From: an uncultured Campylobacterales bacterium
GTDB lineage: Bacteria; Campylobacterota; Campylobacteria; Campylobacterales; QNZT01
Length of the DNA: 64,000 nt
NCBI GenBank assembly: GCA_964622255.1
Contig: CAZUPK010000098.1
Coordinates: 24,569-88,568, forward strand
Reading direction: 5' to 3'
Shown here: one piece after another, positions 1 through 64,000 of the stretch
Position numbering within the stretch: the first letter of the stretch is position 1
How the letters are laid out: each line of letters opens with the position of its first letter
Position numbers and translations under genes: made by a program
Notes under the pieces: model-generated
What the model was told of the DNA's origin: nothing
The model's input: only the letters and a program-made list of their open reading frames with translations
The model's database searches: none

Positions 1-628
1 AAACAGCCAAATCTGAAAAGCAAACTTTCAAGTTTACATTTGGTAGTTTAGTTTGTGATACTTGGTTATAGATTTTTATGGCATTGAAAAAACCTACTCT
101 ATCTTTACTTAAGTTATTTGTAGCAAGTTCAACATTTAAAAGTTTATCAAAAGCCGCAACTTCAACTCTTAAAACACCCTCACAATTTCTCTCTAAGTTA
201 GTTAAAGCCTTGGCAGACATTGATGCTTGATTTGGTGAAAAGATATGGGTTGCACAAAGATTCATAACTTTAGTGCTAAGCTTAGATAAAGCCTCTATAC
301 CCTCTTTAGTTGCAGGTATAGCTACCATAAAATTATCTTTTTCTACTTTTTGAAATATCTCTTTTGCAGAAGTTACGATTTTTTTAGTATCTTTTGCTAG
401 GCTCATATCTATACTACAACAGATAAATCCGTCTTCTCCATCATCATACTTGTTCATCAAAACTTCACAAGCATTTTGTATATCTTTTATAAACTCATCT
501 TCACTCATAGAAGTTTTGTATAAAGAACTATTTATCATAACACCTGTCAATCTATTCTCTTGAACTAACGAAGCCAACCTATTTTTTAAAAGCTCTTGAT
601 TATCACAATCCAACCAAATACTTGCCAT
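1..628 (-). CDS. transaldolase-family protein, N-terminal portion only (C-terminus lies beyond window start); Ala at the catalytic Lys position
   Basis: Absent from the ORF track because there is no stop inside the window. Minus-strand ATG at 628-626 is preceded by AGAGGA and the frame is open to position 1. Translation MASIWLDCDN..GVMINSSLYK..DGFICCSIDM..NFMVAIPATKEGIEALSKL..CATHIFSPNQA..VAAFDKLLN is colinear with short transaldolases. Confidence 0.55.
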   Translation of the reverse strand, partial: MASIWLDCDNQELLKNRLASLVQENRLTGVMINSSLYKTSMSEDEFIKDIQNACEVLMNKYDDGEDGFICCSIDMSLAKDTKKIVTSAKEIFQKVEKDNFMVAIPATKEGIEALSKLSTKVMNLCATHIFSPNQASMSAKALTNLERNCEGVLRVEVAAFDKLLNVELATNNLSKDRVGFFNAIKIYNQVSQTKLPNVNLKVCFSDLAV

Positions 629-674
629 TTTTTCCTCTTTAATTTCTCAAGAGAAAAGCTCTCTTGAGGTTATA

Positions 675-2003
675 TTAGTTTAGTGCTACTTGTATGATTT
701 GACCTGCAACTATACCAAAATATATAGTCCCGGCTAATAATATAGTTTGTCCTATTAAAGCTCCGGTAGAAATAGTAGCTGTTTTCTCCTCTGTTGGAGC
801 ATCAAAGTAGATAAATTTTACAAGCCAAGCATAGTAAGCAACTGCCAAAGCTGAGTTTAAAAGTCCTACTAAAACTAAAGGCCAAAGTCCGGCATCAACA
901 CCTGCATAAAATGCCACCGCTTTTGATAAAAATCCTGCCAAAAGTGGAATACCTGCAAGTGAGAAAAGTTGAGCTGTAAAGAAAAATGCATAAACTCCCG
1001 ATCTCTCTCTGAGTCCTTTCAAATCCTCTATATACTTGATACCAAGATCTTTTCTAAGTCCATTTAATATCATAAAAACTGCTGTTTGCATAAATATATA
1101 TGCTATAGCATAGTATAAAACTCCACTATATGCATATTTACTAGCAATAGCCGCAAAAGGTATCAAAGCATAACCACTATGAGCAATAGAAGAGTATGCC
1201 AAAACTTTTGAAACTCTCTTTTGCCATAGTGCCATAAAGTTTGCCAAAGTCATAGTTACTACTGCAAAAAAACTAAAGATAACAACCGATACTGATGGGA
1301 AAGATTTAAAAAATGGACTAAATGCATTGAAAACTGCAACTAAAATCACACTCTTTACCAAGCCACTAAGTATTGCTGCAACTGCATGGTTTATTTGTGA
1401 GTAAGCATCCGATGCCCAACCATGCATAGGAACAATGGTAAGCTTATAAAAGATACCGGCTAACATAATAGCAGCTGCAACTAAGGCATATTTGCTATTT
1501 GAATCCATAGTTGCATAATCAAATGTAGGAGTAACTACTGTAAAGATAGCAAATCCTAAAAGTATAACACCACCGGCAACTGCACCTGCTATGAAAGTTT
1601 TTATAGCACCCTCTGCATTGTAGTAGTTTCTTATATTTGCTGCTAAAACATATGAAACAATAGCCATTGCTTCAAATAAAACTATAAAAACAAACATATT
1701 ATTTGTTTCTAAGATACCTAAACTTAAACCTCCAATAAATAGCATCTGTGAGAGCATAGGTCTTTCAAATCCGGTTAGAGATACTGAAACTGCAAAAAGT
1801 GCAATGAGTGTAACATACTCCATCAATCTTATAGAATCATCTGAACTAAAGTAGTTGAAATACTCGGACAAACTGTGACCGCCCACAATCATAAAAATAG
1901 ATAAAACAAATGCTACTGCAGTTATTATCTTACCAACAATTATATTTTTTTTATAGGATATAGGAACAATCAATCCTGCAATTATTAATATAGCAAAACT
2001 CAT
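675..2003 (-). CDS. nuoN: complex I-like antiporter-type subunit N
   Basis: 442 aa polytopic membrane protein of the NuoL/M/N (Mrp antiporter-like) family. Last gene of the nuo-like operon; its start overlaps the nuoM stop. Confidence 0.85.
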   Translation of the reverse strand: MSFAILIIAGLIVPISYKKNIIVGKIITAVAFVLSIFMIVGGHSLSEYFNYFSSDDSIRLMEYVTLIALFAVSVSLTGFERPMLSQMLFIGGLSLGILETNNMFVFIVLFEAMAIVSYVLAANIRNYYNAEGAIKTFIAGAVAGGVILLGFAIFTVVTPTFDYATMDSNSKYALVAAAIMLAGIFYKLTIVPMHGWASDAYSQINHAVAAILSGLVKSVILVAVFNAFSPFFKSFPSVSVVIFSFFAVVTMTLANFMALWQKRVSKVLAYSSIAHSGYALIPFAAIASKYAYSGVLYYAIAYIFMQTAVFMILNGLRKDLGIKYIEDLKGLRERSGVYAFFFTAQLFSLAGIPLLAGFLSKAVAFYAGVDAGLWPLVLVGLLNSALAVAYYAWLVKFIYFDAPTEEKTATISTGALIGQTILLAGTIYFGIVAGQIIQVALN

Positions 2004-3430
2004 TACATACCTCCAAGAAAGCTAAAAGCTTGATTAGCCAAGTCAAATATAGGTTGAGGCTTAATACCAAACAACACTATCAGTATCGCAAAAACAGTCA
2101 AGCCAACCCTTTTAGGAGTACCCATAACAAACTCCGTTTTTTCAACGAGTGGAGATATTTCACCGTGTATAGAGCGACGAACTGCCCAGATGATATAACC
2201 AGCAGTTACAAGTCCAGAAAGTGCTATAAATGCTATCCACCAACCAAAAGATTTAACAGCAGATACTATGATAGTAAGCTCTCCAACAAATCCCATAGTT
2301 CCAGGAAGTCCAAGTCCTGCCATACCAGCTAGAATAAATATTGCACTAATATATGGAGCTTTTTTCATAATACCACCCATCTCATCAAGATACCAAGTAT
2401 GAGTTTTATGGTGGAACCAACCGGCTATTAAGAACAGAGGTGATATAACAAGTGCATGTCCTACCATCTCATATAAAGCTGCACTTAAACCATCATAAGT
2501 CATAGTGCTTATAGCAACTACAACAAGTCCCATATGAGAAATAGACGAGTAAGCAACCATCTTTTTGATATGTCTTTCATAGATAGCAAGCATACCTGCA
2601 AAAAGAGTTGTTATCAAGCCTAAGGCCAACATATATTGTGCAAACTCTTTTGTAGTTTCTGGCATAAGTTCAACGGTAAATCTTATCAAACCATATGCAC
2701 CCATCTTAAGTAAAACACCGGCTAATAAAACCGATATTGAGCTTGGTGCTTCAACATGGGCATCTGGAAGCCAAGTATGAAATGGAAATGATGGAAGTTT
2801 TGCTGCAAACCCTATAAACATTAACCACCAAATAAGAGACGGAGTTGCTATAACAGCCTCTTTTATCATAGTTATATCCCAAACTCCTGTTTGTTTATAT
2901 AGTAAAAAAAATCCGACCAACATAAACATACTAGCTACATGAGTATATAGAAAAAATTTTACAGCTGCATATATTCTTTTTTCACCTCCCCAAACACCAA
3001 CTAAAAATAACATAGGTAAAAGTGTAAGTTCCCAAAATACAAAGAACCAAAGAACATTCGTAGTCATAAAAACTCCGAAGATTGGTCCACTAAACATAAC
3101 CAACAAACTAAAAAATGCACTCTGACTCTTTTCTTCCCAAGATGTTAAAGAGACTAATATAAGAAGTCCAGCTGTAAGTATCAACATAACAACACTAAGT
3201 GCATCAACTTGCAATCTCAAATCAAACCCAAACTGCGGTACAGCCAAGTATGTTCCCAAGTCCAACATCCCAATTTGAGGGAGTTGTAATAGCAAAATAA
3301 AAGCATACAAAAGCTGAAATCCAAACCATCCCATCGCTATATATTTGGCAATGCTTTGATTGTTCTTTGTCAACAAATAGATCACCACAGAGAAAAATGT
3401 AGGTAAAAATATTATCATTAATGCCATCAT
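2003..3430 (-). CDS. nuoM: complex I-like antiporter-type subunit M
   Basis: 475 aa. Motifs WLPDAHVEAP and VAYSSISHMG are typical of NuoM/ND4. One-nt overlaps with both neighbours. Confidence 0.85.
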   Translation of the reverse strand: MMALMIIFLPTFFSVVIYLLTKNNQSIAKYIAMGWFGFQLLYAFILLLQLPQIGMLDLGTYLAVPQFGFDLRLQVDALSVVMLILTAGLLILVSLTSWEEKSQSAFFSLLVMFSGPIFGVFMTTNVLWFFVFWELTLLPMLFLVGVWGGEKRIYAAVKFFLYTHVASMFMLVGFFLLYKQTGVWDITMIKEAVIATPSLIWWLMFIGFAAKLPSFPFHTWLPDAHVEAPSSISVLLAGVLLKMGAYGLIRFTVELMPETTKEFAQYMLALGLITTLFAGMLAIYERHIKKMVAYSSISHMGLVVVAISTMTYDGLSAALYEMVGHALVISPLFLIAGWFHHKTHTWYLDEMGGIMKKAPYISAIFILAGMAGLGLPGTMGFVGELTIIVSAVKSFGWWIAFIALSGLVTAGYIIWAVRRSIHGEISPLVEKTEFVMGTPKRVGLTVFAILIVLFGIKPQPIFDLANQAFSFLGGM

Positions 3431-5286
3431 TATAGCCCCTTCATTAACACTAAGATCATTACAACCATAATTGCAACTCCAATCACATACTGCCCCATAT
3501 AACTTCCTATTTGTCCAGTATGTCCCACTTTAAATGATTTATATACACCTTTAGTAGCAGGAACAGTTGCATTTACTAACCAATCAATAATATTTGTATC
3601 TACCCATCTTGCTGACTTTGCGATAGACTCAACTACTATATTTTTAGAAATCCAAGTTATCATTTTCTCAACATAATATCCGTTAAATAAAACTTGATGT
3701 ATTATCTTCATAAATGGATGTTGAGACATCTTTTCTAAAAGTCCTAAAGCTTTAACATAAGTTACAACAACTATGCTAAAGATAACTGCCATAGCTGCTA
3801 AAACCATAACTGTTAAACCCTTGATATGAGGCTCTATTTCCTTTTTATCTCCTAAGATAAAGTGAACTATATCTGTTTGCCATAAAGATATAACCAAAGT
3901 TATAAATGCCAAAACACCAAGAGGAGCTCTCATCCAAAAATTTGAGGGTGCATGCATATTTCCGTCTAACTCTTGATTTCTTGTCTCACCAACAAAGATG
4001 AGTAACCATAATCTTGTGATATAGGCTATAGATAAAAGTGCTGCCATAGTAGCAAAAACCTTCACAAATGGTGAACCTTGAGCTATAACAGAAGCTACAA
4101 CCATCTCTTTTGAGAAAAATCCACTAAATGGAGGAACACCAGCTAAACTTAAAGAGCCTACAGCCATAAAAAGTGCAACAAATGGAGCAGTTTTTATAAG
4201 ACCACCAAGTTTCCAAGCATCTTTAACATGGTGAGCTATATATATAACAGCACCGGCACTTAAAAATAGTAAAGCTTTAAAAATAGCATGGTTTACAAGA
4301 TGAAGCATACCAGCTGCAAGTGAACCAACTCCAAGGCCAACAAATGCTATAGAAAGATGTGACATAGTTGAATAAGCCAAAATCTTTTTGATCTCTTTTT
4401 GAACCAAAGCACTACTTGCACCGATAAATGCACTAAGTGCTGCTACATTTGCAACAACTAAAAGTGCTCCTGAAAACTCAAAAAAGTCAAACATTCTCGC
4501 AACTATATATATACCACTGTTAACCATAGTAGCACCGTGGATTAGAGCAGAAACTGTTGTAGGACCTTCCATTGCATTCATAAGCCAAGGATATAGAGGA
4601 AACTGACCAGACTTTCCAATAGCTCCCATAAAGATAAACATAGCTATAACAAAACCAGCAGTTTTATCTATCTCACCCTTTGATGCCAACTCATTTAACT
4701 CGATAAGATTTACAGTTCCTGTAAAATAGATCAAGAGTGCAATAGCCGCCAAGATAAAGATGTCTCCAAATCTTGTATATAAAAAGGCTTGCATACCGGC
4801 ACTTGCAGCAGATGGTTTGTAATACCAAAAGCTAATAAGTGCATAACTTGCAAGTCCCATAATCTCCCAACCAACAAAAGCACCTATTAAATCTTTTGTG
4901 CTAACAAGAAGAATCATACCACCGATAAAAAAAAGAACTTTTGCATAGTATCTTCCCTGATCCGGTTCATCACCCATATAGTCATGGGCAAAATGAATAT
5001 CAACCCAACCAAGTCCGGTTGCTATCAAAAGCATAGTTATCGAGAGATGATCTATATATATTCCAAATGGGAGTTTTAGATCACCATAAGCTATCCAAGT
5101 ATATGAGATATCTATAGGCTTTCCATTATGAGTAAAAAAGATAATCAAACTTCCCAAAAAGAAAAGTCCGCCTATAATCTCTGCAATCCAAAAAGGTATT
5201 TTCGAATCTACTCTACCACTAAGATAAGCTATAACAGCACCTACAAATGGAAGAACTAAAAGTATCAACAATGCACTATCTACCAT
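3430..5286 (-). CDS. nuoL: complex I-like subunit L (start trimmed to MVDSALL)
   Basis: NuoL/ND5 family with a long C-terminal extension. The ORF-track start at 5325 lies deep inside nuoK. The ATG at 5286 gives an 11-nt overlap and a typical N-terminus. Confidence 0.85.
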   Translation of the reverse strand: MVDSALLILLVLPFVGAVIAYLSGRVDSKIPFWIAEIIGGLFFLGSLIIFFTHNGKPIDISYTWIAYGDLKLPFGIYIDHLSITMLLIATGLGWVDIHFAHDYMGDEPDQGRYYAKVLFFIGGMILLVSTKDLIGAFVGWEIMGLASYALISFWYYKPSAASAGMQAFLYTRFGDIFILAAIALLIYFTGTVNLIELNELASKGEIDKTAGFVIAMFIFMGAIGKSGQFPLYPWLMNAMEGPTTVSALIHGATMVNSGIYIVARMFDFFEFSGALLVVANVAALSAFIGASSALVQKEIKKILAYSTMSHLSIAFVGLGVGSLAAGMLHLVNHAIFKALLFLSAGAVIYIAHHVKDAWKLGGLIKTAPFVALFMAVGSLSLAGVPPFSGFFSKEMVVASVIAQGSPFVKVFATMAALLSIAYITRLWLLIFVGETRNQELDGNMHAPSNFWMRAPLGVLAFITLVISLWQTDIVHFILGDKKEIEPHIKGLTVMVLAAMAVIFSIVVVTYVKALGLLEKMSQHPFMKIIHQVLFNGYYVEKMITWISKNIVVESIAKSARWVDTNIIDWLVNATVPATKGVYKSFKVGHTGQIGSYMGQYVIGVAIMVVMILVLMKGL

Positions 5287-5587
5287 CGTCCACCGCCCTA
5301 TCAAGATTGTCAGGAATAACTTCACCAGTCATTCTTGATGCTAATAAGAAGATTAAAACACCAGTTGCTGCCTCAAGTGTTGCTATAACTATGATGATAT
5401 AAGCTAAAGCTAAACCGTGAGTCAAACCTAAGTTATAAGTTGCACTTGCTAAAAATAGTATCACAGCATTTAGTAACATCTCCAAAGAAAAGAAGATTTT
5501 TAAAAAATCACTCTTACTAGTTACTCCATATAAACCTATTCCAAAAAGCACAATAGCAAATATGGAATCCACATAAAAACCACTCAT
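5276..5587 (-). CDS. nuoK: complex I-like subunit K
   Basis: 103 aa, three TM helices, LEMLLNAV motif typical of NuoK/ND4L. Confidence 0.85.
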   Translation of the reverse strand: MSGFYVDSIFAIVLFGIGLYGVTSKSDFLKIFFSLEMLLNAVILFLASATYNLGLTHGLALAYIIIVIATLEAATGVLIFLLASRMTGEVIPDNLDRAVDDGR

Positions 5588-6060
5588 AGTTCCTCCTTCT
5601 TCTCTTTTTTTAGAGTGTGTAGCATCCTAACACTCCCATAGAGAATACTTGTTGCAACAACTCCTAAAAATACTGCTATTTCTGAAAAAGAGTCTGTAAA
5701 TACTTTTATCTGCTCATTTAAGGGTATTATTTTAGGATTGGTTGGTTTTATAGGAAATACAAATGGAATAATCAAAAGTCCCACAACTATAACTAAAACA
5801 GTTGCGACCGCCCAATTTCTTGTCTCTTTCTTTGGAAAATCTGCTCCTATAACAGATACACCAAACAGTGTAAGAACAACTATACCACCGGTATATACAA
5901 ATATTTGAAATAATCCCAAAAGTTTTTCATCCATCATTATGTAGTAGATCCCAAGTAAAAACATCAACAACACAAATGCAAGTATTGAAGGAACTGTTTT
6001 CTCTTGAACCAAACTCATAACAGCAAGGACAATAACCAATGCCAATATCAATATACTCAC
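5584..6060 (-). CDS. nuoJ: complex I-like subunit J
   Basis: 158 aa membrane protein. Position and FVYTGGIVVL motif are typical of NuoJ/ND6. Confidence 0.8.
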   Translation of the reverse strand: MSILILALVIVLAVMSLVQEKTVPSILAFVLLMFLLGIYYIMMDEKLLGLFQIFVYTGGIVVLTLFGVSVIGADFPKKETRNWAVATVLVIVVGLLIIPFVFPIKPTNPKIIPLNEQIKVFTDSFSEIAVFLGVVATSILYGSVRMLHTLKKEKKEEL

Positions 6061-6590
6061 TGTTCATCTCCTTCCTCTTTTGTTTTAGTTTTAGCCTTTG
6101 CTTTAGCCTTTTCTTCAGCTTTCTTTTTTGCTAACATCTCAGCTTTTTTTCTCTTTTTTTCTTCTTCTTCTTTTTGCTTATCTTCTATCCAACCATCAGG
6201 GATATTTGCTCTAACCCAATACTCCGATATACTCTTATCATCACCTTCAACGACCATATCAAACTCTCCACCACTTAAGTAGATAGCCTTTTGAGGTTTT
6301 GTAGGACAAACATCTTCACAAAGTCCACAAAAGATGCAGATTCCAAGATTTACCTCAGGAAGTGCTTTTGGTTTTTTTATAGGAAGAGGAGACATAACAA
6401 TAGCATCAACCGGACATATCTTTTCACAAGCACCACAACCGGTGCAAATATCATATCTTACAACATGTTTACCTCTAAACATCGAAGATTGATGCACTTT
6501 TTCTTTTGAAACATCAGTAGTAGCTATGCGAGGTTCAGTTATAGACTTTACAACTTCACTCATCTTTTCTAGTATATCAAACAATATCAT
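6057..6590 (-). CDS. nuoI: complex I-like subunit I (2x[4Fe-4S] ferredoxin-type) with a Lys/Glu/Ala-rich C-terminal tail
   Basis: Two CxxCxxCxxxCP motifs (CTGCGACEKICP, CIFCGLCEDVCP). The tail is KQKEEEEKKRKKAEMLAKKKAEEKAKAKAKTKTKEEGDEQ. Confidence 0.85.
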   Translation of the reverse strand: MILFDILEKMSEVVKSITEPRIATTDVSKEKVHQSSMFRGKHVVRYDICTGCGACEKICPVDAIVMSPLPIKKPKALPEVNLGICIFCGLCEDVCPTKPQKAIYLSGGEFDMVVEGDDKSISEYWVRANIPDGWIEDKQKEEEEKKRKKAEMLAKKKAEEKAKAKAKTKTKEEGDEQ

Positions 6591-6591
6591 A

Positions 6592-7590
6592 TTACATTCC
6601 TAAAAGATATATTTTGGCAAAAGATATCCAAACAAGATTTAGTATAGCAGCCGGTGTTAACCAACTCCAACTAAACTTAAGCATCTGATCCAACCTCAAA
6701 CGAGGTGTTGCTGCTCTTACTACAAGCACTATAAATAGTAAAACGGTAATCTTTATAAATAGCCACCAAAAACTATCCATAAAAATCCCCTGATAACCAC
6801 CAAAGAAGAGAACCGCCGCAGTTGCTGAGACTACTAAAAATTCCATATTTTCAGCAAGTTTTAAAAGGACATAATTTGTTCCCGAATACTCGGTATAAAA
6901 ACCATACACTATCTCTTGTTCAGCTTCTGGTATATTAAAGGGTGGTTGTTGCAAAATTCCCAACATAGAGATTACAAATAAAACTGCTCCGGGTAAAAGT
7001 ATCAAAGTAGAAGTAAAGCTACTTTGTGTTTGAATATTATAAAGATTCATAGTCCCAAAAAAAAGTGCAGGAGATAGAGCCGACAAGAAAAATGCCGCTT
7101 CCATAGATAGCATTTGAACTAAAACTCTCATACCACCTAAAAAGGAGTATTTATTATCAGAACCAAAACCAGTTAAAAATAGCAAAAATGGTTCAACTCC
7201 TATCAAAACAACTATACCCAAGAGTCCATATTGAGTATCTAAAATACCATGTCCATTGTTTATCAAAGGAGTCCATGGTATTAAGATAACAGGAAGCGAA
7301 GCAATAACAGGAGTTAATATCGGTATGATATTAAACAGATATGTATCTGCTGTTCTTGGAGTTATAGACTCTTTTCCAAGAAGTTTAAATATATCAAACA
7401 CTGTTTGATAAGCTCCCCCAGGTCCATTGTAGTGAGGACCAACTCTTCTATGAATATAGGCTAAAGCTTTCCTAAAAAAGTAAAAAGCAAAAAAGGTCCA
7501 TGCAAGAAGAAATAAAATTCCCGGAAAAACAAAAACATAAAATAGTATTTCACCAAAACCCATCATTCCCTCCTTATCTATCCAAGTCAC
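6592..7590 (-). CDS. nuoH: complex I-like subunit H
   Basis: 332 aa polytopic protein with RRVGPHYNGPGG, EAEQEIV.GF.TEYSG and PRLRLDQ motifs typical of NuoH/ND1. Confidence 0.9.
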   Translation of the reverse strand: MTWIDKEGMMGFGEILFYVFVFPGILFLLAWTFFAFYFFRKALAYIHRRVGPHYNGPGGAYQTVFDIFKLLGKESITPRTADTYLFNIIPILTPVIASLPVILIPWTPLINNGHGILDTQYGLLGIVVLIGVEPFLLFLTGFGSDNKYSFLGGMRVLVQMLSMEAAFFLSALSPALFFGTMNLYNIQTQSSFTSTLILLPGAVLFVISMLGILQQPPFNIPEAEQEIVYGFYTEYSGTNYVLLKLAENMEFLVVSATAAVLFFGGYQGIFMDSFWWLFIKITVLLFIVLVVRAATPRLRLDQMLKFSWSWLTPAAILNLVWISFAKIYLLGM

Positions 7591-9223
7591 CTTGACAAAT
7601 ATTCATACTTCCGTAAAGTAGTGATATATCTGACAAAGTTTTTCCACGAAGCATTGGATCAAGAACAAGTGTGTGATTTAAACTCGGTGCCTTTATCTTT
7701 AACCTATATGGACTTGTAGCTTTATCCTGAGTAACTAAGTGCATAAGCATTTCACCTCTTGCCCACTCAACTCTACTTACAGCCTCACCTGCTGGCATCT
7801 TTCTTGGCATTTTGACCATATGATCTTTTTTAGGATCCATCTTACCAACTTCGACACCCTCTTCTATTTTTTTCATAGCTTGTTCCATCAAATCTGCAGA
7901 TTGTTTTAATTCTTTAAATAGCATAAGAAGTCTATCTCTTGCATCCCCATTTTTTTCAAGCTCAAAATCCATCTTAAGATCACCATAACCTGCATAAGGC
8001 TCGTTTAATCTTACATCAACCTTCTCTCCAATTGCTCTAGCTATTGGTCCGCATAGATAGTATTTTTCCATATCATCTGAAGTAAATATACCTGCACCTA
8101 CTGCTCTTGTAGCCATAAGGGGATTTTCTACAAAAATACTCTCCAACTCCTCTTTATGTTTTTCAAACTTTTTTATAGCTTTTCTAACAGATGCAAAAAA
8201 AGCTTTATAATCCTCAAGTGGATATCTAACCCCACCCGGTTCTATACAAGCAGTTGCTATTCTAGCTCCACTATAGTTATCAAGAACATCAAGATAGCTC
8301 TCTCTTATATCAAGAAGCCACATCATAAAGGTCATAAGTCCCATATTTCCAAAAAAACTTCCCATAGAAACAAGATGCGATGCACTTCTTCCAACCTCTC
8401 CTAAAATAACCCTCATATATTTTGCAAAAGGCGTTATTTCTTTTCCTGCTATCTCTTCAACAGCTTGAGCATAGCAAATCATAGGGTTTGTATTGTCCAT
8501 AAAACAAACCCTTTCAACTGCAACGATGGCACCTATGAAATCTTTTCTTGTTACAAGATCTTCCAAAGCTCTCCAAACATACCCTATATCAAGTTCAACC
8601 TTTTTTATTATCTCACCATCTGCTGTAACTTTAAGTCTTATAGGTCCGCTTGCAGGATGGGTAGGTCCCCAGTTTAAAATAGTTTGACTACTACTTTTAT
8701 CTGCACTTTTTTCTACTTCTTCATACTCATCATAATACTCTTGAGTTATTTCACCAATATTTTCTATAAGTTTTTTCTCGTGTTCTAAATAGTCAAAATC
8801 TTTTCTAAAAGGATAGAGTCCATAATAATCTGTACTTATCAAAAAATATCTAAGATCCGGATGACCTTTAAATTTTACTCCAAAAGTTGAGTAACTTTCT
8901 AACTCGTGCCAATCGGCACTTGGCATAAGTGGAGTTATAGAGTCTATCTCACACTTATCAAGTTCCCTTGGAATATCTACTTTTAGCCAAACATGGCGAT
9001 GTTTTTTCATATCTTCTAAAAAGTAGTTTATCTCCATCTTATTATCTTCCAAAAAGTCGGTAGGAGATACGGTAGAGCAACTTTTTACCCCCTCTTTTAC
9101 CAAATCCTCTATAACTTTAAGCAAGTCGCCTGGATTTTTTAGCTTTGCTTTTACATATATTTTTTTGTATTCTTTTATGTATTGTGTTTCAAACTTTGAA
9201 AGTATATTTTTTATATTTTCCAT
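7574..9223 (-). CDS. nuoCD: fused NuoC-NuoD module (divergent NuoD part)
   Basis: 549 aa. The N-terminal third is NuoC-like (SADWHELESYSTFGV.F.GHPDLR). The C-terminal part is NuoD-like (LNWGPTHP..IRL, DIGY, C-terminal GSMNICQGDLDR). Overlaps the nuoH start by 17 nt. Confidence 0.8.
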   Translation of the reverse strand: MENIKNILSKFETQYIKEYKKIYVKAKLKNPGDLLKVIEDLVKEGVKSCSTVSPTDFLEDNKMEINYFLEDMKKHRHVWLKVDIPRELDKCEIDSITPLMPSADWHELESYSTFGVKFKGHPDLRYFLISTDYYGLYPFRKDFDYLEHEKKLIENIGEITQEYYDEYEEVEKSADKSSSQTILNWGPTHPASGPIRLKVTADGEIIKKVELDIGYVWRALEDLVTRKDFIGAIVAVERVCFMDNTNPMICYAQAVEEIAGKEITPFAKYMRVILGEVGRSASHLVSMGSFFGNMGLMTFMMWLLDIRESYLDVLDNYSGARIATACIEPGGVRYPLEDYKAFFASVRKAIKKFEKHKEELESIFVENPLMATRAVGAGIFTSDDMEKYYLCGPIARAIGEKVDVRLNEPYAGYGDLKMDFELEKNGDARDRLLMLFKELKQSADLMEQAMKKIEEGVEVGKMDPKKDHMVKMPRKMPAGEAVSRVEWARGEMLMHLVTQDKATSPYRLKIKAPSLNHTLVLDPMLRGKTLSDISLLYGSMNICQGDLDR

Positions 9224-9236
9224 ACCCTTACCGCCT

Positions 9237-9710
9237 TTAAAACTTCATTTCTTTCCAAAGACCACCTTGACTTGAAGCACTTGGCTCACCTCTTTTGATC
9301 TTTTCTTTTAAGTCTTCCAAACCAGCGATAATTGCTTCAGGTCTTGGAGGACAACCGGCAACAAAAACATCAGCTGGTAATATCTCGGTCATATTTTTTA
9401 TAACTGAAACAGAGTCATTGTAAGGACCACCATCATATGCACACGCTCCAAGAGCCACAACATATCTAGGCTCTGGCATCTGAGCATAGGTTCTTAAAAG
9501 TGCAGGTAGTATCTTTTTACTCACAAGTCCGGTTATGAACATAATATCAGCCTGTCTAGGAGTGGGTGCCATCAAATACCCATATCTTTCCCAGTCAAAT
9601 CTAGGTCCCATTGATGCCAACATCTCAAGAGAACAACAACCACTACAAAAGTGGACAATCCACGGAGATTTACTCCTCGCATAGTTAAAAAAATCAAGCA
9701 CTTTTAGCAT
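9237..9710 (-). CDS. nuoB: complex I-like subunit B (N2 cluster carrier)
   Basis: Tandem CC (GCCSLEM), SPRQAD-like PRQADIM, GACAYDGG and GCPPRPE motifs are all present. Confidence 0.9.
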   Translation of the reverse strand: MLKVLDFFNYARSKSPWIVHFCSGCCSLEMLASMGPRFDWERYGYLMAPTPRQADIMFITGLVSKKILPALLRTYAQMPEPRYVVALGACAYDGGPYNDSVSVIKNMTEILPADVFVAGCPPRPEAIIAGLEDLKEKIKRGEPSASSQGGLWKEMKF

Positions 9711-10032
9711 TTCTGTATTCCTTCATAGATATTGTAATTGCAGCAAATAGTAAACTTCCAAATACTATAGCCCAACCTATTGCAGTTTTTGACTGCGAAA
9801 AAACAAACAGACTGAAAAAAAGCCCAGCCATATCAAAAACTATAAATGCAATAGCAAATATAAAATAGTTAAAGTTAGCTTTTTTAGGCACTTCACTACT
9901 TGGCGGTAATCCACACTCAAAGTGGTCCACTTTTATACCATCAGGATTATAAGGTGCAACCCCTATTCCTAATAGATACAAGAGTAAAACACCAACTGTT
10001 ATACCGACAATAAAAATCAAAACAGTATCCAT
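9694..10032 (-). CDS. nuoA: complex I-like subunit A (start trimmed to MDTVLIF)
   Basis: NuoA/ND3-like (FECGLPP motif). The ATG at 10032 is preceded by AGGAGAG at good spacing. The ORF-track start at 10071 adds 13 unlikely residues. Confidence 0.8.
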   Translation of the reverse strand: MDTVLIFIVGITVGVLLLYLLGIGVAPYNPDGIKVDHFECGLPPSSEVPKKANFNYFIFAIAFIVFDMAGLFFSLFVFSQSKTAIGWAIVFGSLLFAAITISMKEYRNAKSA

Positions 10033-10191
10033 CGACTTACCTCTCCTTTTTTTATTAACCCCTAAAAACAAAAATTATTTGATTTCAATACTAACCAATC
10101 TTTCCTATGAAAAACCTGAAATAATTATAATTTATTCTAATATTGGATAAGCTCTAAATGGATTAGTTTTTTTCGACAACTTCCTACTTTA

Positions 10192-10647
10192 CTATTTGAA
10201 TGTTATGCCGGGTAAAATACTATCCTCTTTAAAAAGTTTAATATTACCACTATTTTCATTTTTTGTTAAGTTATCAGTAACATCTTTCTTATTGGTTAGA
10301 TTATTTTCAACCGGTTCAAAAACCATTTTCGTACCTAAGATTTTAGCCTTTTCTATTTTTATATCATCCTCAACATCAAACACCCCATCTATACTTCTTG
10401 CAATACTAAGTGCTTTTTCCTTTTCTTTTTTAGACATTACTATTCCGCTTATCTTCGTAACCAACTTCGTTTTAAAATCTTTTCCCACTATACTTACACC
10501 CAATCCATAAATCTCATTTTTATTCAATTTTTCACTAGTTTTGGTTATTAAATCATTTGTTATAGGTTCCAACTTATTTTTAAAACATACAATAGAAAGT
10601 AAACCTATCAATAAAACCCCAATGGGTAACAAGAGAAAATTTTTCAT
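10192..10647 (-). CDS. membrane-anchored BON-domain-like protein
   Basis: N-terminal TM/signal helix. KALSIARSIDGVFDVEDDIKI resembles the BON (OsmY-type) domain pattern. Weak call. Confidence 0.4.
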   Translation of the reverse strand: MKNFLLLPIGVLLIGLLSIVCFKNKLEPITNDLITKTSEKLNKNEIYGLGVSIVGKDFKTKLVTKISGIVMSKKEKEKALSIARSIDGVFDVEDDIKIEKAKILGTKMVFEPVENNLTNKKDVTDNLTKNENSGNIKLFKEDSILPGITFK

Positions 10648-10760
10648 ATAAAATCCTTATTTGAGCAATTTTTAAGAATCATTTTATAAAACTTTATCAA
10701 AATGAAGTGTTAAAATATTTTTTAAAAAGAAAAGTTAAATAAATTTTAAGAAGTAAAAAG

Positions 10761-11219
10761 TTAAACAAACTTTTCTATTAACATATATACTGCTCCACTA
10801 CAGATAGCTCCAAAAACTCCAGCAAGTAAATCATCTCCCATAACTCCATATCCGCCTTTAACATCTCTATCTATTTTTCCTATGATAGAGGGTTTCCATA
10901 TATCAAATATCCTAAAGAAGATAAAGTTTAAAGCAAAGTATATTGGAGTTAGTGCTCCGGTTATACAAAGACTAAGCCAAATACCCACAACCTCATCTAT
11001 AACTATCTCTTTTGAGTCGTGCTCTCCAATACTATCCTCATATTTATCTATCTCTTTAAAAGAGACTATCGTTATAAAGATCGTAGCTAAAAAAAGAGTT
11101 TGATAACCAAAGTTTTGAACAACAAACCAAGCCACTATAAGTCCAGCCATTGTTCCCCAAGTTCCAGGAGCTTTTGGAAGAAGTCCACTATAAAAAAATG
11201 TCAAAAAAAACTTTCTCAT
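10761..11219 (-). CDS. pgpA: phosphatidylglycerophosphatase A
   Basis: 152 aa. FFYSGLLPKAPGTWGT and FRIFDIWKP motifs are typical of PgpA. Confidence 0.8.
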   Translation of the reverse strand: MRKFFLTFFYSGLLPKAPGTWGTMAGLIVAWFVVQNFGYQTLFLATIFITIVSFKEIDKYEDSIGEHDSKEIVIDEVVGIWLSLCITGALTPIYFALNFIFFRIFDIWKPSIIGKIDRDVKGGYGVMGDDLLAGVFGAICSGAVYMLIEKFV

Positions 11220-11227
11220 AAAAATCC

Positions 11228-12418
11228 TTATGTTAGTGATGCTGTTTGGTGAAGATCTATTATCTTTAGATAAAACTTCTTATCATCCATTTCTTCTAAG
11301 AGTCCGTTTGATGGGAAAAAATCTGGGAATTTATTTATCAACTTTTTCCATCTTTTTTTATATAGAGAGCTTAAAAATATAGCCGATATCTCTTTCCTAA
11401 CCAAAACTGCCGGAGGTAAAAGTCCTTGAAGCATAAGCTCTTCTATAAATTCACTTTTGTATGATATATGGTGGTGGGTTCCATGTGGACAAGTCTTTGT
11501 GCTAACTAAAGTTTTACATTCATTACAATAAACATACTCACTGCTTACCTCTATGCTAAACTCATCACTATCAAACCTATCAACTATGGAGTTAGTTCCA
11601 TACTTATCATAAAAGAGTCCTATTCCGGAGTGGTTTTGCCCTACACTTATGGCATCACAACCAAAGTTTTTTGCAGCTAGTGCATCTAAAAAAACATTGT
11701 TATACCCTGCAAATATATAGGTATTTTCAAAGGGAACTATTAAGACTTTATTTTTTGGCAAAAAGTTATCTGTGTAATATTTTAGTGCTTCATATCTAAG
11801 CTCATATGAAAATTTATCTTTTTTATATGGTTTAAGTAAAAATAGCACTATCATATCACTCTTTTCAAGGGCATCTCTTATCATTCTTTCATGTCCCCTA
11901 TGAAGAGGTTTTGCCGCCATCATAATAGCCGTTACTTTTTTAGCATTTACCAACTCTTTTTGTTTTTTTATAAGCCTTTTTATCTCTTTGACAAAAGTTG
12001 TATCAACCTCATACTCTCCACTTACAGCAAACTTTCCAAGTCTTCTTAAAGTGTCTTTTACTCCGGGATGAGATGCATCAGTTGTAGCAAATATCTGTTC
12101 TACTCTTTTTAACCTATCTATCTTAAAAACTTCATCAACCTTTAGCTCACCACACTTTTTACCATCCTCTACTAAATCAACAATATCCCCACTTTTTAAA
12201 GATTCTAAAACTTTTGCATTTCTTTTTCCACTTGGAGCTAGAATAAAAGGGAAAGGGAAAAAGTGTCCTTTGTAGGATGAAGTTTGTTCAACACTTTTTG
12301 ACTCATTTTGATTCATCAACTTATCAACAGGTGACAAAATCCCCTCTTTAACTAAAGCAAGAGTTGCCAAAGCTTCTTTATCTATATACAGAGCTTTATC
12401 TCTTTTTTGTGATCCCAT
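11228..12418 (-). CDS. ATP-sulfurylase-fold protein with a non-canonical substrate motif
   Basis: HRGH (HxxH) nucleotidyltransferase motif, GQNHSGIG in place of GRDHAG, and a C-terminal CxxC..CPH..ISY..L..G..PP region, colinear with sulfate adenylyltransferase. The track start at 12460 is a TTG; the first ATG at 12418 is used here. Confidence 0.55.
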   Translation of the reverse strand: MGSQKRDKALYIDKEALATLALVKEGILSPVDKLMNQNESKSVEQTSSYKGHFFPFPFILAPSGKRNAKVLESLKSGDIVDLVEDGKKCGELKVDEVFKIDRLKRVEQIFATTDASHPGVKDTLRRLGKFAVSGEYEVDTTFVKEIKRLIKKQKELVNAKKVTAIMMAAKPLHRGHERMIRDALEKSDMIVLFLLKPYKKDKFSYELRYEALKYYTDNFLPKNKVLIVPFENTYIFAGYNNVFLDALAAKNFGCDAISVGQNHSGIGLFYDKYGTNSIVDRFDSDEFSIEVSSEYVYCNECKTLVSTKTCPHGTHHHISYKSEFIEELMLQGLLPPAVLVRKEISAIFLSSLYKKRWKKLINKFPDFFPSNGLLEEMDDKKFYLKIIDLHQTASLT

Positions 12419-13289
12419 ACTTTTTTCGTTTCTCCCAAAGACTCTTTCTTGATATGCCAAGCTTCTTTGAGAGTTCAGTATCTGGAAACTTACCTTGATA
12501 TTTTAGTATCACATACTTTACATAATTTTCTATAGATAGAAGTTCCCCCTCTCTATCAAATAGACTCTCTTCATTTTTTATCTCTAAAGATTCTAACCCC
12601 TCTAAGCTCTCATACATATCTGTAGTTGAAAGTATAACTCTTCTTTTTTGAATAAGAGGTAAAACCTTAGATTTTTCACTCCTTTGCAAGTTTTGAAAGT
12701 CTGTCAGATACACAAGTTCATTTGGATTTATCTTTTCAAGTTGTCTTAGAGCATCTTTATCTTCTAAAGATATAAAGGTAAAAGACTCATTAAATTCCTC
12801 TACATACTTAAAAACCATACTATCTGCTACCTTTTGACTACTTACCTTTAAAAGTATAGGAAACTCGGTATTTTCATCAAGCTTCTTTACTATACTTTTT
12901 TTAAGAAGATGGTTAATATAATTTTTATATGTTTGATTCTCTTTTCTATATTGTATGTAGTCTTGAAGATGCTCCAACTTTCTAATCAACTCCTCTATCA
13001 TAAAAGGTTTTAGTATATAGTCATTTGCTCCAGCTTTTAAAGGTGCTGTTACAGTATCGTTACTTACATATGAGACCATAAGTATTATGATACTATTTTT
13101 GTAGTGTTCTATAATAGGATAAAAATTTTGCCCGGAGATATTCGTAGAAAGTAATACGGCATCAAAATCTCCACCCCTTAGGGCATCCTTTACACTCACT
13201 GCCAATTCACAACTATGTCCTAAATTGTTTAGCTTCGTAGAAATACTTTGTGCTAAATAAATCTCATTTTCAACTATCAATATCTTCAT
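12396..13289 (-). CDS. atypical orphan response regulator (HP1021/Cj1608 CemR-like): receiver domain lacking the phospho-acceptor Asp, plus a C-terminal HTH
   Basis: Receiver fold MKILIVENE..AVLLSTNISG..ILKPF has Ser where the acceptor Asp is expected. C-terminal LSKKLGISRKSLWEKRKKYGI is a Fis-type HTH. It sits directly beside ispDF, as HP1021 does with HP1020 and Cj1608 with Cj1607 (recalled). Confidence 0.7.
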   Translation of the reverse strand: MKILIVENEIYLAQSISTKLNNLGHSCELAVSVKDALRGGDFDAVLLSTNISGQNFYPIIEHYKNSIIILMVSYVSNDTVTAPLKAGANDYILKPFMIEELIRKLEHLQDYIQYRKENQTYKNYINHLLKKSIVKKLDENTEFPILLKVSSQKVADSMVFKYVEEFNESFTFISLEDKDALRQLEKINPNELVYLTDFQNLQRSEKSKVLPLIQKRRVILSTTDMYESLEGLESLEIKNEESLFDREGELLSIENYVKYVILKYQGKFPDTELSKKLGISRKSLWEKRKKYGITKKR

Positions 13290-13296
13290 ACTAAAT

Positions 13297-14421
13297 TCAC
13301 TTCCATCTATATATTTTTATCATCGAAGTAGCCCCTACAGCTACTCCTTCTTTTCGTCCAACAAATCCCAACTTTTCAGTTGTTGTTGCTTTTACATTTA
13401 CCCTTATGGGTTCTAGTCCTAAAATAGTTGCCAATGTTTTTTTCATCTTTTGTTTATATGGTGATAATTTTGGAATCTCGGCTTGGATAGTTATATCACA
13501 GTTTACTATCTCATAACCAACACTTTTTATAAACTTAACTACCCTCTTCAAAAGGATTTTAGAGTCTATCCCCTCATACTCTTTTTTAGTGTCTGGGAAA
13601 AGCTCTCCTATATCTCCCATACCTATAGCACCCAAAAGAGAGTCTATAAGTGCATGGATAGCTACATCACCATCTGAGTGAGCTAAAAAACCAAACTCAC
13701 TCTCAACTTTTACCCCGCAAAGATACATATCTTTGTCAAAACAAAACTGATGAACATCATATCCTGTTCCAACAAAAAACTGCTCTTTGGGAGGTTTTAA
13801 GCAACCAAGCTCTTTTAAATCGGCAATATAAGTTATTTTTTTAGCAAAAGTGTTACCTTTTGTATAAAAAATAGTTCCACCCAAACCTTTTATAGCCGAA
13901 CTATCATCGGTAAAAAGCTTCTTTTGCTTTAGTGCCTCTTTTAAAATATCTGTTTTTGAAAGTTGAGGAGTTTGGATAAGTTTAACTTTTTCTCTATCGA
14001 TAGTTTCTTCATCATATATAACTGTATCGGAAACATTTAGAGTTGGAACTATACACTCTGCCTTGTCGTGGTGAAAAATAATCTCATCTATCATCTCTTT
14101 TGTAACACAGGCTCTTGCAACATCACTAACTAAAACATAGGAAGTTTCTACTTTTTCTAAAGAGTTTTTTAGACTCTCTTGTCTGCTATCCCCACCAACT
14201 ACATACTCAAACTCACTATCAAAGTTTTTCATATAGTTTATTTCCTCTTTTGAAGAGACTATAACTATCTTTTCAAAATCATAAAAAGTTTCAAATCTCT
14301 TAGCAACAAAGAGCCAAAGAGGTTTATCATCTACATATATCCACTGCTTTTTAACCGGAAAATCCTTTATAAATCTCGATGCAGTTCCGGCAGATAAAAG
14401 CACTAAAGTGATTTTGGGCAA
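13297..14421 (-). CDS. ispDF: bifunctional IspD/IspF (MEP cytidylyltransferase / MECDP synthase)
   Basis: 374 aa. N-terminal LLSAGTASRF is the IspD motif. C-terminal GTGYDVHQF..HSDGDV..H is the IspF motif. TTG start with an AAAGGA RBS. Confidence 0.9.
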   Translation of the reverse strand: MPKITLVLLSAGTASRFIKDFPVKKQWIYVDDKPLWLFVAKRFETFYDFEKIVIVSSKEEINYMKNFDSEFEYVVGGDSRQESLKNSLEKVETSYVLVSDVARACVTKEMIDEIIFHHDKAECIVPTLNVSDTVIYDEETIDREKVKLIQTPQLSKTDILKEALKQKKLFTDDSSAIKGLGGTIFYTKGNTFAKKITYIADLKELGCLKPPKEQFFVGTGYDVHQFCFDKDMYLCGVKVESEFGFLAHSDGDVAIHALIDSLLGAIGMGDIGELFPDTKKEYEGIDSKILLKRVVKFIKSVGYEIVNCDITIQAEIPKLSPYKQKMKKTLATILGLEPIRVNVKATTTEKLGFVGRKEGVAVGATSMIKIYRWK

Positions 14422-14505
14422 TGTTTGTCCTTTTAAGTTAAGTTAAGTTTTGTTTAAGTATTTTAACATACTTAAATAAAACTTGACTTAAAAAGTGTTA
14501 CAATT

Positions 14506-14919
14506 TTATACACTTTTAGTAACTTTTAACATCATTTTTTTCCAATCCCTATCAAAAACCTTTTTTATAAAGCCCTCTCTATGAGGGAGCAGACATGCTC
14601 CACAGTCTTGATGTATTACAGCAAAACTCTCTAACTTTCTGCCATCTTTTGCATCTATAGAACAACTACTTTTATAAATGGGTTCACTATCGTCAAAACG
14701 AAAATGCGGACATCCGCAGAGATAGCAGTTTAAAACTTCCATATCGTGACACTTTTTATTTTTTTCATAAAGAGGACAAAAATCTCTCTCATTTTTTACC
14801 ATATTTTCAAATCTAAAATACTCTATAATCTCATCATCACTCAAATCTTTTAACTTATCAACTATTTTTTTATGCTTTTTTGTATGAGTTTTAAACCACT
14901 CAAGATAACCCACTTGCAA
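14506..14919 (-). CDS. cysteine-rich small-domain (zf-like) protein
   Basis: 137 aa with clustered Cys/His (C..CH..LNCYLCGCPHF..C..DCGAC). This resembles the Cys-rich small domain I recall as fused to corrin-pathway enzymes. Overlaps the cobS stop by 20 nt. Confidence 0.45.
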   Translation of the reverse strand: MQVGYLEWFKTHTKKHKKIVDKLKDLSDDEIIEYFRFENMVKNERDFCPLYEKNKKCHDMEVLNCYLCGCPHFRFDDSEPIYKSSCSIDAKDGRKLESFAVIHQDCGACLLPHREGFIKKVFDRDWKKMMLKVTKSV

Positions 14920-15604
14920 CTCCTAAAACTAAAACTATCTCAACACTTTCCAAAACAAAGCCCAAAACATCGCCATTTTTAAATCCAAGCCTCTTTTCAA
15001 CCAAAAAGCTAACTAAAAAAGGTATCGCTAAAAGGTAGATATACTTTATAAATAAAACTCCCCAAAAGATAAACACATATCTACTTAGTGAAGCTTTTAA
15101 CTTTTCTAAAAAAGAGGATTTAAACTCTCCAAAATATATCAAAAATAAAAGCCCAACTCTTGAAAAGGTTATTATCACAATAAGCTCTAAAAACTTTCTA
15201 TGCAAAAGTAAAAAACTAACTCCCGCCACCTTTAAAATAAGATATGAAACTCCCCATAAAACTCCTATAGCCCCAACCGTAGGCTCTTTTATAACTTTAT
15301 AAGCATCTTTTCCACTAAGCTTGGCATAGATACTATCTACAACATCTACCACAGCTTCTAAGTGTAAAAATCCAGTTAAAAAAAGAGGTAAAAGTGCTGA
15401 AACTATGGCAAAAAGTATATTTGGAAAGAGATAGTATGGAAGTAAACTAATACTTCCTATTACAACTCCAACAAGTGGTAAAAATAAAAGCATATAGTTT
15501 AAGACCTCTTTTTTTTCAAGGTTATCACTACTTTTAAAAGTTACAGGTAAAACAGTAAAATAGCTAAATGCAAACTTTAAACCAAGATATAACTTTTTAA
15601 ACAT
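14900..15604 (-). CDS. cobS: adenosylcobinamide-GDP ribazoletransferase (cobalamin synthase)
   Basis: 234 aa polytopic protein. N-terminal FAFSYFTVLPV and the overall CobS/CobV pattern. Confidence 0.7.
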   Translation of the reverse strand: MFKKLYLGLKFAFSYFTVLPVTFKSSDNLEKKEVLNYMLLFLPLVGVVIGSISLLPYYLFPNILFAIVSALLPLFLTGFLHLEAVVDVVDSIYAKLSGKDAYKVIKEPTVGAIGVLWGVSYLILKVAGVSFLLLHRKFLELIVIITFSRVGLLFLIYFGEFKSSFLEKLKASLSRYVFIFWGVLFIKYIYLLAIPFLVSFLVEKRLGFKNGDVLGFVLESVEIVLVLGVASGLS

Positions 15605-15835
15605 CTACTTTTTGACTATCTTTTTAAATTCTTCTCCAGCTTCTAAACATAGTTTTATAACCTCTTTTATCCTAGCCATAAGTTCATCTAAGAACTTTAC
15701 TTGGGTATGACAACCTCTTAGACTTGGAATACTACCTATATAAAAACCATCCCCATTTCTTTCCATAACAACTTCAAACTCTCTTTTCATCACATATTCC
15801 TTAAGAACTTCTTTAGCCATAATCAATTTAGACAC
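15605..15835 (-). CDS. HicB-like / UPF0150 family small protein (orphan; no HicA seen)
   Basis: FEVVMERNGDGFYIGSIPSLRGCHTQVKFLDELMARIKEVIKLCLE matches the HicB N-terminal pattern (Y.a.vP.lpGC.tqG.t..Ea...i.eai). Its stop abuts the cobS ATG. GTG start at 15835, or ATG at 15820. Confidence 0.55.
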   Translation of the reverse strand: MSKLIMAKEVLKEYVMKREFEVVMERNGDGFYIGSIPSLRGCHTQVKFLDELMARIKEVIKLCLEAGEEFKKIVKK

Positions 15836-15867
15836 CGTATAATAACACTTTCAATCTTATTTGAAAA

Positions 15868-15898
15868 CTCTTTTTGAAATTTGAAAATTTCAAAAGAG
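15868..15898. repeat. 31-nt near-perfect AT-rich palindrome (CTCTTTTTGAAATTT G AAAATTTCAAAAGAG) with three TTGAAA direct repeats
   Basis: Read directly. The arms differ by one A. It lies about 35-60 nt upstream of the hicB-like start. Confidence 0.5.
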
Positions 15899-16163
15899 CT
15901 AGATAGATTTCACGGTAAAAGATAAAATAAATAGGGAAAAACCTATCTATGTGAAATAATAGCAAAAAAATGGATGAAAGTAAAATATTTAAAGATAATG
16001 AAACAAAAAGCTCTTATGTCCATAAATTCAAAAGCACTCACAGATAGGTTTTACAATATGTTATAATTATTTTGTAGAGTTGGGACATCAACTCTAGCAG
16101 GAGAAGTTGTAAGAGTTACATTAGTAGCCTGACTTTGTTGATAGCTGAATCCATTTACCTATT

Positions 16164-16188
16164 GCAGGGGGGGGAAAAATCCCCTTGC
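16164..16188 (+). repeat. hairpin containing a homopolymeric G8 tract
   Basis: GCAGGGGG(16164-16171)/CCCCTTGC(16181-16188) pair with one G-T. G run at 16167-16174, followed by A5. Such a run is unusual in this AT-rich context. Confidence 0.55.
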
Positions 16189-16215
16189 TTTAGCCATGGG
16201 GATATGTTAATGACC

Positions 16216-16289
16216 ACGACAGTAGTTTAGTTGGTTAGAATACTGTTTTGTTATATTTGGCACGAGTTCGAGTCTTGTTTGCCGTGCCA
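16216..16289 (+). pseudogene. decayed tRNA-like element (Asn-GTT-like anticodon loop) with encoded CCA
   Basis: Acceptor ACGACAG/TTGCCGT (6/7 pairs). D arm GTTT-AGTTGGTTA-GAAT. Canonical T arm ACGAG-TTCGAGT-CTTGT. Discriminator G plus CCA. The anticodon stem CTGTT/ATTTG has two T-T mismatches and the variable region is only 2 nt. Confidence 0.4.
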
Positions 16290-16291
16290 TT

Positions 16292-16702
16292 TTATTTTAT
16301 CTTTAAATCATCTTTCATTATTTCAAAAAGATCTTCTATTATCTCTTTTGTAACATCGTTATGAAAATCTCTTTGTATAAAATATATTTTTTTAAATGCT
16401 TTTTTTACTGTTATCCTTACATATCCATCATAACTTGCTTCATAAGCTGGAGTTAGCGGATTGTTGCAGTGTTGAGGATATTTTGAAGATTCTACAACGA
16501 TAGTGTAGGGAGATTTTGATAGTTTTATATCTGCTTCTTTTGCTGCTTTTAAGGTCAAGAGTTTTAAGTTTTTGTCAGTAGCTAAAAGAGTAAAAAAGTG
16601 AAGTTTTCCAACTTCCTCTTTTTGTAAAACTCTTTTAAAAGTTTTATCTTCACTACAACCAAAAATAAGTAGTAGTAAAGAAAATAAAAAACCTTTTAAC
16701 AT
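16292..16702 (-). CDS. hypothetical lipoprotein
   Basis: Signal peptide with lipobox LLLLIFGC. The ATG at 16702 overlaps the upstream stop (ATGTTAA), suggesting translational coupling. The track start at 16720 is also possible. Confidence 0.5.
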   Translation of the reverse strand: MLKGFLFSLLLLIFGCSEDKTFKRVLQKEEVGKLHFFTLLATDKNLKLLTLKAAKEADIKLSKSPYTIVVESSKYPQHCNNPLTPAYEASYDGYVRITVKKAFKKIYFIQRDFHNDVTKEIIEDLFEIMKDDLKIK

Positions 16703-17085
16703 TTTAGTGCTTTTGCCCATTCTTCCATAGTTTTGTGTCCTTGTTCACTTGGTGCTTCCATAAACTCTATGATAAAGCTATCTTCCATCTCGCAAATACC
16801 AATACTCCTTGGTCTAACAGCAGCAGCTTTTGTTGTAGGTATTTCTTTACCAAAACAAAAAATGATATTTTGGACATCTTTTATTTCCGGATTTATAGTA
16901 TGTTCCGGAAGAGACTTTGTATGAGAGTAATGATCAAAAGTTGCTATAAATGTTGCAACCGGATGAGCATCTATTTTTTCTTTAAAATACTCTATAAACT
17001 CTTTTACAGAAGTTTGTTTTACTTCATCTTTTTTTAACTCCAGTGTCCAAACTGGATATTTTTCTTTAAATGTTGATTGTGTCAT
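16696..17085 (-). CDS. hypothetical protein (129 aa), no family recognised
   Basis: Intact ORF with coding-like composition, coupled to the downstream lipoprotein gene. Confidence 0.4.
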   Translation of the reverse strand: MTQSTFKEKYPVWTLELKKDEVKQTSVKEFIEYFKEKIDAHPVATFIATFDHYSHTKSLPEHTINPEIKDVQNIIFCFGKEIPTTKAAAVRPRSIGICEMEDSFIIEFMEAPSEQGHKTMEEWAKALKC

Positions 17086-17125
17086 AATCTTCCCCTTATT
17101 TATAAAATAAGAAGAGATTATACTA

Positions 17126-18556
17126 TTAATTCTTTAAGAAATAGCTCTCAATACCGTCTGCAAAACCTTTTGCTATGCGATTTTGGTAGAAAGGGTTAAA
17201 AAGTCTTTTAGCCTCTGTTGGGTTTGTTATATATCCAACTTCAACTAAGACTGCAGGCATACCAGCTCCAACTAGCACCCAAAATGGAGCAGGGCGAACA
17301 CCTCCGTCTTTTATGTCATTATATTTTTCTCTTAGACTTTTAAGTATATTTGCCTGTATATCTATGGCTAATTTGTTTGATTGGATGATTTTTTCACGAT
17401 TTAAAAAGTTTAGTAGAGTATTTTTTGAAAGGATATCCATATTTATCAAAGAGGCGCGATTTTCTTTTTCTGCAACTTTTTTTGCTCTTTGACTTCTTGC
17501 AGGAGATAGATAGAAAGTCTCTATACCCTTTAGAGTAAATTTTTTTCTTCCCTCTATGGCATTTGCATGGATGGAGATAAAAAGATCGGCTTTTTTTACA
17601 TTTGCAAAGTGAGTTCTATCTTTTAAGTCTATAAATTTATCTCTACTTCTTGTCATATATACCCTATATCCTCTTTTTGTGAGTATTTTTTTCAATTTCA
17701 GTGCTATGGATAGGACAGCCTTTTTTTCTTGAAGTCTATTGTAACCTACTGCACCGCTATCTTTTCCTCCATGTCCTGGATCTATGACTATGGATTTTGA
17801 GTATTTTTGGATTTTTTTGTAACTTCTGTTATTAAATAACTCTTTTATCTTAAATCTCCTTTTAGTTACAATCTTCTTGCTAGATATCGTGTTTGATTTT
17901 AGGTTTGCTATATGAATAATGAGTTTATTGTCTTTAACAAATGCAGATGATTTGATATTTTTACTGTCTTCTAAAACCAATCTAATCTTATCTTTAGAGT
18001 TTTGAGATAGTTGAACTCTTTTAAGTCCATATATATTTATATTGGTATTTATATTTTTGGGAAGTATTGCTTTTATATCATACATATCTTTGTATCTTTT
18101 ATTGAAATTTAATTCAAAAAAAAGTACATCAGTATAGTTTATGTTTTTGTTAAATGTTATCTTTATCTCATCTTGATTTACTGAAATATCTTTTACATAT
18201 GTATCTGTTTTCTTCTTTTTCATAAACTCTTCTAAAGGTTTTACTTTATTTTTTTTAGTTTTAGTTATCCTTGATTTTGGCTTGTATGCTTTTTCTATAA
18301 AATGATATGAAGCATACTCCTTCTCATATGTAGAAGCATCCATACCGAGGAGATGTTTGCATCTTATAAGCCCTTTCAAAGCATACTTTAAAGCATCTTT
18401 ATCACTGTTTATAACTGCTTCAATATACACTTTTTCCAAATTATGCATAATAACGATGGTTTGATTTTTAGAGACAAAAGGTATCTTTCTATATAAAGAT
18501 ATTGCCTCTTGACTCAGAGCAGAAGCAAATAAAACTGTTACAAACAAGGCAATCAA
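17126..18556 (-). CDS. amiA: N-acetylmuramoyl-L-alanine amidase
   Basis: C-terminal Amidase_3 motifs (VIDPGHGGKDSGAVG, SIHANA, E.GY.TN). The N-terminal region is AMIN-like. Confidence 0.8.
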   Translation of the reverse strand: MIALFVTVLFASALSQEAISLYRKIPFVSKNQTIVIMHNLEKVYIEAVINSDKDALKYALKGLIRCKHLLGMDASTYEKEYASYHFIEKAYKPKSRITKTKKNKVKPLEEFMKKKKTDTYVKDISVNQDEIKITFNKNINYTDVLFFELNFNKRYKDMYDIKAILPKNINTNINIYGLKRVQLSQNSKDKIRLVLEDSKNIKSSAFVKDNKLIIHIANLKSNTISSKKIVTKRRFKIKELFNNRSYKKIQKYSKSIVIDPGHGGKDSGAVGYNRLQEKKAVLSIALKLKKILTKRGYRVYMTRSRDKFIDLKDRTHFANVKKADLFISIHANAIEGRKKFTLKGIETFYLSPARSQRAKKVAEKENRASLINMDILSKNTLLNFLNREKIIQSNKLAIDIQANILKSLREKYNDIKDGGVRPAPFWVLVGAGMPAVLVEVGYITNPTEAKRLFNPFYQNRIAKGFADGIESYFLKN

Positions 18557-18576
18557 AAAGATTATTTTTTTAATAA

Positions 18577-19650
18577 CTACTCTCCATATATAAGTTTATC
18601 TATCAACTCTTTTACTGTTATGATTTTATCAAGTCTATAACCATAAGCACCTGTAAAAAAAAGTCCTGTATCAACATCGCCTTGATAAGCTGCACTTAGT
18701 CTATCAGCAATGCAGTAGCCAACCCGTTTTGCTTCTATACCCTTTTTACAAGGGGCAACACAGTTAGATATACACTTTATCTTTGGTGCAGTTCCCTCTT
18801 CTATACTTTTTTGAAGTTTTGTTCTAACTCCTCTAGCCGGAAGTCCAACAGGCGATTTTAAAAGTTCTATGTCCTCTTTTTTAGCATTTAGTAAAACTTG
18901 TTTAAAATTATCACTAGCATCACATTCAACAGTAGCTATAAATCTAGTAGCCATCTGCACTCCGTCACATCCCATATCCAAAAATTTATCTATATCTTTT
19001 TTATCCCAAATGCCTCCAGCTGCTATAACCGGTATATCTCCACATCTTTTAGCCTCTTGTATTACCGGTGGAACTATATTTTCTAACTGATACTCCTCTT
19101 GAAAACATTGTTCATAGGAGAATCCTTGATGTCCTCCACTTAGTGGTCCCTCTACTATAACTGCATCTGGGATTTTGTTGTATCTTTTCCATTTTTTACA
19201 TATAAGTTTTAAAGCTCTCGCACTTGAGACTATAGGAATAAGAGCAACATCCGGAAACTCTGCAGTAAATTCGGGCATATTTGTTGGAAGTCCAGCTCCG
19301 GTTATGATCATATTTGCTCCAGCTTTACAAGCATCTTTTACTATTCTTCCATAGTCATTTGACGCGTATAGGACATTACAAGCTAGTGGTGCACCACCGC
19401 AAATCTTTCTTGCATTTTCAAATATCTTATGAAGAGCCTCTGTTGAGTAAAAGTTTGTTTCGTGTAGTGGTTTTCCCTCTACTAACTCTTTTGCATACTT
19501 TTTATTTTTATAGTAGCCGGTTCCAACACTACTTATAACCCCCAAGCCTCCCTCTTTAGAGACTGTTCCGGCTAGTCTATCCCAGCTTATACCAACTCCC
19601 ATACCACCTTGGACAATAGGGTATTTTATCTCATATTTACCTATTTTCAT
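18577..19650 (-). CDS. nitronate monooxygenase / FabK-family FMN oxidoreductase
   Basis: 357 aa. Motifs IVQGGMGVGIS, ITGAGLP and GPLSGGH are typical of the NMO (2-nitropropane dioxygenase-like) TIM-barrel family. Confidence 0.7.
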   Translation of the reverse strand: MKIGKYEIKYPIVQGGMGVGISWDRLAGTVSKEGGLGVISSVGTGYYKNKKYAKELVEGKPLHETNFYSTEALHKIFENARKICGGAPLACNVLYASNDYGRIVKDACKAGANMIITGAGLPTNMPEFTAEFPDVALIPIVSSARALKLICKKWKRYNKIPDAVIVEGPLSGGHQGFSYEQCFQEEYQLENIVPPVIQEAKRCGDIPVIAAGGIWDKKDIDKFLDMGCDGVQMATRFIATVECDASDNFKQVLLNAKKEDIELLKSPVGLPARGVRTKLQKSIEEGTAPKIKCISNCVAPCKKGIEAKRVGYCIADRLSAAYQGDVDTGLFFTGAYGYRLDKIITVKELIDKLIYGE

Positions 19651-19654
19651 TTTT

Positions 19655-20860
19655 TCAAACCGCCTTTATTTTTGCAAATTTTCTTTTACCTATTTGAACT
19701 ATAAATTTGCCACTTTTTAGTTTTAGTTGTTCATCATTTAACTTTTTTCCATCTATCTTAACCGCACCCTGTTTTATATCTCTCCTAGCTTGAGATGTCG
19801 ATGGTTCTAAACCTATCTCAACTAAAGCTTTTGCTATCCAAGTTCCCTTTTGTAATTTGAAAGTTTTTATATCGCTTGGAATACTATTTTTGCTAAAAAC
19901 TACATTAAACTCATCTTTTGCCTTTTTAGCATCACTAGCAGAGTGAAATCTTGTTGTTATTTCAAGAGCTAACTCCTCTTTAACCTTTTTGGGATGAAGT
20001 TTTTCTTCATCAACACCTCTTTTTAGCTCATCTATTTCTTGAACACTTTTTGAGCTTAAAAGGTTGTAATATTTCCACATCAACTCATCTGAGATACTTA
20101 AAATTTTTGCATACATATCTTTTGGAGTATCAGTTATACCTATATAATTTTTTAAAGATTTACTCATCTTTTGGACACCGTCAAGTCCCTCTATGATAGG
20201 CATCATAATAACTGCTTGTTCCTTACCTATCCCATAGGCTTTTTGAAGTTGCCTTCCCATAAGAAGGTTGAACTTTTGATCAGTTCCACCTATCTCTATA
20301 TCACTTTTTAAATAAACACTATCATACCCTTGTAAAAGTGGATATATAAACTCACTTATAGCTATAGGAGTATTGTTTTTATATCTTTTATCAAAATCAT
20401 CTCTTTCTAGCATCCTTGCTACTGTTTGATTCATACAAAGAGCTATGATGCCTCTAGCTCCAAGCTCATCAAGCCACTTTGAGTTAAAAACTATCTGGGT
20501 TTTTTCTTTGTCTAGGATTTTAAAAACTTGCTCTTGATATGTTTTTGCATTTTTTATAACCTCTTGCTTTTTAAGAGTAGGGCGAAGAGAATTTTTCCCA
20601 CTAGGATCCCCTATAGTTGCTGTAAAATCTCCTATTAGAAGCTGAACTATACCCCCATATTTTTGAAAAGTAGCCGCTTTTTGTATAGGCACGGTATGTC
20701 CTAAGTGAATGTCTGGACTTGTTGGATCAACACCAAATTTTACATAGTAGTTTTTGCCACTTTCTAAATATTCTTTTAAAAGTTTTTCTATTTTTTCTTC
20801 ATCTATTATCTCCGTTGTCGCTCTTTTTATATCTACTAAAGCATCTTCTAGTTTAAACAC
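19655..20860 (-). CDS. tyrS: tyrosyl-tRNA synthetase
   Basis: HLGH (PDIHLGH) and KMSKS class I motifs, plus a C-terminal S4-like domain. Confidence 0.9.
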   Translation of the reverse strand: MFKLEDALVDIKRATTEIIDEEKIEKLLKEYLESGKNYYVKFGVDPTSPDIHLGHTVPIQKAATFQKYGGIVQLLIGDFTATIGDPSGKNSLRPTLKKQEVIKNAKTYQEQVFKILDKEKTQIVFNSKWLDELGARGIIALCMNQTVARMLERDDFDKRYKNNTPIAISEFIYPLLQGYDSVYLKSDIEIGGTDQKFNLLMGRQLQKAYGIGKEQAVIMMPIIEGLDGVQKMSKSLKNYIGITDTPKDMYAKILSISDELMWKYYNLLSSKSVQEIDELKRGVDEEKLHPKKVKEELALEITTRFHSASDAKKAKDEFNVVFSKNSIPSDIKTFKLQKGTWIAKALVEIGLEPSTSQARRDIKQGAVKIDGKKLNDEQLKLKSGKFIVQIGKRKFAKIKAV

Positions 20861-20875
20861 TTTTACTTCCTTCTT

Positions 20876-23047
20876 TTATATTTTATATGCATCATCGAGT
20901 GGATAAAAATCTATTATTTTATAATACTCACTCTTTTTGTTTAATATCTTCCCTTTAGCATCATCCCTATCTTTTGGTATCTCAACTATGATTTCAAAGT
21001 AAGCCATAAGTGAGTCTTCACTCTTTGATAGGTTGATGTTGAGTAAGTCGATTTCGATTTTAGCTAAATATTGTAAAAATTTAGCTAAAGTTCCTTTTTT
21101 ATTTTCTATACTTACTATAAGTTTGTATTGACTATTTTTCATCTCTCCCCATTTTATAAAGATAGCTTTTTCCTTTTGATTAATAAGCTTTTGAGCATGT
21201 GAGCAAAACTTATGATGAACTACTATTTCATTTTTATAAATAATAGCTACTATTTCATCTCCTTGTTTTGGATGGCAACAAAAATCAAAAGAGAGTTTAG
21301 AATAGTTGTTGGTTGAGTAAATTACAAATTTATCAAAAATTTTTTTTTGCAGTTTGAAAGATTTTAAAGGGGATATGATAGGTATGATTTTTCTATTTTT
21401 TATCAAAGATCTCCTTATCTTTGTAATGGTTGTTTGTAAAAAGTTTTTATTTGTCGTGCATTTGTGAAGATTTTTTTCTAAATCCTCTCTTTTTAAAACT
21501 TTATCTGAATTTTTCTCTTTTATATTAAATTCGCTTAAAAGTATATTTTTAGCTATTTTACTATCCAACTCTTTTCTTTTGACTTTACAGTTTTGAACCA
21601 TAATACTTCTAGCATGGGAGGTTTTAACAGAGTTTATCCAACTACATCTAAGATTTGGTTTATCAGAGGTTACAATCTTTACCATATCCCCATTTTTTAA
21701 CTCTGTTAAAAACGGAACTCTTTTTTTGTTTAAGTAAGCTTCTTTTGCATAGAGTCCAACTTCACTATGAACAGCATAAGCAAAGTCAAGTATAATTGCA
21801 CCGCGAGGTAGGGTAAATAGATCTCCTTTTGGAGAAAAAACCGATATATCTTCACTATAAAGCCCTTTTTCAGTAGCTAAGATGAGTTCATCTAACTCAT
21901 TATTTCTTTGGCTATCATCTTTTAGTTCACTTAGCCACGAAAGATTTGGGCTTAAACCTTCATGTCCTTTATATTTCCAGTGAGATGCTATACCATACTC
22001 AGCAGTTTTGTGCATATCAAAAGTTCTTATTTGAAGTTCAAATATCCTTGATTTATGAAAAACTGTTGTATGGAGAGTTTGATAAGCATTATCTTTGGGT
22101 ATAGCTATGTAATCTTTAAATCTAGCTATCAAAGGGCGGTAATTTTGATGCACTATCCCTAAAACTTGGTAACAATCAAGTGGGTTGTAAACCAAAACTC
22201 TTAGAGCTAAAAGATCTAACACCTCCTCTATGCTAACTCCCTTTCGTTGCATCTTTTGATAAATGGAGTATTTGTGTTTTATTCTGCTTTGTATTTCAAA
22301 ACTTCCATCGACAAAACCATTTTTTAGCATATGGTTTTTTACTTCAGTGATAAAGTTGTTTAGTTTTAGTTGTAAATCTTGTAAATGGCTTTCTATATAG
22401 TTTGTTATCTCTTGATATTTTTTTGGAAATAAGTAGTAAAAACACCTATCTTCTAGAAAGTTTTTTATCTTTCCTATACCAAGTCGGTGAGCTATTGGAA
22501 CATAAACAACCAAAGTTTCCTCTGTTATTCGTTTTTGTTTTTGTTTACTTAGTGCATCTAAAGTTAGCATATTGTGAACTCTATCGCACAGTTTGATAAC
22601 CAAAACTCTAACATCTTCTATCGAAGATATAAGCATTTTTCTAAAAGTTAATGCAGAGGAGATAAGTTTTTTATTTGAAGATGAGGATAGGAGTTCTTCC
22701 TCTCTAATCTCAGTTATCTTTGTTAGTCCGTCAACTATACTTTTTATATTTTTACCAAACTTATTTTCTATATCTTCTATCGTTACATCGGTATCTTCTA
22801 CGGTATCGTGTAAGAGTGCTGATATAACCATTTCGTCATCACCACCTATTAGTTTTACTATAACAGCTACAAGTATGGGATGGATGATGTATGGTTCACC
22901 ACTTTTTCTATACTGTTCTTGATGAGCTTTTTTAGCAAATAAAAGAGCTTCTTTGATACCCTTATTTTTACCGCATAACTGAAATAAACACTCTTTTGCA
23001 CTCTCTACATCTTTTATGTGTTTTAGAGAGTCTAGGGTTTTATTCAA
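20876..23047 (-). CDS. spoT: bifunctional (p)ppGpp synthetase/hydrolase
   Basis: 723 aa. HD domain (LLHDTVEDT), RelA/SpoT synthetase region, TGS and ACT-like C-terminus. Sits downstream of rpoZ as in Campylobacter. Confidence 0.9.
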   Translation of the reverse strand: MNKTLDSLKHIKDVESAKECLFQLCGKNKGIKEALLFAKKAHQEQYRKSGEPYIIHPILVAVIVKLIGGDDEMVISALLHDTVEDTDVTIEDIENKFGKNIKSIVDGLTKITEIREEELLSSSSNKKLISSALTFRKMLISSIEDVRVLVIKLCDRVHNMLTLDALSKQKQKRITEETLVVYVPIAHRLGIGKIKNFLEDRCFYYLFPKKYQEITNYIESHLQDLQLKLNNFITEVKNHMLKNGFVDGSFEIQSRIKHKYSIYQKMQRKGVSIEEVLDLLALRVLVYNPLDCYQVLGIVHQNYRPLIARFKDYIAIPKDNAYQTLHTTVFHKSRIFELQIRTFDMHKTAEYGIASHWKYKGHEGLSPNLSWLSELKDDSQRNNELDELILATEKGLYSEDISVFSPKGDLFTLPRGAIILDFAYAVHSEVGLYAKEAYLNKKRVPFLTELKNGDMVKIVTSDKPNLRCSWINSVKTSHARSIMVQNCKVKRKELDSKIAKNILLSEFNIKEKNSDKVLKREDLEKNLHKCTTNKNFLQTTITKIRRSLIKNRKIIPIISPLKSFKLQKKIFDKFVIYSTNNYSKLSFDFCCHPKQGDEIVAIIYKNEIVVHHKFCSHAQKLINQKEKAIFIKWGEMKNSQYKLIVSIENKKGTLAKFLQYLAKIEIDLLNINLSKSEDSLMAYFEIIVEIPKDRDDAKGKILNKKSEYYKIIDFYPLDDAYKI

Positions 23048-23053
23048 GTGTAG

Positions 23054-23269
23054 TTACTTTTGCTCTATGGTATCTAACTTTATAACTCCCTTAGCTATCT
23101 CCATAAGGGCGATATCTGTGTATTTTAAATTTTTATTTTTTTTCATATCTATCAAAGGTTCACTTCCATTTGAAAGTTCATTTGCTCTTTGTGATACCAT
23201 AAGTGACAAAACATAGTTATCGTTATTAACTTGTTTTAATGCCTTTGATACTATTTGCTCCAATCTCAT
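23054..23269 (-). CDS. rpoZ: RNA polymerase omega subunit
   Basis: 71 aa. N-terminal MRLEQIVSKAL..NDNYVLSLMVSQRANEL. Lies between pyrH and spoT. Confidence 0.75.
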   Translation of the reverse strand: MRLEQIVSKALKQVNNDNYVLSLMVSQRANELSNGSEPLIDMKKNKNLKYTDIALMEIAKGVIKLDTIEQK

Positions 23270-23280
23270 TTTTATTCCTT

Positions 23281-24018
<738 letters not shown>

Positions 24019-24037
24019 TTAGTTGGATATTTTATCA

Positions 24038-24871
24038 TTAAAAGATTATAGTTTTATTATTGTAAACAAAAACTCTATCGTCAAATACCAAGTCAAGTGC
24101 ATAATTTAAAACAGCTTTTTCAACCTCCCTTCCTGCTCTTTGCATATCTTTCCAGCTAAATTCGTGATTTACTCTTATAACATCTTGATGAATAATAGGT
24201 CCTTCATCTAAGTTATCATTTACAAAATGAGCGGTTGCACCTATGATTTTTACACCTCTGTTATATGCTTGTTTGTAAGGGTTTGCTCCAATGAAAGCTG
24301 GTAAAAATGAGTGATGAATGTTTATAATTTTTTCTTCATATTCTTTTACAAAGTCATTTGAGAGGATTCTCATATACTTTGCTAAAACTATATAATCAAG
24401 ATTATAGCCTGATAAAGTTTTCAATACCTTTTTTTCATGTTCACTTCTACTTTTGTTTTCAGCAGTGATATGAAAAAAAGGGATATTAAACTTTTCCACT
24501 AACTCTCTTAATGTGTTATGATTTGCTATGACTGCTAAGATATTGGCATTTAACTCACCGCTATAGTGTTTTATGAGTATATCTCCTAAAGAGTGAGATT
24601 CTTTTGTTGCCATAATTACTATATCTTTTTTTCTTTGTAACCTTATCGTGATAGAAGCATCTTTAGGTAGAGTTTTTTCTAACTGTCTTAATAAGTCTTT
24701 TTTATCAAATTCTCCAAAAACTATGGCTCTAAAGAAAAACTTTCTATTTTCTTCATCAACATATTCACTGTTTTTTTCTATATTTAGTTTATTTTTATAA
24801 AGTATGTTAGAAATGTGATAAACAAGTCCCTTTTTATCACTACATAAAATCTTTATGATATATTTATTCAA
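24038..24871 (-). CDS. purU: formyltetrahydrofolate deformylase
   Basis: N-terminal ACT-like domain plus a formyltransferase core (NIHHSFLPAF.GA.PY, GATAHFV). TTG start. Confidence 0.85.
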   Translation of the reverse strand: MNKYIIKILCSDKKGLVYHISNILYKNKLNIEKNSEYVDEENRKFFFRAIVFGEFDKKDLLRQLEKTLPKDASITIRLQRKKDIVIMATKESHSLGDILIKHYSGELNANILAVIANHNTLRELVEKFNIPFFHITAENKSRSEHEKKVLKTLSGYNLDYIVLAKYMRILSNDFVKEYEEKIINIHHSFLPAFIGANPYKQAYNRGVKIIGATAHFVNDNLDEGPIIHQDVIRVNHEFSWKDMQRAGREVEKAVLNYALDLVFDDRVFVYNNKTIIF

Positions 24872-24926
24872 GATATAATCCTTAAAACTTTGAAGGTTCT
24901 ATTTAGTGTCTTTTGGGATTATATCT
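24871..24926 (-). promoter_or_regulatory. perfect 11-bp inverted repeat spanning the purU ribosome-binding region
   Basis: AGATATAATCC (24871-24881) pairs with GGATTATATCT (24916-24926). On the minus-strand RNA the downstream arm contains the AAGGA Shine-Dalgarno and ends at the TTG start. Confidence 0.35.
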
Positions 24927-24934
24927 TAAAAAGT

Positions 24935-25420
24935 TTAAACAGTTGTGTGAAGCTCTATCCTATCTAAAAAACTCTCTACCGTATCATCCTCTTTATGATA
25001 TGTGATAGTATAATTTAACTCTACCTTTTTATCACTATAATCTTTTCCTTCGATGATACTTTTGAGTAAAAATGCTATTTTTTGGGCAGATTCTATCGTG
25101 CATTCTAAAAGTAAGAGGACAAATTCTCCCTCACTCCACTTTACTAAAAGATCAGTATTTCTTATTTCATATCTTATTCTTTCTATAATTCTATCTAAAT
25201 CGTCACCGCTAACTGGAGTTCGAACATCTTTATACATAACATTAAAGTGAACTCCTGAGAGATTTTTTTCCTCATGTCTATCGTTGTGTATCTCATCGTT
25301 TACTATAGCTTGAAGTTTTTGTTTAGTATATGATTTAAGGTATTCTTCAAAATCGATTTTGTCTTTTATCTGCTCAAGCTTTATAAACTCTTTTATAAAA
25401 AATACTTTTTTACCTAGCAT
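24935..25420 (-). CDS. degenerate GGDEF-like domain protein (SEGEF in place of GGDEF)
   Basis: RNTDLLVKWSEGEFVLLLLECTIESAQKIA matches the D.v.R.GGDEF.lll....eA core pattern. The N-terminal half of a true GGDEF domain is missing. The ATG at 25420 has an AAGGA RBS. The track start at 25531 sits inside a promoter-like TTGCAA. Confidence 0.45.
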   Translation of the reverse strand: MLGKKVFFIKEFIKLEQIKDKIDFEEYLKSYTKQKLQAIVNDEIHNDRHEEKNLSGVHFNVMYKDVRTPVSGDDLDRIIERIRYEIRNTDLLVKWSEGEFVLLLLECTIESAQKIAFLLKSIIEGKDYSDKKVELNYTITYHKEDDTVESFLDRIELHTTV

Positions 25421-25503
25421 AATTTTATCCTTTGTTTTTGTTCTTAAAACTACAATCGGATAAAGTAAAAATTTTATTAACATTTTAAAACATTTGTCAT
25501 ACA

Positions 25504-25531
25504 ATTTTACTTTTATGTTACTTTTTTGCAA
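25504..25531 (-). promoter_or_regulatory. sigma70-like promoter (TTGCAA-16 nt-TAAAAT) for the GGDEF-like gene
   Basis: Read on the minus strand: -35 at 25531-25526, -10 at 25509-25504. Confidence 0.35.
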
Positions 25532-25660
25532 CTAAACTTTACCAATATGAAGTATGTTTACATATGTGGTCAATTTATAAAAAATACTTCACATCAGATT
25601 TTATCAGAAAAAGATAGATTTTTTTTTAAAGTTTTTGATTAGTTTTCCGATATGGTTAGG

Positions 25661-25715
25661 AGTTCAAAGTGCCACTAAAACACTCCTCCTCGTAATTTGG
25701 TGCTTTGAACTTTTT
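25661..25715 (+). terminator. 14-bp stem-loop followed by a T run (plus-strand intrinsic terminator-like)
   Basis: AGTTCAAAGTGCCA (25661-25674) pairs with TGGTGCTTTGAACT (25698-25711), then TTTTT. Two pairs are G-T on the plus strand, and these would be A-C mismatches on the minus strand. The loop carries CACTCCTCCTCG. Confidence 0.4.
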
Positions 25716-26424
25716 ATATATTTAAAGCCCTTTTTAAATCATATACAGTGTCTATACCAAAACTGGAAGTTTCAACTTCTACCATAAGTATTTTTCCTCC
25801 GTGATATAAGGCTCTTAATTGTTCAAGCTTTTCTATATCTTCTAGTGGAGCAGTAGGAAGTGAGCAAAAATTACTCAAACTTTTTTTTGAAAAACCATAT
25901 ATACCTATATGTCCGAGGTAACTTTCTACTTTTCCTCTGTTGTAAGGAATCTTACTTCTTGAAAAATATATAGCTTGGTTTTTGTTGTTAAGCACAACTT
26001 TTACAAGGTTTGGATCATCAGCATAAAACTTATCTATTCTTTTATAACAACTAACCATCATAAAATCTTCATTTTTTTCTATGGCACTTTTTACCCTGTC
26101 ATAAACTTTTTGAACAACTTCAGCTTCTATAAATGGTTCGTCAGCTTGAACATTTATAATTATCTCACTATCATTCAAAGATAGTTTTTTTGTAACTTCA
26201 TTTATTCTATCAGTTCCACTTTTGTGGTTAGTATCAGTTATGATGGCTTCAAAACCATATTCATTTGCCCTATCTATAACCTCTTTTGAGTCTGTGGCTA
26301 TAACAACTCTGTCTATACTTTCAACCCTCTTAGCAGTAGCTATAACCATAGGAAGTCCGTTTATATCTACTAAAACTTTGTTTGGAAATCTTGTAGAGCC
26401 TAGTCTTGCTGGGATGATAATCAT
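25714..26424 (-). CDS. kdsB: 3-deoxy-manno-octulosonate cytidylyltransferase
   Basis: MIIIPARLGSTRFPNKVL N-terminus and VQADEP motif. Confidence 0.85.
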   Translation of the reverse strand: MIIIPARLGSTRFPNKVLVDINGLPMVIATAKRVESIDRVVIATDSKEVIDRANEYGFEAIITDTNHKSGTDRINEVTKKLSLNDSEIIINVQADEPFIEAEVVQKVYDRVKSAIEKNEDFMMVSCYKRIDKFYADDPNLVKVVLNNKNQAIYFSRSKIPYNRGKVESYLGHIGIYGFSKKSLSNFCSLPTAPLEDIEKLEQLRALYHGGKILMVEVETSSFGIDTVYDLKRALNI

Positions 26425-26444
26425 AATAGTTCCTATATTTTTTT

Positions 26445-26453
26445 TGGTATAAT
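26445..26453 (+). promoter_or_regulatory. extended -10 element TGGTATAAT
   Basis: TGnTATAAT lies 29 nt upstream of the methyltransferase start, in the divergent kdsB/methyltransferase spacer. Confidence 0.4.
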
Positions 26454-26481
26454 ATAAAAAAAATGATAAAGGGTAGAAGAG

Positions 26482-27174
26482 TTGTTACTATATCAAGAAG
26501 AGGATAGTTTTTTATTTAACTCAGATTCTCACTATCTTTATGACTTTATATCAAAACTAAATCCCAAGGGTGATGTTTTAGATGTTGGTAGTGGTTGTGG
26601 AATACTCGGGCTTTTGGTTGCGAGAGATTTTAAAGTGAACTTGACCTCTATAGATATACAAAAAAACTCTTATTTTTTAACAAGACAAAATGCCTTAATA
26701 AACTCTTTGGAGTGTGAGGCTTTATGTGGAAACTTTTTAGAGTATAAGTTTAACAAAAAGTTTGATTTTATCATATCAAATCCTCCATACTACAGTTCAA
26801 AAGTTATAAAGAGTAAAAATCAAAGACTGTATGTAAGTAGATATGCGGAAAATATGGAGTTAAAAGCTTTTATAAAAAAAGCAAAAACCCTCTTAAAAAA
26901 CATAGGTCATCTAATCTTTTGTTATGATGCAAAAGAGATTGATAATATTATAACTGCCCTAAAAGAGTTGAAGTTAAATCCTGTAAACATAAGATTTGTT
27001 TATGGAAATATAAATAAACAGTCCCACTTAGTATTTATACATGCAAGAGCCTCTTCAAACTCTCCTACAACTATACATCCGCCACTTATCGCAACTACGG
27101 ATGGAGAGTTTAGCGATGAGGTAAGGAGTATTTACCAAAAGACAAGGACATATAGTATAAAATGCAGTCTATGA
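26482..27174 (+). CDS. SAM-dependent methyltransferase with NPPY motif (N6-adenine / TrmN6-like class)
   Basis: VLDVGSGCGILG (motif I) and IISNPPYY (motif IV). TTG start. Confidence 0.65.
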   Translation: MLLYQEEDSFLFNSDSHYLYDFISKLNPKGDVLDVGSGCGILGLLVARDFKVNLTSIDIQKNSYFLTRQNALINSLECEALCGNFLEYKFNKKFDFIISNPPYYSSKVIKSKNQRLYVSRYAENMELKAFIKKAKTLLKNIGHLIFCYDAKEIDNIITALKELKLNPVNIRFVYGNINKQSHLVFIHARASSNSPTTIHPPLIATTDGEFSDEVRSIYQKTRTYSIKCSL

Positions 27175-27542
27175 TAAAGAAAAATGGTTTTAAGTTTGCT
27201 TTTGATCCTTTAGCTTGTGGTAGCTGTGAGGGCAGGTGTTGCACTGGTGAGAGTGGATATGTATGGATAACTCCTAAAGAGATGCAAGAGGTTGCAAAAC
27301 TTTTGGATATGGGGTTTGATGAGTTTACTTCAAGCTATGTGAAAAAGGTAGGTTATAGATACTCTTTGGTCGAAAAAAAAGTAGGTGCTTCTTATGAGTG
27401 TATCTTTTTTGATTCAAAGCTAAAAAGGTGTAGTATCTATGAGGCAAGACCAAAGCAGTGTAGAACTTTTCCATTTTGGGATAGTTTTAAAGATAATATA
27501 GATGAGGTGGTAAAAGAGTGTCCAGGTATAGTAGTTTTATAG
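27162..27542 (+). CDS. YkgJ-family CxxCxxCC zinc/iron-chelating domain protein
   Basis: CGSCEGRCC cluster near the N-terminus, with further conserved Cys (C..F.....C.IY..RP..C..FP). Confidence 0.6.
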   Translation: MQSMIKKNGFKFAFDPLACGSCEGRCCTGESGYVWITPKEMQEVAKLLDMGFDEFTSSYVKKVGYRYSLVEKKVGASYECIFFDSKLKRCSIYEARPKQCRTFPFWDSFKDNIDEVVKECPGIVVL

Positions 27543-28684
27543 TATTTTTAGCATTTTTTTTGCTTAGTAGTTGCAGTGCTAAGACTATGTCTGTTAAAAA
27601 TTTAGATAAAAATGTCGTCCAAGCAGGTATGGATTTTTATTATATGGCTGGGCTTGATTGTGAGTATAGAAAAGATTATGAGTGTAGTGCTTTGATGTTT
27701 GAAAAACTATATGATATGACTAAGCAGAAAAGTTTTTTAAAAAATATGACAAGACTTTCACTTTTAAGTGTTAGGTATGATATATATAAAAGGCATATAA
27801 ATGAGATGGAAAAACTATCTAAAAAGGATATGGAAATAGCATCATATCTTGTTCCATACTATCTAAAAGAAAAAGAGTATAAAAAAGCTGAGGAGATTTC
27901 TAAAGATATTTTAAAAAAAGACAATTCCTTAAAAAACTATCAACTTTTAGCCTCACTATATATAGATACAAAAGAGTATAAAAAGGCTCAAAAAGTTTTA
28001 GATGACTATACAAGGAGGTATGGTTGTGAAGCTGTTATCTGTGGTATGAAACTATTTTTAAAGATAAAAGAGGGGGATGATATTAAAGGTATCGAAAAGC
28101 TTTTAAAAAGGTTATATAAAGTTACAGGAAATCAATCTTTTGAAATAGAACTTTTAAAACTATATCTATCTTTAGGAAAGTTAGGTGAGTTGGAAAAGTA
28201 TGTAAGAAGTAGTAAAACTTTGAAAAAAGATGTTTTGATAGATATATATACATCTATAAAGAAGTATAAAAAAGCTGAAAGGATAGCTTTGGAGCTTTAT
28301 AAAGAGAGTAAGAAACCTTTTTATTTAGCTGATAGTGCAGTCTATCTCTATGAAGCTGAGTATAAGAAAAATCCTAAAGTTTTAAAAGAAGTTATAGATA
28401 GATTTGAAAAGAGTGTATCAAAGGTAGATAAACCTGTATTTTATAACTATTATGGATACTTGTTGATTGATCACGATACAGATGTAAAAAAAGGGATAAA
28501 ATTGGTTAAAAAGGCTTTAAAAAAGAAGCCAAAAGATGAGTATTATCTTGACTCTTTAGCTTGGGGATACTACAAGTTAGGAAAGTGTAAAGAGGCCTTA
28601 AAAATTTTAGAAGGTCTCAAAGATAAAGAGCAAGAGGAGATGAAAGAGCATATCAACAAAGTAAAGGAATGTTTAAAAAGATGA
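27518..28684 (+). CDS. TPR-repeat lipoprotein
   Basis: Signal peptide plus lipobox (FLLSSC). Repeated A/Y/K-rich 34-residue-like units (YKKAEE.., YKKAQK.., YKKAER..). GTG start. Confidence 0.55.
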
Positions 28685-29469
28685 TTTTAGATGATATTAT
28701 AGAAAAGACAAGAGAGCTTGTAAAGGAGAAAGAGGCAAAGATACCTCTGGATTTACTTGGTAGAAGCTTAGCTTACAATCCTTATCTTCCAAGAGATGTA
28801 AAACCATATTTAACAAGCACTGAAGATGATCCATACCGTATCATTGCAGAAGTTAAAAAAGCAAGTCCTAGTAAGGGGATAATAAGAGAGGATTTTGATC
28901 CTCTTCAAATAGCAGTTGATTATGAAAAAGCAGGAGTAAATGCCATATCTGTTTTGACTGAGCCATATTTTTTTCAAGGTGATTTGGAGTATTTAACTGG
29001 GATAAGAAGATATGTTGGAACTCCACTTTTAAGAAAGGATTTTATAGTTAGTAAGTATCAGTTGGTGGAAGCTTTAGTTTATGGTGCTGACTTTGTTTTG
29101 CTCATAGCAAAAGCACTTTCTAACAAGAAGTTAAAAGAACTTTTAAACTATACTTGGCATCTTGGGATGAATGCACTTGTAGAGATTCACGATAAAGAAG
29201 ATCTTAAAAAAGCCATATATGCCGGAGCAGATATTATAGGTATAAATCATAGAAATCTTGAAACTTTCAAGATGGATATGGAGCTTTGTCATAAACTTAT
29301 ACCACTTATCCCCAATGGAAAAATCATAGTTGCAGAAAGTGGAATAAATGATAAAGAGGTTATAAAAGAGCTTCATTCTGTTGGTGCTGATGCTTTCTTA
29401 ATAGGGGAGCATTTTATGAGGCAAAATGATATAGTCGATAGTGTAAGTGGGTTAAAGAAAAAGGACTAA
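28669..29469 (+). CDS. trpC: indole-3-glycerol-phosphate synthase
   Basis: [21 protein letters not shown] and LRKDF motifs. Confidence 0.85.
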
Positions 29470-29471
29470 AG

Positions 29472-29960
29472 ATGAAGTTTTTAGATGGAATAGTTGAGTT
29501 TTTTGGAAAAGTTAGTTCGTATCTGGTTTTACTGCTTAGTCTATTAGTAGTCTATGATGCTTTAAGTCGGTATCTTTTTCACAGTGGGAGTGTAGCTTTA
29601 CAAGAGCTTGAGTGGCATATCTTTGATGTGATATTTTTACTCGGGCTTTCTTGGGCTTTGAAGGTCGATGAACATGTAAGAGTTGATATATTTTATAGTG
29701 GGTTTAGTGATAAAACAAAAGCTGTTGTAAATCTTATCTCGATGCTCTTTTTGATAGTGCCGTTTTCTTTGATGGTGGTTTATACAAGTTCAAACTTTAT
29801 CTATCTTAGCTTTTTACAAGATGAGATGTCTTCAGATCCTGGAGGGCTTAAGTATCGATATGTGATAAAGGGTTTTATAGCTTTTGGGTTTATTTTACTT
29901 GCACTTGGGGCAATTAGTGAAGCTGTGAAAAACTTTAAAACTATAAGGGGGCAAAGGTGA
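29472..29960 (+). CDS. TRAP transporter small permease (DctQ-type)
   Basis: 162 aa with four TM helices, directly upstream of and overlapping the DctM-type gene. Confidence 0.7.
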   Translation: MKFLDGIVEFFGKVSSYLVLLLSLLVVYDALSRYLFHSGSVALQELEWHIFDVIFLLGLSWALKVDEHVRVDIFYSGFSDKTKAVVNLISMLFLIVPFSLMVVYTSSNFIYLSFLQDEMSSDPGGLKYRYVIKGFIAFGFILLALGAISEAVKNFKTIRGQR

Positions 29961-31243
29961 TAGGTATGTATATGTTTTTAACAGCACTTTTGTTACTTTT
30001 AGTTGGTTTTCCTGTGGCATTTGCTTTTGGTATGAGTGCGGTTGTGGTTGCTTTTTTTACACCCAATGTTGGGCTTGAAGTTTTTAATCTTTTGCCATTT
30101 AGGATTTATGGTATTATGCAAAACTTTACTTTGATAGCTGTGCCACTTTTTATCTTTATGGGACTTATCTTAGAAAGAAGTAAGATAGCAGAAAGTCTTT
30201 TGGTAAATATAGGAAAACTTTTTGGTGGAGTTAGAGGAGGACTTGCTATATCTACTGTCTTGGTTGGTGCAGTTTTGGCTGCAAGCACAGGGATAGTTGG
30301 AGCAAGTGTCGTTATGATGAGTATTATATCTCTTCCTATTATGATAAAACACGGTTATTCAAAATCTTTATCAAGTGGAGTTATAGCAGCAAGTGGAACT
30401 TTAGGACAGATCATACCGCCATCTATAGTTCTTATCATACTTGGTGATGTTATGAGTGTTAGTGTGGGAGATCTTTTTCGCGGAGCAGTTGGTCCATCCT
30501 TAGTTTTAGTAGGACTTTATATACTTTACATACTTATCTATTCATATATAAATCCTTTAGTTGCACCGGCCATAAAGATGGAGGGAGAGGATAGAGCGAC
30601 AGTAGTAAAAGATGCACTTTTATCCATCATAGCTCCTTTAGCTCTTATCATCATAGTTTTGGGAAGTATCTTTGCAGGGGTTGCAACTCCGACTGAATCA
30701 GCAGCTTTTGGTGGAGTCTTTGCGATAATCCTTACTGTTATGACTAAAAGCTTCTCATTTGAGCTTATAAAGTATGCTATGGAAAAAACTGTTAAACTTA
30801 CAGCTATGATATTTATGATACTTATAGGGGCTACCGCTTTTTCTTTGGTTTTTAACGAAGTAGGTGGAAGTGAACTTGTTTTAAAGTTTTTTACAGAGGA
30901 TATAAGTAGCAAATGGGCTTTTATAGCTATTGCAATGCTTAGTATCTTTGTTTTGGGTTTTTTTGTGGATTTTATAGAGATATGTTTTATTGTTGTGCCT
31001 ATTTTAGTTCCCATAGTCAAAGCTTTTGGTATAGACCCTATATGGTTTGCACTTTTGGTTGCTATGAATCTTCAAGCATCATTTTTAACTCCGCCATTTG
31101 GTTTTGCACTCTTTTATCTAAAAGGTTCATCAAACGATTTAGTATCTACTAAGGATATATATAAAGGTGTTGTGCCATTTATACTTTTACAGGTATTGAC
31201 ACTTTTTATACTTATAATGGTTCCTGATATAGTGAAGTTGTAG
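29957..31243 (+). CDS. TRAP transporter large permease (DctM-type)
   Basis: 428 aa polytopic protein with the typical DctM pattern (GTLGQIIPPS, FLTPPFG). Confidence 0.85.
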   Translation: MIGMYMFLTALLLLLVGFPVAFAFGMSAVVVAFFTPNVGLEVFNLLPFRIYGIMQNFTLIAVPLFIFMGLILERSKIAESLLVNIGKLFGGVRGGLAISTVLVGAVLAASTGIVGASVVMMSIISLPIMIKHGYSKSLSSGVIAASGTLGQIIPPSIVLIILGDVMSVSVGDLFRGAVGPSLVLVGLYILYILIYSYINPLVAPAIKMEGEDRATVVKDALLSIIAPLALIIIVLGSIFAGVATPTESAAFGGVFAIILTVMTKSFSFELIKYAMEKTVKLTAMIFMILIGATAFSLVFNEVGGSELVLKFFTEDISSKWAFIAIAMLSIFVLGFFVDFIEICFIVVPILVPIVKAFGIDPIWFALLVAMNLQASFLTPPFGFALFYLKGSSNDLVSTKDIYKGVVPFILLQVLTLFILIMVPDIVKL

Positions 31244-31536
31244 GGAGGATGAGTATTTATAAGATATGTCCTATGAAAACATTTCACCGACCTTGTGCAT
31301 AATCAAAAATTAAGCTGTAATAGGTGAGAAGGATTTAATGGGAGAGATAAAATGCTACAAAAACTAGAAGAGAAAGCAAAAAAGACAAAAAATGAGTTAC
31401 CAATAAAAGCTAACCAATAAAAGCTAACAAAATTGCATATGATGGGTTGCAAAGGTTAAAATATGTGTAACATCAGTAAATGAAATGTTGAAATTGATGA
31501 TTGATAATAGAGAATTGTGGACAAAAGGAGAATTGT

Positions 31537-31878
31537 GTGCATGAGTATAGTATAGTTCAAGCACTTTTGGATCAGTGTGAAGAGACTGCAAGGCAAAACA
31601 ATGCTACAAAAGTTATAAAGATAGTTGTAAAGATAGGAGTTATGAGTGGTATTGAGATAGAGCTTTTAAAAACAGCTTTTGATACTTTTAAAGAAGAGAC
31701 TATGTGTGCTACTGCTAAGCTTATCATTAACCGTCAACCTATAATTGTAAGGTGTTGTAATTGTTTAGAAGAATCAATTTTAAAAAAAGAGGAGTATAGT
31801 TGTCCAAAGTGTCAAAGCACTGAACTTAATGTGATAGATGGTGAAGATATGTATCTTATGCAATTGGAGCTTGAATAA
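31537..31878 (+). CDS. hypA: hydrogenase/urease nickel-insertion protein HypA (start trimmed to GTG giving MHEYS)
   Basis: (M)HEYSIVQALL N-terminus and two CxxC pairs (CCNC, CPKC). AAAAGGAG RBS lies 6 nt before the GTG at 31537. Confidence 0.8.
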   Translation: MHEYSIVQALLDQCEETARQNNATKVIKIVVKIGVMSGIEIELLKTAFDTFKEETMCATAKLIINRQPIIVRCCNCLEESILKKEEYSCPKCQSTELNVIDGEDMYLMQLELE

Positions 31879-32257
31879 GATTTATCTTTTAATAACTTTT
31901 AGCATTCATCCCAATAGTCTTTAGCCTTGATTTTGTATGTATCTTCTCATAGTCAGGGGACTTGCTTTATGTTTCACAAAATATCAAAATAGCAAAATAG
32001 CAAACAATAGAGTATATATACCCTAAAATTTATAAAAGATGGTTCTCCCATTGATTTATTTATCTTGAAGTATTGGATTAGGTTTTTAGGGATTTCCATT
32101 ATGTGAAAATAGGCTGTGACATATCAATAAAAATTATTTTAGTTGGATAAAAAACTTAAAATTTTCTTATTTGTAAAATATAAGTAAAATATTTTAAACC
32201 TAAATTATAAATAAAGAGTATAATTATGCTGTGAGTAAAATTTTAAAGGAGGAAAAG

Positions 32258-32650
32258 ATGAAAATGTTAAGAAGTTTTGTCTTGTTTGTTTTAGTGGCTG
32301 TTGGAACTTCGCTAAGTGCTGGTTCTTGTGATATAATTTCTAGTGTACCAGTTGTACAAGTAAATAAAGTGTATGAGTATATCACTAAAAAGGTGCCATA
32401 CAAAGCTTGTGAGGATGTATGTGTAGCTGTAAAAGATAACTGTGACTGCACGGTTAAATATGTAACAAAGAAAGTTTGTACTACAAAATATAAAACTGTT
32501 ACAGTTAAAAAATTTAAAGGGTATGAAAATGTAGGTTACTACAATGGGCAAAGAGTTAGTGTTGTGTGGCCTACAAAATTATGCAATATCCCTATTAGAA
32601 TAGAAAATAACTGTTGCACAGTTATTAGAGCTAAATGTGGCTGTAATTAG
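32258..32650 (+). CDS. small exported Cys-rich protein (possible lipoprotein), no family recognised
   Basis: AAGGAGG RBS lies before the ATG at 32258. Signal peptide MKMLRSFVLFVLVAVGTSLSAGSC. 11 Cys in about 105 mature residues, Lys/Val/Thr-rich. Confidence 0.5.
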   Translation: MKMLRSFVLFVLVAVGTSLSAGSCDIISSVPVVQVNKVYEYITKKVPYKACEDVCVAVKDNCDCTVKYVTKKVCTTKYKTVTVKKFKGYENVGYYNGQRVSVVWPTKLCNIPIRIENNCCTVIRAKCGCN

Positions 32651-32672
32651 ATTTTGACTACATATACATAAA

Positions 32673-32698
32673 GGGGTCGGAGAATCTTCTCCAACCTC
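32673..32698 (+). terminator. hairpin downstream of the Cys-rich gene
   Basis: GGGGTCGGAGAA/TTCTCCAACCTC stem (one mismatch, one G-T) followed by the pyrimidine-rich TTCCCTCCTTTCTT. Confidence 0.45.
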
Positions 32699-32827
32699 TT
32701 CCCTCCTTTCTTAACTTTCCTGGGTTTTATTTGTTTCCAGATTTTATTTATTTTTAGTAAAATAACTTGATGTTTGAGTTAGACAGATGGTTTTCTCATA
32801 CATATAAAAATCAAAGAAGGCATACTT

Positions 32828-33076
32828 TTGAGAGTAGATAAGTTTATAAACATTGTAAATATTACTAAAAGAAGAGTAATAGCAGAAGACATGTGTAAAA
32901 GTGGTGTTGTCTTTATAAATGGAAAAAAAGCAAAAGCATCAAAAGATGTAAAAGTTGGAGATGTTATCACGATAAAGTATCTTGAAAAAACTAAAAAGTA
33001 TGAAGTTTTACAGATCCCAACGACAAAAACTATCCCAAAATTAGCAAAAGATAAATATATAAAGGAATTATTATGA
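32828..33076 (+). CDS. S4-domain RNA-binding protein
   Basis: 82 aa. MRVDKFINIVNITKRR..A...C..G.V.ING..AKAS..VKVGD matches the S4 pattern. TTG start with an AAGAAGG RBS. Confidence 0.65.
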   Translation: MRVDKFINIVNITKRRVIAEDMCKSGVVFINGKKAKASKDVKVGDVITIKYLEKTKKYEVLQIPTTKTIPKLAKDKYIKELL

Positions 33077-34047
33077 CCTTTGGTGAGACAAAAGAGAAGT
33101 TTAAAAAACTTTTTGAAAATAATATGAGCAAAGAGGAAGCAAAAAATCTTTTAATAACTCTCTATGAAAAAGGAGAAGAACCTCAAGAGATAGCAGCCGC
33201 CGCAACCGTTATGAGAGAATACTCTATAAAGCTTGATATGGATGAGAGTTTAAGAGATAAGCTTATAGATATAGTAGGAACCGGTGGAGATAAGATAGGG
33301 AGTTTTAATATCTCTTCAACTGTTTCACTACTTTTAGCTAGTTTAGGAAGCTTTGTAGCAAAACATGGAAACAGATCCATCACAAGTAACTCTGGTTCGG
33401 CTGATTTATTGGAGGCTTTAGGGATAAACTTAAACTTAACTCCTAAAAATCAAGTTTTGATGCTAGAAGAGGTGGGTTTTACCTTTATGTTTGCACAAAA
33501 TCATCATCCGGCTATGAAGTATATTATGCCTATAAGAAAGTCATTGAGTCATAGAACTATCTTTAACATACTAGGTCCCCTAACAAATCCAGCAGGTGCA
33601 AAAAAGTATCTTTTGGGAGTTTTTGATAAAGATTTTATAAAACCAATAGTTGAGGGACTTAAACTTCTTGATGCAAAAAGTGCTATGATTGTTAGTAGTT
33701 TTGAGGGTATGGATGAGATAAGTATATCAAGTGATACTTATGCTAGTGATTTGGAAAAAGAATTTATTATAAATCCTGAAAGTTTTGGCTTGAAAAAAGA
33801 GCCACTTGATGCTATAAAGGGTGGAAATGCAAAAGAAAATGCAAAAATAACTTTTGAAATATTTTCAAACATACAAAAGGGTGCAAAAAGAGATATAGTT
33901 TTACTAAACTCTGCGGGAGCTTTGATAGCTGATGGGAAAGCTAGAGATTTTCAAGATGGTATAGAGATGGCAAAAGAGGCGATAGAAAGTGGTAGAGCAA
34001 AAAAACATCTTAAAAAAATAGTTGAGGTTTCACAAAAACTTGGATAG
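33073..34047 (+). CDS. trpD: anthranilate phosphoribosyltransferase
   Basis: DIVGTGGD, KHGNRSITSNSGSADLLEALG and NILGPLTNPA motifs. Confidence 0.9.
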   Translation: MTFGETKEKFKKLFENNMSKEEAKNLLITLYEKGEEPQEIAAAATVMREYSIKLDMDESLRDKLIDIVGTGGDKIGSFNISSTVSLLLASLGSFVAKHGNRSITSNSGSADLLEALGINLNLTPKNQVLMLEEVGFTFMFAQNHHPAMKYIMPIRKSLSHRTIFNILGPLTNPAGAKKYLLGVFDKDFIKPIVEGLKLLDAKSAMIVSSFEGMDEISISSDTYASDLEKEFIINPESFGLKKEPLDAIKGGNAKENAKITFEIFSNIQKGAKRDIVLLNSAGALIADGKARDFQDGIEMAKEAIESGRAKKHLKKIVEVSQKLG

Positions 34048-34450
34048 AGTAGTAGTTGTAGGAAAAGATGAACTTTCAAAAGTTGTAAATAAAGTTTTAA
34101 AATTAAGTGAGCCTATTATCCTTTTAAAAGGAAATTTAGCAAGTGGAAAGACTACTTTTGTAAAAGAGTTTGTTAACTTTTTAGGTATAGATGTAGAGGT
34201 TTCATCTCCGACTTTTTCCATTATGAATAGTTATGAAGATAGAGTTTTTCACTATGATATTTACAACGAAGGAGCTCAAAAGTTTTTGGAGAGTGGACTT
34301 TTAGAAAACTTGGAGTTAGATGGTTATCACTTGATAGAGTGGGCAGATGAAAGGTTGGAAAGGATTTTAAGGAAGTATGGTTTTGTTTTTATAAAAGTAG
34401 AAATAACTCCCAAAGGGGATAAAAGAGAGTATAGGATATGCACAAATTAG
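34022..34450 (+). CDS. tsaE: tRNA t6A biosynthesis ATPase TsaE
   Basis: P-loop GNLASGKTTFVK, SPTF and HYD.YR-like motifs. About 140 aa. Confidence 0.7.
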   Translation: MRFHKNLDRVVVVGKDELSKVVNKVLKLSEPIILLKGNLASGKTTFVKEFVNFLGIDVEVSSPTFSIMNSYEDRVFHYDIYNEGAQKFLESGLLENLELDGYHLIEWADERLERILRKYGFVFIKVEITPKGDKREYRICTN

Positions 34451-35160
34451 AAGCTAAAAATCTACAAAAAACGATTAAAAAGATAAAGATTATTCATAAT
34501 TTTTCCCTTAAAGTAGAAAGCGGAGAGGTTGTTGGACTACTTGGACCAAATGGTGCAGGTAAAACAACTACATTTTATATGATATGCGGACTTATAGCTC
34601 CTACAAGTGGAACTATACTTTTAGATAGAAAAGATATTACAAATAAGCCTTTACATAAAAGGGCAAAGATGGGTATAGGCTATCTTCCTCAAGAAGCGAG
34701 TATTTTTAAAGAACTTAGTGTTGAGGACAATATCATCTTAGCTTTGGAATTGAAGTATGAAGATAGAAAAAAGATAGATGAAAAACTAAAGTATCTTTTA
34801 GATGTTTTAAATATTTCTCCTATAAGAAATAGACTAGGTATAAGTTTAAGTGGTGGTGAGAGAAGACGATGTGAGATAGCTAGAAGTTTAGCTATAGAGC
34901 CAAACTTTTTACTTTTGGATGAACCTTTTGCTGGAGTTGATCCGATAGCTGTTGCGGATATCCAAAACATAGTAAAAGATCTTAAAAAACTTGGTATTGG
35001 AGTTTTGATAACTGACCACAATGTCAGAGAGACTCTGAGTATTTGCGATAGAGCTTATGTTATAAAAAGTGGTGAACTACTTGATAGTGGAACGGCTAAT
35101 GAGATATCAAACTCGTCTTTAGTTAGACAATACTATCTTGGTGAGGAGTTTAAGCTGTGA
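34438..35160 (+). CDS. lptB: LPS export ABC transporter ATP-binding protein
   Basis: GPNGAGKTT, LSGGERRR and LLLDEPF motifs. Immediately upstream of rpoN, the classic arrangement. Confidence 0.85.
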   Translation: MHKLEAKNLQKTIKKIKIIHNFSLKVESGEVVGLLGPNGAGKTTTFYMICGLIAPTSGTILLDRKDITNKPLHKRAKMGIGYLPQEASIFKELSVEDNIILALELKYEDRKKIDEKLKYLLDVLNISPIRNRLGISLSGGERRRCEIARSLAIEPNFLLLDEPFAGVDPIAVADIQNIVKDLKKLGIGVLITDHNVRETLSICDRAYVIKSGELLDSGTANEISNSSLVRQYYLGEEFKL

Positions 35161-36428
35161 AGTTAAGAACAGATGTTTCTATGACTACGAAGCATAAACT
35201 ATCACATACTCTAAGAACTTGGTTACACATACTTAAAGCCGATCTTGAGAGCTTAAATAAAACTCTAAAAGAGCTATCAAAGGAAAATCCCTTTATAGAG
35301 ATACAAGCAGGAAATGAGATAAAAAGTAGCTCTAAAAAATCGTATCAACAAACTTATCAAAAAAATGTTGTCTCAAACGAGATAGAAGCTTTAATATCAT
35401 CAAAAAAGTCATTATATGATAAGCTCTATGAACAGATAGAAGCACCACTTTTTCCTACAAAAAGATCTATAAATATAGCTTTTGAAATCATAGAAAATAT
35501 AAATGACGATGGATATTTTGACGGTTCTATAAAAGATATAGCAAAAAAGCTAGATACAACACTAGAACAGGTTGAGAGAGTTAGAAAAAGATTTGCCTAT
35601 CTTGAGCCTAGTGGAGTGGGGTCAATTGATCTTTATGAGAGTTTTCTCTTTCAACTAAATGACTTTGACTTAGAACCGAAACTTTTTGATATGTGTGTGA
35701 AACTAATAAATAACTTTGAAAATATCCAAAACTATAAAGAAGAGCCTTACTTTTATAAAGCTGTAAAAATTATAAAAAAAATGAAAAATCCTCCTGCTAT
35801 AGAGTATAAAAGCGAAGTTTTACAAGTCATTCCAGATATTTTTATAGAAAACAGAGGTGGAGACATAAAGATAAGACTAAATGATGCTTACTATCCCAAG
35901 ATAGTGATAGATACAGGTGGTCTGGATAACAAATCTAGCTTTGTGAAAAATAAGATAGAAAAGGCAAAATTATTGGTAGAAGCTTTAAATCTTAGAAAAG
36001 AAACTCTCTTAAAGATAGCACTATCTCTTATAGAGTATCAGTATGACTTTTTTATGGGAAAAGAGATAAAGCCTATGAAACTTGATGACTTATCAAGAGA
36101 TCTTGACAGACATCACTCAACTATTTCAAGAGCTATCTCAAATAAATATCTCTCGTGTGAGAGGGGTATCTTTCCTCTAAAAAGCTTTTTTGCGACTGCT
36201 TTAGATGAAGAAAGAGAAATTTCAAATGCCGCTATAAAAGCTTATATCCAAAAGATAGTTAAAAATGAAGATAGAAAAAAACCTCTCAGTGATAGTAAAA
36301 TAATGGATATGGTAAATGAAAAGTTTAATACAGCAATAGGAAGAAGAACAGTAACAAAGTATAGAATAGCTATGGGTATAAGAAGTTCAAGCGATAGAAA
36401 AAAGATATATCAGTTAGAGGTAAATTAA
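35157..36428 (+). CDS. rpoN: RNA polymerase sigma-54 factor
   Basis: C-terminal RpoN box GRRTVTKYR and HTH region HHSTISRAI. Confidence 0.9.
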   Translation: MKLRTDVSMTTKHKLSHTLRTWLHILKADLESLNKTLKELSKENPFIEIQAGNEIKSSSKKSYQQTYQKNVVSNEIEALISSKKSLYDKLYEQIEAPLFPTKRSINIAFEIIENINDDGYFDGSIKDIAKKLDTTLEQVERVRKRFAYLEPSGVGSIDLYESFLFQLNDFDLEPKLFDMCVKLINNFENIQNYKEEPYFYKAVKIIKKMKNPPAIEYKSEVLQVIPDIFIENRGGDIKIRLNDAYYPKIVIDTGGLDNKSSFVKNKIEKAKLLVEALNLRKETLLKIALSLIEYQYDFFMGKEIKPMKLDDLSRDLDRHHSTISRAISNKYLSCERGIFPLKSFFATALDEEREISNAAIKAYIQKIVKNEDRKKPLSDSKIMDMVNEKFNTAIGRRTVTKYRIAMGIRSSSDRKKIYQLEVN

Positions 36429-36437
36429 AATCTTCTT

Positions 36438-36487
36438 TGTAACAAATAGTAACATATATAGCATAATTACAATAAGAATGTGTTACA
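36438..36487. promoter_or_regulatory. cluster of three TGTTAC[AT] motifs (HP1021-box-like) upstream of acnB
   Basis: TGTAACA at 36438-36444 (reverse strand TGTTACA). AGTAACA at 36448-36454 (reverse strand TGTTACT). TGTTACA at 36481-36487. All lie 75-125 nt upstream of the acnB ATG. Confidence 0.3.
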
Positions 36488-36561
36488 AAAAGTAACTTAT
36501 TAACTCTATAAAATAATATTTTAGTAAAATCTTAAAATACCAAACTAGTTAAGGAGAATAA

Positions 36562-39150
36562 ATGGGTCTTATTGAAGATTATAAACAACATACAAAAGAG
36601 AGAGCTAAACTTGGTGTTCCACCACTTCCGCTTACAAAGAAGCAGGTTGCAGAACTTGTAAAGCTTTTAAAGCAAGATCCTATACCAGAAGAGGATTATC
36701 TTTTAGATTTACTAAAAAATAGAATAAATCCGGGTGTTGATGATGGAGCTTATGTAAAAGCAGCTTTTTTAAATGCCATAATAGTAGGTGATGCACACTG
36801 TAAAGCTATAGATAGAGTAGATGCGGTTAAGATACTAGGAACTATGCTTGGTGGATACAATGTTGGACCGCTAGTAGAGGCACTTAAGCACCAAGATGTT
36901 GCAGTAGCTCAAGCAGCAGCAGATGAACTTAAAAATACTATACTTATTTATGATAGTTTTAATGATGTAAAAGATCTTATGGATGAGGGTAATTCATTTG
37001 CTAAAGAGGTTATAGAGTCTTGGGCAAGTGCTGAGTGGTTTTTAAATAAATCGGAGTTTGAAAAAGAGATAACAGTAGTAGTATATAAAGTTCCAGGAGA
37101 GACAAATACAGATGATTTAAGTCCGGCAAGTGAAGCATTTACAAGAAGTGATATACCTTTACATGCAAATTCTATGCTAGTAGCAAGGATAGAAAAACCT
37201 CTTGAGACTATGGCAGAGCTTAAGAAAAAAGGGTATCCTTTAGCATATGTTGGAGATGTTGTTGGAACAGGTTCTAGTAGAAAGTCAGGTATAAACTCCG
37301 TTCAGTGGCATATAGGTAGAGATATTTTGGGGGTTCCAAACAAAAGAACAGGCGGAGTTGTTATCGGTTCTATCATTGCTCCTATCTTTTTTAATACTGC
37401 TGAGGACAGTGGGTGTCTTCCTATAGAGGCTCCGGTAGATCAGCTTGAAACTGGTGATGTTATAACTATAAAACCGTTTGAGGGTGTGATAGAAAAAGAT
37501 GGAAAAGTTGTAAGTGAGTTTAAACTAAAACCAAATACACTTCCAGATGAGATGAGAGCAGGGGGGAGAATTCCACTTATCATAGGAAAAGGACTTACAG
37601 CAAAAGCAAGAGAGGCTTTAGGACTTGGTGCTACTGATGTTTTTATGACCCCTAAGCAACCTAAAGGTGATGATAGCGGTTATACTTTAGCTCAAAAGAT
37701 AGTTGGAAAAGCTTGTGGATTAGAGGGAGTAAAACCTGGTATGTATGTTGAGCCTAGCACAACAACTGTTGGTAGTCAAGATACAACAGGACCTATGACA
37801 AGAGATGAGATAAAAGAGTTGGCAGCACTTACTTTTGGTGCAGATATGGTTATGCAAAGTTTCTGCCACACTGCAGCTTATCCAAAACCGGCAGATATCG
37901 AACTTCAACATACACTGCCGGATTTTTGGAGTAGTAGAAAGGGTGTTATACTAAGACCAGGTGATGGAGTTATACACTCGTGGTTAAATAGACTTTGTCT
38001 TCCTGACACGGTTGGAACAGGAGGAGACTCCCACACAAGATTTCCTATAGGTATAAGTTTTCCTGCAGGTTCAGGTTTGGTTGCATTTGCCGCAGTTACA
38101 GGTATGATGCCTCTTACTATGCCGGAGTCTGTTTTAGTTAGATTTAAAGGTGAAATGCAACCGGGTGTAACTCTAAGAGATCTTGTAAATGCTATTCCTT
38201 ATCAAGCTATAAAAGATGGACTTTTAACAGTTGAGAAGAAGGGTAAGAAAAATATCTTCGCAGGTAGAATCTTAGAGATAGAGGGACTTGAAGACCTAAA
38301 ATGTGAACAAGCTTTTGAGCTTAGTGATGCTAGTGCTGAAAGAAGTGCGGCAGCTTGCACGGTTAAACTAAACAAAGAGCCTATCATAGAGTATTTAGAA
38401 TCAAACATCGCTCTTATAGAAGAGATGATAAAAGCCGGTTATCAGGATGCTAAAACTTTGCAAAGAAGAGCAGATAGGATGAGGGAGTGGTTGAAAAATC
38501 CGGAACTTTTAGAAGCTGATAAAGATGCAAAATATGTAGCAGTTATCGAGATAAATCTCAACGAAATAACAGAACCTATTTTAGCTTGTCCAAATGACCC
38601 CGATGATGTTGCAACACTAAGTGAAATCTTAGCTGATCCAAAAAGACCTACAGAAAAAATCGATGAAGTATTTGTTGGAAGTTGTATGACAAATATTGGT
38701 TTGTTTAGAGCTTTAGGAGAGGTTTTAAAAGGTGAAGGACAGGTAAAATCAAGACTATGGATAGCTCCTCCTACAAAAATGGATGAGATAACTCTAAGAG
38801 AGGAGGGCTATTATGCGATATTTGGACAAGCCGGAGCTAGAACTGAGATACCGGGATGTTCACTATGTATGGGTAATCAAGCAAGAGTTGCAGATGGTGC
38901 CATAACTTTTTCAACTTCAACAAGAAACTTTGACAATAGACTTGGAAAAGATGCTCAGGTTTATTTAGGAAGTGCAGAAGTTGCAGCAGTTACAGCACTC
39001 CTTGGAAGACTTCCAACTAAAAAGGAATATTTGGAGATAGTAAGCAAAAAAATAAAACCTGATGTGAAAGATAATGTTTACAGATATCTAAACTTCCATA
39101 AGGTAAATAGTGAAAGCTTAAAAAGTATGGTTACAGCAGGTATGCTATAA
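36562..39150 (+). CDS. acnB: aconitate hydratase 2 / 2-methylisocitrate dehydratase (AcnB type)
   Basis: 862 aa. N-terminal HEAT-like plus swivel domain arrangement typical of AcnB. Fe-S ligand region GSCMTN and [11 protein letters not shown]. Confidence 0.9.
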
Positions 39151-39176
39151 TCTTTAAAATGTTTTTTAGTATAATT

Positions 39177-39205
39177 CTCCTATGCCTTTTTTTGGGGCAT
39201 AGGGG
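39177..39205 (+). other. 10-bp hairpin between acnB and mltG overlapping the mltG ribosome-binding site
   Basis: CTCCTATGCC (39177-39186) pairs with GGCATAGGGG (39196-39205) around a T7-containing loop. The TATAAT at 39170-39175 lies just upstream. Confidence 0.3.
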
Positions 39206-40159
39206 ATGTATATGAGAAAAATCTTAAAATATTTTTTTAATTTTGTATTTTTAGTTTTAATCTCTTTGTTGTTCTTTTATTTTTACTTACACGACTATCT
39301 TAAAACTACTATTCGAAATCCAAAGATAGTTTATATTCCAAAAGGTTCTACCAAAAGTGTATATGAGTATTTTGTAAAAAAAGGTTATGGCTTAAATCTT
39401 ATTGATTACTATATTATAAAATATAAAGGCTATCCACAAGCCGGTTGGATAGATGTAAAAGAGGAAAATCTCTCAAGATGGGATTTTTTTTACAAAATTA
39501 CACACTCTCGTGCTATGGAAATAAATATAACTATAGTTCCTGGTGAGACAACAGAGATAGTTTTAGAGCAATTAGCCAAAAAATATAGTTTAAGTGTTAC
39601 AAAACTACACACTTTTTATAAAGAATTTGCACCATATCCAGAAGGAGTAATCATTCCAGAAACTTACACTTACTATAAAGGGATAGATGAGAAAAAGTTA
39701 ATAAAACTTTTACTTTCTTCATCTTTAAAAAGGCATAAACTGCTATCAAAAAAATTGTTAGATTATTATAAAGAGGATGAATGGTTTAAAAAATACATAA
39801 CTATAGCTTCTATCATACAAAAAGAGTCTGCAAATAAAAAGGAGATGTCAAAAATATCAGCAGTTATCTACAATCGCCTAAAAAAAGGGATGAAATTACA
39901 AATGGACGGCACTTTAAACTATGGAAAAAACTCTCATAAAAAGGTTACTCCAAAGCAAATAAGAGATGATAACAGCAGTTTTAACACATATAAAATAAAG
40001 GGTTTACCTCCATATCCTGTGTGTATTGTAGAAAAAAGTGCTGTTATAGCAGCGGTAAAACCGGATAAAAATGACTACCTATATTTTGTAAAAAAAGATA
40101 AAAATTCACACTATTTTTCTAAAACATATAAAGAGCATAAGAAAAATATAAAAAGATAA
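39206..40159 (+). CDS. mltG: endolytic murein transglycosylase (YceG family)
   Basis: N-terminal TM helix. ITIASIIQKES..AVIYNRL..GM.LQ.DGTLNYG is the YceG signature region. The start may be the ATG at 39212. Confidence 0.75.
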   Translation: MYMRKILKYFFNFVFLVLISLLFFYFYLHDYLKTTIRNPKIVYIPKGSTKSVYEYFVKKGYGLNLIDYYIIKYKGYPQAGWIDVKEENLSRWDFFYKITHSRAMEINITIVPGETTEIVLEQLAKKYSLSVTKLHTFYKEFAPYPEGVIIPETYTYYKGIDEKKLIKLLLSSSLKRHKLLSKKLLDYYKEDEWFKKYITIASIIQKESANKKEMSKISAVIYNRLKKGMKLQMDGTLNYGKNSHKKVTPKQIRDDNSSFNTYKIKGLPPYPVCIVEKSAVIAAVKPDKNDYLYFVKKDKNSHYFSKTYKEHKKNIKR

Positions 40160-40276
40160 GTGTGTAAAAATGAAACACTTTTTTTATGCTTTTTTTTAAT
40201 GCCTTTGCTTTCATAAAACTTAAAATACTAACTTGATAAGATAATGTAATGAAAATATACATCGTAAGGAGATTTA

Positions 40277-42451
40277 ATGGCAAAGATTTTGTGGTCAAAA
40301 ATAGATGAGGCACCAGCACTAGCTACTTATTCGCTATTTCCGATAGTAAAAAAGTTTATAAATAGTGCAGGAGTTGATATAGAACAAGCTAATATATCAC
40401 TTGCAGGAAGAGTTTTAGCTGCTATGGGTAAAGGAGAAGATGAGTTAGCAAAACTTGGTGAGTTAGTTTTAAAACCAGAAGCAAATATCATAAAACTACC
40501 AAATATTTCAGCTTCTATTCCTCAACTAAAAGCATGTATTGCTGAACTTCAAGAGCATGGATTTGATATACCTGATTTTCCAGAAGATCCTCAAACAGAT
40601 GAGGAAAAAGAGCTTAGAGTAAAATATGCAACTTGTCTTGGAAGTGCGGTAAATCCGGTTTTAAGAGAGGGTAACTCGGATAGAAGAGCAGCAGTTGCAG
40701 TTAAAAAGTTTGCTCAAAAAAATCCTCATAAATTAAAGCCTTTTGACAAAAATTGTAAAGCTTATGTTGCACATATGGACAAAGGTGATTTTTATGAAAA
40801 TGAAAAATCAATTATCACAGAAAAAGATGATACTCTAAGTATAGAGTTAAATGGAAAACAATTAACTACTATGGATGTTGAAAAAAATGATGTTGTATCA
40901 TCATCTTTTATGAGTGCCAAAGAGTTGAGTGAGTTTTTGAAAAAAAGTGTTGAAGATGCTAAAGAAAAAGATCTTCTATGGTCATATCATTTAAAGGCTA
41001 CTATGATGAAGGTTAGTGATCCTATTATGTTTGGTCACGGTGTTAAAGTTTTCTTCAAAGAGGTTTTTGATAAATATGCAGATGAATTTGAAAAACTTGG
41101 AGTAAATCCTGATCTTGGTATCGGTGATCTTCTTAAAAAGATAGAAAAATCAGACAAAAAAGATGAGATAAAAGCTGATATAGAAAAAATCATCAAAGAG
41201 GGAAAACCAAATATCGCTATGGTTGATAGTGATAACTTGATAACAAATCTTCACTTTTCAAACAATATCATCATAGATGCTTCTATGCCACCGGTTATTA
41301 GAGAGGGTGGGAAGATGTGGAATAAAGATGGTCAGTTACAAGAGTGTGTAGCTGTTATCCCTGATAGAAGTTATGCAACTATGTATAGTGAGATTGTGGA
41401 GGATTGTAAAGAAAACGGACAGTTTGATGTTGCTACTATGGGACATGTATCAAATGTTGGTTTGATGGCTAAAAAAGCTGAAGAGTATGGCTCTCATCCA
41501 TTTACTTTCAAAGTTAGCGAAGATGGGAAAATGGAAGTAAAGAATAGTAGTGGAGATGTTTTAATAAGTCATAATGTTAAAAAAGGTGACATTTGGAGAG
41601 CTTACAGAGCTAAAAATGTTGCTGTAAAAGATTGGGTAAGACTTGCAGTTGAGAGAGCTAGACTAACCAAAGATCCTGCAATTTTCTGGTTAGATGAAAA
41701 TAGAGCTCACGATAAAAGCTTGATAGAGTTAGTTAAAAAGTATTTAGCTAAACACGACATAGATGGTTTAAATATAGAGATAATGGCTCCAAGAGAGGCT
41801 ATGGCTTATACACTAGCTAGAACTAGAAAGGGATTAAATACTATCAGTGTTACAGGAAATATTCTAAGAGACTATTTGACAGATCTTTTCCCTATCTTAG
41901 AGCTTGGAACAAGTGCTAAGATGTTATCTATTGTTCCACTGCTTGCTGGAGGAGGACTTTTTGAAACCGGTGCTGGTGGTTCAGCTCCAAAACATGTTGA
42001 GCAGTTTTTAAAAGAGGGACACTTAAGATGGGATAGTTTAGGAGAGTTCTTGGCACTAGCAGAGAGTTTAAGAATGATCTATAACCAAACAAATGATAAA
42101 AAAGTTAAAGCTATGCTTGATGCACTAGATAAAGCAAATGAGGCATATCTTGATAACAATAAAGCTCCAGGAAGAAAGGTTGGACAACCTGACAATAAAG
42201 CAAGTCATTTTTACTTAGCTATGTATTGGGCTGATGCTTTAGCAAATCAGACAGAGGATAAAGAACTTGCTGAAAAGTTTGCTCCTGTTGCAAAAGCTTT
42301 AAAGGAAAATGAAGACAAAATCATAGAAGAACTTCTTACAGTAGAAGGAAAAGCACAAGATATAGGTGGTTACTTTCATCTAGATGATGCTAAGGCTGAA
42401 AAAGCTATGAGACCAAGTAGCACTTTAAATAGTATCATTAACTCTATATAA
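40277..42451 (+). CDS. icd: monomeric NADP-isocitrate dehydrogenase
   Basis: 724 aa, colinear with the monomeric IDH family (about 740 aa) and not the dimeric 420-aa type. Confidence 0.9.
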
Positions 42452-42455
42452 CCTT

Positions 42456-42473
42456 AGAGGGATTTTTCCCTCT
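42456..42473 (+). terminator. hairpin after icd (AGAGGGA-TTTT-TCCCTCT)
   Basis: Perfect 7-bp stem 5 nt after the icd stop. The downstream T run is weak. Confidence 0.35.
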
Positions 42474-42510
42474 TAAATCTACGAAAATTTTTTAAATCTA
42501 AAGGAGAACA

Positions 42511-43488
42511 ATGAAAGGAACAAGAGTAGGAATAGTTGGAGCTGGAAATGTTGGTGCGACAGTTGCATACTCTCTAGCTATGAAGGGTATTTGTCACGAG
42601 ATAATACTTCGTGATAATAATATGGACAGAGCAAAAGGAATGGCACTTGATATGAGTCAAGCTGCAAATGCTGCAAGATCACATACAGTTGTGAGTGTTG
42701 CAAATGATATGAGTGAATTAACTGATTGTGATGTTGTAGTCATAACTGCAGGAAGCCCTAGAAAACCCGGTATGAGTAGGGATGATCTTTTGATGATAAA
42801 TGCAAACATTATGAAAGAGGTTGTTACAGATATAAAAAAATACTCTTCAAATGCCATTTTGGTTCCTGTTTCAAATCCCCTTGATGCTATGGTTTATACT
42901 GCTATAAAGGTTAGTGGTTGGCCAAAAGAGAGAGTAGTTGGAATGGCAGGAATCTTAGATAGTGCTAGAATGGCTCATTTTATATATGAAAAACTAAAGC
43001 AAAAAGACCCAGAGGGTATAGGTTATGCAGCAGGGCAAATAAGAGCTAGTGTTTTAGGTGGTCACGGAGATGATATGGTTCCGCTTCCAAAATACTCAAC
43101 TATCGCAGGAGTTGCTTTAACCGATCTTTTAACTGACGAAGAGATAGAAGAGGTTGTAGAAAAGACTAGACATGGTGGAGCAGAGATAGTAGGATATCTA
43201 AAAACTGGTTCAGCTTATTATGCACCTGCAAAAGCAACTTCACTTATGGTAGAGGCTATCGTAAAAAATACAAAGCAGATATTCCCTTGTGCAGTGCAAC
43301 TTGGTGATGAATACGGAAAAGAGTATGAAGGTATAGTAAATGGAGTTCCTGTAATACTTAGTTCAAAAGGTGCAGAGAGAATTATACCTGTAGAGTTAAG
43401 TGATGAGCAAAAAGAGCAGTTTGATAGAAGTATAAAGTCAGTTAAACAATTGATAGATACTTTAGAAAACAATAAATTTTTTGATTAA
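42511..43488 (+). CDS. mdh: malate dehydrogenase (LDH-like family)
   Basis: GAGNVG Rossmann motif, [23 protein letters not shown]. Confidence 0.9.
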
Positions 43489-43500
43489 AAAGGGGATGAT

Positions 43501-44352
43501 ATGAGAGAGTTAGCATATGAAGATGTAGTTGATGCTATAAAGAAGATGATTATTCATACAGCTTACAATCTTCCTAAAGATGCTTTAAAAAAGATGGAAG
43601 AGGCTTATGAAAAAGAAAAGTCTCCAGTTTCAAAAGAGGTTTTAAAACAACTTTTAGAAAATGCCCGTATAGCAAGAGAAGAAGATAGACCGCTTTGTCA
43701 AGATACAGGACTTGCAGTATTTTTCATAAAAGTTGGTGAAGATCTTAAGATAAAAGGTGGAACTTTAAAGGATGCTATCAATGAAGGAACTGCAAAAGGT
43801 TATGAAAAGGGATATTTAAGGGCATCAACTTGTGAACCTTTTAGTAGAGCAAACTTAAAGGATAAGATAGGATATAACCTTCCAGCTATCATTCACTTTG
43901 ATTTAGTAGAGGGTGATAAACTTGATATTGAGTATGCCGCAAAAGGCGGTGGTAGCGAAAATGTTAGCCGTGCAAAAGTTTTTCCTCCAGCAGCAGGAAA
44001 AGAGGGAATCATAGAGTTTGTAAAAGAGGTTATCTCTGATGCAGGTGGAAATCCTTGTCCTCCTTTAACTGTTGGAATCGGAATTGGTGGAACATTTGAA
44101 AAAGCGGTTATATCTAGTAAACATGCATTATTTAGAGAGCTAGGAAGTAAAAATGAAGATCCTGAATTGGCAGAGCTTGAAAAAACTATAAAAACTGAAC
44201 TCAACAAACTCGGTATTGGTTCTATGGGTATGGGAGGAACCCAAACGGTTCTTGGAGTGCATATAGAGGCAAATCCTTGTCATATTGCTAGTCTTCCGGT
44301 TTCGGTAAATGTTCAGTGTCATAGTTCAAGACATACACATATAGTATTATAG
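43501..44352 (+). CDS. class I (Fe-S) fumarate hydratase, alpha subunit
   Basis: 283 aa. CQDTG motif and the GIGIGG region of the FumA/TtdA N-terminal-domain family. Confidence 0.85.
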   Translation: MRELAYEDVVDAIKKMIIHTAYNLPKDALKKMEEAYEKEKSPVSKEVLKQLLENARIAREEDRPLCQDTGLAVFFIKVGEDLKIKGGTLKDAINEGTAKGYEKGYLRASTCEPFSRANLKDKIGYNLPAIIHFDLVEGDKLDIEYAAKGGGSENVSRAKVFPPAAGKEGIIEFVKEVISDAGGNPCPPLTVGIGIGGTFEKAVISSKHALFRELGSKNEDPELAELEKTIKTELNKLGIGSMGMGGTQTVLGVHIEANPCHIASLPVSVNVQCHSSRHTHIVL

Positions 44353-44361
44353 GAGAAAGTC

Positions 44362-44916
44362 ATGGCAACATACAATTTAACAACTCCACTAACTGATGAG
44401 GATATAGAAAAGCTAAAGTGTGGTGATACTGTAAATTTGAGTGGAACAATATATACAGCAAGAGATGCTGCACATAAAAGGCTTGTTGAACTTATAGCAG
44501 AGGATAAAGAGTTACCTTTTGATTTACAAGGAAGTGTTATCTACTTTGTAGGACCAACTCCTCCAAAACCAGGGGACCCTATAGGAAGTGCCGGACCTAC
44601 AACAAGCTATAGAATGGATAGTTATTCTCCAACCTTAATAAAACATGGGCAAAAAGGTATGATAGGTAAGGGTAAAAGAAATATGGAGGTTAGAGAGGCT
44701 TGTAAAAAGTATAAAGCTGTTTACTTTGGTGCAACCGGAGGTGCAGGAGCACTTCTTGGAAAACTGATAAAATCAGCTGAAGTTATAGCATATCCAGAAC
44801 TAGGTCCTGAAGCGATAAGAAAGTTAGAGGTTGAAAACTTCCCTGTAACTGTGGTAAACGACATGTATGGTTGTGATCTATATGAAGAGGGAAGAAAACA
44901 GTATGAAGTGAAGTAG
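44362..44916 (+). CDS. class I (Fe-S) fumarate hydratase, beta subunit
   Basis: 184 aa. GTIYTARDAAHKR and MIGKGKR motifs of the FumA C-terminal/TtdB family. Confidence 0.85.
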   Translation: MATYNLTTPLTDEDIEKLKCGDTVNLSGTIYTARDAAHKRLVELIAEDKELPFDLQGSVIYFVGPTPPKPGDPIGSAGPTTSYRMDSYSPTLIKHGQKGMIGKGKRNMEVREACKKYKAVYFGATGGAGALLGKLIKSAEVIAYPELGPEAIRKLEVENFPVTVVNDMYGCDLYEEGRKQYEVK

Positions 44917-44979
44917 TTAGTAGTTTTAAACTGGACTTTGTTCAGTTTAAAAATAAAAATAGAAGGAGGAAAACAATAG

Positions 44980-46152
44980 ATGAATATACATGAGTATCAA
45001 GCAAAAGAGATATTTCAAAAGTATGGTGTTCCAACACCAAAGGGTAAAGTTGCTTTTTCAGTAGAAGAAGCGGTTGAAAATGCGAAAAAATTAGGTGGTC
45101 CTATTTGGGTTGTAAAAGCTCAAATCCATGCAGGAGGTAGAGGACTTGGTGGTGGAGTGAAACTTGCTAAGTCTATTGAAGAGGTTGAGAAGTTAGCAGG
45201 AGAGATACTTGGTATGACTCTTGTTACTCATCAAACAGGACCAGAAGGAAAACTTGTTCAAAAGATATACATAGAAGATGGAGTTGATATACAAGATGAG
45301 TTTTATCTCGGTATGGTTTTAGATCGTGCTAAAGAGATGCCGGTTATGATGGCTTCAACTGAAGGTGGTATGGAAATAGAAGAGGTTGCTTCAAAAACTC
45401 CTGAAAAAATCATAAAAGTAGCTATCGATCCTACTATCGGTTTTCAAGCTTTTCATGCAAGAGAGTTGGCATTTGGACTTGGACTTCCAAAAGAGCAACA
45501 AGGAACTTTCTTTAAGTTTGCAAAAGCTTTATATGATGTATATATGGATAACGATGCTGAACTTATCGAGATCAACCCACTAGTTAGAACAGGTCAAGGT
45601 GAGTTTATAGCTCTTGATGCAAAGATGGGATTTGATGACAATGCACTGTATAGACATCCTGATATTGAAGCTATGAGAGATGAGAGTGAGGAGGATCCGG
45701 ATGAAAAAGAGGCAGGTAAATATGGACTTAGCTATGTTGCACTAGATGGTGAGATAGGTTGTATGGTAAATGGTGCTGGACTTGCTATGGGAACTATGGA
45801 TACTATAAACTATATGGGTGGAACACCTGCAAACTTTTTAGATGTTGGTGGAACTGCAAATGCCCAGACTGTTGCAAAAGGTTTTGAGATAATCTTAAAG
45901 AATCCAAATGTAAAGGCTATCTTTGTAAATATTTTTGGTGGAATTGTTAGATGTGATAGAATTGCAAGCGGTATTTTAGAAGCTACTAAAAAGGTAAATG
46001 TAAATGTTCCGGTAGTTGTAAGACTTGATGGAACAAATGCACTTGAAGCTGCCGAGATACTAAAAAATGCAGATATAAAAAATGTCATACCGGCTGAGGA
46101 TTTAGCTGATGGTGCTAAAAAAGCTGTTGCGGCTATTAAAGGAGAGTTATAA
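44980..46152 (+). CDS. sucC: succinyl-CoA synthetase beta subunit
   Basis: [11 protein letters not shown]-terminus, ATP-grasp domain, [14 protein letters not shown]. Confidence 0.95.
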
Positions 46153-47024
46153 TGAGTATTTTAGTAAATAAAGATACAAAAGTTATTGTTCAAGGTTTTA
46201 CAGGTAAAGAGGGTAGTTTTCATGCTGAGCAGTGTTTGGTTTATGGAACAAAGATTGTAGGTGGAGTTACTCCAAATAAAGGTGGACAGACTCATCTTGG
46301 TAAACCTGTTTTTAATACAGTTAAAGAGGCAGTAAATGCAACTGGAGCTACAGTCTCTATGATATTTGTTCCACCTGCATTTGTCGCAGATGCAGTTATG
46401 GAAGCAGCGGGTGCTGGAATAGAACTTGCAGTTATCATCACTGAAGGTGCTCCTGTAAAAGATATGGGTATGGCAAAAGCTTATGCTACAAAATATGGTA
46501 TGAAGACCATAGGACCAAACTGCCCGGGTATCATCACTGCCGAAGAGTGTAAAATAGGTATTATGCCAGGACAAGTATTTAAAAAGGGTAATGTTGGACT
46601 TATAAGTAAGTCTGGAACCCTAACTTATGAGGGAGCAAATCAAGTTGTTAAAGAGGGTTATGGTATTACAACAGCTGTTGGTATCGGTGGAGATCCTATT
46701 ATAGGACTAAGTTATAAACAGCTTTTACCTATGTTTGAAGCTGATCCTGAGACTGAAGCTATTGTTATGATAGGTGAGATTGGTGGAGATTTGGAGATAC
46801 AAGCTGCAAAATTTATAAAAGAAAATATCACAAAACCGGTTGTTGCATTTATTGCAGGTCAAACTGCTCCTAAAGGTAAAAGAATGGGACATGCCGGAGC
46901 AATAGTTAGTGGAAGTGCAGGGACTGCAAAAGAGAAGATGGATGCACTAGAAAAAGCAGGAGTAAAAGTTGTAGTAAGTCCTGCAGATATAGGTAAAGCG
47001 GTAGCAGAAGTTTTAAAAAAGTAA
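46152..47024 (+). CDS. sucD: succinyl-CoA synthetase alpha subunit
   Basis: VQGFTGK.G, GPNCPG and MGHAGAI (phosphohistidine loop). Confidence 0.95.
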
Positions 47025-47043
47025 ATCTAGTAAAGGAGATATA

Positions 47044-47367
47044 ATGGCTGATAATATTATGCCAGCACCAGAAAATACACCGGTGTGGGTTGATATAAGT
47101 AGATGTAAAGCTTGTGATATATGTGTTGATGTTTGCCCAGCAGGAGTTTTAGCTATGGTTGTATCAGATCAAACTATTTTGGGATCAACTATCAGTGTTC
47201 AAGTTCCAGAAGCTTGTATAGGTTGTAACGATTGTGAACTTCACTGTCCAGATTTTGCTATCTATGTAGCAACAAGAAAAGAGTATAAGTTTGCAAAACT
47301 TACAAGTGAAGCTAAAGAGAGAGCTGAGAAGATAAAAGCAAATAACTATATGGCACTAAGTGCATAA
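47044..47367 (+). CDS. oorD: 2-oxoglutarate:acceptor oxidoreductase delta (2x[4Fe-4S]) subunit
   Basis: CKACDICVDVCP and CIGCNDCELHCP. First gene of an oorDABC arrangement, as in Campylobacter and Helicobacter. Confidence 0.8.
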   Translation: MADNIMPAPENTPVWVDISRCKACDICVDVCPAGVLAMVVSDQTILGSTISVQVPEACIGCNDCELHCPDFAIYVATRKEYKFAKLTSEAKERAEKIKANNYMALSA

Positions 47368-47376
47368 GGAGAGAAT

Positions 47377-48519
47377 ATGGCAAGAGAGATAGTATCAAGT
47401 GGTAACTCATTGTGTGCATTGGCTGCATATGATTGCGGTTGTGAATTTTTCGGTGGGTATCCTATCACACCTTCAAGTGAGATAGCTCACGATTTAAGTG
47501 TTTTACTTCCTAAAAAGGGACATAAGTTTATCCAGATGGAAGATGAAATAGCTGGAATCTCTGCAGCTCTTGGAGCTAGTATGAGTGGTAAGATGGCTAT
47601 GACTGCAACAAGTGGACCGGGGATAAGTCTTAAAGCTGAGCAAATAGGTTTAGGTTTTATAGCAGAAACTCCTCTAGTTATAGTAAATGTTATGAGAGGT
47701 GGACCCTCAACAGGACTTCCAACAAGAGTTTCTCAAGCAGATATTGGACAAGCAAAATATCCAACTCACGGAGACTATGCATCTATAACTTTATGTCCTG
47801 GAAGTTTAGAAGAGTGTTATACTGAGACAATAAGAGCTTTTAATTTAGCTGAAAAGTATATGACTCCTATTTTTGTTTTACTTGATGAAACTATCGGACA
47901 TATGCATGGAAAAGCTGTTTTACCTGATCTTGAAGAGGTGGAAAATGCAGTAACAAGAAGAGCAGAATATACCGGAGATCCAGCTGATTATAGGCCTTAT
48001 GAAGCACAGATGAATAAACCTGCTGTATTAAATCCTTTCTTTAAAGGTTACAGATATCATATAACAGGACTTCAGCACGGACCTACAGGTTTTCCAACAG
48101 AGGATAAAGATATGTGTGCATATAATATAAAAAGACTTGTTGGAAAAATTCAAGAGGTAGGAAAGTTAGATGATAAACCTGATTATGAAGAGTTTATGTT
48201 AGATGATGCAGAGGTTTGTATGATAGCTTATGGAAGTATCTCCAGAGGTGCGAAAGAGGCTGTTATGAAGTTAAGAGAAGAGGGTATAAAAGCTGGACTT
48301 TTCAGACCTATTATGCTTTGGCCTAGTCCTGCTGAAAAGATAAAAGAGATTGGTGAGAGATTTGAAAAAATCTTTATAACAGAGCTTAACCAAGTTGGTC
48401 AATATACTGAAGAGATAGAAAGAATCACAGGTAGAAAAGACTTTGCAACTTTAAGGACTGCAAATGGGAGACCTATACCACCACTAGATATGGTAGCAAA
48501 AGTAAAGGAGATGTTCTAA
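47377..48519 (+). CDS. oorA: 2-oxoglutarate:acceptor oxidoreductase alpha subunit
   Basis: 380 aa, 2-oxoacid:ferredoxin oxidoreductase alpha family (GYPITPSSE, TSGPG). Confidence 0.9.
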   Translation: MAREIVSSGNSLCALAAYDCGCEFFGGYPITPSSEIAHDLSVLLPKKGHKFIQMEDEIAGISAALGASMSGKMAMTATSGPGISLKAEQIGLGFIAETPLVIVNVMRGGPSTGLPTRVSQADIGQAKYPTHGDYASITLCPGSLEECYTETIRAFNLAEKYMTPIFVLLDETIGHMHGKAVLPDLEEVENAVTRRAEYTGDPADYRPYEAQMNKPAVLNPFFKGYRYHITGLQHGPTGFPTEDKDMCAYNIKRLVGKIQEVGKLDDKPDYEEFMLDDAEVCMIAYGSISRGAKEAVMKLREEGIKAGLFRPIMLWPSPAEKIKEIGERFEKIFITELNQVGQYTEEIERITGRKDFATLRTANGRPIPPLDMVAKVKEMF

Positions 48520-49349
48520 TGGCTTTTAATTATGATAAATATTTAAGAACTGATAAGATGCCAACACTATGGTGTTGGGGATGTGGAGATGGAGTTATTC
48601 TAAAAGCTGTGATCAGAGCGATCGATAAAATAGGATGGGATATGGATGATGTTTGTGTGGTTTCTGGTATCGGGTGTTCAGGAAGATTTTCTTCTTACAT
48701 CGATTGTAACACAGTTCATACAACTCACGGTAGGGTTGTTGCTTATGCTACAGGTATAAAGCTTGCAAATCCAGATAAACATGTGATTATGGTAACAGGA
48801 GATGGAGATGGACTTGCAATCGGTGGAAACCATACCATACACGGGTGTAGAAGAAATATAGACTTAAATCATATAGTTGTAGATAACTTTATTTATGGTT
48901 TGACTAACTCCCAAACCTCTCCTACTACTCCTCAGGGTATGTGGACGGTAACTGCTCAATATGGAAGCATAGATCCTACTTTTGATGCTTGTAAGTTAGC
49001 TGAGGGTGCTGGAGCTACTTTTATAGCAAGAGAGAGTGTAAACGATCCTAAAAAGTTAGAAAAAGTGTTTGTAGAAGGGTTTAGACATAAAGGATACTCT
49101 TTCTTTGATGTATTTAGTAACTGCCATATCAACCTTGGTAGAAAAAATGCTATGAAAAATGCTATGGAGAACTTAGATTGGATAGATAGCATTACGATTT
49201 CTAAGAAAAAATATGACAAGATGAGTGAAGAGGAGAGAGAAGGTAAGTTCCCTACCGGTATCTTAAAACAAGTTGAGAAGCCTGAGTATTGTGAGTTGTA
49301 TGACAAAGTTATAGAGGCTGCTCAAAATAAAACTAAAGTAAAACTGTAA
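48519..49349 (+). CDS. oorB: 2-oxoglutarate:acceptor oxidoreductase beta (TPP) subunit
   Basis: WCWGCGDG, GIGCSGR and GDGDGLAIGGNH TPP/Fe-S motifs. Confidence 0.9.
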   Translation: MAFNYDKYLRTDKMPTLWCWGCGDGVILKAVIRAIDKIGWDMDDVCVVSGIGCSGRFSSYIDCNTVHTTHGRVVAYATGIKLANPDKHVIMVTGDGDGLAIGGNHTIHGCRRNIDLNHIVVDNFIYGLTNSQTSPTTPQGMWTVTAQYGSIDPTFDACKLAEGAGATFIARESVNDPKKLEKVFVEGFRHKGYSFFDVFSNCHINLGRKNAMKNAMENLDWIDSITISKKKYDKMSEEEREGKFPTGILKQVEKPEYCELYDKVIEAAQNKTKVKL

Positions 49350-49359
49350 GGAGGATAAG

Positions 49360-49923
49360 ATGAGAAATCAACTAAGATTTACAGGTGTTGGTGGACAGGG
49401 TGTTCTTCTTGCAGGAGAGATTTTGGCAGCAGCTAAGATTAGTGATGGAGGATATGGGGTAAAAGCAGCAACTTATACATCTCAAGTTAGAGGTGGACCT
49501 ACTGTTGTTGATATTTTACTCGATGATAAAGAGATACTCTTTCCTTATGCGATAGATGGTGAGATAGAGTTTATGCTTTCGGTTGCAGATGTTAGTTTTC
49601 AACAGTTTAAAAATGGAGTGAAAGAGGGTGGTATCATCGTTATAGATCCAGATCTTGTTCATCCTAGTGATGAAGATAGAAAAAAATGGAAAATCTATGA
49701 GATACCTATCATCAGAATAGCAAAATATGAAGTGGGAAATGTTGTAACTCAGTCAGTTGTGGCACTAGCTATAGCTGTAGAGATGACAAAAGTTATGGAT
49801 AAAGAGAAAGTGTTAGAGACTATGAAGAAAAAGGTTCCTGCAAAAGTTCTTGATGCTAACTTAAAGGCTTGGGAGTTCGGTGAAAAATATGCTAAAGAGG
49901 CACTAGAAACTCAGGAGAAATAA
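49360..49923 (+). CDS. oorC: 2-oxoglutarate:acceptor oxidoreductase gamma subunit
   Basis: 187 aa. The R..G.GGQG N-terminus is typical of the gamma subunit. Confidence 0.85.
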   Translation: MRNQLRFTGVGGQGVLLAGEILAAAKISDGGYGVKAATYTSQVRGGPTVVDILLDDKEILFPYAIDGEIEFMLSVADVSFQQFKNGVKEGGIIVIDPDLVHPSDEDRKKWKIYEIPIIRIAKYEVGNVVTQSVVALAIAVEMTKVMDKEKVLETMKKKVPAKVLDANLKAWEFGEKYAKEALETQEK

Positions 49924-49930
49924 TTTTTTA

Positions 49931-49958
49931 AAGCAAAAGGAAAATTTCCCTTTGCTTT
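49931..49958 (+). terminator. hairpin after oorC
   Basis: AAGCAAAAGG/CCCTTTGCTT stem (one mismatch) with a 7-nt loop, 8 nt after the stop. The T run is short. Confidence 0.4.
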
Positions 49959-50062
49959 AACTACATAAAGAAAAATAAAAAATAACAAAATATCAGTTAA
50001 ATTTAAAATATTTTATTATAAACTCATATAAGTATGATTTTTTTTACAAAAAGTGAGTTTTT

Positions 50063-51928
50063 ATGGAAGTAATATCTACAAGGTTTAAAACTGTTGAGAG
50101 ATTGGAGAAGTTTATAATATCAAATCACTTGACACAAGGCGATGATGAACTTTTTGTAAAAGTCCTTCTTCCAAACAGTAAAATAAGTAAGTACAAATCT
50201 TTATATAAATTTTTATCAAGATATATAAAGAGTCAAAATATATTTGGTTTGATAAATGATACAGCTTTATTAAACTCTGTAGCAGTTGATGATATAGTTA
50301 TAGTCTTTATAACAATTTTTAAAAATAGGGCAAAACTTTCATATAGTCCAAATCTTTGCAATTTAAAAAATATAAATAAAAACTCTTTTACCCTCATATA
50401 CTCAGTTGGTGCTGATAAACAGAGCTTTTTAAAAGAGTTTGATAGTAGTTTAGATTTAGTTGGAAGTTTTTATCATAAAGCTATCATATATAAAGATGAA
50501 CTTTATACTACAGGTATGCTTTGTTTTGAAGTAGAAAAATATTTTGATTTGGATATAAAGATAGTTGATAGTATAACTCCTATAGGAAGAGAGTTAAAAG
50601 TTGATAAATCTGAAAATAGTAAAATAGTTTCTATAGAAAAGTATTCACCAAAGGGGTTGTATAAACATTATTTGACAGATGAAGTTTCGAAAGACTTGGT
50701 AAAGGCATCATATACATTTCCACTTTTAAAAGGAAATAAAAGCTCCTTGATACTAAGTGAGAGTGAAGATTCTATAAAAGTTGAATATCCCATAAATAGT
50801 GAGGATAGGTTGAGATTGGGATATACAAATAGTTCAAGCTTTTATAATAATTATGAAAAAGGTGTAGTAGCATTTGAAGATAGTTTTAGTGATGCATTTT
50901 TTTTGATGTTTTCAGTAGCAAGAGAAAATTTTTTCAAAGAAAATGGCTTTTGTTATGAAGATGCGATAGGTTTTCAAAGTAGAAGTGAAGTAGTTGTTTT
51001 TAAAGGTAAGGTATATGATTTAACTCACTCTATAGTTATGATAAATATAAATAGCCAAAATAAAAATAGGCTAAGATATAAAAGATTTAAACCTGTCAAA
51101 ATGAATGTTGGTGCCGTAGCAGAGCTTGACGCCCTGTCTAATATAGCTAAAATATCATCAAATGAACTTGAAGCATTAAATAAAAAGTTGGAAAAAAGAG
51201 TAAAACAGGAGGTAGAGAAGAACTTAAAAAAAGATTCCATTATGATTCATCAGACCCGTTTAGCTCAAATGGGAGAGATGATGAGCCTTATAGCTCATCA
51301 ATGGAAACAGCCACTTTCTGCTATAAGTGCTACAAGTTCGGGACTTCATATAAAGATAGAACTTGATATGTATGACAAAGAGTTCTTTTTAAGATCTTTG
51401 ACAAAGATAGAGGAATTTGTAAACCATCTCTCAACAACCATAGATGATTTTTCAAATTTTTTTAAACCATCAAAGAGAAAGAGTGAGTTTTTTATATATA
51501 AATCGATAGATAAAGCTCTATCCATAGCAACCTATTCATTGTCCAAAAAAACAATCGATTTAGTGCTTGATGTAGATAAAAGTTTAAAGGTTAAAACATA
51601 TCAAAACGAACTTGTTCAAGTATTATTAAACTTAATAAAAAATGCTGAAAATATTTTAATAAAAAGAGAGGTAAAAGAGCCTAAGATTTGGATAAAAGTA
51701 TTTAAAAAAGATGAAAAGAAAGTTATACAGATATGTGATAATGCAAAAGGGATAGATAAAAAGGTATTACCAAGAATATTTGAGCCATATTTTTCTACCA
51801 AAGCTACAAAAAATTCAACCGGACTTGGACTATATATGTCAAAGTTTATCATAGAGGATAGTTTAGGTGGAAAACTGGAGGCTAAAAATGATGAAAAAGG
51901 GGCTGTTTTTAGTATTATTTTAGTATAA
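50063..51928 (+). CDS. soluble sensor histidine kinase with a large unassigned N-terminal domain
   Basis: H box LIAHQWKQPL, N box LLNLIKNA, G boxes DNAKGI and GLGLY. About 380 N-terminal residues have no obvious TM helix. A coiled-coil linker is present. Confidence 0.75.
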   Translation: MEVISTRFKTVERLEKFIISNHLTQGDDELFVKVLLPNSKISKYKSLYKFLSRYIKSQNIFGLINDTALLNSVAVDDIVIVFITIFKNRAKLSYSPNLCNLKNINKNSFTLIYSVGADKQSFLKEFDSSLDLVGSFYHKAIIYKDELYTTGMLCFEVEKYFDLDIKIVDSITPIGRELKVDKSENSKIVSIEKYSPKGLYKHYLTDEVSKDLVKASYTFPLLKGNKSSLILSESEDSIKVEYPINSEDRLRLGYTNSSSFYNNYEKGVVAFEDSFSDAFFLMFSVARENFFKENGFCYEDAIGFQSRSEVVVFKGKVYDLTHSIVMININSQNKNRLRYKRFKPVKMNVGAVAELDALSNIAKISSNELEALNKKLEKRVKQEVEKNLKKDSIMIHQTRLAQMGEMMSLIAHQWKQPLSAISATSSGLHIKIELDMYDKEFFLRSLTKIEEFVNHLSTTIDDFSNFFKPSKRKSEFFIYKSIDKALSIATYSLSKKTIDLVLDVDKSLKVKTYQNELVQVLLNLIKNAENILIKREVKEPKIWIKVFKKDEKKVIQICDNAKGIDKKVLPRIFEPYFSTKATKNSTGLGLYMSKFIIEDSLGGKLEAKNDEKGAVFSIILV

Positions 51929-51965
51929 TTGTAATGTAAAAAATTTTTTAAAAAGGACGGTTTAT

Positions 51966-52802
51966 ATGAGGAAAATAGCTCTAAGTTTGCTACTTTTAAG
52001 TGCGATAATGACTCAATCACAAGCAAAAACATATGCGACTGTTGGGGATAAGCAGATAACAGATGTTGATATAGAACAAGTTTTAAGGGTTCTTCCAAAT
52101 GGAGAATTGATAAAAAATCTAGGTGGTATAGATAGACTTGATGATGTAAAGAAAAAACAGATAATAGACATAGCAGTTGATAACTATCTTATAGCTAAGA
52201 AGGCTTTTAGTGAGGGAATAGATAAGACCAAAGAGTATAAAGAGCAGTTGGAAAATATCAAAAACTCTTTAGCAACTCAACTTTATAGTAAAAAAATCAT
52301 AGATAGTATCAAAGTTAGTGATAAAGAGGTAAAAGAGTATTATGATAAAAATAAAGATAAATTTACCGAACCAGAAGATAAAGTAAAAGCAAGACACATA
52401 CTTGTAAAAGATGAAAAAGAGGCAAAAAAACTTATAAAAGAGTTAGAGGATGCAAAAGATAAAGAGGCAAAGTTTATAGAATTGGCAAAGAAAAACTCTA
52501 TAGGTCCTAGTAAAATTAATGGTGGAGAGCTTGGTTGGTTTGATGCTAAAAGGATGGTTTTAGAGTTTTCAAAAGCTGCTTTTGCATTAAAAAAAGGTGA
52601 GTTTACTAAAAAACCTGTAAAAACTCAGTTTGGTTACCATATAATTTATCTTCAAGATAGAGTTAAAAAGGGAACAGTTGTGCCTTTTGATAGTGTAAAA
52701 AATAAGATAAAAGAGGTACTAAAAGCTAAAAAAACAAAGAAAAGATTTGATGAACTTGTAAAAAGTTTAAGAGAAAAAACAAAAGTGGAGTATAGTAAAT
52801 AG
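51966..52802 (+). CDS. periplasmic parvulin-type peptidyl-prolyl isomerase (PEB4/SurA-like)
   Basis: Signal peptide. PpiC motifs ARHILV, GGELGWF and FGYHII. Located upstream of fba, as peb4 is in C. jejuni. Confidence 0.75.
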   Translation: MRKIALSLLLLSAIMTQSQAKTYATVGDKQITDVDIEQVLRVLPNGELIKNLGGIDRLDDVKKKQIIDIAVDNYLIAKKAFSEGIDKTKEYKEQLENIKNSLATQLYSKKIIDSIKVSDKEVKEYYDKNKDKFTEPEDKVKARHILVKDEKEAKKLIKELEDAKDKEAKFIELAKKNSIGPSKINGGELGWFDAKRMVLEFSKAAFALKKGEFTKKPVKTQFGYHIIYLQDRVKKGTVVPFDSVKNKIKEVLKAKKTKKRFDELVKSLREKTKVEYSK

Positions 52803-52808
52803 GAGTAT

Positions 52809-53879
52809 ATGATGGGTGTAGTTGAGAAGATAGGAACAGGTGTTATAACAGGAGATAAAGTTACCAAACTTTTTGATATAGCTAAAAAAGAGGGTTTTGC
52901 AATCCCTGCAGTCAATGTAGTTGGGACAGACTCTATAAATGCGGTTTTAGAATCGGCAAGAGAGGTAAATTCTCCGGTTATCATACAGTTAAGTAATGGT
53001 GGAGCTGCATTTTATGCAGGTAAAGGACTTGATGCTAAAGAGGGGGCAGTTTTAGGAGCAGTAAGTGCCGCAAAACATATTCACACAGTTGCAAAAGCTT
53101 ATAAAGTTCCAGTTATTTTGCACACTGACCATGCCGCAAGAAAACTTTTACCTTGGATAGATGCTTTGCTTTTAGAGAGTGAGGAATATTTTAAACAGAC
53201 AGGTTCACCACTTTTTAGTTCTCATATGTTAGACCTCAGTGAAGAGAGTTTAGAAGATAACCTATCTACTTGTGAAGAGTATCTAAAAAGGATGAGTGCT
53301 ATTGGTATGACTTTGGAGATAGAGCTTGGAATAACAGGTGGAGAGGAAGATGGAGTTGATAATACAGGAGTTGATAATTCTCTACTTTACACTCAACCAG
53401 AAGAAGTAGCCAAGGCTTATGAGAGACTTTCTAAGATAAGTGATAAGTTTACAATAGCTGCTAGTTTTGGTAATGTTCACGGAGTTTATAAACCGGGAAA
53501 TGTTGTTTTACAGCCGGTTATACTTAAAAACTCTCAAGAGTATATAAAAAACAAATACTTAACAGATGATAGACCGGTTAGCTTTGTATTTCACGGAGGA
53601 AGCGGAAGCTCTTTAGAAGAGATAAGAGAGGCGGTGAGTTATGGTGTTGTAAAGATGAACATAGATACAGATACTCAGTGGGCTTTTTGGAATGGGGTAA
53701 GAAAATATGAAGCAAAATATAAAGACTATCTTCAGTCTCAAATAGGAAATCCACAAGGTGAAGATAAACCTAACAAAAGTTACTATGATCCTAGAAAGTG
53801 GCTTAGAGAGGGTGAAAAGTCTATGATAGAAAGGCTAAAAGTGGCCTTTAGTGATCTAAACTGCCTTGATAGAAATTAA
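52809..53879 (+). CDS. fba: class II fructose-bisphosphate aldolase
   Basis: 356 aa. PVILHTDH, FGNVHGVY and FVFHGGSGS motifs. Confidence 0.9.
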   Translation: MMGVVEKIGTGVITGDKVTKLFDIAKKEGFAIPAVNVVGTDSINAVLESAREVNSPVIIQLSNGGAAFYAGKGLDAKEGAVLGAVSAAKHIHTVAKAYKVPVILHTDHAARKLLPWIDALLLESEEYFKQTGSPLFSSHMLDLSEESLEDNLSTCEEYLKRMSAIGMTLEIELGITGGEEDGVDNTGVDNSLLYTQPEEVAKAYERLSKISDKFTIAASFGNVHGVYKPGNVVLQPVILKNSQEYIKNKYLTDDRPVSFVFHGGSGSSLEEIREAVSYGVVKMNIDTDTQWAFWNGVRKYEAKYKDYLQSQIGNPQGEDKPNKSYYDPRKWLREGEKSMIERLKVAFSDLNCLDRN

Positions 53880-54723
53880 CCATCCAACCCCCATTGAAAA
53901 CTTTCTCTTTAGAGGAGAAAACTATTACCTAAAAAGGGATGAACTTCTTCATCCTTTTTTTAGTGGAAACAAAGCTAGAAAGCTTTGGTTTTTATTTGAT
54001 AAGGATCTCTCAAACTATAACAAACTCATATCCTATGGTTCAGCCCAATCAAATGCAATGCTTTCACTCTCATTCTTTGCAAAAGTAAAAGGTTTAGAGT
54101 TTGATTACTATGTCTCTCATATAGCTGATTTTTTAGTGAAAAATCCACATGGAAACTATGAGATGGCTTTGAAAAATGGTATGAATTTGATAGTGGGAGA
54201 GTATCCAAAAGATTTTTTGGAAGATGAACTCTTTATACACGAGGGTGGTTATGAAAAAGAGGCTGAGATAGGTTTAAAAGTTTTAGCCAATGAGATAAGA
54301 GAGTGGGCAAAAGAAAAGAAAAAAAATATAGATATATTTTTGCCAAGTGGCACAGGAACTACAGCTTTGTTTTTACAAAAAAATCTTCCTGAGTTTAAAG
54401 TCTGGACAACCCCTTGTGTATCAGATAGAAACTACTTAAAAAAAGAGTTTTTAGGACTTTGTAAAGATGAGAGTTTACATCCTTTTATCTTAGATACTCC
54501 AAAAAAATACTATTTTGCAAAACTATACAAAGAGTTTTATGATATTTGGAAAGAGCTAAAAAATGCAGGAATAGAGTTTGACTTAGTCTATGATCCAAAA
54601 GGTTGGGTAACTATGCTTTATCATAAAAAGATTTTTAAAAAGGAGATACTTTACATCCATCAAGGTGGTATTTTGGGAAATATCAGTATGTTAAGAAGGT
54701 ATGAAAGGAAGTTTGGAAAGTAG
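53866..54723 (+). CDS. PLP-dependent ACC deaminase / D-cysteine desulfhydrase family protein
   Basis: FSGNKARKL (GGNK.RKL-type lysine motif) and a PSGTGTT glycine loop. TTG start overlaps the fba end. Confidence 0.65.
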   Translation: MIEINHPTPIENFLFRGENYYLKRDELLHPFFSGNKARKLWFLFDKDLSNYNKLISYGSAQSNAMLSLSFFAKVKGLEFDYYVSHIADFLVKNPHGNYEMALKNGMNLIVGEYPKDFLEDELFIHEGGYEKEAEIGLKVLANEIREWAKEKKKNIDIFLPSGTGTTALFLQKNLPEFKVWTTPCVSDRNYLKKEFLGLCKDESLHPFILDTPKKYYFAKLYKEFYDIWKELKNAGIEFDLVYDPKGWVTMLYHKKIFKKEILYIHQGGILGNISMLRRYERKFGK

Positions 54724-54726
54724 CTT

Positions 54727-55617
54727 ATGACAACAAAAATAGCATATCAAGGAGTAACAGGAGCATATAGTGAACAAGCCTGCAAAAGTGCATATCCAAA
54801 TCTTACACCAATAGCTTGTGAAACTTTTTTAGATGCTATGAAAATGGTGGAAGAGGGTAAAGCAATATATGCGATGATACCTCTTGAAAACTCAACTGCA
54901 GGAAGGGTAGAGGAAATATATAGGCTTATTCCGAAGATGAAGCTACATGTTGTTGGAGAACATTTTGAACCAGTTGTTCACTGCCTTTTAGGGGTAAGGG
55001 GGAGTAAAAAAGGGGATATAAAGTATGTAGCTTCACATCCTCAAGCACTAGCTCAATGCCAAAATAATATCCTAAAACTAGGACTTACTTCCATAGTAAA
55101 ACTAGATACTGCGGGAAGTGCAAAAGAGATAAAAGAGTTAAATGACAGCTCTTTTGGTGCTATAGCATCAAAGTTAGCTTCAAAGATATATGATTTGGAA
55201 CTTTTACAAGAGCATTTTGAAGATGTAAGGGGGAATACTACAAGATTTTTTATACTTTCAAAAGATAAATATATACCGCCATATAAAAAAAAGAAAAACT
55301 ATATAACATCTATCATCTTCCAAGTAAGAGATATTCCGGCAGCTTTATATAAAGCACTTGGTGGATTTGCAACAAATGGCATAAATTTGCTAAAACTTGA
55401 AAGTTATGCGATGGAGGGAACTCTAAATGCTACAGGATTTCATGTTGATATAGAGGGGCATATAGATTCAACTTGTATGAAAAGAGCTTTGGAAGAGTTA
55501 GAGTTTTTTTCAAGTGAAATAAAGATTTTAGGAACTTATGAAAGTCATAGGTTAAGAGGAAAACTTTGTGATAAAACCCCAACTCCTGTTATGATTAAAA
55601 CATCAACTCTTCTTTGA
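54727..55617 (+). CDS. pheA: prephenate dehydratase
   Basis: IAYQGV.GAYSE N-terminus, NTTRFFIL, and a C-terminal ACT domain. The last 25 or so residues extend past the usual end. Confidence 0.85.
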   Translation: MTTKIAYQGVTGAYSEQACKSAYPNLTPIACETFLDAMKMVEEGKAIYAMIPLENSTAGRVEEIYRLIPKMKLHVVGEHFEPVVHCLLGVRGSKKGDIKYVASHPQALAQCQNNILKLGLTSIVKLDTAGSAKEIKELNDSSFGAIASKLASKIYDLELLQEHFEDVRGNTTRFFILSKDKYIPPYKKKKNYITSIIFQVRDIPAALYKALGGFATNGINLLKLESYAMEGTLNATGFHVDIEGHIDSTCMKRALEELEFFSSEIKILGTYESHRLRGKLCDKTPTPVMIKTSTLL

Positions 55618-56417
55618 GTTTGCAAAGCTTTTAAAACATCATCTTTTTTTATCCTCTCTCTTCCCTCTCCAAAATATGGTTTTTTCTTCACTTTTCCAAA
55701 ATATTTTGTATCTCCTCCAAGTTTTACTCCCACTCTATAAGCCATAGCACATATAGGATATCCAGCATTTGGACTTTCATAAAATCTTGCACAAGAAAAT
55801 ATCTTTTTTATATCTCCTCCTATTATGATAGCAGTTATCCTTGAGGGAATAAAGTTTGCCAAATCATCAAGTTTTGCACTAAAATATCCAAAGTTTTCAT
55901 ATCTTTTTATTTTGTATCCGACCATACTATCAAGAGTATTTATCGCCTTATAGACAAATGCCCCTTTTAGTCCAAAAATCAAAAGATAAAATAAGGGTGC
56001 AACCACTCCATCACTCAAATTTTCTGCATAAGTTTCTATGGAAGCTTTATAAATATCGCTTTGACTTAACTCTTTTGTATCACGACTTACAAGATATTTT
56101 ATATTTTGTGGCTTGTTTATAACTTTTTTAACTTCATCATAAAGCATCTTTGAAGATATGGCTATTGATGCAAGTATCGCTAAAACAAAGGTATTTGTTA
56201 CAAAACTTTCTATAAAAAAAGTTACTAAAAAAACACTTCCAACTACAAATAAAGTTAATATGGCTCCTCTAACTTTAGAGTCTTCATAAAAGTTTTTTTC
56301 AAACCACTTTATCATATCTCCCATATAAATAATAGGATGTTTATAACCTTTGATAAAGTTAAACTCACCAAAAACTCTATCTATCAGATATGCTAAAAGT
56401 GCTAAGTGAGGATACAA
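55545..56417 (-). CDS. cbiB: adenosylcobinamide-phosphate synthase
   Basis: 290 aa membrane protein. HPIIYMGD and the CobD/CbiB family pattern. Overlaps the cobQ end. Confidence 0.8.
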   Translation of the reverse strand: MYPHLALLAYLIDRVFGEFNFIKGYKHPIIYMGDMIKWFEKNFYEDSKVRGAILTLFVVGSVFLVTFFIESFVTNTFVLAILASIAISSKMLYDEVKKVINKPQNIKYLVSRDTKELSQSDIYKASIETYAENLSDGVVAPLFYLLIFGLKGAFVYKAINTLDSMVGYKIKRYENFGYFSAKLDDLANFIPSRITAIIIGGDIKKIFSCARFYESPNAGYPICAMAYRVGVKLGGDTKYFGKVKKKPYFGEGRERIKKDDVLKALQTQRRVDVLIITGVGVLSQSFPLNL

Positions 56418-57766
56418 GAAAGCAGTCCTTTTACATCTAAGTTTTCTTTCATAACAGCCATAAACTCTTCTATCTTTTTTCTTTTATACTCTCTAAAGTT
56501 ATAGCCCTTGTAGCTACTATCTATCTTTTTAAAGATAAACTCTCTTAACTTATCACTATCAAAAACTTCATGAACAAATGTTGCATAGATATTTCCATTA
56601 TGATAGAATAATGGATACTTTTTAGCCCTTCCCTCATGCAGCTCAAACCCCTCAAGCTCTATGCCGAAAATATTGTAACTACTACGATTTAATATCTTCT
56701 TTTCATAAAACTCTACATCATCGTCGATAAGTCCTAAACCCTTCTCATTTCCAACTCTTTTACAAAGCTTTTCAAATCCTCCGCATATCCCAAACAAAAT
56801 CCCCTTAAAACTCTTTATCCTTCTATCCAATCCACTTCTTTTAAGCCACTTAAGATCTTCTATAGTTAGCTTACTTCCGGGTAAAATAACCATATCAAAC
56901 CTGTCAAGACTCATATTACCAAAAACAAACTCTACCTCCACCTCGCTATCGGCAAGCAGAGATTCAAAGTCGTTATAGTTACTCATCGTAGGATATTTTA
57001 TAACTGCAACTTTTATCTTTATACCACTTTTTGCTTGAGTATAGTTTAAAAGTGATGCCGAATCCTCAAAGCCAAGATTTAAAGGATGATATGGCAAAAC
57101 TCCAAAAACTTTCAATCCAAACTCTTCTTCGATAATCCTAACTCCTTTGTTAAAAAGAGTTTTATCTCCTTGAAACTTGTTTACTATAACACCTATGACA
57201 TTTTTTTGAAGCTCTTTTGGCAAAAGATGATAGACTCCGTAAATAGAAGCAAAAACTCCGCCCTTTTGAATATCTGCTACAAGGATTATCTTTGTGTTAA
57301 AAGTTTTTGCTATGAAGATATTTGATAGATCTTTATCCATAAGATTTAACTCCACAGGACTTCCCGCTCCCTCGGCCACAACTACATCAAAACTCTTTTT
57401 TAACTCTTCAAAGTTTCTTTTTACGATAGGCTTAAGCCTATCTATATCTTTATAATAACTTCTTACATTCATCTCTTCCACTGTCCTACCCTCAACGATA
57501 AGACTTGAGCTACTTCCTCGCCCGGACTTTAAAAGCACAGGGTTTATGTGAAAAGTAGTCTTTAAGTTTAAAATCTCTTTTGCTTGAAAGTATTGAGCAA
57601 CAGCTATTTCACTGTTATCATCGGCTACTTTGGCATTGTTAGAGACATTTTGAGCTTTAAAGGGAGTAACTTTTACTCCTGCTTCTTGCAAAAGCTTTGC
57701 TATGACAAAGGTTATGGTTGATTTTCCGGCATCACTGCTTGTGCCAAAGATAGAGATATCATTCAA
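56402..57766 (-). CDS. cobQ: cobyric acid synthase
   Basis: P-loop GTSSDAGKS, C-terminal GATase with GICGG. TTG start. Confidence 0.85.
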   Translation of the reverse strand: MNDISIFGTSSDAGKSTITFVIAKLLQEAGVKVTPFKAQNVSNNAKVADDNSEIAVAQYFQAKEILNLKTTFHINPVLLKSGRGSSSSLIVEGRTVEEMNVRSYYKDIDRLKPIVKRNFEELKKSFDVVVAEGAGSPVELNLMDKDLSNIFIAKTFNTKIILVADIQKGGVFASIYGVYHLLPKELQKNVIGVIVNKFQGDKTLFNKGVRIIEEEFGLKVFGVLPYHPLNLGFEDSASLLNYTQAKSGIKIKVAVIKYPTMSNYNDFESLLADSEVEVEFVFGNMSLDRFDMVILPGSKLTIEDLKWLKRSGLDRRIKSFKGILFGICGGFEKLCKRVGNEKGLGLIDDDVEFYEKKILNRSSYNIFGIELEGFELHEGRAKKYPLFYHNGNIYATFVHEVFDSDKLREFIFKKIDSSYKGYNFREYKRKKIEEFMAVMKENLDVKGLLSCILT

Positions 57767-57828
57767 GGCTCAAGGCTTTACTTTTTACTTTTATCATTTT
57801 CCATTTTCCATTGGTATAATAAAAAGAC

Positions 57829-59514
57829 TTAAGCCCACTCACAATAGAGCAACTCAAATCCTCTAAATATAACAATGATAGATTTATCTATCTTAAACTT
57901 TGAGGTTTGTTTATATTTTTCTATCTGTTTTATTGCCTGGTTTACGGCACTATTTAGTTTTGTCTTATCTATACTATCGCTTTGTTTAAAAAATTTAAAC
58001 TCTATAAGTATATTTGGTATATTATCTTTTATATTTGGAGCTTTTAGTAGCAAAATATCGCTATATCCTTTATTTAACTCCATTTCACTGATACTTGCAT
58101 ACAATCTGTTTAATGAAAAATATGTCATATAAAACATCTTTATATCACTCTCAAGCGATATAAGATCTCTTATAGAAGTTGTTTCATCTAAGATTTTTGC
58201 AAGGTATTTAAATAACTCTAATGAGTTATCATAAGCCAAATCATAAATCAAATCACTAAATATTTGGATATTTAAGTTTAATGTATCTGTTTCACTTAAC
58301 ATTGTATTTAAAAACTCTGCCATTATTACTCTGATAGTTTGATTTGGTATATGTAGTTTTATTTTACCCCTTTTTACTCCATCTATGCTAATAAGTCCAA
58401 GATAATACAAAAGTGATATAAAGTTTTCCTGTTTTAGCAATTCATATGAGGAAAAACTATCTTTTATAGTATCTACCAATATATAATTTTGAGCAAATAG
58501 AGTTTTTAAAACATTGAAGTTACCGTTTAGTTTATTGTTGGTATGAACAAGATACTTTAGTTTGGAATAATCAGTTCGGACATTTATATCTATGAGGTTA
58601 TCTGGTTCATCTTTAGTAATTTTTAACTTATCTATATAGTATAAAACCATATCTGTATTGTAGATAGTATTTGTTCTTTTTTTATTAAATTTATAATTGT
58701 TATACCATTTTTTGATATTTTCTTTTTTTGATTCATAAAAACTTTGAAGTTTATAGTATTTAATCATATCTTCAAATTCACTCTCAGTAATTCCAAGCAT
58801 ATCGTTAAAATGGTATTCATTTGTGATATTTTTACCTATATTGCTCCCACTTGTTACATCAAATAGTGCAAGTGGAGATACACCGGTAAAAAACATCTTT
58901 TTCAAAAGGGAATCATTTTCATTCGTCAAAGCTTTTAATAGTTTGAAAAACTCTTTATAAACTGCTTCAGTTGAGCTTACAAGTTTGTTGTATTGTTTTT
59001 TATCATTCATTAAAAGGTCGTTCATAAAATTATCATATTCATCTATAAGAACATATATCTTGGTATCGGGATGAGTTTGTTTTAAAGTTTTCAATACTTT
59101 ATTTAAATTATTATGAGTTGGAATATTAAAATCAAAATCAACATTAAAACCATACATGTCAAGAAAATTTTTTATTTGAATATTGCAGTAGTAACTAAAA
59201 TTTTCATCAACATTCCCTTTGGTTGAAACGGCACTAAAATCAAATTTTAAAATACAAAAGCTATTTTTTAGTTTTGTGGGGTTTTTATATATATAGCAAT
59301 CTTTTAAAAGTTCGAAATCTTTTTCATATATTTTATTATAATAAAAATCAAGCATATTTAAAAACAGACTTTTTCCAAACCTTCTAGGACGAATAAGATA
59401 TAAAAAATTCCCATATTCTTCTATAAGAGGTATATAATTTGTTTTATCAACATAGTAATAACCCTCTTTTAAAACCCTTTTAAAATCACTAAGTCCATAA
59501 GGGATTGGTTTCAT
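57829..59514 (-). CDS. AAA-ATPase-like domain protein with C-terminal PD-(D/E)XK nuclease domain
   Basis: N-terminus GLSDFKRV....YYYVDKT..I......G.FLYLIRPRRFGKSL is typical of the predicted AAA-ATPase family. The C-terminus has YSDILLL....NILIEFKF (D..E.K nuclease core). Confidence 0.7.
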   Translation of the reverse strand: MKPIPYGLSDFKRVLKEGYYYVDKTNYIPLIEEYGNFLYLIRPRRFGKSLFLNMLDFYYNKIYEKDFELLKDCYIYKNPTKLKNSFCILKFDFSAVSTKGNVDENFSYYCNIQIKNFLDMYGFNVDFDFNIPTHNNLNKVLKTLKQTHPDTKIYVLIDEYDNFMNDLLMNDKKQYNKLVSSTEAVYKEFFKLLKALTNENDSLLKKMFFTGVSPLALFDVTSGSNIGKNITNEYHFNDMLGITESEFEDMIKYYKLQSFYESKKENIKKWYNNYKFNKKRTNTIYNTDMVLYYIDKLKITKDEPDNLIDINVRTDYSKLKYLVHTNNKLNGNFNVLKTLFAQNYILVDTIKDSFSSYELLKQENFISLLYYLGLISIDGVKRGKIKLHIPNQTIRVIMAEFLNTMLSETDTLNLNIQIFSDLIYDLAYDNSLELFKYLAKILDETTSIRDLISLESDIKMFYMTYFSLNRLYASISEMELNKGYSDILLLKAPNIKDNIPNILIEFKFFKQSDSIDKTKLNSAVNQAIKQIEKYKQTSKFKIDKSIIVIFRGFELLYCEWA

Positions 59515-59546
59515 CCATATCCTTTGGTTATTTAAGAATTATTTTA

Positions 59547-60542
59547 TCATAAAAGTAATAAAGATCTAAAATCAAAACCTTTTTTAACCGCTATTCTAAC
59601 AAAACTATCATCTAAAAAGTCAAAGTTTGAACAATCTCTTATCATAATGCACCTCTTTTGGACTCTTTTTTGAAACTCTTTTGCCGTTAAGTCTTTTAGT
59701 TTTACCAAAACAAAATTTGCCGATGAGGGATATATCTTTTTAACAAAACTTAAACTTTCTAAACTTTTTAAAAGTCTTTTTTTAGCCTTTTTGTTTTCTT
59801 TAAAAGTTCTTTTTATAAAGCTCTTATCTTTTAAAGCCTCTAAAATATAGTTTTTATCAAACTCGGAGATTTTCCATAAAGGCTCATACTTTTTTAGTTT
59901 TTTTATATTTTTTTTATTTGAGATGATGATACCAACTCTAACTCCCGCACTTGAGTAAAACTTTGTGAGTGATTTTAGGATATAGAGCTTTTTATAACTT
60001 TTTAAAAAAGATACCGCACTCTTGCAGTTTTTGCAAAACTCTAAAAAACTCTCATCAACTAAAACGGTGGCTTTTTTTTTCTTCCAAAGTTTAAAAAGTT
60101 TTTTTAGTTTATAGTATCTACCATCCGGAGTTGAAGGATTTACAAAGATAACAAGAGAGTTTTTGGGTATATCTTCATAGAGATTTTTAAACCTATCTAT
60201 CAAAACAACCTCTTTTTTAAAAAGTTTTGATGCTCTTTTATACTCCAAATATGCAGGAGAATAAATAACAACCTTTTTACTTTTAACTCTACTAAAAAAA
60301 GAGTATATGGCTGAAGTTGCACCGTTAAAGAGTTCTATTTGAGACTTTTTTACTTTAAATTTTTTTGATAAAGCTTTATAGAGTTTGTCATAGTTTGGAT
60401 ATGAAAAGATAGAAAGATTGTTAAAATCTTTTTTTATTTTTGGCTTTATGAAGTTTATATTTGAAGAGAGATCCAAAACCTCTTTACACCCTGTTTTTTC
60501 TTTAAAAGTTGTTATATCGCCTCCGTGAGAGTAGGTTTTCAT
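59547..60542 (-). CDS. cobD: L-threonine-O-3-phosphate decarboxylase (class I/II aminotransferase fold)
   Basis: N-terminal HGGD, NPSTPDG, and an SLTKFY.SAGVR lysine motif. Lies in a cobalamin gene context. Confidence 0.7.
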   Translation of the reverse strand: MKTYSHGGDITTFKEKTGCKEVLDLSSNINFIKPKIKKDFNNLSIFSYPNYDKLYKALSKKFKVKKSQIELFNGATSAIYSFFSRVKSKKVVIYSPAYLEYKRASKLFKKEVVLIDRFKNLYEDIPKNSLVIFVNPSTPDGRYYKLKKLFKLWKKKKATVLVDESFLEFCKNCKSAVSFLKSYKKLYILKSLTKFYSSAGVRVGIIISNKKNIKKLKKYEPLWKISEFDKNYILEALKDKSFIKRTFKENKKAKKRLLKSLESLSFVKKIYPSSANFVLVKLKDLTAKEFQKRVQKRCIMIRDCSNFDFLDDSFVRIAVKKGFDFRSLLLL

Positions 60543-60816
60543 AAGTTTATACCATCTTTAAAAAAATTTATCATATCTACAATCATTTGTTATTTTTATC
60601 TTCCAAAAATGAGATGCTTTATACTCAAATGAGGTACTCATCTCTTAAAAGTAGGGAAATATCGGTTATATACTTGCTATTTCTTACTTTGATGATATTA
60701 TAGCAAATATTCAAAAAATTAGCAATACCTTTTTCAATTCATCCCTGTCTTAGAGAACGGAGTTTTCTTGAAAAAATTGTGATAAAGCTAAGATTATTGT
60801 TTAGAAGTTCCCTATA

Positions 60817-61722
60817 TTAAATCTTATTTTCTTTCATAATAAAATCAACCATTTTTTCAAGATAAACATCGTGTTTTCTATCTTTTATATAACCTACATA
60901 GAAATTTCTTTTAAATCTTAGCCCCTTTATTTTAGCACAAAAAAGTCTGCCCGCTTCAACTTCATCCTCTATAGCAACCTTAGAAATGATAGCGACAGTT
61001 TGTTTATCTTCTAAACTTTTAGAAGCCCTCAAAACGGTTTGAACAAGTGCAGTTGCGGAGGTAACTGTTGAGGCTACATCAAAAGCTTTGCACTCTAGTC
61101 CTGCTTCATCAAAAGTATCTGCTATAACTTTTCTAGTATGTGACTCTTCATCTCTACAAACCCAGTTAAAATTTACTAAGTCATCGGGATTTACATATCT
61201 TGGTAGAGGTTGATTTGAGAAGATTACAAACTCATCTTCAAGCCACTCTCTATAGATGATACCATCTTTAAAGATGGGTGATTCTATCAAAGCTAGATCT
61301 ATCTTTTTATTTAAAAGTTCCTCCAAGACCTTCTCCGAAAGATCTATCTGAACTAAAACATCGTTTTCTATAACTTTTTTGGCTCCATTTAAAAAACTTG
61401 GTAACACATAGTTTCCTATGGTAAATGATGCTCCTATAACAAAGGTAAGCTCTTTATTCATAATCTTTATGATCTCTTTTTCAACATTACTTATACACTT
61501 ATTTAGTCTTAGAGCAACTCTGTAAAGCTCTTCACCACTTTTTGTAAGAGTAATACCGTTTTTCTTTCTCTCTATTATCCTGGTATCTAAAAAATCTTCA
61601 AGCCATTTTATCTGTTGAGTAACAGCCGGCTGTGATATACCCAACCTTTTAGAAGCTTTTGAAAAACTTTTTTCTTTGACTATCGCCAAAAAAGTTTCTA
61701 ATTTTGCAAAATCTTTTAACAT
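60817..61722 (-). CDS. LysR-family transcriptional regulator
   Basis: N-terminal HTH SFSKASKRLGISQPAVTQQIKWLE plus a LysR substrate-binding domain. Confidence 0.85.
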   Translation of the reverse strand: MLKDFAKLETFLAIVKEKSFSKASKRLGISQPAVTQQIKWLEDFLDTRIIERKKNGITLTKSGEELYRVALRLNKCISNVEKEIIKIMNKELTFVIGASFTIGNYVLPSFLNGAKKVIENDVLVQIDLSEKVLEELLNKKIDLALIESPIFKDGIIYREWLEDEFVIFSNQPLPRYVNPDDLVNFNWVCRDEESHTRKVIADTFDEAGLECKAFDVASTVTSATALVQTVLRASKSLEDKQTVAIISKVAIEDEVEAGRLFCAKIKGLRFKRNFYVGYIKDRKHDVYLEKMVDFIMKENKI

Positions 61723-61732
61723 AAGACACCTT

Positions 61733-61754
61733 TATAATTTGTGTTCTAATTATA
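61733..61754. promoter_or_regulatory. AT-rich inverted repeat TATAATT-N8-AATTATA directly upstream of the LysR gene
   Basis: Read directly. It resembles a LysR-type dyad, but the sequence is low-complexity AT. Confidence 0.25.
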
Positions 61755-61893
61755 ACAAAAAATAATAAAATAAAGATAAATATAGTTTTACCTAATACTC
61801 TTACACAACACCCCTATATCTTGTTTTATCATATGGAAATTTAATCTCTTTTTTTCTTGTTCAGTTTTTGGGAAGAAGCATAGTCAATAAAAA

Positions 61894-62679
61894 TCAATTA
61901 CCAAATACTATATCAAAGACACTTTTGTGTGAGATTTCACTAAGTCTTATGCTGAAGTTTTTTATACGGGATTTTATGATAGAGTTTGCTTTTTGGGGCA
62001 TTACATCTAAAAGTAAAAAGTATATCTCATTTCTCTTTTTATCTATGTAGATACCATCTTTTTCTCTTAGTATTTTTTTTAGGTTATATTTTGATATATC
62101 CATATCACTTTCATATGTATATCTTAAACTTGTGAAACAAACTCTCTTTTTTATAAGTTCATCAATCCTTTTTTCAAACTCATTTTGTTCATATATAATA
62201 TCAATAGGTTTAATATTTTGAAGTCTTTTTGAGTAAAAGGCATTCATAAGCTCTTTTTGGATTTCAAAGATATACTCTTCTAAGTCACTATCAAGTTTTA
62301 TAACTTTACTTACCCCTTGAAGATACTCTTCCAAAAGGTCTAACTTTCTATAGTTAGAGCTATCAACTATGTGGATAAATTTACAATTTAGATGTCTATT
62401 TATGATATTTTCTAAAAGCATATTTTCGAGTTTTTTATTATTTTTATTGTATAAAACAATATCCATTTGGGAGAGTATTGTTAGATCTGTATCATAAGGA
62501 TCACCCATAGTATAGTAGTTGATTCCATCTATATCATTGAAAATAAAATAATTTAACTTTTTCATATCATCATTGTCGCTAAGCAAAACGATATTTAACT
62601 CTTTATCTACATTGTTATCAAGCAAAGACAGCTCTATTAGCAAATCATCTATCCTATTTTTTGTTACAACATCATCCAT
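61894..62679 (-). CDS. hypothetical protein (261 aa)
   Basis: Intact ORF divergent from moxR. The C-terminal segment LREKDGIYIDKKRNEIYFLLLDV..A..I faintly resembles the degenerate GGDEF-like core seen at 24935-25420. Confidence 0.35.
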   Translation of the reverse strand: MDDVVTKNRIDDLLIELSLLDNNVDKELNIVLLSDNDDMKKLNYFIFNDIDGINYYTMGDPYDTDLTILSQMDIVLYNKNNKKLENMLLENIINRHLNCKFIHIVDSSNYRKLDLLEEYLQGVSKVIKLDSDLEEYIFEIQKELMNAFYSKRLQNIKPIDIIYEQNEFEKRIDELIKKRVCFTSLRYTYESDMDISKYNLKKILREKDGIYIDKKRNEIYFLLLDVMPQKANSIIKSRIKNFSIRLSEISHKSVFDIVFGN

Positions 62680-62780
62680 AAATTTTCCCTATTTTGCAAT
62701 TTGCTGTAACTAAATCGACATTTTTTTATCTTTCTTTAATATCTTTCGATAAAATCCATAAAAACATAAAGGGAGATATT

Positions 62781-63716
62781 ATGGCCAATCTACTTTTAAG
62801 AATAAAAGATGAGATATCAAAATCTATCATAGGACAAGAAAAGATGATAGACTCACTTTTGATAGCACTTATATGTGATGGCCATATACTTTTAGAGGGA
62901 CTTCCAGGATTTGCAAAAACTACTACCGTAAATGTTTTGGCAAAAACTTTAGGATTGGAGTTTAAAAGAGTTCAATTTACTCCCGATCTCTTACCATCAG
63001 ACATCATAGGTAGTGAGATATATGATATCAAAACCTCAGAGTTTAAGATAAAAAAAGGACCCATCTTTACAAATCTTCTCTTAGCCGATGAGATAAATAG
63101 AGCTCCTGCTAAAGTTCAATCAGCTCTTTTAGAAGCTATGGCTGAAAAACAGGTAACTATAGGGGATACTACTTTTAAACTAGAATCTCCTTTTTTAACT
63201 CTTGCTACACAAAATCCCATAGAACAAGAGGGAGCTTACAACCTTCCAGAAGCTCAGCTTGATAGATTTATGTTAAAAGTTGTGGTTGAGTATAACACGA
63301 AGGAGCAAGAAAAACAAATCATAGATCTCATAACAAAAACAAGAGTGTATCAAACAAAGCAGATAGCAGACTTAGAAAAATTACAAAAAACAAAAGAAGC
63401 TGTAGAAAGAGTCCATATAGATGAAGAGTTAAAAGAGTATATAGTAAAACTTATTTTTGCAACAAGAGAGCCTAGTGAAACTCTAAAAAACTATATAGAT
63501 TTTGGAGCAAGTCCAAGAGCTTCTATAGCACTCTATAAAGCATCAAAAGCTTATGCATACTTACAAAAAAGAGATTATGTAACTCCTGTGGATATAGCGA
63601 TTATGGCGAAAGATGTTTTAAGACATCGTATCATCTTAAGCTATGATGCCATAGCAGAAGATAAAACAAGTGAAGAGATTATAAATATGATACTTGAGGA
63701 AGTTTTACTACCTTGA
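62781..63716 (+). CDS. moxR: MoxR-family AAA+ ATPase (start trimmed to MANLLL)
   Basis: Walker A GLPGFAKT, Walker B LLADEINRA, and NP.E.EG.Y.LPEAQLDRF. AAGGGAG RBS lies before the ATG at 62781. Confidence 0.85.
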   Translation: MANLLLRIKDEISKSIIGQEKMIDSLLIALICDGHILLEGLPGFAKTTTVNVLAKTLGLEFKRVQFTPDLLPSDIIGSEIYDIKTSEFKIKKGPIFTNLLLADEINRAPAKVQSALLEAMAEKQVTIGDTTFKLESPFLTLATQNPIEQEGAYNLPEAQLDRFMLKVVVEYNTKEQEKQIIDLITKTRVYQTKQIADLEKLQKTKEAVERVHIDEELKEYIVKLIFATREPSETLKNYIDFGASPRASIALYKASKAYAYLQKRDYVTPVDIAIMAKDVLRHRIILSYDAIAEDKTSEEIINMILEEVLLP

Positions 63717-64000
63717 AAACAAAAGCAAAAAATCTCGTCATAAGAACAAAAAGAGCGGTTTTTAGCGAATACTTAGCAAATCATTCTAGCATATTTGATG
63801 GGGATGGGCTTGATTTTAGCGAGTTAAGAGAGTATGTTAGTGGGGATGACGCGAAACGAATAGATCATAAAACAAGTGCTAAAAAGCAAAAACCATATAT
63901 GAAAGTGTATAAAAGTGAAAGAGAGTTAAATATAGCAGTCTTTTTACTTCTAAGTGGTAGTGTTTACTTTGGAACAAAAGTGCAAAAACAAGAACTTATT
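63713..64000 (+). CDS. DUF58-family protein, N-terminal part (continues beyond window end)
   Basis: Frame open from the TTG at 63713 (4-nt overlap with the moxR stop) to 64000. DGDGLDFSELREYVSGDDAKRIDHKTSAK matches the DUF58 core (G.G.eF...ReY..GDd.r.IdWk.sAr). Confidence 0.7.
   Translation, partial: MKTKAKNLVIRTKRAVFSEYLANHSSIFDGDGLDFSELREYVSGDDAKRIDHKTSAKKQKPYMKVYKSERELNIAVFLLLSGSVYFGTKVQKQELI

What the first reader, a model, noticed from the sequence alone, without database searches (positions are those of the whole stretch)
675..10032. Complex I-like operon with only the 11 core modules (nuoA-B-CD-H-I-J-K-L-M-N) and no NuoE/F/G electron-input module
- **Seen in sequence:** Ten minus-strand genes are packed with overlaps or gaps of a few nt. 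The nuoCD coding region overlaps the nuoH start by 17 nt (7574-7590), so there is no room for nuoE, nuoF or nuoG where they normally sit. The flanking genes are a BON-like gene upstream and a transaldolase-like gene downstream, so neither flank supplies them.
- **Established knowledge:** NuoEFG carries the NADH/FMN site. Eleven-subunit relatives (cyanobacterial NDH-1, archaeal Fpo) use ferredoxin or F420 instead. C. jejuni complex I replaces NuoE/F, keeps NuoG, and is fed by flavodoxin.
- **Inference:** This enzyme is probably not an NADH dehydrogenase. A low-potential carrier (ferredoxin or flavodoxin) reduced by the 2-oxoglutarate oxidoreductase encoded at 47044-49923 in the same window is a plausible donor.
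Basis: partly seen in the sequence, partly recalled or inferred. Interest (0 to 1): 0.7.

Follow-up and report, generated by a model that had tools for sequence, protein, structure and literature searches.

The report
Complex I-like pump lacking NADH module
This is a real ten-gene operon for a complex I-like proton pump with no NADH-oxidising module, a type already described in Nautilia-group vent bacteria, and its substrate pocket resembles an archaeal sulfur reductase more than a normal quinone site.

Summary
Ten co-directional genes at 675-10032 (minus strand) encode NuoA, B, fused C-D, H, I, J, K, L, M and N. No NuoE/F/G-type domain occurs in the operon or in any of the ~50 other window ORFs scanned.

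It is not new. The source is an uncultured hydrothermal-vent Nautiliaceae. This architecture was reported for Nautilia profundicola, whose complete genome lacks nuoEFG (Campbell 2009), and was named 'NUO10' by Degli Esposti (2015).

It remains untested. Naming 2-oxoglutarate oxidoreductase as the donor is doubtful, because relatives fix CO2 by the reverse TCA cycle, where that enzyme consumes reduced ferredoxin.

Thermus Nqo4 His38 is deleted, Tyr87 is Phe, Asp139 is Asn, and Cys sits at two former NiFe-ligand positions, exactly as in MbsL of the archaeal sulfane reductase MBS. NuoB keeps the complex I tandem-Cys motif. NuoH and the membrane arm are clearly complex I-type with pumping residues intact.

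Best reading: a reversible ferredoxin:menaquinone-type pump. A sulfane-sulfur acceptor is not excluded.

The parts
9694..10032 (-). nuoA (112 aa from ATG 10032; the longest ORF starts at TTG 10071)
   Evidence: PF00507 hit; AAGGAGAGG Shine-Dalgarno upstream of ATG 10032; public gene calls give 112 aa
9237..9710 (-). nuoB (157 aa), carrier of the proximal [4Fe-4S] cluster (N2 equivalent)
   Evidence: NF005012 185.5 bits, above its cut-off of 116; gapless alignment to mitochondrial PSST with the tandem CC conserved; 142 bits to MbsJ, equal to the best complex I hits
9633..9647 (-). NuoB Cys22-x-x-Cys25-Cys26 motif (FCSGCCSLE): complex I-type tandem Cys plus one extra upstream Cys
   Evidence: conserved in 7 of 7 Nautiliaceae loci and in the Aquificota relative. 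By offset, C22/C25/C90/C120 correspond to MbsJ C25/C28/C93/C123
7574..9223 (-). nuoCD fusion (549 aa)
   Evidence: PF00329 + PF00346. The NuoD equivalog model NF004739 scores 299.5, below its cut-off of 360. NCBI names some Nautilia homologues 'subunit D-related protein'
8642..8668 (-). NuoD beta1-beta2 loop GPTHPASGP: the residue equivalent to Thermus Nqo4 His38 is deleted, giving the same loop length as MbsL
   Evidence: Alignments; the motif is present in 119 of 120 homologues
8495..8506 (-). NuoD Cys240-Phe241-Met-Asp243 (Thermus positions 86, 87, 89): first NiFe-ligand Cys kept, Tyr87 replaced by Phe, second NiFe-Cys position is Asp
   Evidence: ER[IV]CFMD in 120 of 120 homologues
7586..7597 (-). 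NuoD C-terminal Cys543-x-x-Asp546 (Thermus positions 403 and 406; MbsL C385 and D388)
   Evidence: ICQGDLDR in 120 of 120 homologues
6592..7563 (-). nuoH (323 aa from ATG 7563), complex I-type, with an intact TM5-6 coupling loop PFNIPEAEQEIVYGFYTEYSG
   Evidence: 148.5 bits to Thermus Nqo8 and 146.6 to E. coli NuoH, against 67.6 to MbhM and 62.8 to MbsM; GGAGG at 7573-7569
6057..6590 (-). nuoI (177 aa), with two CxxCxxCxxxCP motifs for two [4Fe-4S] clusters; the likely electron entry or exit point
6060..6191 (-). NuoI C-terminal E/K/R/A-rich tail (residues 134-177), predicted as one long helix
   Evidence: Sequence. Present in 7 of 7 Nautiliaceae loci with lengths of 69-204 aa (counted from residue 111) and near-neutral net charge. 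Absent from the Aquificota NuoI. Helix 134-173 with block pLDDT of about 65-91 in an otherwise poor model
5584..6060 (-). nuoJ
   Evidence: PF00499
5276..5587 (-). nuoK, with a conserved Glu in each of two predicted TM helices (SLEML, ATLEAA)
   Evidence: PF00420; sequence
3430..5286 (-). nuoL (618 aa by public gene calls; the longest ORF starts at 5325), matching the NuoL model over its full length including the C-terminal region that forms the lateral helix in complex I
   Evidence: TIGR01974 429 bits, above its cut-off of 407.5, matched over model positions 3-629 of 630; TM5 Glu154 and TM12 Lys406; gene call
2003..3430 (-). nuoM
   Evidence: TIGR01972 408 bits, above its cut-off of 263.8. 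251 bits to NdhD1 and 245 to E. coli NuoM, against 110 to MbsH and 103 to MbhH. Equivalents of E. coli E144, K234, K265 and E407 are all present
675..2003 (-). nuoN
   Evidence: PF00361; best NCBIfam match TIGR01770 at 207 bits, below its cut-off of 332.6; TM5 Glu111 and TM12 Lys361
47044..49923 (+). Context only: oorDABC-type 2-oxoacid:ferredoxin oxidoreductase at the end of an acnB-icd-mdh-fumAB-sucCD cluster (36562-47024). It shares the low-potential carrier pool but is not part of the complex
   Evidence: Pfam hits

Best explanation
The operon encodes an N-module-less, complex I-like redox-driven proton pump of the type already described in Nautiliales ('NUO10': NuoA, B, C-D fused, H, I, J, K, L, M, N).

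Shown here:
- All 11 core modules are present and intact.
- The three [4Fe-4S] binding motifs are complete: two in NuoI, and a tandem-Cys N2-type site in NuoB.
- NuoH and the antiporter-like subunits are complex I-type and keep the coupling loop and the Glu/Lys pumping residues.
- No NADH/FMN module is encoded in the operon or the window.

Inferred:
- Electrons enter or leave through NuoI from a soluble low-potential carrier (ferredoxin or flavodoxin).
- They pass through the three clusters to a pocket formed by NuoCD, NuoB and NuoH.
- There they are exchanged with a membrane-soluble carrier, most probably menaquinone. Every characterised enzyme with this type of membrane arm uses a lipid-soluble carrier, and four pumping modules fit the roughly 400 mV ferredoxin-to-menaquinone span.
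- The pocket is atypical: no His38 or Tyr87 equivalents, and two Cys plus two Asp at the old NiFe positions, as in MbsL. Headgroup binding and protonation must therefore differ from textbook complex I.
- In a hydrogen-oxidising reverse-TCA autotroph, the physiologically important direction may be the reverse one: menaquinol plus proton-motive force reducing ferredoxin for 2-oxoglutarate and pyruvate synthases. The forward direction would operate when carbon reserves are oxidised.
For: - Gene identities and order.
- Same operon in 7 of 7 Nautiliaceae loci (one contig-truncated after nuoK) and, with C and D unfused, in an Aquificota contig.
- Fe-S motifs.
- NuoH and NuoM score 2-2.4 times higher against complex I/NDH-1 than against MBS/MBH, with key residues conserved.
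- No E/F/G domains in the window.
- Complete N. profundicola genome lacks nuoEFG (PMC2628731); the NUO10 class is defined by absence of the N-module from the genome (PMC4758237).
- In the Aquificota relative the operon lies directly downstream of a ferredoxin-dependent Ech hydrogenase operon, a hint of a shared ferredoxin pool.
- The 11-subunit enzyme of Desulfitobacterium behaves as a rotenone-sensitive menaquinol producer, with ferredoxin/PFOR as candidate donor (PMC11238625).
- Reverse TCA and the need for reduced ferredoxin in Nautiliales.
- TCA and oor genes in the window.
Against: - No donor has been shown for any Nautiliales enzyme.
- No ferredoxin, flavodoxin or docking-subunit gene is adjacent, and flanks are not conserved.
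- The canonical quinone ligands are missing: His38 deleted, Tyr87Phe, Asp139Asn. This holds in all 120 homologues.
- NuoD falls outside the canonical NuoD radiation in 78 of 100 NJ bootstraps.
- Thermus Nqo8 Glu35 is Phe in this NuoH.
- This organism is known only from metagenome contigs, so NuoEFG-like genes elsewhere in its genome cannot be excluded here.
- Relatives also carry Ech-type hydrogenases that could make reduced ferredoxin, so the reverse role may be redundant.
Confidence: 0.55

Rival explanations
1. The pocket substrate is sulfane sulfur (polysulfide), not menaquinone. The enzyme would be a ferredoxin-dependent, proton-pumping sulfur reductase that joins an MBS-like catalytic pocket to a complex I-type membrane arm.
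For: - The NuoD pocket matches MbsL at every diagnostic position: shortened beta1-beta2 loop without the His38 equivalent, no Tyr87, no MbhL Glu21 equivalent, Cys at MbsL C85 and C385, acidic residues at the other two NiFe positions.
- NuoB aligns with MbsJ without net indels, at 142 bits, and has Cys at all four MbsJ Cys positions.
- NuoD groups with MbsL and group-4 hydrogenases rather than canonical NuoD in 78 of 100 bootstraps.
- The variant is found in Nautiliales and Aquificota, and the cultured members named in the cited papers are sulfur reducers.
- The respiratory sulfur reductase of Thermovibrio, Desulfurobacterium and Caminibacter is described as unknown, and Desulfurobacterium lacks psr, sqr and mbs (PMC5441870; PMC12724263).
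Against: - MBS catalysis is attributed to a proximal cluster with only three Cys ligands. Here the fourth ligand is present as the complex I tandem CC.
- The two MbsL cysteines are dispensable for MBS activity, so sharing them says little about chemistry.
- NuoH and the whole membrane arm are complex I-type, not Mrp/MBS-type.
- Overall NuoD similarity is higher to complex I (165-193 bits) than to MbsL (144).
- The ferredoxin-to-polysulfide span is smaller than ferredoxin-to-menaquinone and fits four pumping modules less well (established redox potentials; inference).
- N. profundicola already has periplasmic PsrABC.
Confidence: 0.18
2. It is still an NAD(P)H-linked enzyme. A NuoEFG-like or other dehydrogenase module (for example a hydrogenase or formate dehydrogenase diaphorase part) encoded elsewhere docks onto NuoI, and the complex produces NAD(P)H by reverse electron transport or oxidises it.
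For: - Campbell 2009 proposed reverse electron transport to NAD(P)H through an unknown acceptor module.
- The Desulfurobacterium HR11 study treats a separate nuoGFE operon as part of the same enzyme.
- This organism's full genome is not available.
Against: - The complete N. profundicola genome lacks nuoE, F and G.
- In Thermovibrio the EFG genes belong to a separate, complete second nuo cluster.
- No association of an EFG module with the 11-subunit enzyme has been shown.
- No such genes occur in the 64-kb window.
Confidence: 0.12
3. The operon is a decaying or non-functional remnant of a 14-gene nuo operon.
For: Several subunits (D, H, I, N, A, J, K) score below NCBIfam equivalog cut-offs.
Against: - All ten ORFs are intact with tight spacing.
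- Fe-S ligands, coupling loop and pumping residues are conserved.
- The unusual motifs are invariant over 120 homologues at 66-100% identity, and shared with Aquificota at 45% identity.
- NuoC and NuoI of the Desulfurobacterium homologue were detected by proteomics.
Confidence: 0.02

Closest known systems
Nautiliales 'NUO10' / partial complex I of Nautilia profundicola and Caminibacter mediatlanticus (Campbell 2009; Degli Esposti 2015)
   Same: Same ten-gene order with fused NuoC-D and no NuoEFG. NuoCD is 67-72% identical to Nautilia, Lebetimonas and Caminibacter proteins. The pocket substitutions are the ones Degli Esposti described: His38, Tyr87 and Asp139 lost, Cys at positions 86 and 403.
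   Different: A different, uncultured species known only from vent metagenomes. The flanking genes differ from those in other Nautiliaceae.
Desulfurobacteriaceae/Aquificota 11-gene nuoABCDHIJKLMN cluster
   Same: Nearest outgroup, with NuoD 45% identical. Same HPASGP loop, C-F-x-D and C-x-x-D motifs, and same NuoB CSGCC motif.
   Different: NuoC and NuoD are separate genes. NuoI lacks the long E/K-rich tail. In the contig examined the operon follows an ech hydrogenase operon.
MBS (Mbx), the membrane-bound sulfane-sulfur reductase of Pyrococcus furiosus (PDB 6U8Y)
   Same: Ferredoxin-type input without an N-module. MbsL-like pocket signature at all diagnostic NuoD positions. NuoB and MbsJ are the same length and share Cys positions.
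   Different: MBS has an Mrp-type membrane arm with a Na+/H+ module and only three Cys ligands on the proximal cluster. This enzyme has a NuoA/H/J/K/L/M/N arm and the tandem-Cys fourth ligand.
Cyanobacterial/chloroplast NDH-1 and other bacterial 11-subunit complex I-like enzymes (Chlorobium, Bacteroides, Desulfitobacterium)
   Same: The same 11 core modules and no NuoEFG. Ferredoxin is the shown (NDH-1) or proposed donor. NuoM is most similar to NdhD1.
   Different: The NDH-1 structures compared and the other canonical representatives keep the His38 and Tyr87 quinone ligands (reported for NdhH). NDH-1 also has extra ferredoxin-docking subunits, none of which was seen next to this operon.
Archaeal Fpo (F420H2:methanophenazine oxidoreductase)
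   Same: An 11-subunit core. FpoD also lacks the His38 equivalent and keeps Cys at positions 86 and 403.
   Different: FpoD keeps Tyr87, and Fpo has FpoF/FpoO for F420. NCBIfam Fpo models score far below their cut-offs here.
Campylobacter jejuni / Helicobacter-type complex I
   Different: That enzyme keeps NuoG and has Cj1574/Cj1575 in place of NuoE/F inside the operon. There is no room for them here. Degli Esposti treats the other epsilonproteobacterial clusters as derived from 14-gene operons, unlike the Nautiliales type.

Membership tests
N-module-less 11-subunit complex I-like enzymes (NUO11/NUO10 class) | All 11 core modules (A, B, C, D, H, I, J, K, L, M, N) encoded together | tested here: met
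   Pfam and NCBIfam hits for each; same order in relatives
N-module-less 11-subunit complex I-like enzymes (NUO11/NUO10 class) | No NuoE/F/G in the operon | tested here: met
   Junctions of -50 to +13 nt; 10-nt spacer at the C-D/H junction
N-module-less 11-subunit complex I-like enzymes (NUO11/NUO10 class) | No NuoE/F/G anywhere in the genome | not testable with these tools
   Absent from the 64-kb window. The organism is known only from metagenome contigs. Absence is reported for the complete N. profundicola genome.
Nautiliales NUO10 subtype (Degli Esposti 2015) | NuoC fused to NuoD | tested here: met
   A 549-aa protein with both domains
Nautiliales NUO10 subtype (Degli Esposti 2015) | NuoD lacks His38, Tyr87 and Asp139 and keeps Cys at Thermus positions 86 and 403 | tested here: met
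   Alignments to Thermus Nqo4; invariant in 120 homologues
Canonical NADH:quinone oxidoreductase (complex I) | NADH/FMN input module NuoEFG | tested here: not met
   Not in the operon or the window
Canonical NADH:quinone oxidoreductase (complex I) | Quinone headgroup ligands His38 and Tyr87 in NuoD | tested here: not met
   His38 deleted, Tyr87 replaced by Phe
Canonical NADH:quinone oxidoreductase (complex I) | Tandem-Cys ligation motif of cluster N2 in NuoB | tested here: met
   GCCSLEM aligns with ACCAVEM of PSST; the other two Cys are present
Canonical NADH:quinone oxidoreductase (complex I) | NuoH plus a NuoA/J/K/L/M/N membrane arm with conserved Glu/Lys | tested here: met
MBS (membrane-bound sulfane reductase) | MbsL-type pocket: no His38, Tyr87 or MbhL-Glu21 equivalents; two of four NiFe Cys retained | tested here: met
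MBS (membrane-bound sulfane reductase) | Proximal [4Fe-4S] with only three Cys ligands (site-differentiated iron) | tested here: not met
   A fourth Cys (C26) is present in the complex I tandem position. Whether it actually ligates the cluster cannot be told from sequence.
MBS (membrane-bound sulfane reductase) | Mrp-derived membrane arm (MbsA-H, H') with a Na+/H+ module | tested here: not met
   The membrane subunits match NuoA/J/K/L/M/N models. NuoH and NuoM score 2-2.4 times higher against complex I than against MBS.
Group-4 [NiFe] hydrogenases (Ech/Mbh/Hyc) | Four Cys ligands of the NiFe site in the large subunit | tested here: not met
   The four positions read C, D, C, D
Campylobacter-type complex I | NuoG plus Cj1574/Cj1575-like genes between nuoD and nuoH | tested here: not met
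   No genes lie between nuoCD and nuoH
Fpo (F420H2 dehydrogenase) | FpoF/FpoO input subunits; Fpo-specific subunit models | tested here: not met
   NCBIfam Fpo models score far below their cut-offs (for example FpoD 243 against 600). None of the scanned window ORFs matched anything named as FpoF or an F420-dehydrogenase subunit.

The most novel reading that the evidence does not exclude
The Nautiliales/Aquificota enzymes form a distinct, early-branching class that joins a complex I-type four-module proton pump to an MBS-type pocket. Their physiological acceptor would be sulfane sulfur or polysulfide, or a non-quinone substrate bound at a 2Cys/2Asp remnant of the NiFe site, rather than menaquinone. 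That would supply the missing energy-conserving sulfur reductase of Desulfurobacterium, Thermovibrio and Caminibacter. It would also be a living intermediate between MBS and complex I.
Probability: 0.17. Interest if true: 0.8.

Novelty: new member of a known kind. Interest (0 to 1): 0.33.

Why it matters

The interest lies one level deeper. The donor and the acceptor of this class have never been determined. The pocket of the Nautiliales/Aquificota enzymes is the closest bacterial counterpart of the archaeal sulfane reductase MBS, while the rest of the machine is complex I.

These organisms are abundant primary producers at hydrothermal vents, and for several of them the energy-conserving sulfur reductase is unknown. 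Settling what this enzyme reduces would clarify their energy budget, in particular how they obtain reduced ferredoxin for CO2 fixation. It would also inform the order of events in complex I evolution.

Tried and rejected
- **Source genome:** an exact 60-mer search of the species-representative genome collection found nothing, so the genome could not be fetched. A protein-pattern scan gave only seven Nautiliaceae MAG loci at 70-72% identity.
- **NuoI tail as ferredoxin dock:** I first read the tail as a Lys-rich docking surface like the one proposed for Methanothrix FpoI (from memory). In seven relatives its net charge is about zero, its length varies from 69 to 204 aa, it is missing in the Aquificota enzyme, and it is predicted as a single long helix. 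The idea is downgraded to an unexplained feature.
- **Conserved neighbour gene:** a search for a dedicated ferredoxin, flavodoxin or docking subunit found none. Flanks differ between genera.
- **Promoter and terminator scan:** promoter-like sites are at chance level (40 found, 42 expected) and terminator-like sites are not clearly above it (10 found, 5.4 +/- 2.9 expected). Neither is used as evidence.
- **Filing as MBS:** rejected, because two defining features fail (tandem-Cys fourth ligand, complex I membrane arm).
- **Filing as a hydrogenase:** rejected, because two of the four NiFe Cys are lost.
- **Phylogeny:** the first NJ tree with midpoint rooting had no support values, so it was redone with bootstraps. 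Relationships inside the hydrogenase/MBS side remain unresolved (support 1-35).
- **NuoI structure model:** the single-sequence AlphaFold model is unreliable outside the tail (mean pLDDT 47). No structure search was run on it.
- **Repeated PDB search:** one search repeated the NuoB search to obtain alignments, but only the PSST alignments were printed. The MbsJ correspondence therefore rests on coordinate offsets, not on a printed alignment.

Full report
**1. The observation**

Ten minus-strand ORFs lie between 675 and 10071. Profile searches identify them as NuoA, NuoB, a fused NuoC-NuoD protein of 549 aa, NuoH, NuoI, NuoJ, NuoK, NuoL, NuoM and NuoN. With longest-ORF coordinates the junctions range from a 50-nt overlap to a 13-nt gap.

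The flanks are a transaldolase-family gene and a gene with a sub-threshold BON domain, followed by pgpA and an ATP-sulfurylase gene. I scanned about 50 further ORFs across the window (most ORFs of at least 90 aa). None has a NuoE, NuoF or NuoG domain, and none is a free-standing ferredoxin or flavodoxin. The 2-oxoacid:ferredoxin oxidoreductase genes at 47044-49923 are real. They close an acnB-icd-mdh-fumAB-sucCD-oorDABC cluster.

Two details needed checking:
- The 17-nt nuoCD/nuoH overlap comes from taking the longest ORF. The nuoCD stop codon is followed by GGAGG and two ATG codons, and public gene calls start NuoH at 7563. A 10-nt spacer is therefore more likely.

Neither point changes the conclusion that E, F and G cannot fit.

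**2. Whose genome**

An identical NuoCD protein and operon occur on contigs from several hydrothermal-vent metagenomes. No species-representative genome contains the sequence. The closest named proteins are from Nautilia, Lebetimonas and Caminibacter at 67-72% identity. Seven Nautiliaceae metagenome-assembled genomes carry the same gene order, as far as each contig extends. The source is therefore an uncultured member of the Nautiliaceae (Campylobacterota).

**3. Already published**

- Campbell et al. 2009 reported that the complete N. profundicola genome has the nuo genes except E, F and G. (They also missed K.) They noted the same structure in Caminibacter mediatlanticus, and proposed an unknown alternative module and reverse electron transport.
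- Degli Esposti 2015 named the arrangement NUO10, meaning NuoC-D fused and no N-module in the genome. He called it the most ancestral nuo operon and noted that its NuoD lacks His38, Tyr87 and Asp139 and keeps two vestigial NiFe cysteines.
- The idea that 11-subunit enzymes take electrons from ferredoxin or another partner is standard, though unproven outside photosynthetic NDH-1.

**4. The acceptor pocket**

A residue-level alignment with Thermus Nqo4 shows four changes. His38 is deleted, Asp86 is Cys, Tyr87 is Phe and Asp139 is Asn. The catalytic Glu21 of the hydrogenase MbhL corresponds to Gly. At the C-terminus, Thermus Val403 is Cys. These motifs are invariant in 120 homologues of 66-100% identity.

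I searched 1.8 billion cluster representatives with the NuoD half. The family is isolated. One Nautiliales cluster lies at 61%, one Aquificota cluster at 45% with the same motifs, and everything else is at or below 38%.

Classifying the 150 best representatives by the four old NiFe-ligand positions separates several groups:
- canonical complex I (D/N, Y ... V/I, E)
- true group-4 hydrogenases (C, G ... C, C)
- Fpo (C, Y ... C, E)
- a set of 'Cys, non-Tyr ... Cys' proteins

One neighbouring group of that last set is the MBS/Mbx family, because its member P0225 hits MbsL of PDB 6U8Y at 291 bits. The printed alignment let me recover the MbsL sequence, and its numbering reproduces the published C85 and C385.

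In one alignment the four NiFe positions read as follows:

| Enzyme | NiFe-ligand positions |
|---|---|
| Hydrogenases | C, C, C, C |
| MbsL | C, E, C, D |
| This window and its relatives | C, D, C, D |
| Thermus Nqo4 | D, H, V, D |

The window and MbsL also share the one-residue-shorter beta1-beta2 loop. The MBS structure paper lists exactly these features as distinguishing MBS from complex I and MBH: no His38, Tyr87 or Glu21 equivalents, and two of four Cys kept.

In a bootstrapped NJ analysis the window/Nautiliales/Aquificota clade is monophyletic in 100 of 100 replicates. In 78 of 100 it lies with MbsL and all hydrogenases on one side of a split, with every canonical NuoD on the other. Finer relationships are unresolved.

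**5. The rest of the enzyme is complex I**

- **NuoB.** It aligns without gaps to mitochondrial PSST and keeps the tandem cysteines and the other two N2 ligands. It also has an extra Cys three residues upstream, giving CxxCC. That extra Cys corresponds by position to the non-ligating C25 of MbsJ. NuoB scores the same against MbsJ as against the best complex I subunits. The motif is conserved in all relatives, including Aquificota.
- **Consequence for MBS-like catalysis.** A complete Cys set is available for the proximal cluster, so the mechanism proposed for MBS, a cluster iron without a Cys ligand, is not indicated by sequence.
- **NuoH.** It scores 147-149 bits against Thermus and E. coli NuoH but 63-68 against MbsM and MbhM, and keeps the TM5-6 coupling loop. 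Thermus Glu35 is Phe.
- **NuoM.** It scores 245-251 bits against NuoM and NdhD but 103-110 against MbsH and MbhH. It keeps the four key charged residues.
- **NuoL, M and N.** They show the complex I pattern of TM5 Glu and TM12 Lys/Glu/Lys.
- **NuoK and NuoL.** NuoK keeps both glutamates. NuoL matches the full NuoL model, including the C-terminal part that forms the lateral helix.

The enzyme is therefore a mosaic: a complex I scaffold and N2 site under an MBS-like pocket ceiling.

**6. Partner and direction**

Nothing next to the operon suggests a partner. The flanks differ between genera. In one Aquificota contig the operon directly follows an echABCDEF operon for a ferredoxin-dependent hydrogenase, which is weak support for a ferredoxin link.

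NuoI carries an E/K/R/A-rich C-terminal tail in all Nautiliaceae. The tail has near-neutral charge and variable length, and is predicted as one long helix. It is absent in the Aquificota enzyme. I do not count it as evidence for ferredoxin docking.

Cultured relatives are hydrogen-oxidising, sulfur- or nitrate-reducing autotrophs that use the reverse TCA cycle and need reduced ferredoxin. The window's hypA gene shows that this organism also matures [NiFe] hydrogenases. In that physiology 2-oxoglutarate oxidoreductase consumes reduced ferredoxin.

**7. Weighing the acceptor**

For menaquinone:
- Every characterised enzyme with this membrane arm uses a lipid-soluble carrier.
- NuoH is conserved.
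- Four pumping modules match the ferredoxin-menaquinone span.
- The Desulfitobacterium 11-subunit enzyme behaves as a menaquinol producer.
- Fpo shows that His38 is dispensable for a membrane carrier.

For sulfane sulfur:
- The pocket matches MbsL.
- The variant is found in Nautiliales and Aquificota, whose cultured members named in the cited papers reduce sulfur.
- The respiratory sulfur reductase of Thermovibrio, Desulfurobacterium and Caminibacter is unknown.

Against sulfane sulfur:
- The fourth Cys ligand is present.
- The shared cysteines are dispensable in MBS.
- N. profundicola already has Psr.

I put menaquinone-type coupling at about 0.55 and sulfane sulfur at about 0.18. In the searchable library I found no paper that links these bacterial enzymes to the sulfane-reductase function of MBS established in 2018-2020. 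Degli Esposti's 2015 remark that they 'presumably' work like Mbx predates that work.

**8. Verdict**

The operon is a new, uncultured member of the described Nautiliales NUO10 type. The residual interest is the unresolved chemistry of its MBS-like pocket.

**Limits**
- The organism's whole genome was not available.
- The MbsJ comparison rests on coordinate offsets.
- The phylogeny is distance-based.
- No multi-subunit structural model could be made.

Noticed in passing
window 6060-6191 (NuoI residues 134-177): NuoI ends in an E/K/R/A-rich tail that is predicted as one long helix. The tail is present in all seven Nautiliaceae relatives, with lengths of 69-204 aa and net charge near zero. One relative (L006) adds a long Pro/Ala/Lys-rich extension. 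The tail is absent from the Aquificota homologue. Its function is unknown.
   Followed up: partly
window 9633-9647 (NuoB Cys22-x-x-Cys25-Cys26): NuoB combines the MBS/hydrogenase-like CxxC spacing with the complex I tandem CC in one CxxCC motif. The motif is conserved from Nautiliaceae to Aquificota. Which cysteines ligate the cluster is unknown.
   Followed up: partly
window 8495-8506 and 7586-7597 (NuoD C240, D243, C543, D546): The four former NiFe-ligand positions read Cys, Asp, Cys, Asp, and are invariant in 120 homologues. This could be a vestige, a redox-active Cys pair or a metal site. It was not tested.
   Followed up: no
L012 3270-8394 (Aquificota metagenome contig): A six-gene Ech-type [NiFe] hydrogenase operon lies directly upstream of, and co-directional with, the 11-gene nuo operon that is the closest outgroup of the window's enzyme.
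   Followed up: partly
window 645-669: A 10-bp-stem hairpin (TCTCAAGAGAAAAGCTCTCTTGAGG) sits in the 43-nt spacer between the nuoN stop and the start of the transaldolase gene. It may be the operon terminator or an attenuator.
   Followed up: no
window 11228-12460 and 12396-13289: An ATP-sulfurylase (sat) gene lies three genes upstream of the nuo operon (after pgpA and the BON-like gene). As a longest ORF it overlaps a response-regulator gene by about 65 nt. The Nautilia PV-1 study lists this enzyme among proteins that change together with sulfur respiration. The neighbourhood is not conserved in other Nautiliaceae.
   Followed up: no
window 31501-31878: A hypA nickel-insertion gene stands alone, with no other hydrogenase maturation genes nearby in the window.
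   Followed up: no
window ~25500-26500 and ~55600: Gene orientation and GC skew switch together. Genes are on the minus strand with negative skew up to about 26.4 kb, on the plus strand with positive skew to about 55.6 kb, and on the minus strand again after that. The cumulative-skew minimum near 26 kb could mark a replication origin, or simply reflect gene-strand bias.
   Followed up: no
window 57829-59514 (region 58000-60000, GC 0.25): A predicted AAA-ATPase with a PD-(D/E)XK nuclease domain lies in the lowest-GC stretch of the window. This may be a mobile or defence-related insertion.
   Followed up: no
window 6592-7590 (NuoH residue aligned to Thermus Nqo8 Glu35): The conserved Glu of NuoH TM1 (Thermus Glu35, E. 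coli Glu36) is Phe here. Conservation of this change across the clade was not checked.
   Followed up: no

What the first reader, a model, noticed from the sequence alone, without database searches (positions are those of the whole stretch)
7574..9223. NuoD module of the fused NuoCD lacks both canonical quinone-headgroup ligands and has Cys at two ancestral NiFe-ligand positions
- **Missing His:** By-eye alignment to the NuoD/Nqo4 motifs I recall (GPQHPSTHGVLRL and RMDYL in T. thermophilus; GPHHPSAHGAFR and RIEYL in E. coli) places GPTHPASGPIRL (residues 187-198) and ERVCFMD (237-243) at those sites. The His that hydrogen-bonds quinone (Nqo4 His38) is absent.
- **Tyr to Phe:** The Tyr (Nqo4 Tyr87) is Phe241.
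- **Retained Cys:** Cys240 sits where group 4 hydrogenases have the first Cys of RxCGxC. The C-terminal NICQGDLDR has Cys543 where hydrogenases have the first Cys of DPCxxC, a position that is Val in the two canonical NuoD sequences I recall. In NiFe hydrogenases those two first cysteines are both nickel ligands.
- **Other motifs:** IGYVWRALE replaces IGY(L/H)HRG.EK.
- **Context:** The NuoB N2-cluster cysteines are intact.
- **Inference:** The catalytic pocket differs from both textbook complex I and true hydrogenases. It recalls the Ehr-type 'missing link' complexes but sits in a full complex I-like membrane-arm context.
Basis: partly seen in the sequence, partly recalled or inferred. Interest (0 to 1): 0.7.

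Follow-up and report, generated by a model that had tools for sequence, protein, structure and literature searches.

The report
Known ancestral complex I with MBS-like pocket
The fused NuoCD gene of this hydrothermal-vent Nautiliales bacterium really does lack the usual quinone-binding residues and keeps two old hydrogenase cysteines, but this signature was published for the group in 2016; what the enzyme reduces is still untested.

Summary
The gene lies on the minus strand (7574-9223). HMMER and MAFFT alignments to T. thermophilus Nqo4, mouse NDUFS2, E. coli NuoCD, HycE and MbhL all agree:
- the Nqo4 His38 position is deleted;
- Tyr87 is Phe241 and Asp139 is Asn293;
- Cys240 and Cys543 sit at NiFe ligand positions 1 and 3.

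All of these except Asn293 (Thr in most) are invariant in 120 Nautiliales cluster representatives, and the same pattern recurs at 45% identity in Aquificota.

It is not new. Degli Esposti (2016, PMC4758237) described exactly this for the "ancestral" NUO10/11 operons of Nautiliales and Desulfurobacteriales.

What I add:
- The pocket matches P. furiosus MbsL position for position (C85/C385, same one-residue deletion).
- NuoB carries C-x-x-C-C, combining the MbsJ CxxC with the complex I tandem Cys.
- NuoH and the rest of the membrane arm are clearly complex-I type, with pumping residues intact.
- There is no NuoEFG.

My best reading is a ferredoxin-linked proton pump with a non-canonical acceptor:

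| Acceptor | Estimate |
|---|---|
| Sulfane sulfur (MBS-like) | ~0.4 |
| Menaquinone | ~0.35 |

Neither has been tested.

The parts
7574..9223 (-). nuoCD: fused NuoC (about res 1-150) and NuoD (about res 178-549) subunit, 549 aa
   Evidence: ORF and translation. Pfam PF00329 + PF00346. AlphaFold2 pLDDT 94.7. Foldseek TM 0.80-0.88 to NuoCD and HycE.
8633..8668 (-). beta1-beta2 loop GPTHPASGPIRL (res 186-197). It is one residue shorter than in complex I, lacks the Nqo4 His38 equivalent, and has Gly193 at the MbhL Glu21 position.
   Evidence: Invariant in 120 orthologue representatives.
8495..8515 (-). ERVCFMD (res 237-243). Cys240 is NiFe ligand 1 (Nqo4 Asp86, MbsL Cys85). Phe241 is at Nqo4 Tyr87. 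Asp243 is at the NiFe ligand 2 position.
7577..7603 (-). C-terminal NICQGDLDR (res 541-549). Cys543 is NiFe ligand 3 (Nqo4 Val403, MbsL Cys385). Asp546 is at the ligand 4 position. Asn541 is at Nqo4 Asp401.
9237..9710 (-). nuoB (157 aa), carrier of the proximal [4Fe-4S] cluster.
   Evidence: Pfam PF01058. Gapless alignment to PSST and to MbsJ.
9633..9647 (-). NuoB C22-S-G-C25-C26. This is the MbsJ-type CxxC merged with the complex I tandem Cys.
9694..10032 (-). nuoA (112 aa from the ATG; the ORF extends to a TTG at 10071). The TMH1-2 loop carries HFECGLPP. TM2 has FDMA: the Asp is kept and the Glu is lost.
6592..7563 (-). nuoH (323 aa from the ATG; the ORF extends to a GTG at 7590). Complex-I-type membrane anchor and substrate tunnel.
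   Evidence: Pfam. 148 bits to Nqo8 against 63 to MbsM. E-channel residues conserved.
6057..6590 (-). nuoI, a 2x[4Fe-4S] subunit and the likely ferredoxin entry point. It has a Lys/Glu/Ala-rich C-terminal tail.
5584..6060 (-). nuoJ
   Evidence: Pfam PF00499. Tyr59 equivalent conserved.
5276..5587 (-). nuoK
   Evidence: Pfam PF00420. E36 and E72 conserved.
3430..5325 (-). nuoL (antiporter-like, with C-terminal extension)
   Evidence: Pfam PF00662 + PF00361. E/D/K/K/K conserved.
2003..3430 (-). nuoM (antiporter-like)
   Evidence: E/K/K/E conserved.
675..2003 (-). nuoN (antiporter-like)
   Evidence: K/K/K conserved, and the TM5 Glu is E111.

Best explanation
**What it is.** This is the NuoCD subunit of the "ancestral" ten-gene complex-I-like enzyme (NUO10: nuoA-B-CD-H-I-J-K-L-M-N, no NuoEFG) typical of Nautiliales.

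**Shown**
- It has a complex-I-type membrane arm with all key pumping residues.
- It has three [4Fe-4S] sites: two in NuoI and one in NuoB.
- Its NuoD pocket has none of the residues that bind and protonate quinone in complex I (His38, Tyr87, Asp139 and Asp401 equivalents).
- That pocket reproduces position for position the pocket of the P. furiosus membrane-bound sulfane-sulfur reductase subunit MbsL: Cys at NiFe positions 1 and 3, the same one-residue loop deletion, no Tyr.
- NuoB carries the MbsJ CxxC plus the complex I tandem Cys.

**Inferred**
- Reduced ferredoxin docks at NuoI.
- Electrons pass through the three clusters to the NuoB cluster at the top of the NuoB/NuoD/NuoH chamber.
- There they reduce a hydrophobic acceptor that is not bound the way quinone is bound in complex I.
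- The reaction drives proton pumping, or is driven backwards by the proton motive force.

**My commitment on the acceptor.** Sulfane sulfur or polysulfide, as in MBS, is slightly more likely than menaquinone. Chemistry would take place at the proximal cluster and/or the surrounding cysteine triad (NuoB C22, NuoD C240, NuoD C543).

**Sub-confidences**

| Claim | Confidence |
|---|---|
| Identity and pocket signature | 0.95 |
| Ferredoxin-type donor | 0.7 |
| Ion pumping | 0.8 |
| Sulfane-sulfur acceptor | ~0.4 |
For: **Signature and conservation**
-.

**Match to MBS**
- HMMER ranges are gapless: query 183-286 to MbsL 28-131. They are also end-anchored at the C-terminus. This gives C240 = MbsL C85 and C543 = MbsL C385.
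- The MBS paper states that MbsL keeps C85/C385 and lacks H38, Y87 and MbhL E21.
- MbsJ is the best PDB match for the first 66 residues of NuoB: FCTGCGGIEM against FCSGCCSLEM, 59 bits compared with 51 for PSST.

**A coherent class**
- C-x-x-C-C in NuoB co-occurs with the C/F...C NuoD pocket in every lineage inspected: Nautilia, two Campylobacterota MAGs, Aquificota, and the loci of P0127 and P0139.
- By contrast, an Mrp-type MBS-like operon has CTGCG, Fpo has GCC and E. coli has SCC.

**Phylogeny**
- In an NJ tree the NuoD module falls in a clade with MBS-like large subunits and free of canonical NuoD in 34 of 60 bootstraps.
- It is nearer to E. coli NuoCD in 4 of 60.

**Not a canonical NuoD by curated thresholds**
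- The protein scores below every NCBIfam NuoD equivalog cut-off.

**Donor side**
- There is no nuoEFG in the operon here or in Nautilia.
- N. profundicola lacks nuoE/F/G.

**Pumping residues**
- Intact.

**Physiology**
- The hosts are H2-oxidising, S0-reducing vent anaerobes.
- The respiratory sulfur reductase is unidentified in T. ammonificans and C. mediatlanticus.
- In D. thermolithotrophum no psr/sre, sqr or mbs homologue is recognised, although a nuoA-N operon is present.
- In an Aquificota MAG a ferredoxin-dependent Ech hydrogenase operon lies directly upstream of the nuo operon.
- The window itself carries a ferredoxin-dependent reverse-TCA gene cluster.
Against: - **No biochemistry.** None exists for this class.
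- **The MBS mechanism may not apply.** MBS catalysis depends on a proximal cluster with only three Cys ligands (MbsJ G29). Here the tandem C26 can supply the fourth ligand, as in complex I.
- **The cysteines may not be catalytic.** Mutating MbsL C85/C385 and MbsJ C25 did not affect polysulfide reduction.
- **Complex-I features point towards a quinone-type carrier.**
  - NuoH is far closer to quinone-reactive complex I than to MbsM.
  - NuoA, with its ECG loop, is present; MBS has no NuoA counterpart.
  - All characterised enzymes with this membrane arm and tandem-Cys cluster reduce membrane quinone-like carriers.
- **Energetics.** Ferredoxin to polysulfide yields about 41 kJ per 2e-. That is small for a four-channel pump, although F420H2-driven Fpo has the same mismatch (from my own knowledge).
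- **Nautilia already has PsrABC**.
- **Low abundance.** Only NuoC and NuoI were detected in the D. thermolithotrophum proteome under sulfur-reducing growth.
- **No sequence preference.** Class-HMM scores place the D module equidistant from hydrogenases and canonical NuoD (306 and 305 bits), with MBS-like at 257.
Confidence: 0.4

Rival explanations
1. It is a ferredoxin:menaquinone oxidoreductase with a non-canonical quinone site. It would run forward as an energy-conserving pump. Or it would run in reverse, driven by proton motive force, to make reduced ferredoxin for the reverse TCA cycle. Menaquinone enters the NuoH tunnel as in complex I. The headgroup packs on Phe241 and is protonated by the Cys240/Cys543 thiols, or by water, instead of Tyr87/His38.
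For: - NuoH is clearly complex-I type: 148 bits to Nqo8 against 63 to MbsM.
- NuoA/J/K/L/M/N are complete and their key residues are conserved.
- NuoB has the tandem cysteines typical of cluster N2 in quinone- and phenazine-reactive enzymes.
- Fpo reduces methanophenazine without His38 or Asp139 while keeping Cys1 and Cys3.
- Ferredoxin to menaquinone is about 70 kJ per 2e-, which matches four pumping channels (inference, using the figures).
- The literature on these organisms assumes menaquinone coupling.
Against: - All four residues proposed as signatures of quinone or phenazine reactivity are missing (Y87, H38, D139, D401). This includes Tyr87, which even Fpo retains.
- The protein fails the NCBIfam NuoD equivalog thresholds.
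- The extra upstream Cys in NuoB and the pocket pattern are MBS-like.
Confidence: 0.35
2. It is a conventional NADH (or NADPH):menaquinone oxidoreductase that recruits a separately encoded NuoEFG module. This is what is assumed for Desulfurobacterium thermolithotrophum.
For: The 2025 proteomics paper treats nuoABCDHIJKLMN plus a distant nuoGFE operon as one 14-subunit NADH dehydrogenase.
Against: - There is no nuoEFG in this operon or in the Nautilia operon.
- The N. profundicola genome is reported to lack nuoE/F/G altogether.
- The quinone pocket residues are missing.
- NuoEFG-like genes commonly belong to hydrogenases or formate dehydrogenases (established knowledge).
Confidence: 0.07
3. Cys240 and Cys543 are structural leftovers of the NiFe site with no catalytic role. 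Whatever the acceptor is, they only hold the N- and C-terminal segments of NuoD together near the cluster.
For: - The equivalent MbsL C85/C385 mutants keep full polysulfide reductase activity.
- The same two Cys persist in enzymes with different acceptors: Fpo, MBS-like and several unassigned clades.
Against: - They are strictly invariant over very deep divergence: 120/120 within the order, and retained at 33-45% identity. That argues for selection, though structural selection would be enough.
- They co-vary with the upstream NuoB Cys.
Confidence: 0.4
4. It is a genuine energy-converting [NiFe] hydrogenase.
For: - The fold is as close to HycE (TM 0.87) as to NuoCD.
- The hydrogenase class HMM scores as high as the NuoD class HMM.
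Against: - Only 2 of the 4 Ni/Fe cysteines are present; positions 2 and 4 are Asp.
- The MbhL Glu21 equivalent is Gly.
- The small subunit lacks the longer CxxC loop of hydrogenases.
- The membrane arm is of complex-I type.
Confidence: 0.01

Closest known systems
"Ancestral" NUO10/NUO11 complexes of Nautiliales and Desulfurobacteriales (Degli Esposti 2016, Genome Biol Evol 8:126, PMC4758237)
   Same: - Same taxon-level group, same NuoC-NuoD fusion, same operon without NuoEFG.
- Same stated signature: the first and third NiFe cysteines retained at Thermus positions 86 and 403, with His38/Asp139 absent.
- The window protein is 72% identical to the N. profundicola protein.
   Different: - Nothing essential differs. 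This is another member, from an uncultured vent organism.
- The paper's text implies that the NuoB cysteine doublet first appears in Fpo. Here the doublet is present together with an upstream Cys.
- The paper assigned these complexes an Mbx-like ferredoxin:NADP+ function, which has since been superseded by the MBS work.
[quoted passage not shown]
   Same: - The pocket pattern is identical at the hallmark positions: Cys at MbsL 85 and 385, the same one-residue shorter beta1-beta2 loop, and no His38, Tyr87 or Glu21 equivalents.
- The NuoB N-terminus is the closest to MbsJ, with the same F-C-x-G-C motif and the same loop length.
   Different: - NuoB has Cys26 where MbsJ has Gly29, so a four-Cys cluster is possible.
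- The membrane arm is complex-I type (NuoA/H/J/K/L/M/N), not Mrp type. NuoH scores only 63 bits to MbsM.
- Overall NuoD similarity to MbsL (144 bits) is below that to complex I subunits (164-193 bits).
Canonical complex I NuoD/NuoCD (T. thermophilus Nqo4, E. coli NuoCD, Aquifex NuoCD2, mitochondrial NDUFS2)
   Same: - Fold, C-D fusion as in E. coli and Aquifex, operon order, NuoB tandem cysteines, NuoH, and antiporter-like subunits with conserved residues.
   Different: - His38, Tyr87, Asp139 and Asp401 equivalents are all absent.
- Cys replaces Asp86 and Val403.
- It scores below the NCBIfam equivalog cut-offs.
- There is no NuoEFG.
Fpo, F420H2:methanophenazine oxidoreductase (FpoD/FpoB of Methanosarcina)
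   Same: - An 11-subunit complex-I-type operon.
- FpoD keeps Cys at NiFe positions 1 and 3 and lacks His38.
- FpoB has tandem Cys.
   Different: - FpoD keeps Tyr87 and has no loop deletion (Pro at the His position).
- FpoB lacks the upstream Cys (PMGCC).
Group 4 [NiFe] hydrogenase large subunits (HycE, MbhL, EchE) and Ehr complexes
   Same: - Common fold.
- R-x-C at the first motif and Cys at the first position of the second motif.
- Like Ehr/Mbx, the full NiFe ligand set is lost.
   Different: - Only 2 of 4 cysteines are present and the proton-delivery Glu is missing.
- The small-subunit loop is shorter.
- The membrane arm includes NuoA/J/K and three antiporter-like subunits, rather than an Mrp-type or minimal Ech-type arm.

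Membership tests
Canonical quinone-reducing NuoD (complex I 49-kDa subunit) | His in the beta1-beta2 loop that hydrogen-bonds the quinone headgroup (Nqo4 His38) | tested here: not met
   The His falls opposite a one-residue gap in HMMER alignments and in MAFFT. No insertion occurs there in 120 orthologues.
Canonical quinone-reducing NuoD (complex I 49-kDa subunit) | Tyr that hydrogen-bonds the quinone headgroup (Nqo4 Tyr87) | tested here: not met
   Phe241, 120/120.
Canonical quinone-reducing NuoD (complex I 49-kDa subunit) | Asp partner of His38 (Nqo4 Asp139) | tested here: not met
   Asn293 aligns with Asp139. It is Thr in 94 of 120 orthologues.
Canonical quinone-reducing NuoD (complex I 49-kDa subunit) | Score above the curated NCBIfam equivalog cut-off | tested here: not met
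   NF004739 scores 299.5 against a cut-off of 360. TIGR01962 scores 237.5 against 459. NF008728 (NuoC/D) scores 224.7 against 840.
Canonical quinone-reducing NuoD (complex I 49-kDa subunit) | NuoD fold and operon context with NuoA/B/H/I/J/K/L/M/N | tested here: met
   Foldseek TM 0.80-0.88. Operon. NuoH scores 148 bits to Nqo8.
Canonical quinone-reducing NuoD (complex I 49-kDa subunit) | NADH-input module NuoEFG | tested here: not met
   Absent from the operon here and in Nautilia. Reported absent from the N. profundicola genome. The rest of this genome could not be examined.
Group 4 [NiFe] hydrogenase large subunit | Four Ni/Fe-ligating cysteines (RxCGxC ... DPCxxC) | tested here: not met
   The pattern is C240 / D243 / C543 / D546.
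Group 4 [NiFe] hydrogenase large subunit | Proton-delivery Glu (MbhL Glu21) and a small subunit with the long CxxC loop | tested here: not met
   Gly193 aligns with MbhL E21. The NuoB loop is three residues shorter than in HycG or Ech.
MBS / Mbx (membrane-bound sulfane-sulfur reductase) | Large subunit keeps only NiFe cysteines 1 and 3 (MbsL C85, C385) and lacks the His38/Tyr87/Glu21 equivalents | tested here: met
   Gapless, end-anchored HMMER ranges, combined with the paper's statement.
MBS / Mbx (membrane-bound sulfane-sulfur reductase) | Proximal [4Fe-4S] with only three Cys ligands (MbsJ C-x-x-C-G, short loop) | tested here: inconclusive
   The loop length and CxxC are the same, but Cys26 replaces Gly29. 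Whether C26 ligates the cluster cannot be told from sequence.
MBS / Mbx (membrane-bound sulfane-sulfur reductase) | Mrp-type membrane arm (MbsA-H') | tested here: not met
   The arm is complex-I type. For contrast, a true MBS-like operon is seen at L089.
MBS / Mbx (membrane-bound sulfane-sulfur reductase) | Ferredoxin-dependent polysulfide or dimethyl-trisulfide reduction | not testable with these tools
   Needs enzyme assays.
Ancestral NUO10/NUO11 (Degli Esposti 2016) | Nuo operon without NuoEFG, with NuoC-D fused in Nautiliales | tested here: met
   and the definition.
Ancestral NUO10/NUO11 (Degli Esposti 2016) | NuoD keeps Cys at Thermus positions 86 and 403 and lacks His38/Asp139 | tested here: met
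   paper text.
[quoted passage not shown] | Related to group 4 hydrogenases, but the Ni/Fe-coordinating residues are lost | tested here: inconclusive
   Two of the four are lost. Under the broad usage that includes Mbx it would qualify, but the membrane arm is complex-I type.

The most novel reading that the evidence does not exclude
This complex could be a true mechanistic intermediate between MBS and complex I. It would be a complex-I chassis (NuoA/H/J/K/L/M/N, four pumping channels) whose catalytic site is a sulfur-reducing one. That site would comprise a tandem-Cys proximal cluster surrounded by three conserved non-ligand cysteines (NuoB C22, NuoD C240, NuoD C543) and two Asp at the other former NiFe positions. 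It would be the unrecognised membrane-bound respiratory sulfur/polysulfide reductase of Desulfurobacteriaceae and some Nautiliales. In those organisms no psr/sre/mbs-type enzyme accounts for S0 respiration. I found no paper in the searched library that proposes this.
Probability: 0.3. Interest if true: 0.8.

Novelty: already known. Interest (0 to 1): 0.4.

Why it matters
**For the evolution of respiration.** Complex I is thought to have evolved from proton-reducing hydrogenases through sulfur-reducing intermediates. This class combines the modern complex-I pumping arm with an MBS-like pocket, so it is the natural test case for when and how quinone chemistry was acquired.

**For annotation.** These operons are still annotated, and modelled, as ordinary menaquinone-dependent NADH dehydrogenases (for example). 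That reading is hard to reconcile with the missing quinone ligands and the missing NADH module.

**For vent physiology.** Knowing the real acceptor would change energy budgets for abundant vent autotrophs. It might also identify the missing sulfur reductase of Desulfurobacteriaceae.

**For this scan.** The main point is that the finding is real but already described at the sequence level.

Tried and rejected
1. **The + strand at the given coordinates.** It is full of stop codons; the gene is on the minus strand.
2. **First submission of the representative search.** It used the wrong frame and was repeated correctly.
3. **The single genome-contig scan.** I ran it with an alignment of the class. 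The degenerate patterns were too generic, so it was swamped by canonical NuoD and returned only one relevant locus (L003). Organism-level distribution therefore rests on protein names and on nine look-ups of encoding contigs.
4. **Measuring the Cys240-Cys543 distance and inspecting the cavity.** Only fold-level comparison was possible.
5. **Class-specific HMMs.** Models for hydrogenase, canonical NuoD, MBS-like and Fpo-like classes did not discriminate. The D module scores 306, 305, 257 and 229 bits, and the class sizes are unequal.
6. **NJ tree.** Deep nodes have weak support: the 14-member non-Tyr clade was recovered exactly in only 3 of 60 bootstraps. I use only the relative statement of 34/60 against 4/60.
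7. **Apparent loss of NuoN Glu133.** A pairwise alignment suggested this, but it was an alignment artefact that a multiple alignment corrected.
8. **True hydrogenase reading.** Considered and rejected.
9. **Separately encoded NuoEFG reading.** Considered and judged unlikely.

Full report
**1. What is at the coordinates**

The + strand of 7574-9223 is closed by many stops. The minus strand holds a 549-aa ORF with Pfam Complex1_30kDa (res 32-146) and Complex1_49kDa (res 294-549). It is therefore a fused NuoCD.

It lies in a co-oriented operon nuoA-B-CD-H-I-J-K-L-M-N spanning 675-10071 on the minus strand, with no nuoE/F/G.

The window has 33% G+C. The identical protein occurs on contigs from hydrothermal-vent metagenomes. 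Its closest named relatives are Nautilia, Lebetimonas and Caminibacter at 67-72% identity. The organism is therefore an uncultured member of the Nautiliales.

**2. Check of the observation**

Independent alignments agree. The sources are HMMER against mouse NDUFS2 and against T. thermophilus Nqo4 and MbhL, HycE against Nqo4 and MbhL, and a 153-sequence MAFFT alignment that includes E. coli NuoCD and HycE.

| Motif | This protein | Aligned with | Consequence |
|---|---|---|---|
| beta1-beta2 loop | GPTHPAS-GPIRL | GPQHPSTHGVLRL (Tt), GPNHPSAHGAFR (E. coli) | The His38 position is a one-residue deletion; the only loop His is H189 (= Nqo4 His34) |
| First NiFe motif | ERVCFMD | RMDYLH (Tt), RIEYLG (E. 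coli), RVCGIC (HycE) | C240 = NiFe Cys 1 / Nqo4 Asp86; F241 = Tyr87 |
| Second NiFe motif | NICQGDLDR | DPVMGDVDR (Tt), DPCYSCTDR (HycE) | C543 = NiFe Cys 3 / Nqo4 Val403 |

Further points:
- Asp139 of Nqo4 aligns with N293, and Asp401 with N541.
- MbhL Glu21 aligns with G193.

Conservation is strong. In 120 cluster representatives at 66-100% identity, C240, F241, D243, C543, Q544, D546 and H189 are invariant, and no sequence has an insertion at the His38 site.

An AlphaFold2 model is confident (pLDDT 94.7, pTM 0.94). It matches Aquifex and E. coli NuoCD and HycE with TM 0.80-0.88.

**3. How unusual it is among relatives**

A search of 1.84 billion cluster representatives falls steeply:
- one same-family representative at 61% identity;
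- one at 45% (P0122);
- everything else at 38% or below.

P0122 represents a cluster of Aquificota MAG proteins.

Tabulating the six key positions over the 150 best representatives shows three things:
- The exact pattern (gap, C, F, D, C, D) is shared only by the same-family representative (P0121), the Aquificota clade and one further lineage, P0139.
- The P0139 contig also carries a PaREP1-family gene. From my own recollection this family is associated with Thermoproteales, which hints at a crenarchaeal origin.
- Retention of Cys 1 and Cys 3 without Cys 2 and Cys 4 is widespread. It occurs in Methanosarcina FpoD (with Tyr), in Mrp-type MBS-like operons (P0130), in a Heimdallarchaeota protein and in others.

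**4. It is already in the literature**

Degli Esposti (Genome Biol Evol 2016, PMC4758237) describes the "most ancestral" nuo operons in Nautiliales and Desulfurobacteriales. These are called NUO10 when NuoC and NuoD are fused. [quoted passage not shown] It also says that His38 and Asp139 appear only later.

Other relevant papers:
- Campbell et al. (2009) noted the partial NUO without NuoEFG in N. profundicola.
- A 2019 preprint calls this simple complex I the probable ancestral form in Campylobacteria.

The sequence-level finding is therefore known. No biochemical study turned up in the searches.

**5. What I can add: the pocket is the MBS pocket**

The MBS structure paper (PMC7684303) reports the following:
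- MbsL keeps two of the four NiFe cysteines (C85, C385).
- MbsL lacks the His38, Tyr87 and Glu21 equivalents.
- The proximal cluster in MbsJ is held by three cysteines only (C28, C93, C123), with C25 nearby.

HMMER ranges tie this protein to MbsL position for position:
- Query 183-286 aligns with MbsL 28-131 without gaps, so C240 = C85 and both share the one-residue deletion.
- The C-terminal end-anchored alignment gives C543 = C385.

For NuoB, the first 66 residues match MbsJ best among all PDB chains (59 bits against 51 for PSST). The motifs are FC22SGC25C26SLEM here and FC25TGC28G29GIEM in MbsJ. The whole protein aligns without gaps to mitochondrial PSST, where FGLACCAVEM supplies the tandem cysteines. 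NuoB therefore unites the MbsJ CxxC with the complex I CC.

The C-x-x-C-C motif co-occurs with the NuoD pocket across lineages:

| Source | NuoB motif type |
|---|---|
| Nautilia, two other Campylobacterota MAGs, the Aquificota Nuo11, and the loci of P0127 and P0139 | C-x-x-C-C |
| Mrp-type MBS-like operon | CTGCG |
| FpoB | PMGCC |
| E. coli NuoB | GLSCC |
| Ech, HycG | Longer C-N-G-C loop |

A coherent class therefore exists. It has NuoD C/F...C, NuoB CxxCC and a complex-I-type membrane arm.

**6. The rest of the complex is of complex-I type and looks functional**

- NuoH scores 148 bits to Nqo8 and 147 to E. coli NuoH, but only 68 to MbhM and 63 to MbsM.
- Key charged residues are conserved in NuoH (E-channel), NuoK (E36, E72), NuoL, NuoM and NuoN.
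- NuoA keeps the ECG loop and Asp80 but has Ala at the E. coli Glu81 position. The Glu is also missing in the Aquificota and P0139-locus NuoA (Val and Phe).
- NCBIfam puts NuoCD below every NuoD equivalog cut-off. NuoB passes subfamily models only. This agrees with NCBI's own name for some orthologues, "NuoD-related protein".

**7. Phylogenetic position**

- An NJ tree of 150 representatives joins the query with the Aquificota clade in 60 of 60 bootstraps.
- The query falls in a clade that contains MBS-like large subunits and no canonical NuoD in 34 of 60.
- It is closer to E. coli NuoCD than to the MBS-like P0130 in 4 of 60.
- Class HMMs are uninformative.

This weak result agrees with the published tree, in which Nautiliales and mbx-like complexes branch early.

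**8. Mechanism**

*Shown:* three cluster-binding sites, no NADH module, intact pumping residues, and a pocket without quinone ligands.

*Inferred:* reduced ferredoxin is the partner at NuoI. This follows from the analogy with other 11-subunit complexes and from the ferredoxin-dependent metabolism of the host. The window itself encodes AcnB, monomeric IDH, MDH, fumarase, SucCD and OorDABC. In an Aquificota MAG an Ech hydrogenase operon sits directly upstream of nuoA-N.

*The acceptor is the open question.*

Arguments for sulfane sulfur:
- the MBS-type pocket and NuoB motif;
- restriction to S0-reducing vent anaerobes;
- an unresolved sulfur-reduction pathway in T. ammonificans and C. mediatlanticus;
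- D. thermolithotrophum, where no psr/sre, sqr or mbs homologue is recognised although nuoA-N is present.

Arguments for menaquinone:
- NuoH, NuoA and the tandem-Cys cluster are those of quinone- or phenazine-reactive enzymes;
- energetics fit four channels better, using the per-complex figures;
- Nautilia already has PsrABC;
- in MBS the homologous cysteines are dispensable and catalysis needs an open iron site, which C26 may close here;
- only NuoC and NuoI were detected in the Desulfurobacterium proteome.

My estimates are about 0.4 for sulfane sulfur, 0.35 for menaquinone, and the remainder for other acceptors.

**9. Verdict**

The feature has been documented for this very group since 2016, so novelty at the sequence level is nil.

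Residual interest is moderate. The function is untested, and current papers still treat these operons as ordinary NADH dehydrogenases. I did not find the link to MBS-type chemistry, or the CxxCC motif, described in the searched literature.

Noticed in passing
window 9633-9647 (-), NuoB residues 22-26: NuoB has C-S-G-C-C, combining the MbsJ/hydrogenase-type CxxC with the complex I tandem Cys. The motif co-occurs with the unusual NuoD pocket in every lineage inspected (about 33-45% NuoD identity at the extremes). The text of the 2016 paper implies the doublet first appears in Fpo.
   Followed up: yes
window 8495-8497 and 7586-7588 (-), NuoD Asp243 and Asp546: The positions of NiFe cysteines 2 and 4 are both invariant Asp (120/120). 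They are Asp or Glu in most MBS-like and related clades. The former NiFe site is therefore 2 Cys + 2 carboxylates, a possible residual metal site. No metal was reported there in MBS.
   Followed up: partly
window about 6057-6185 (-), C-terminus of NuoI: NuoI ends in a roughly 40-residue Lys/Glu/Ala-rich low-complexity tail (KQKEEEEKKRKKAEMLAKKKAEEKAKAKAKTKTKEEGDEQ). The tail is longer in Nautilia and another Campylobacterota MAG and absent in Aquificota and E. coli. It might be an electrostatic docking arm for an acidic ferredoxin.
   Followed up: partly
window 9694-10032 (-), NuoA: NuoA keeps the ND3-type loop motif (HFECGLPP) and Asp80 but has Ala where E. coli has Glu81 (FDVE becomes FDMA). 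The Glu is also missing in the Aquificota and P0139-locus NuoA.
   Followed up: partly
window 36562-49923 (+): A contiguous reverse-TCA gene cluster: aconitase B, monomeric isocitrate dehydrogenase, malate dehydrogenase, class I fumarase alpha/beta, succinyl-CoA synthetase beta/alpha, and four-subunit 2-oxoglutarate:ferredoxin oxidoreductase (OorDABC). The host therefore needs a supply of reduced ferredoxin.
   Followed up: partly
window 11228-12460 (-): An ATP sulfurylase gene (PUA_2 + ATP-sulfurylase) lies about 1.2 kb upstream of the nuo operon. It is separated from the operon by pgpA and a small ORF with no Pfam match.
   Followed up: no
L084 3270-18061 and L085 (Aquificota MAG): A six-gene Ech-type [NiFe] hydrogenase operon lies directly upstream of, and co-oriented with, the nuoABCDHIJKLMN operon that carries the same unusual NuoD.
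   Followed up: partly
L086 5514-16824 (locus of P0127): A related operon (NuoD pattern H, C, F, E, C, D; NuoB CIACC) has the gene order J-K-B-C-D-H-I followed by four antiporter-like subunits instead of three. nuoA is divergently transcribed.
   Followed up: no
window 7563-7590 and 10032-10071 (-): The mechanical ORFs for nuoH (GTG at 7590) and nuoA (TTG at 10071) are longer than the public gene calls for the identical sequence (323 aa and 112 aa, from ATG codons). With the shorter nuoH start there is no overlap with the nuoCD stop.
   Followed up: yes
L090 5363-8926: In a related Campylobacterota MAG, the ribonucleotide reductase large-subunit gene next to the nuo operon carries an intein with a LAGLIDADG endonuclease domain.
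   Followed up: no
window 57829-59514 (-): An ORF combining a predicted AAA-ATPase_like domain with a PD-(D/E)XK nuclease (PDDEXK_9) domain. It may be a mobile or defence-related gene.
   Followed up: no
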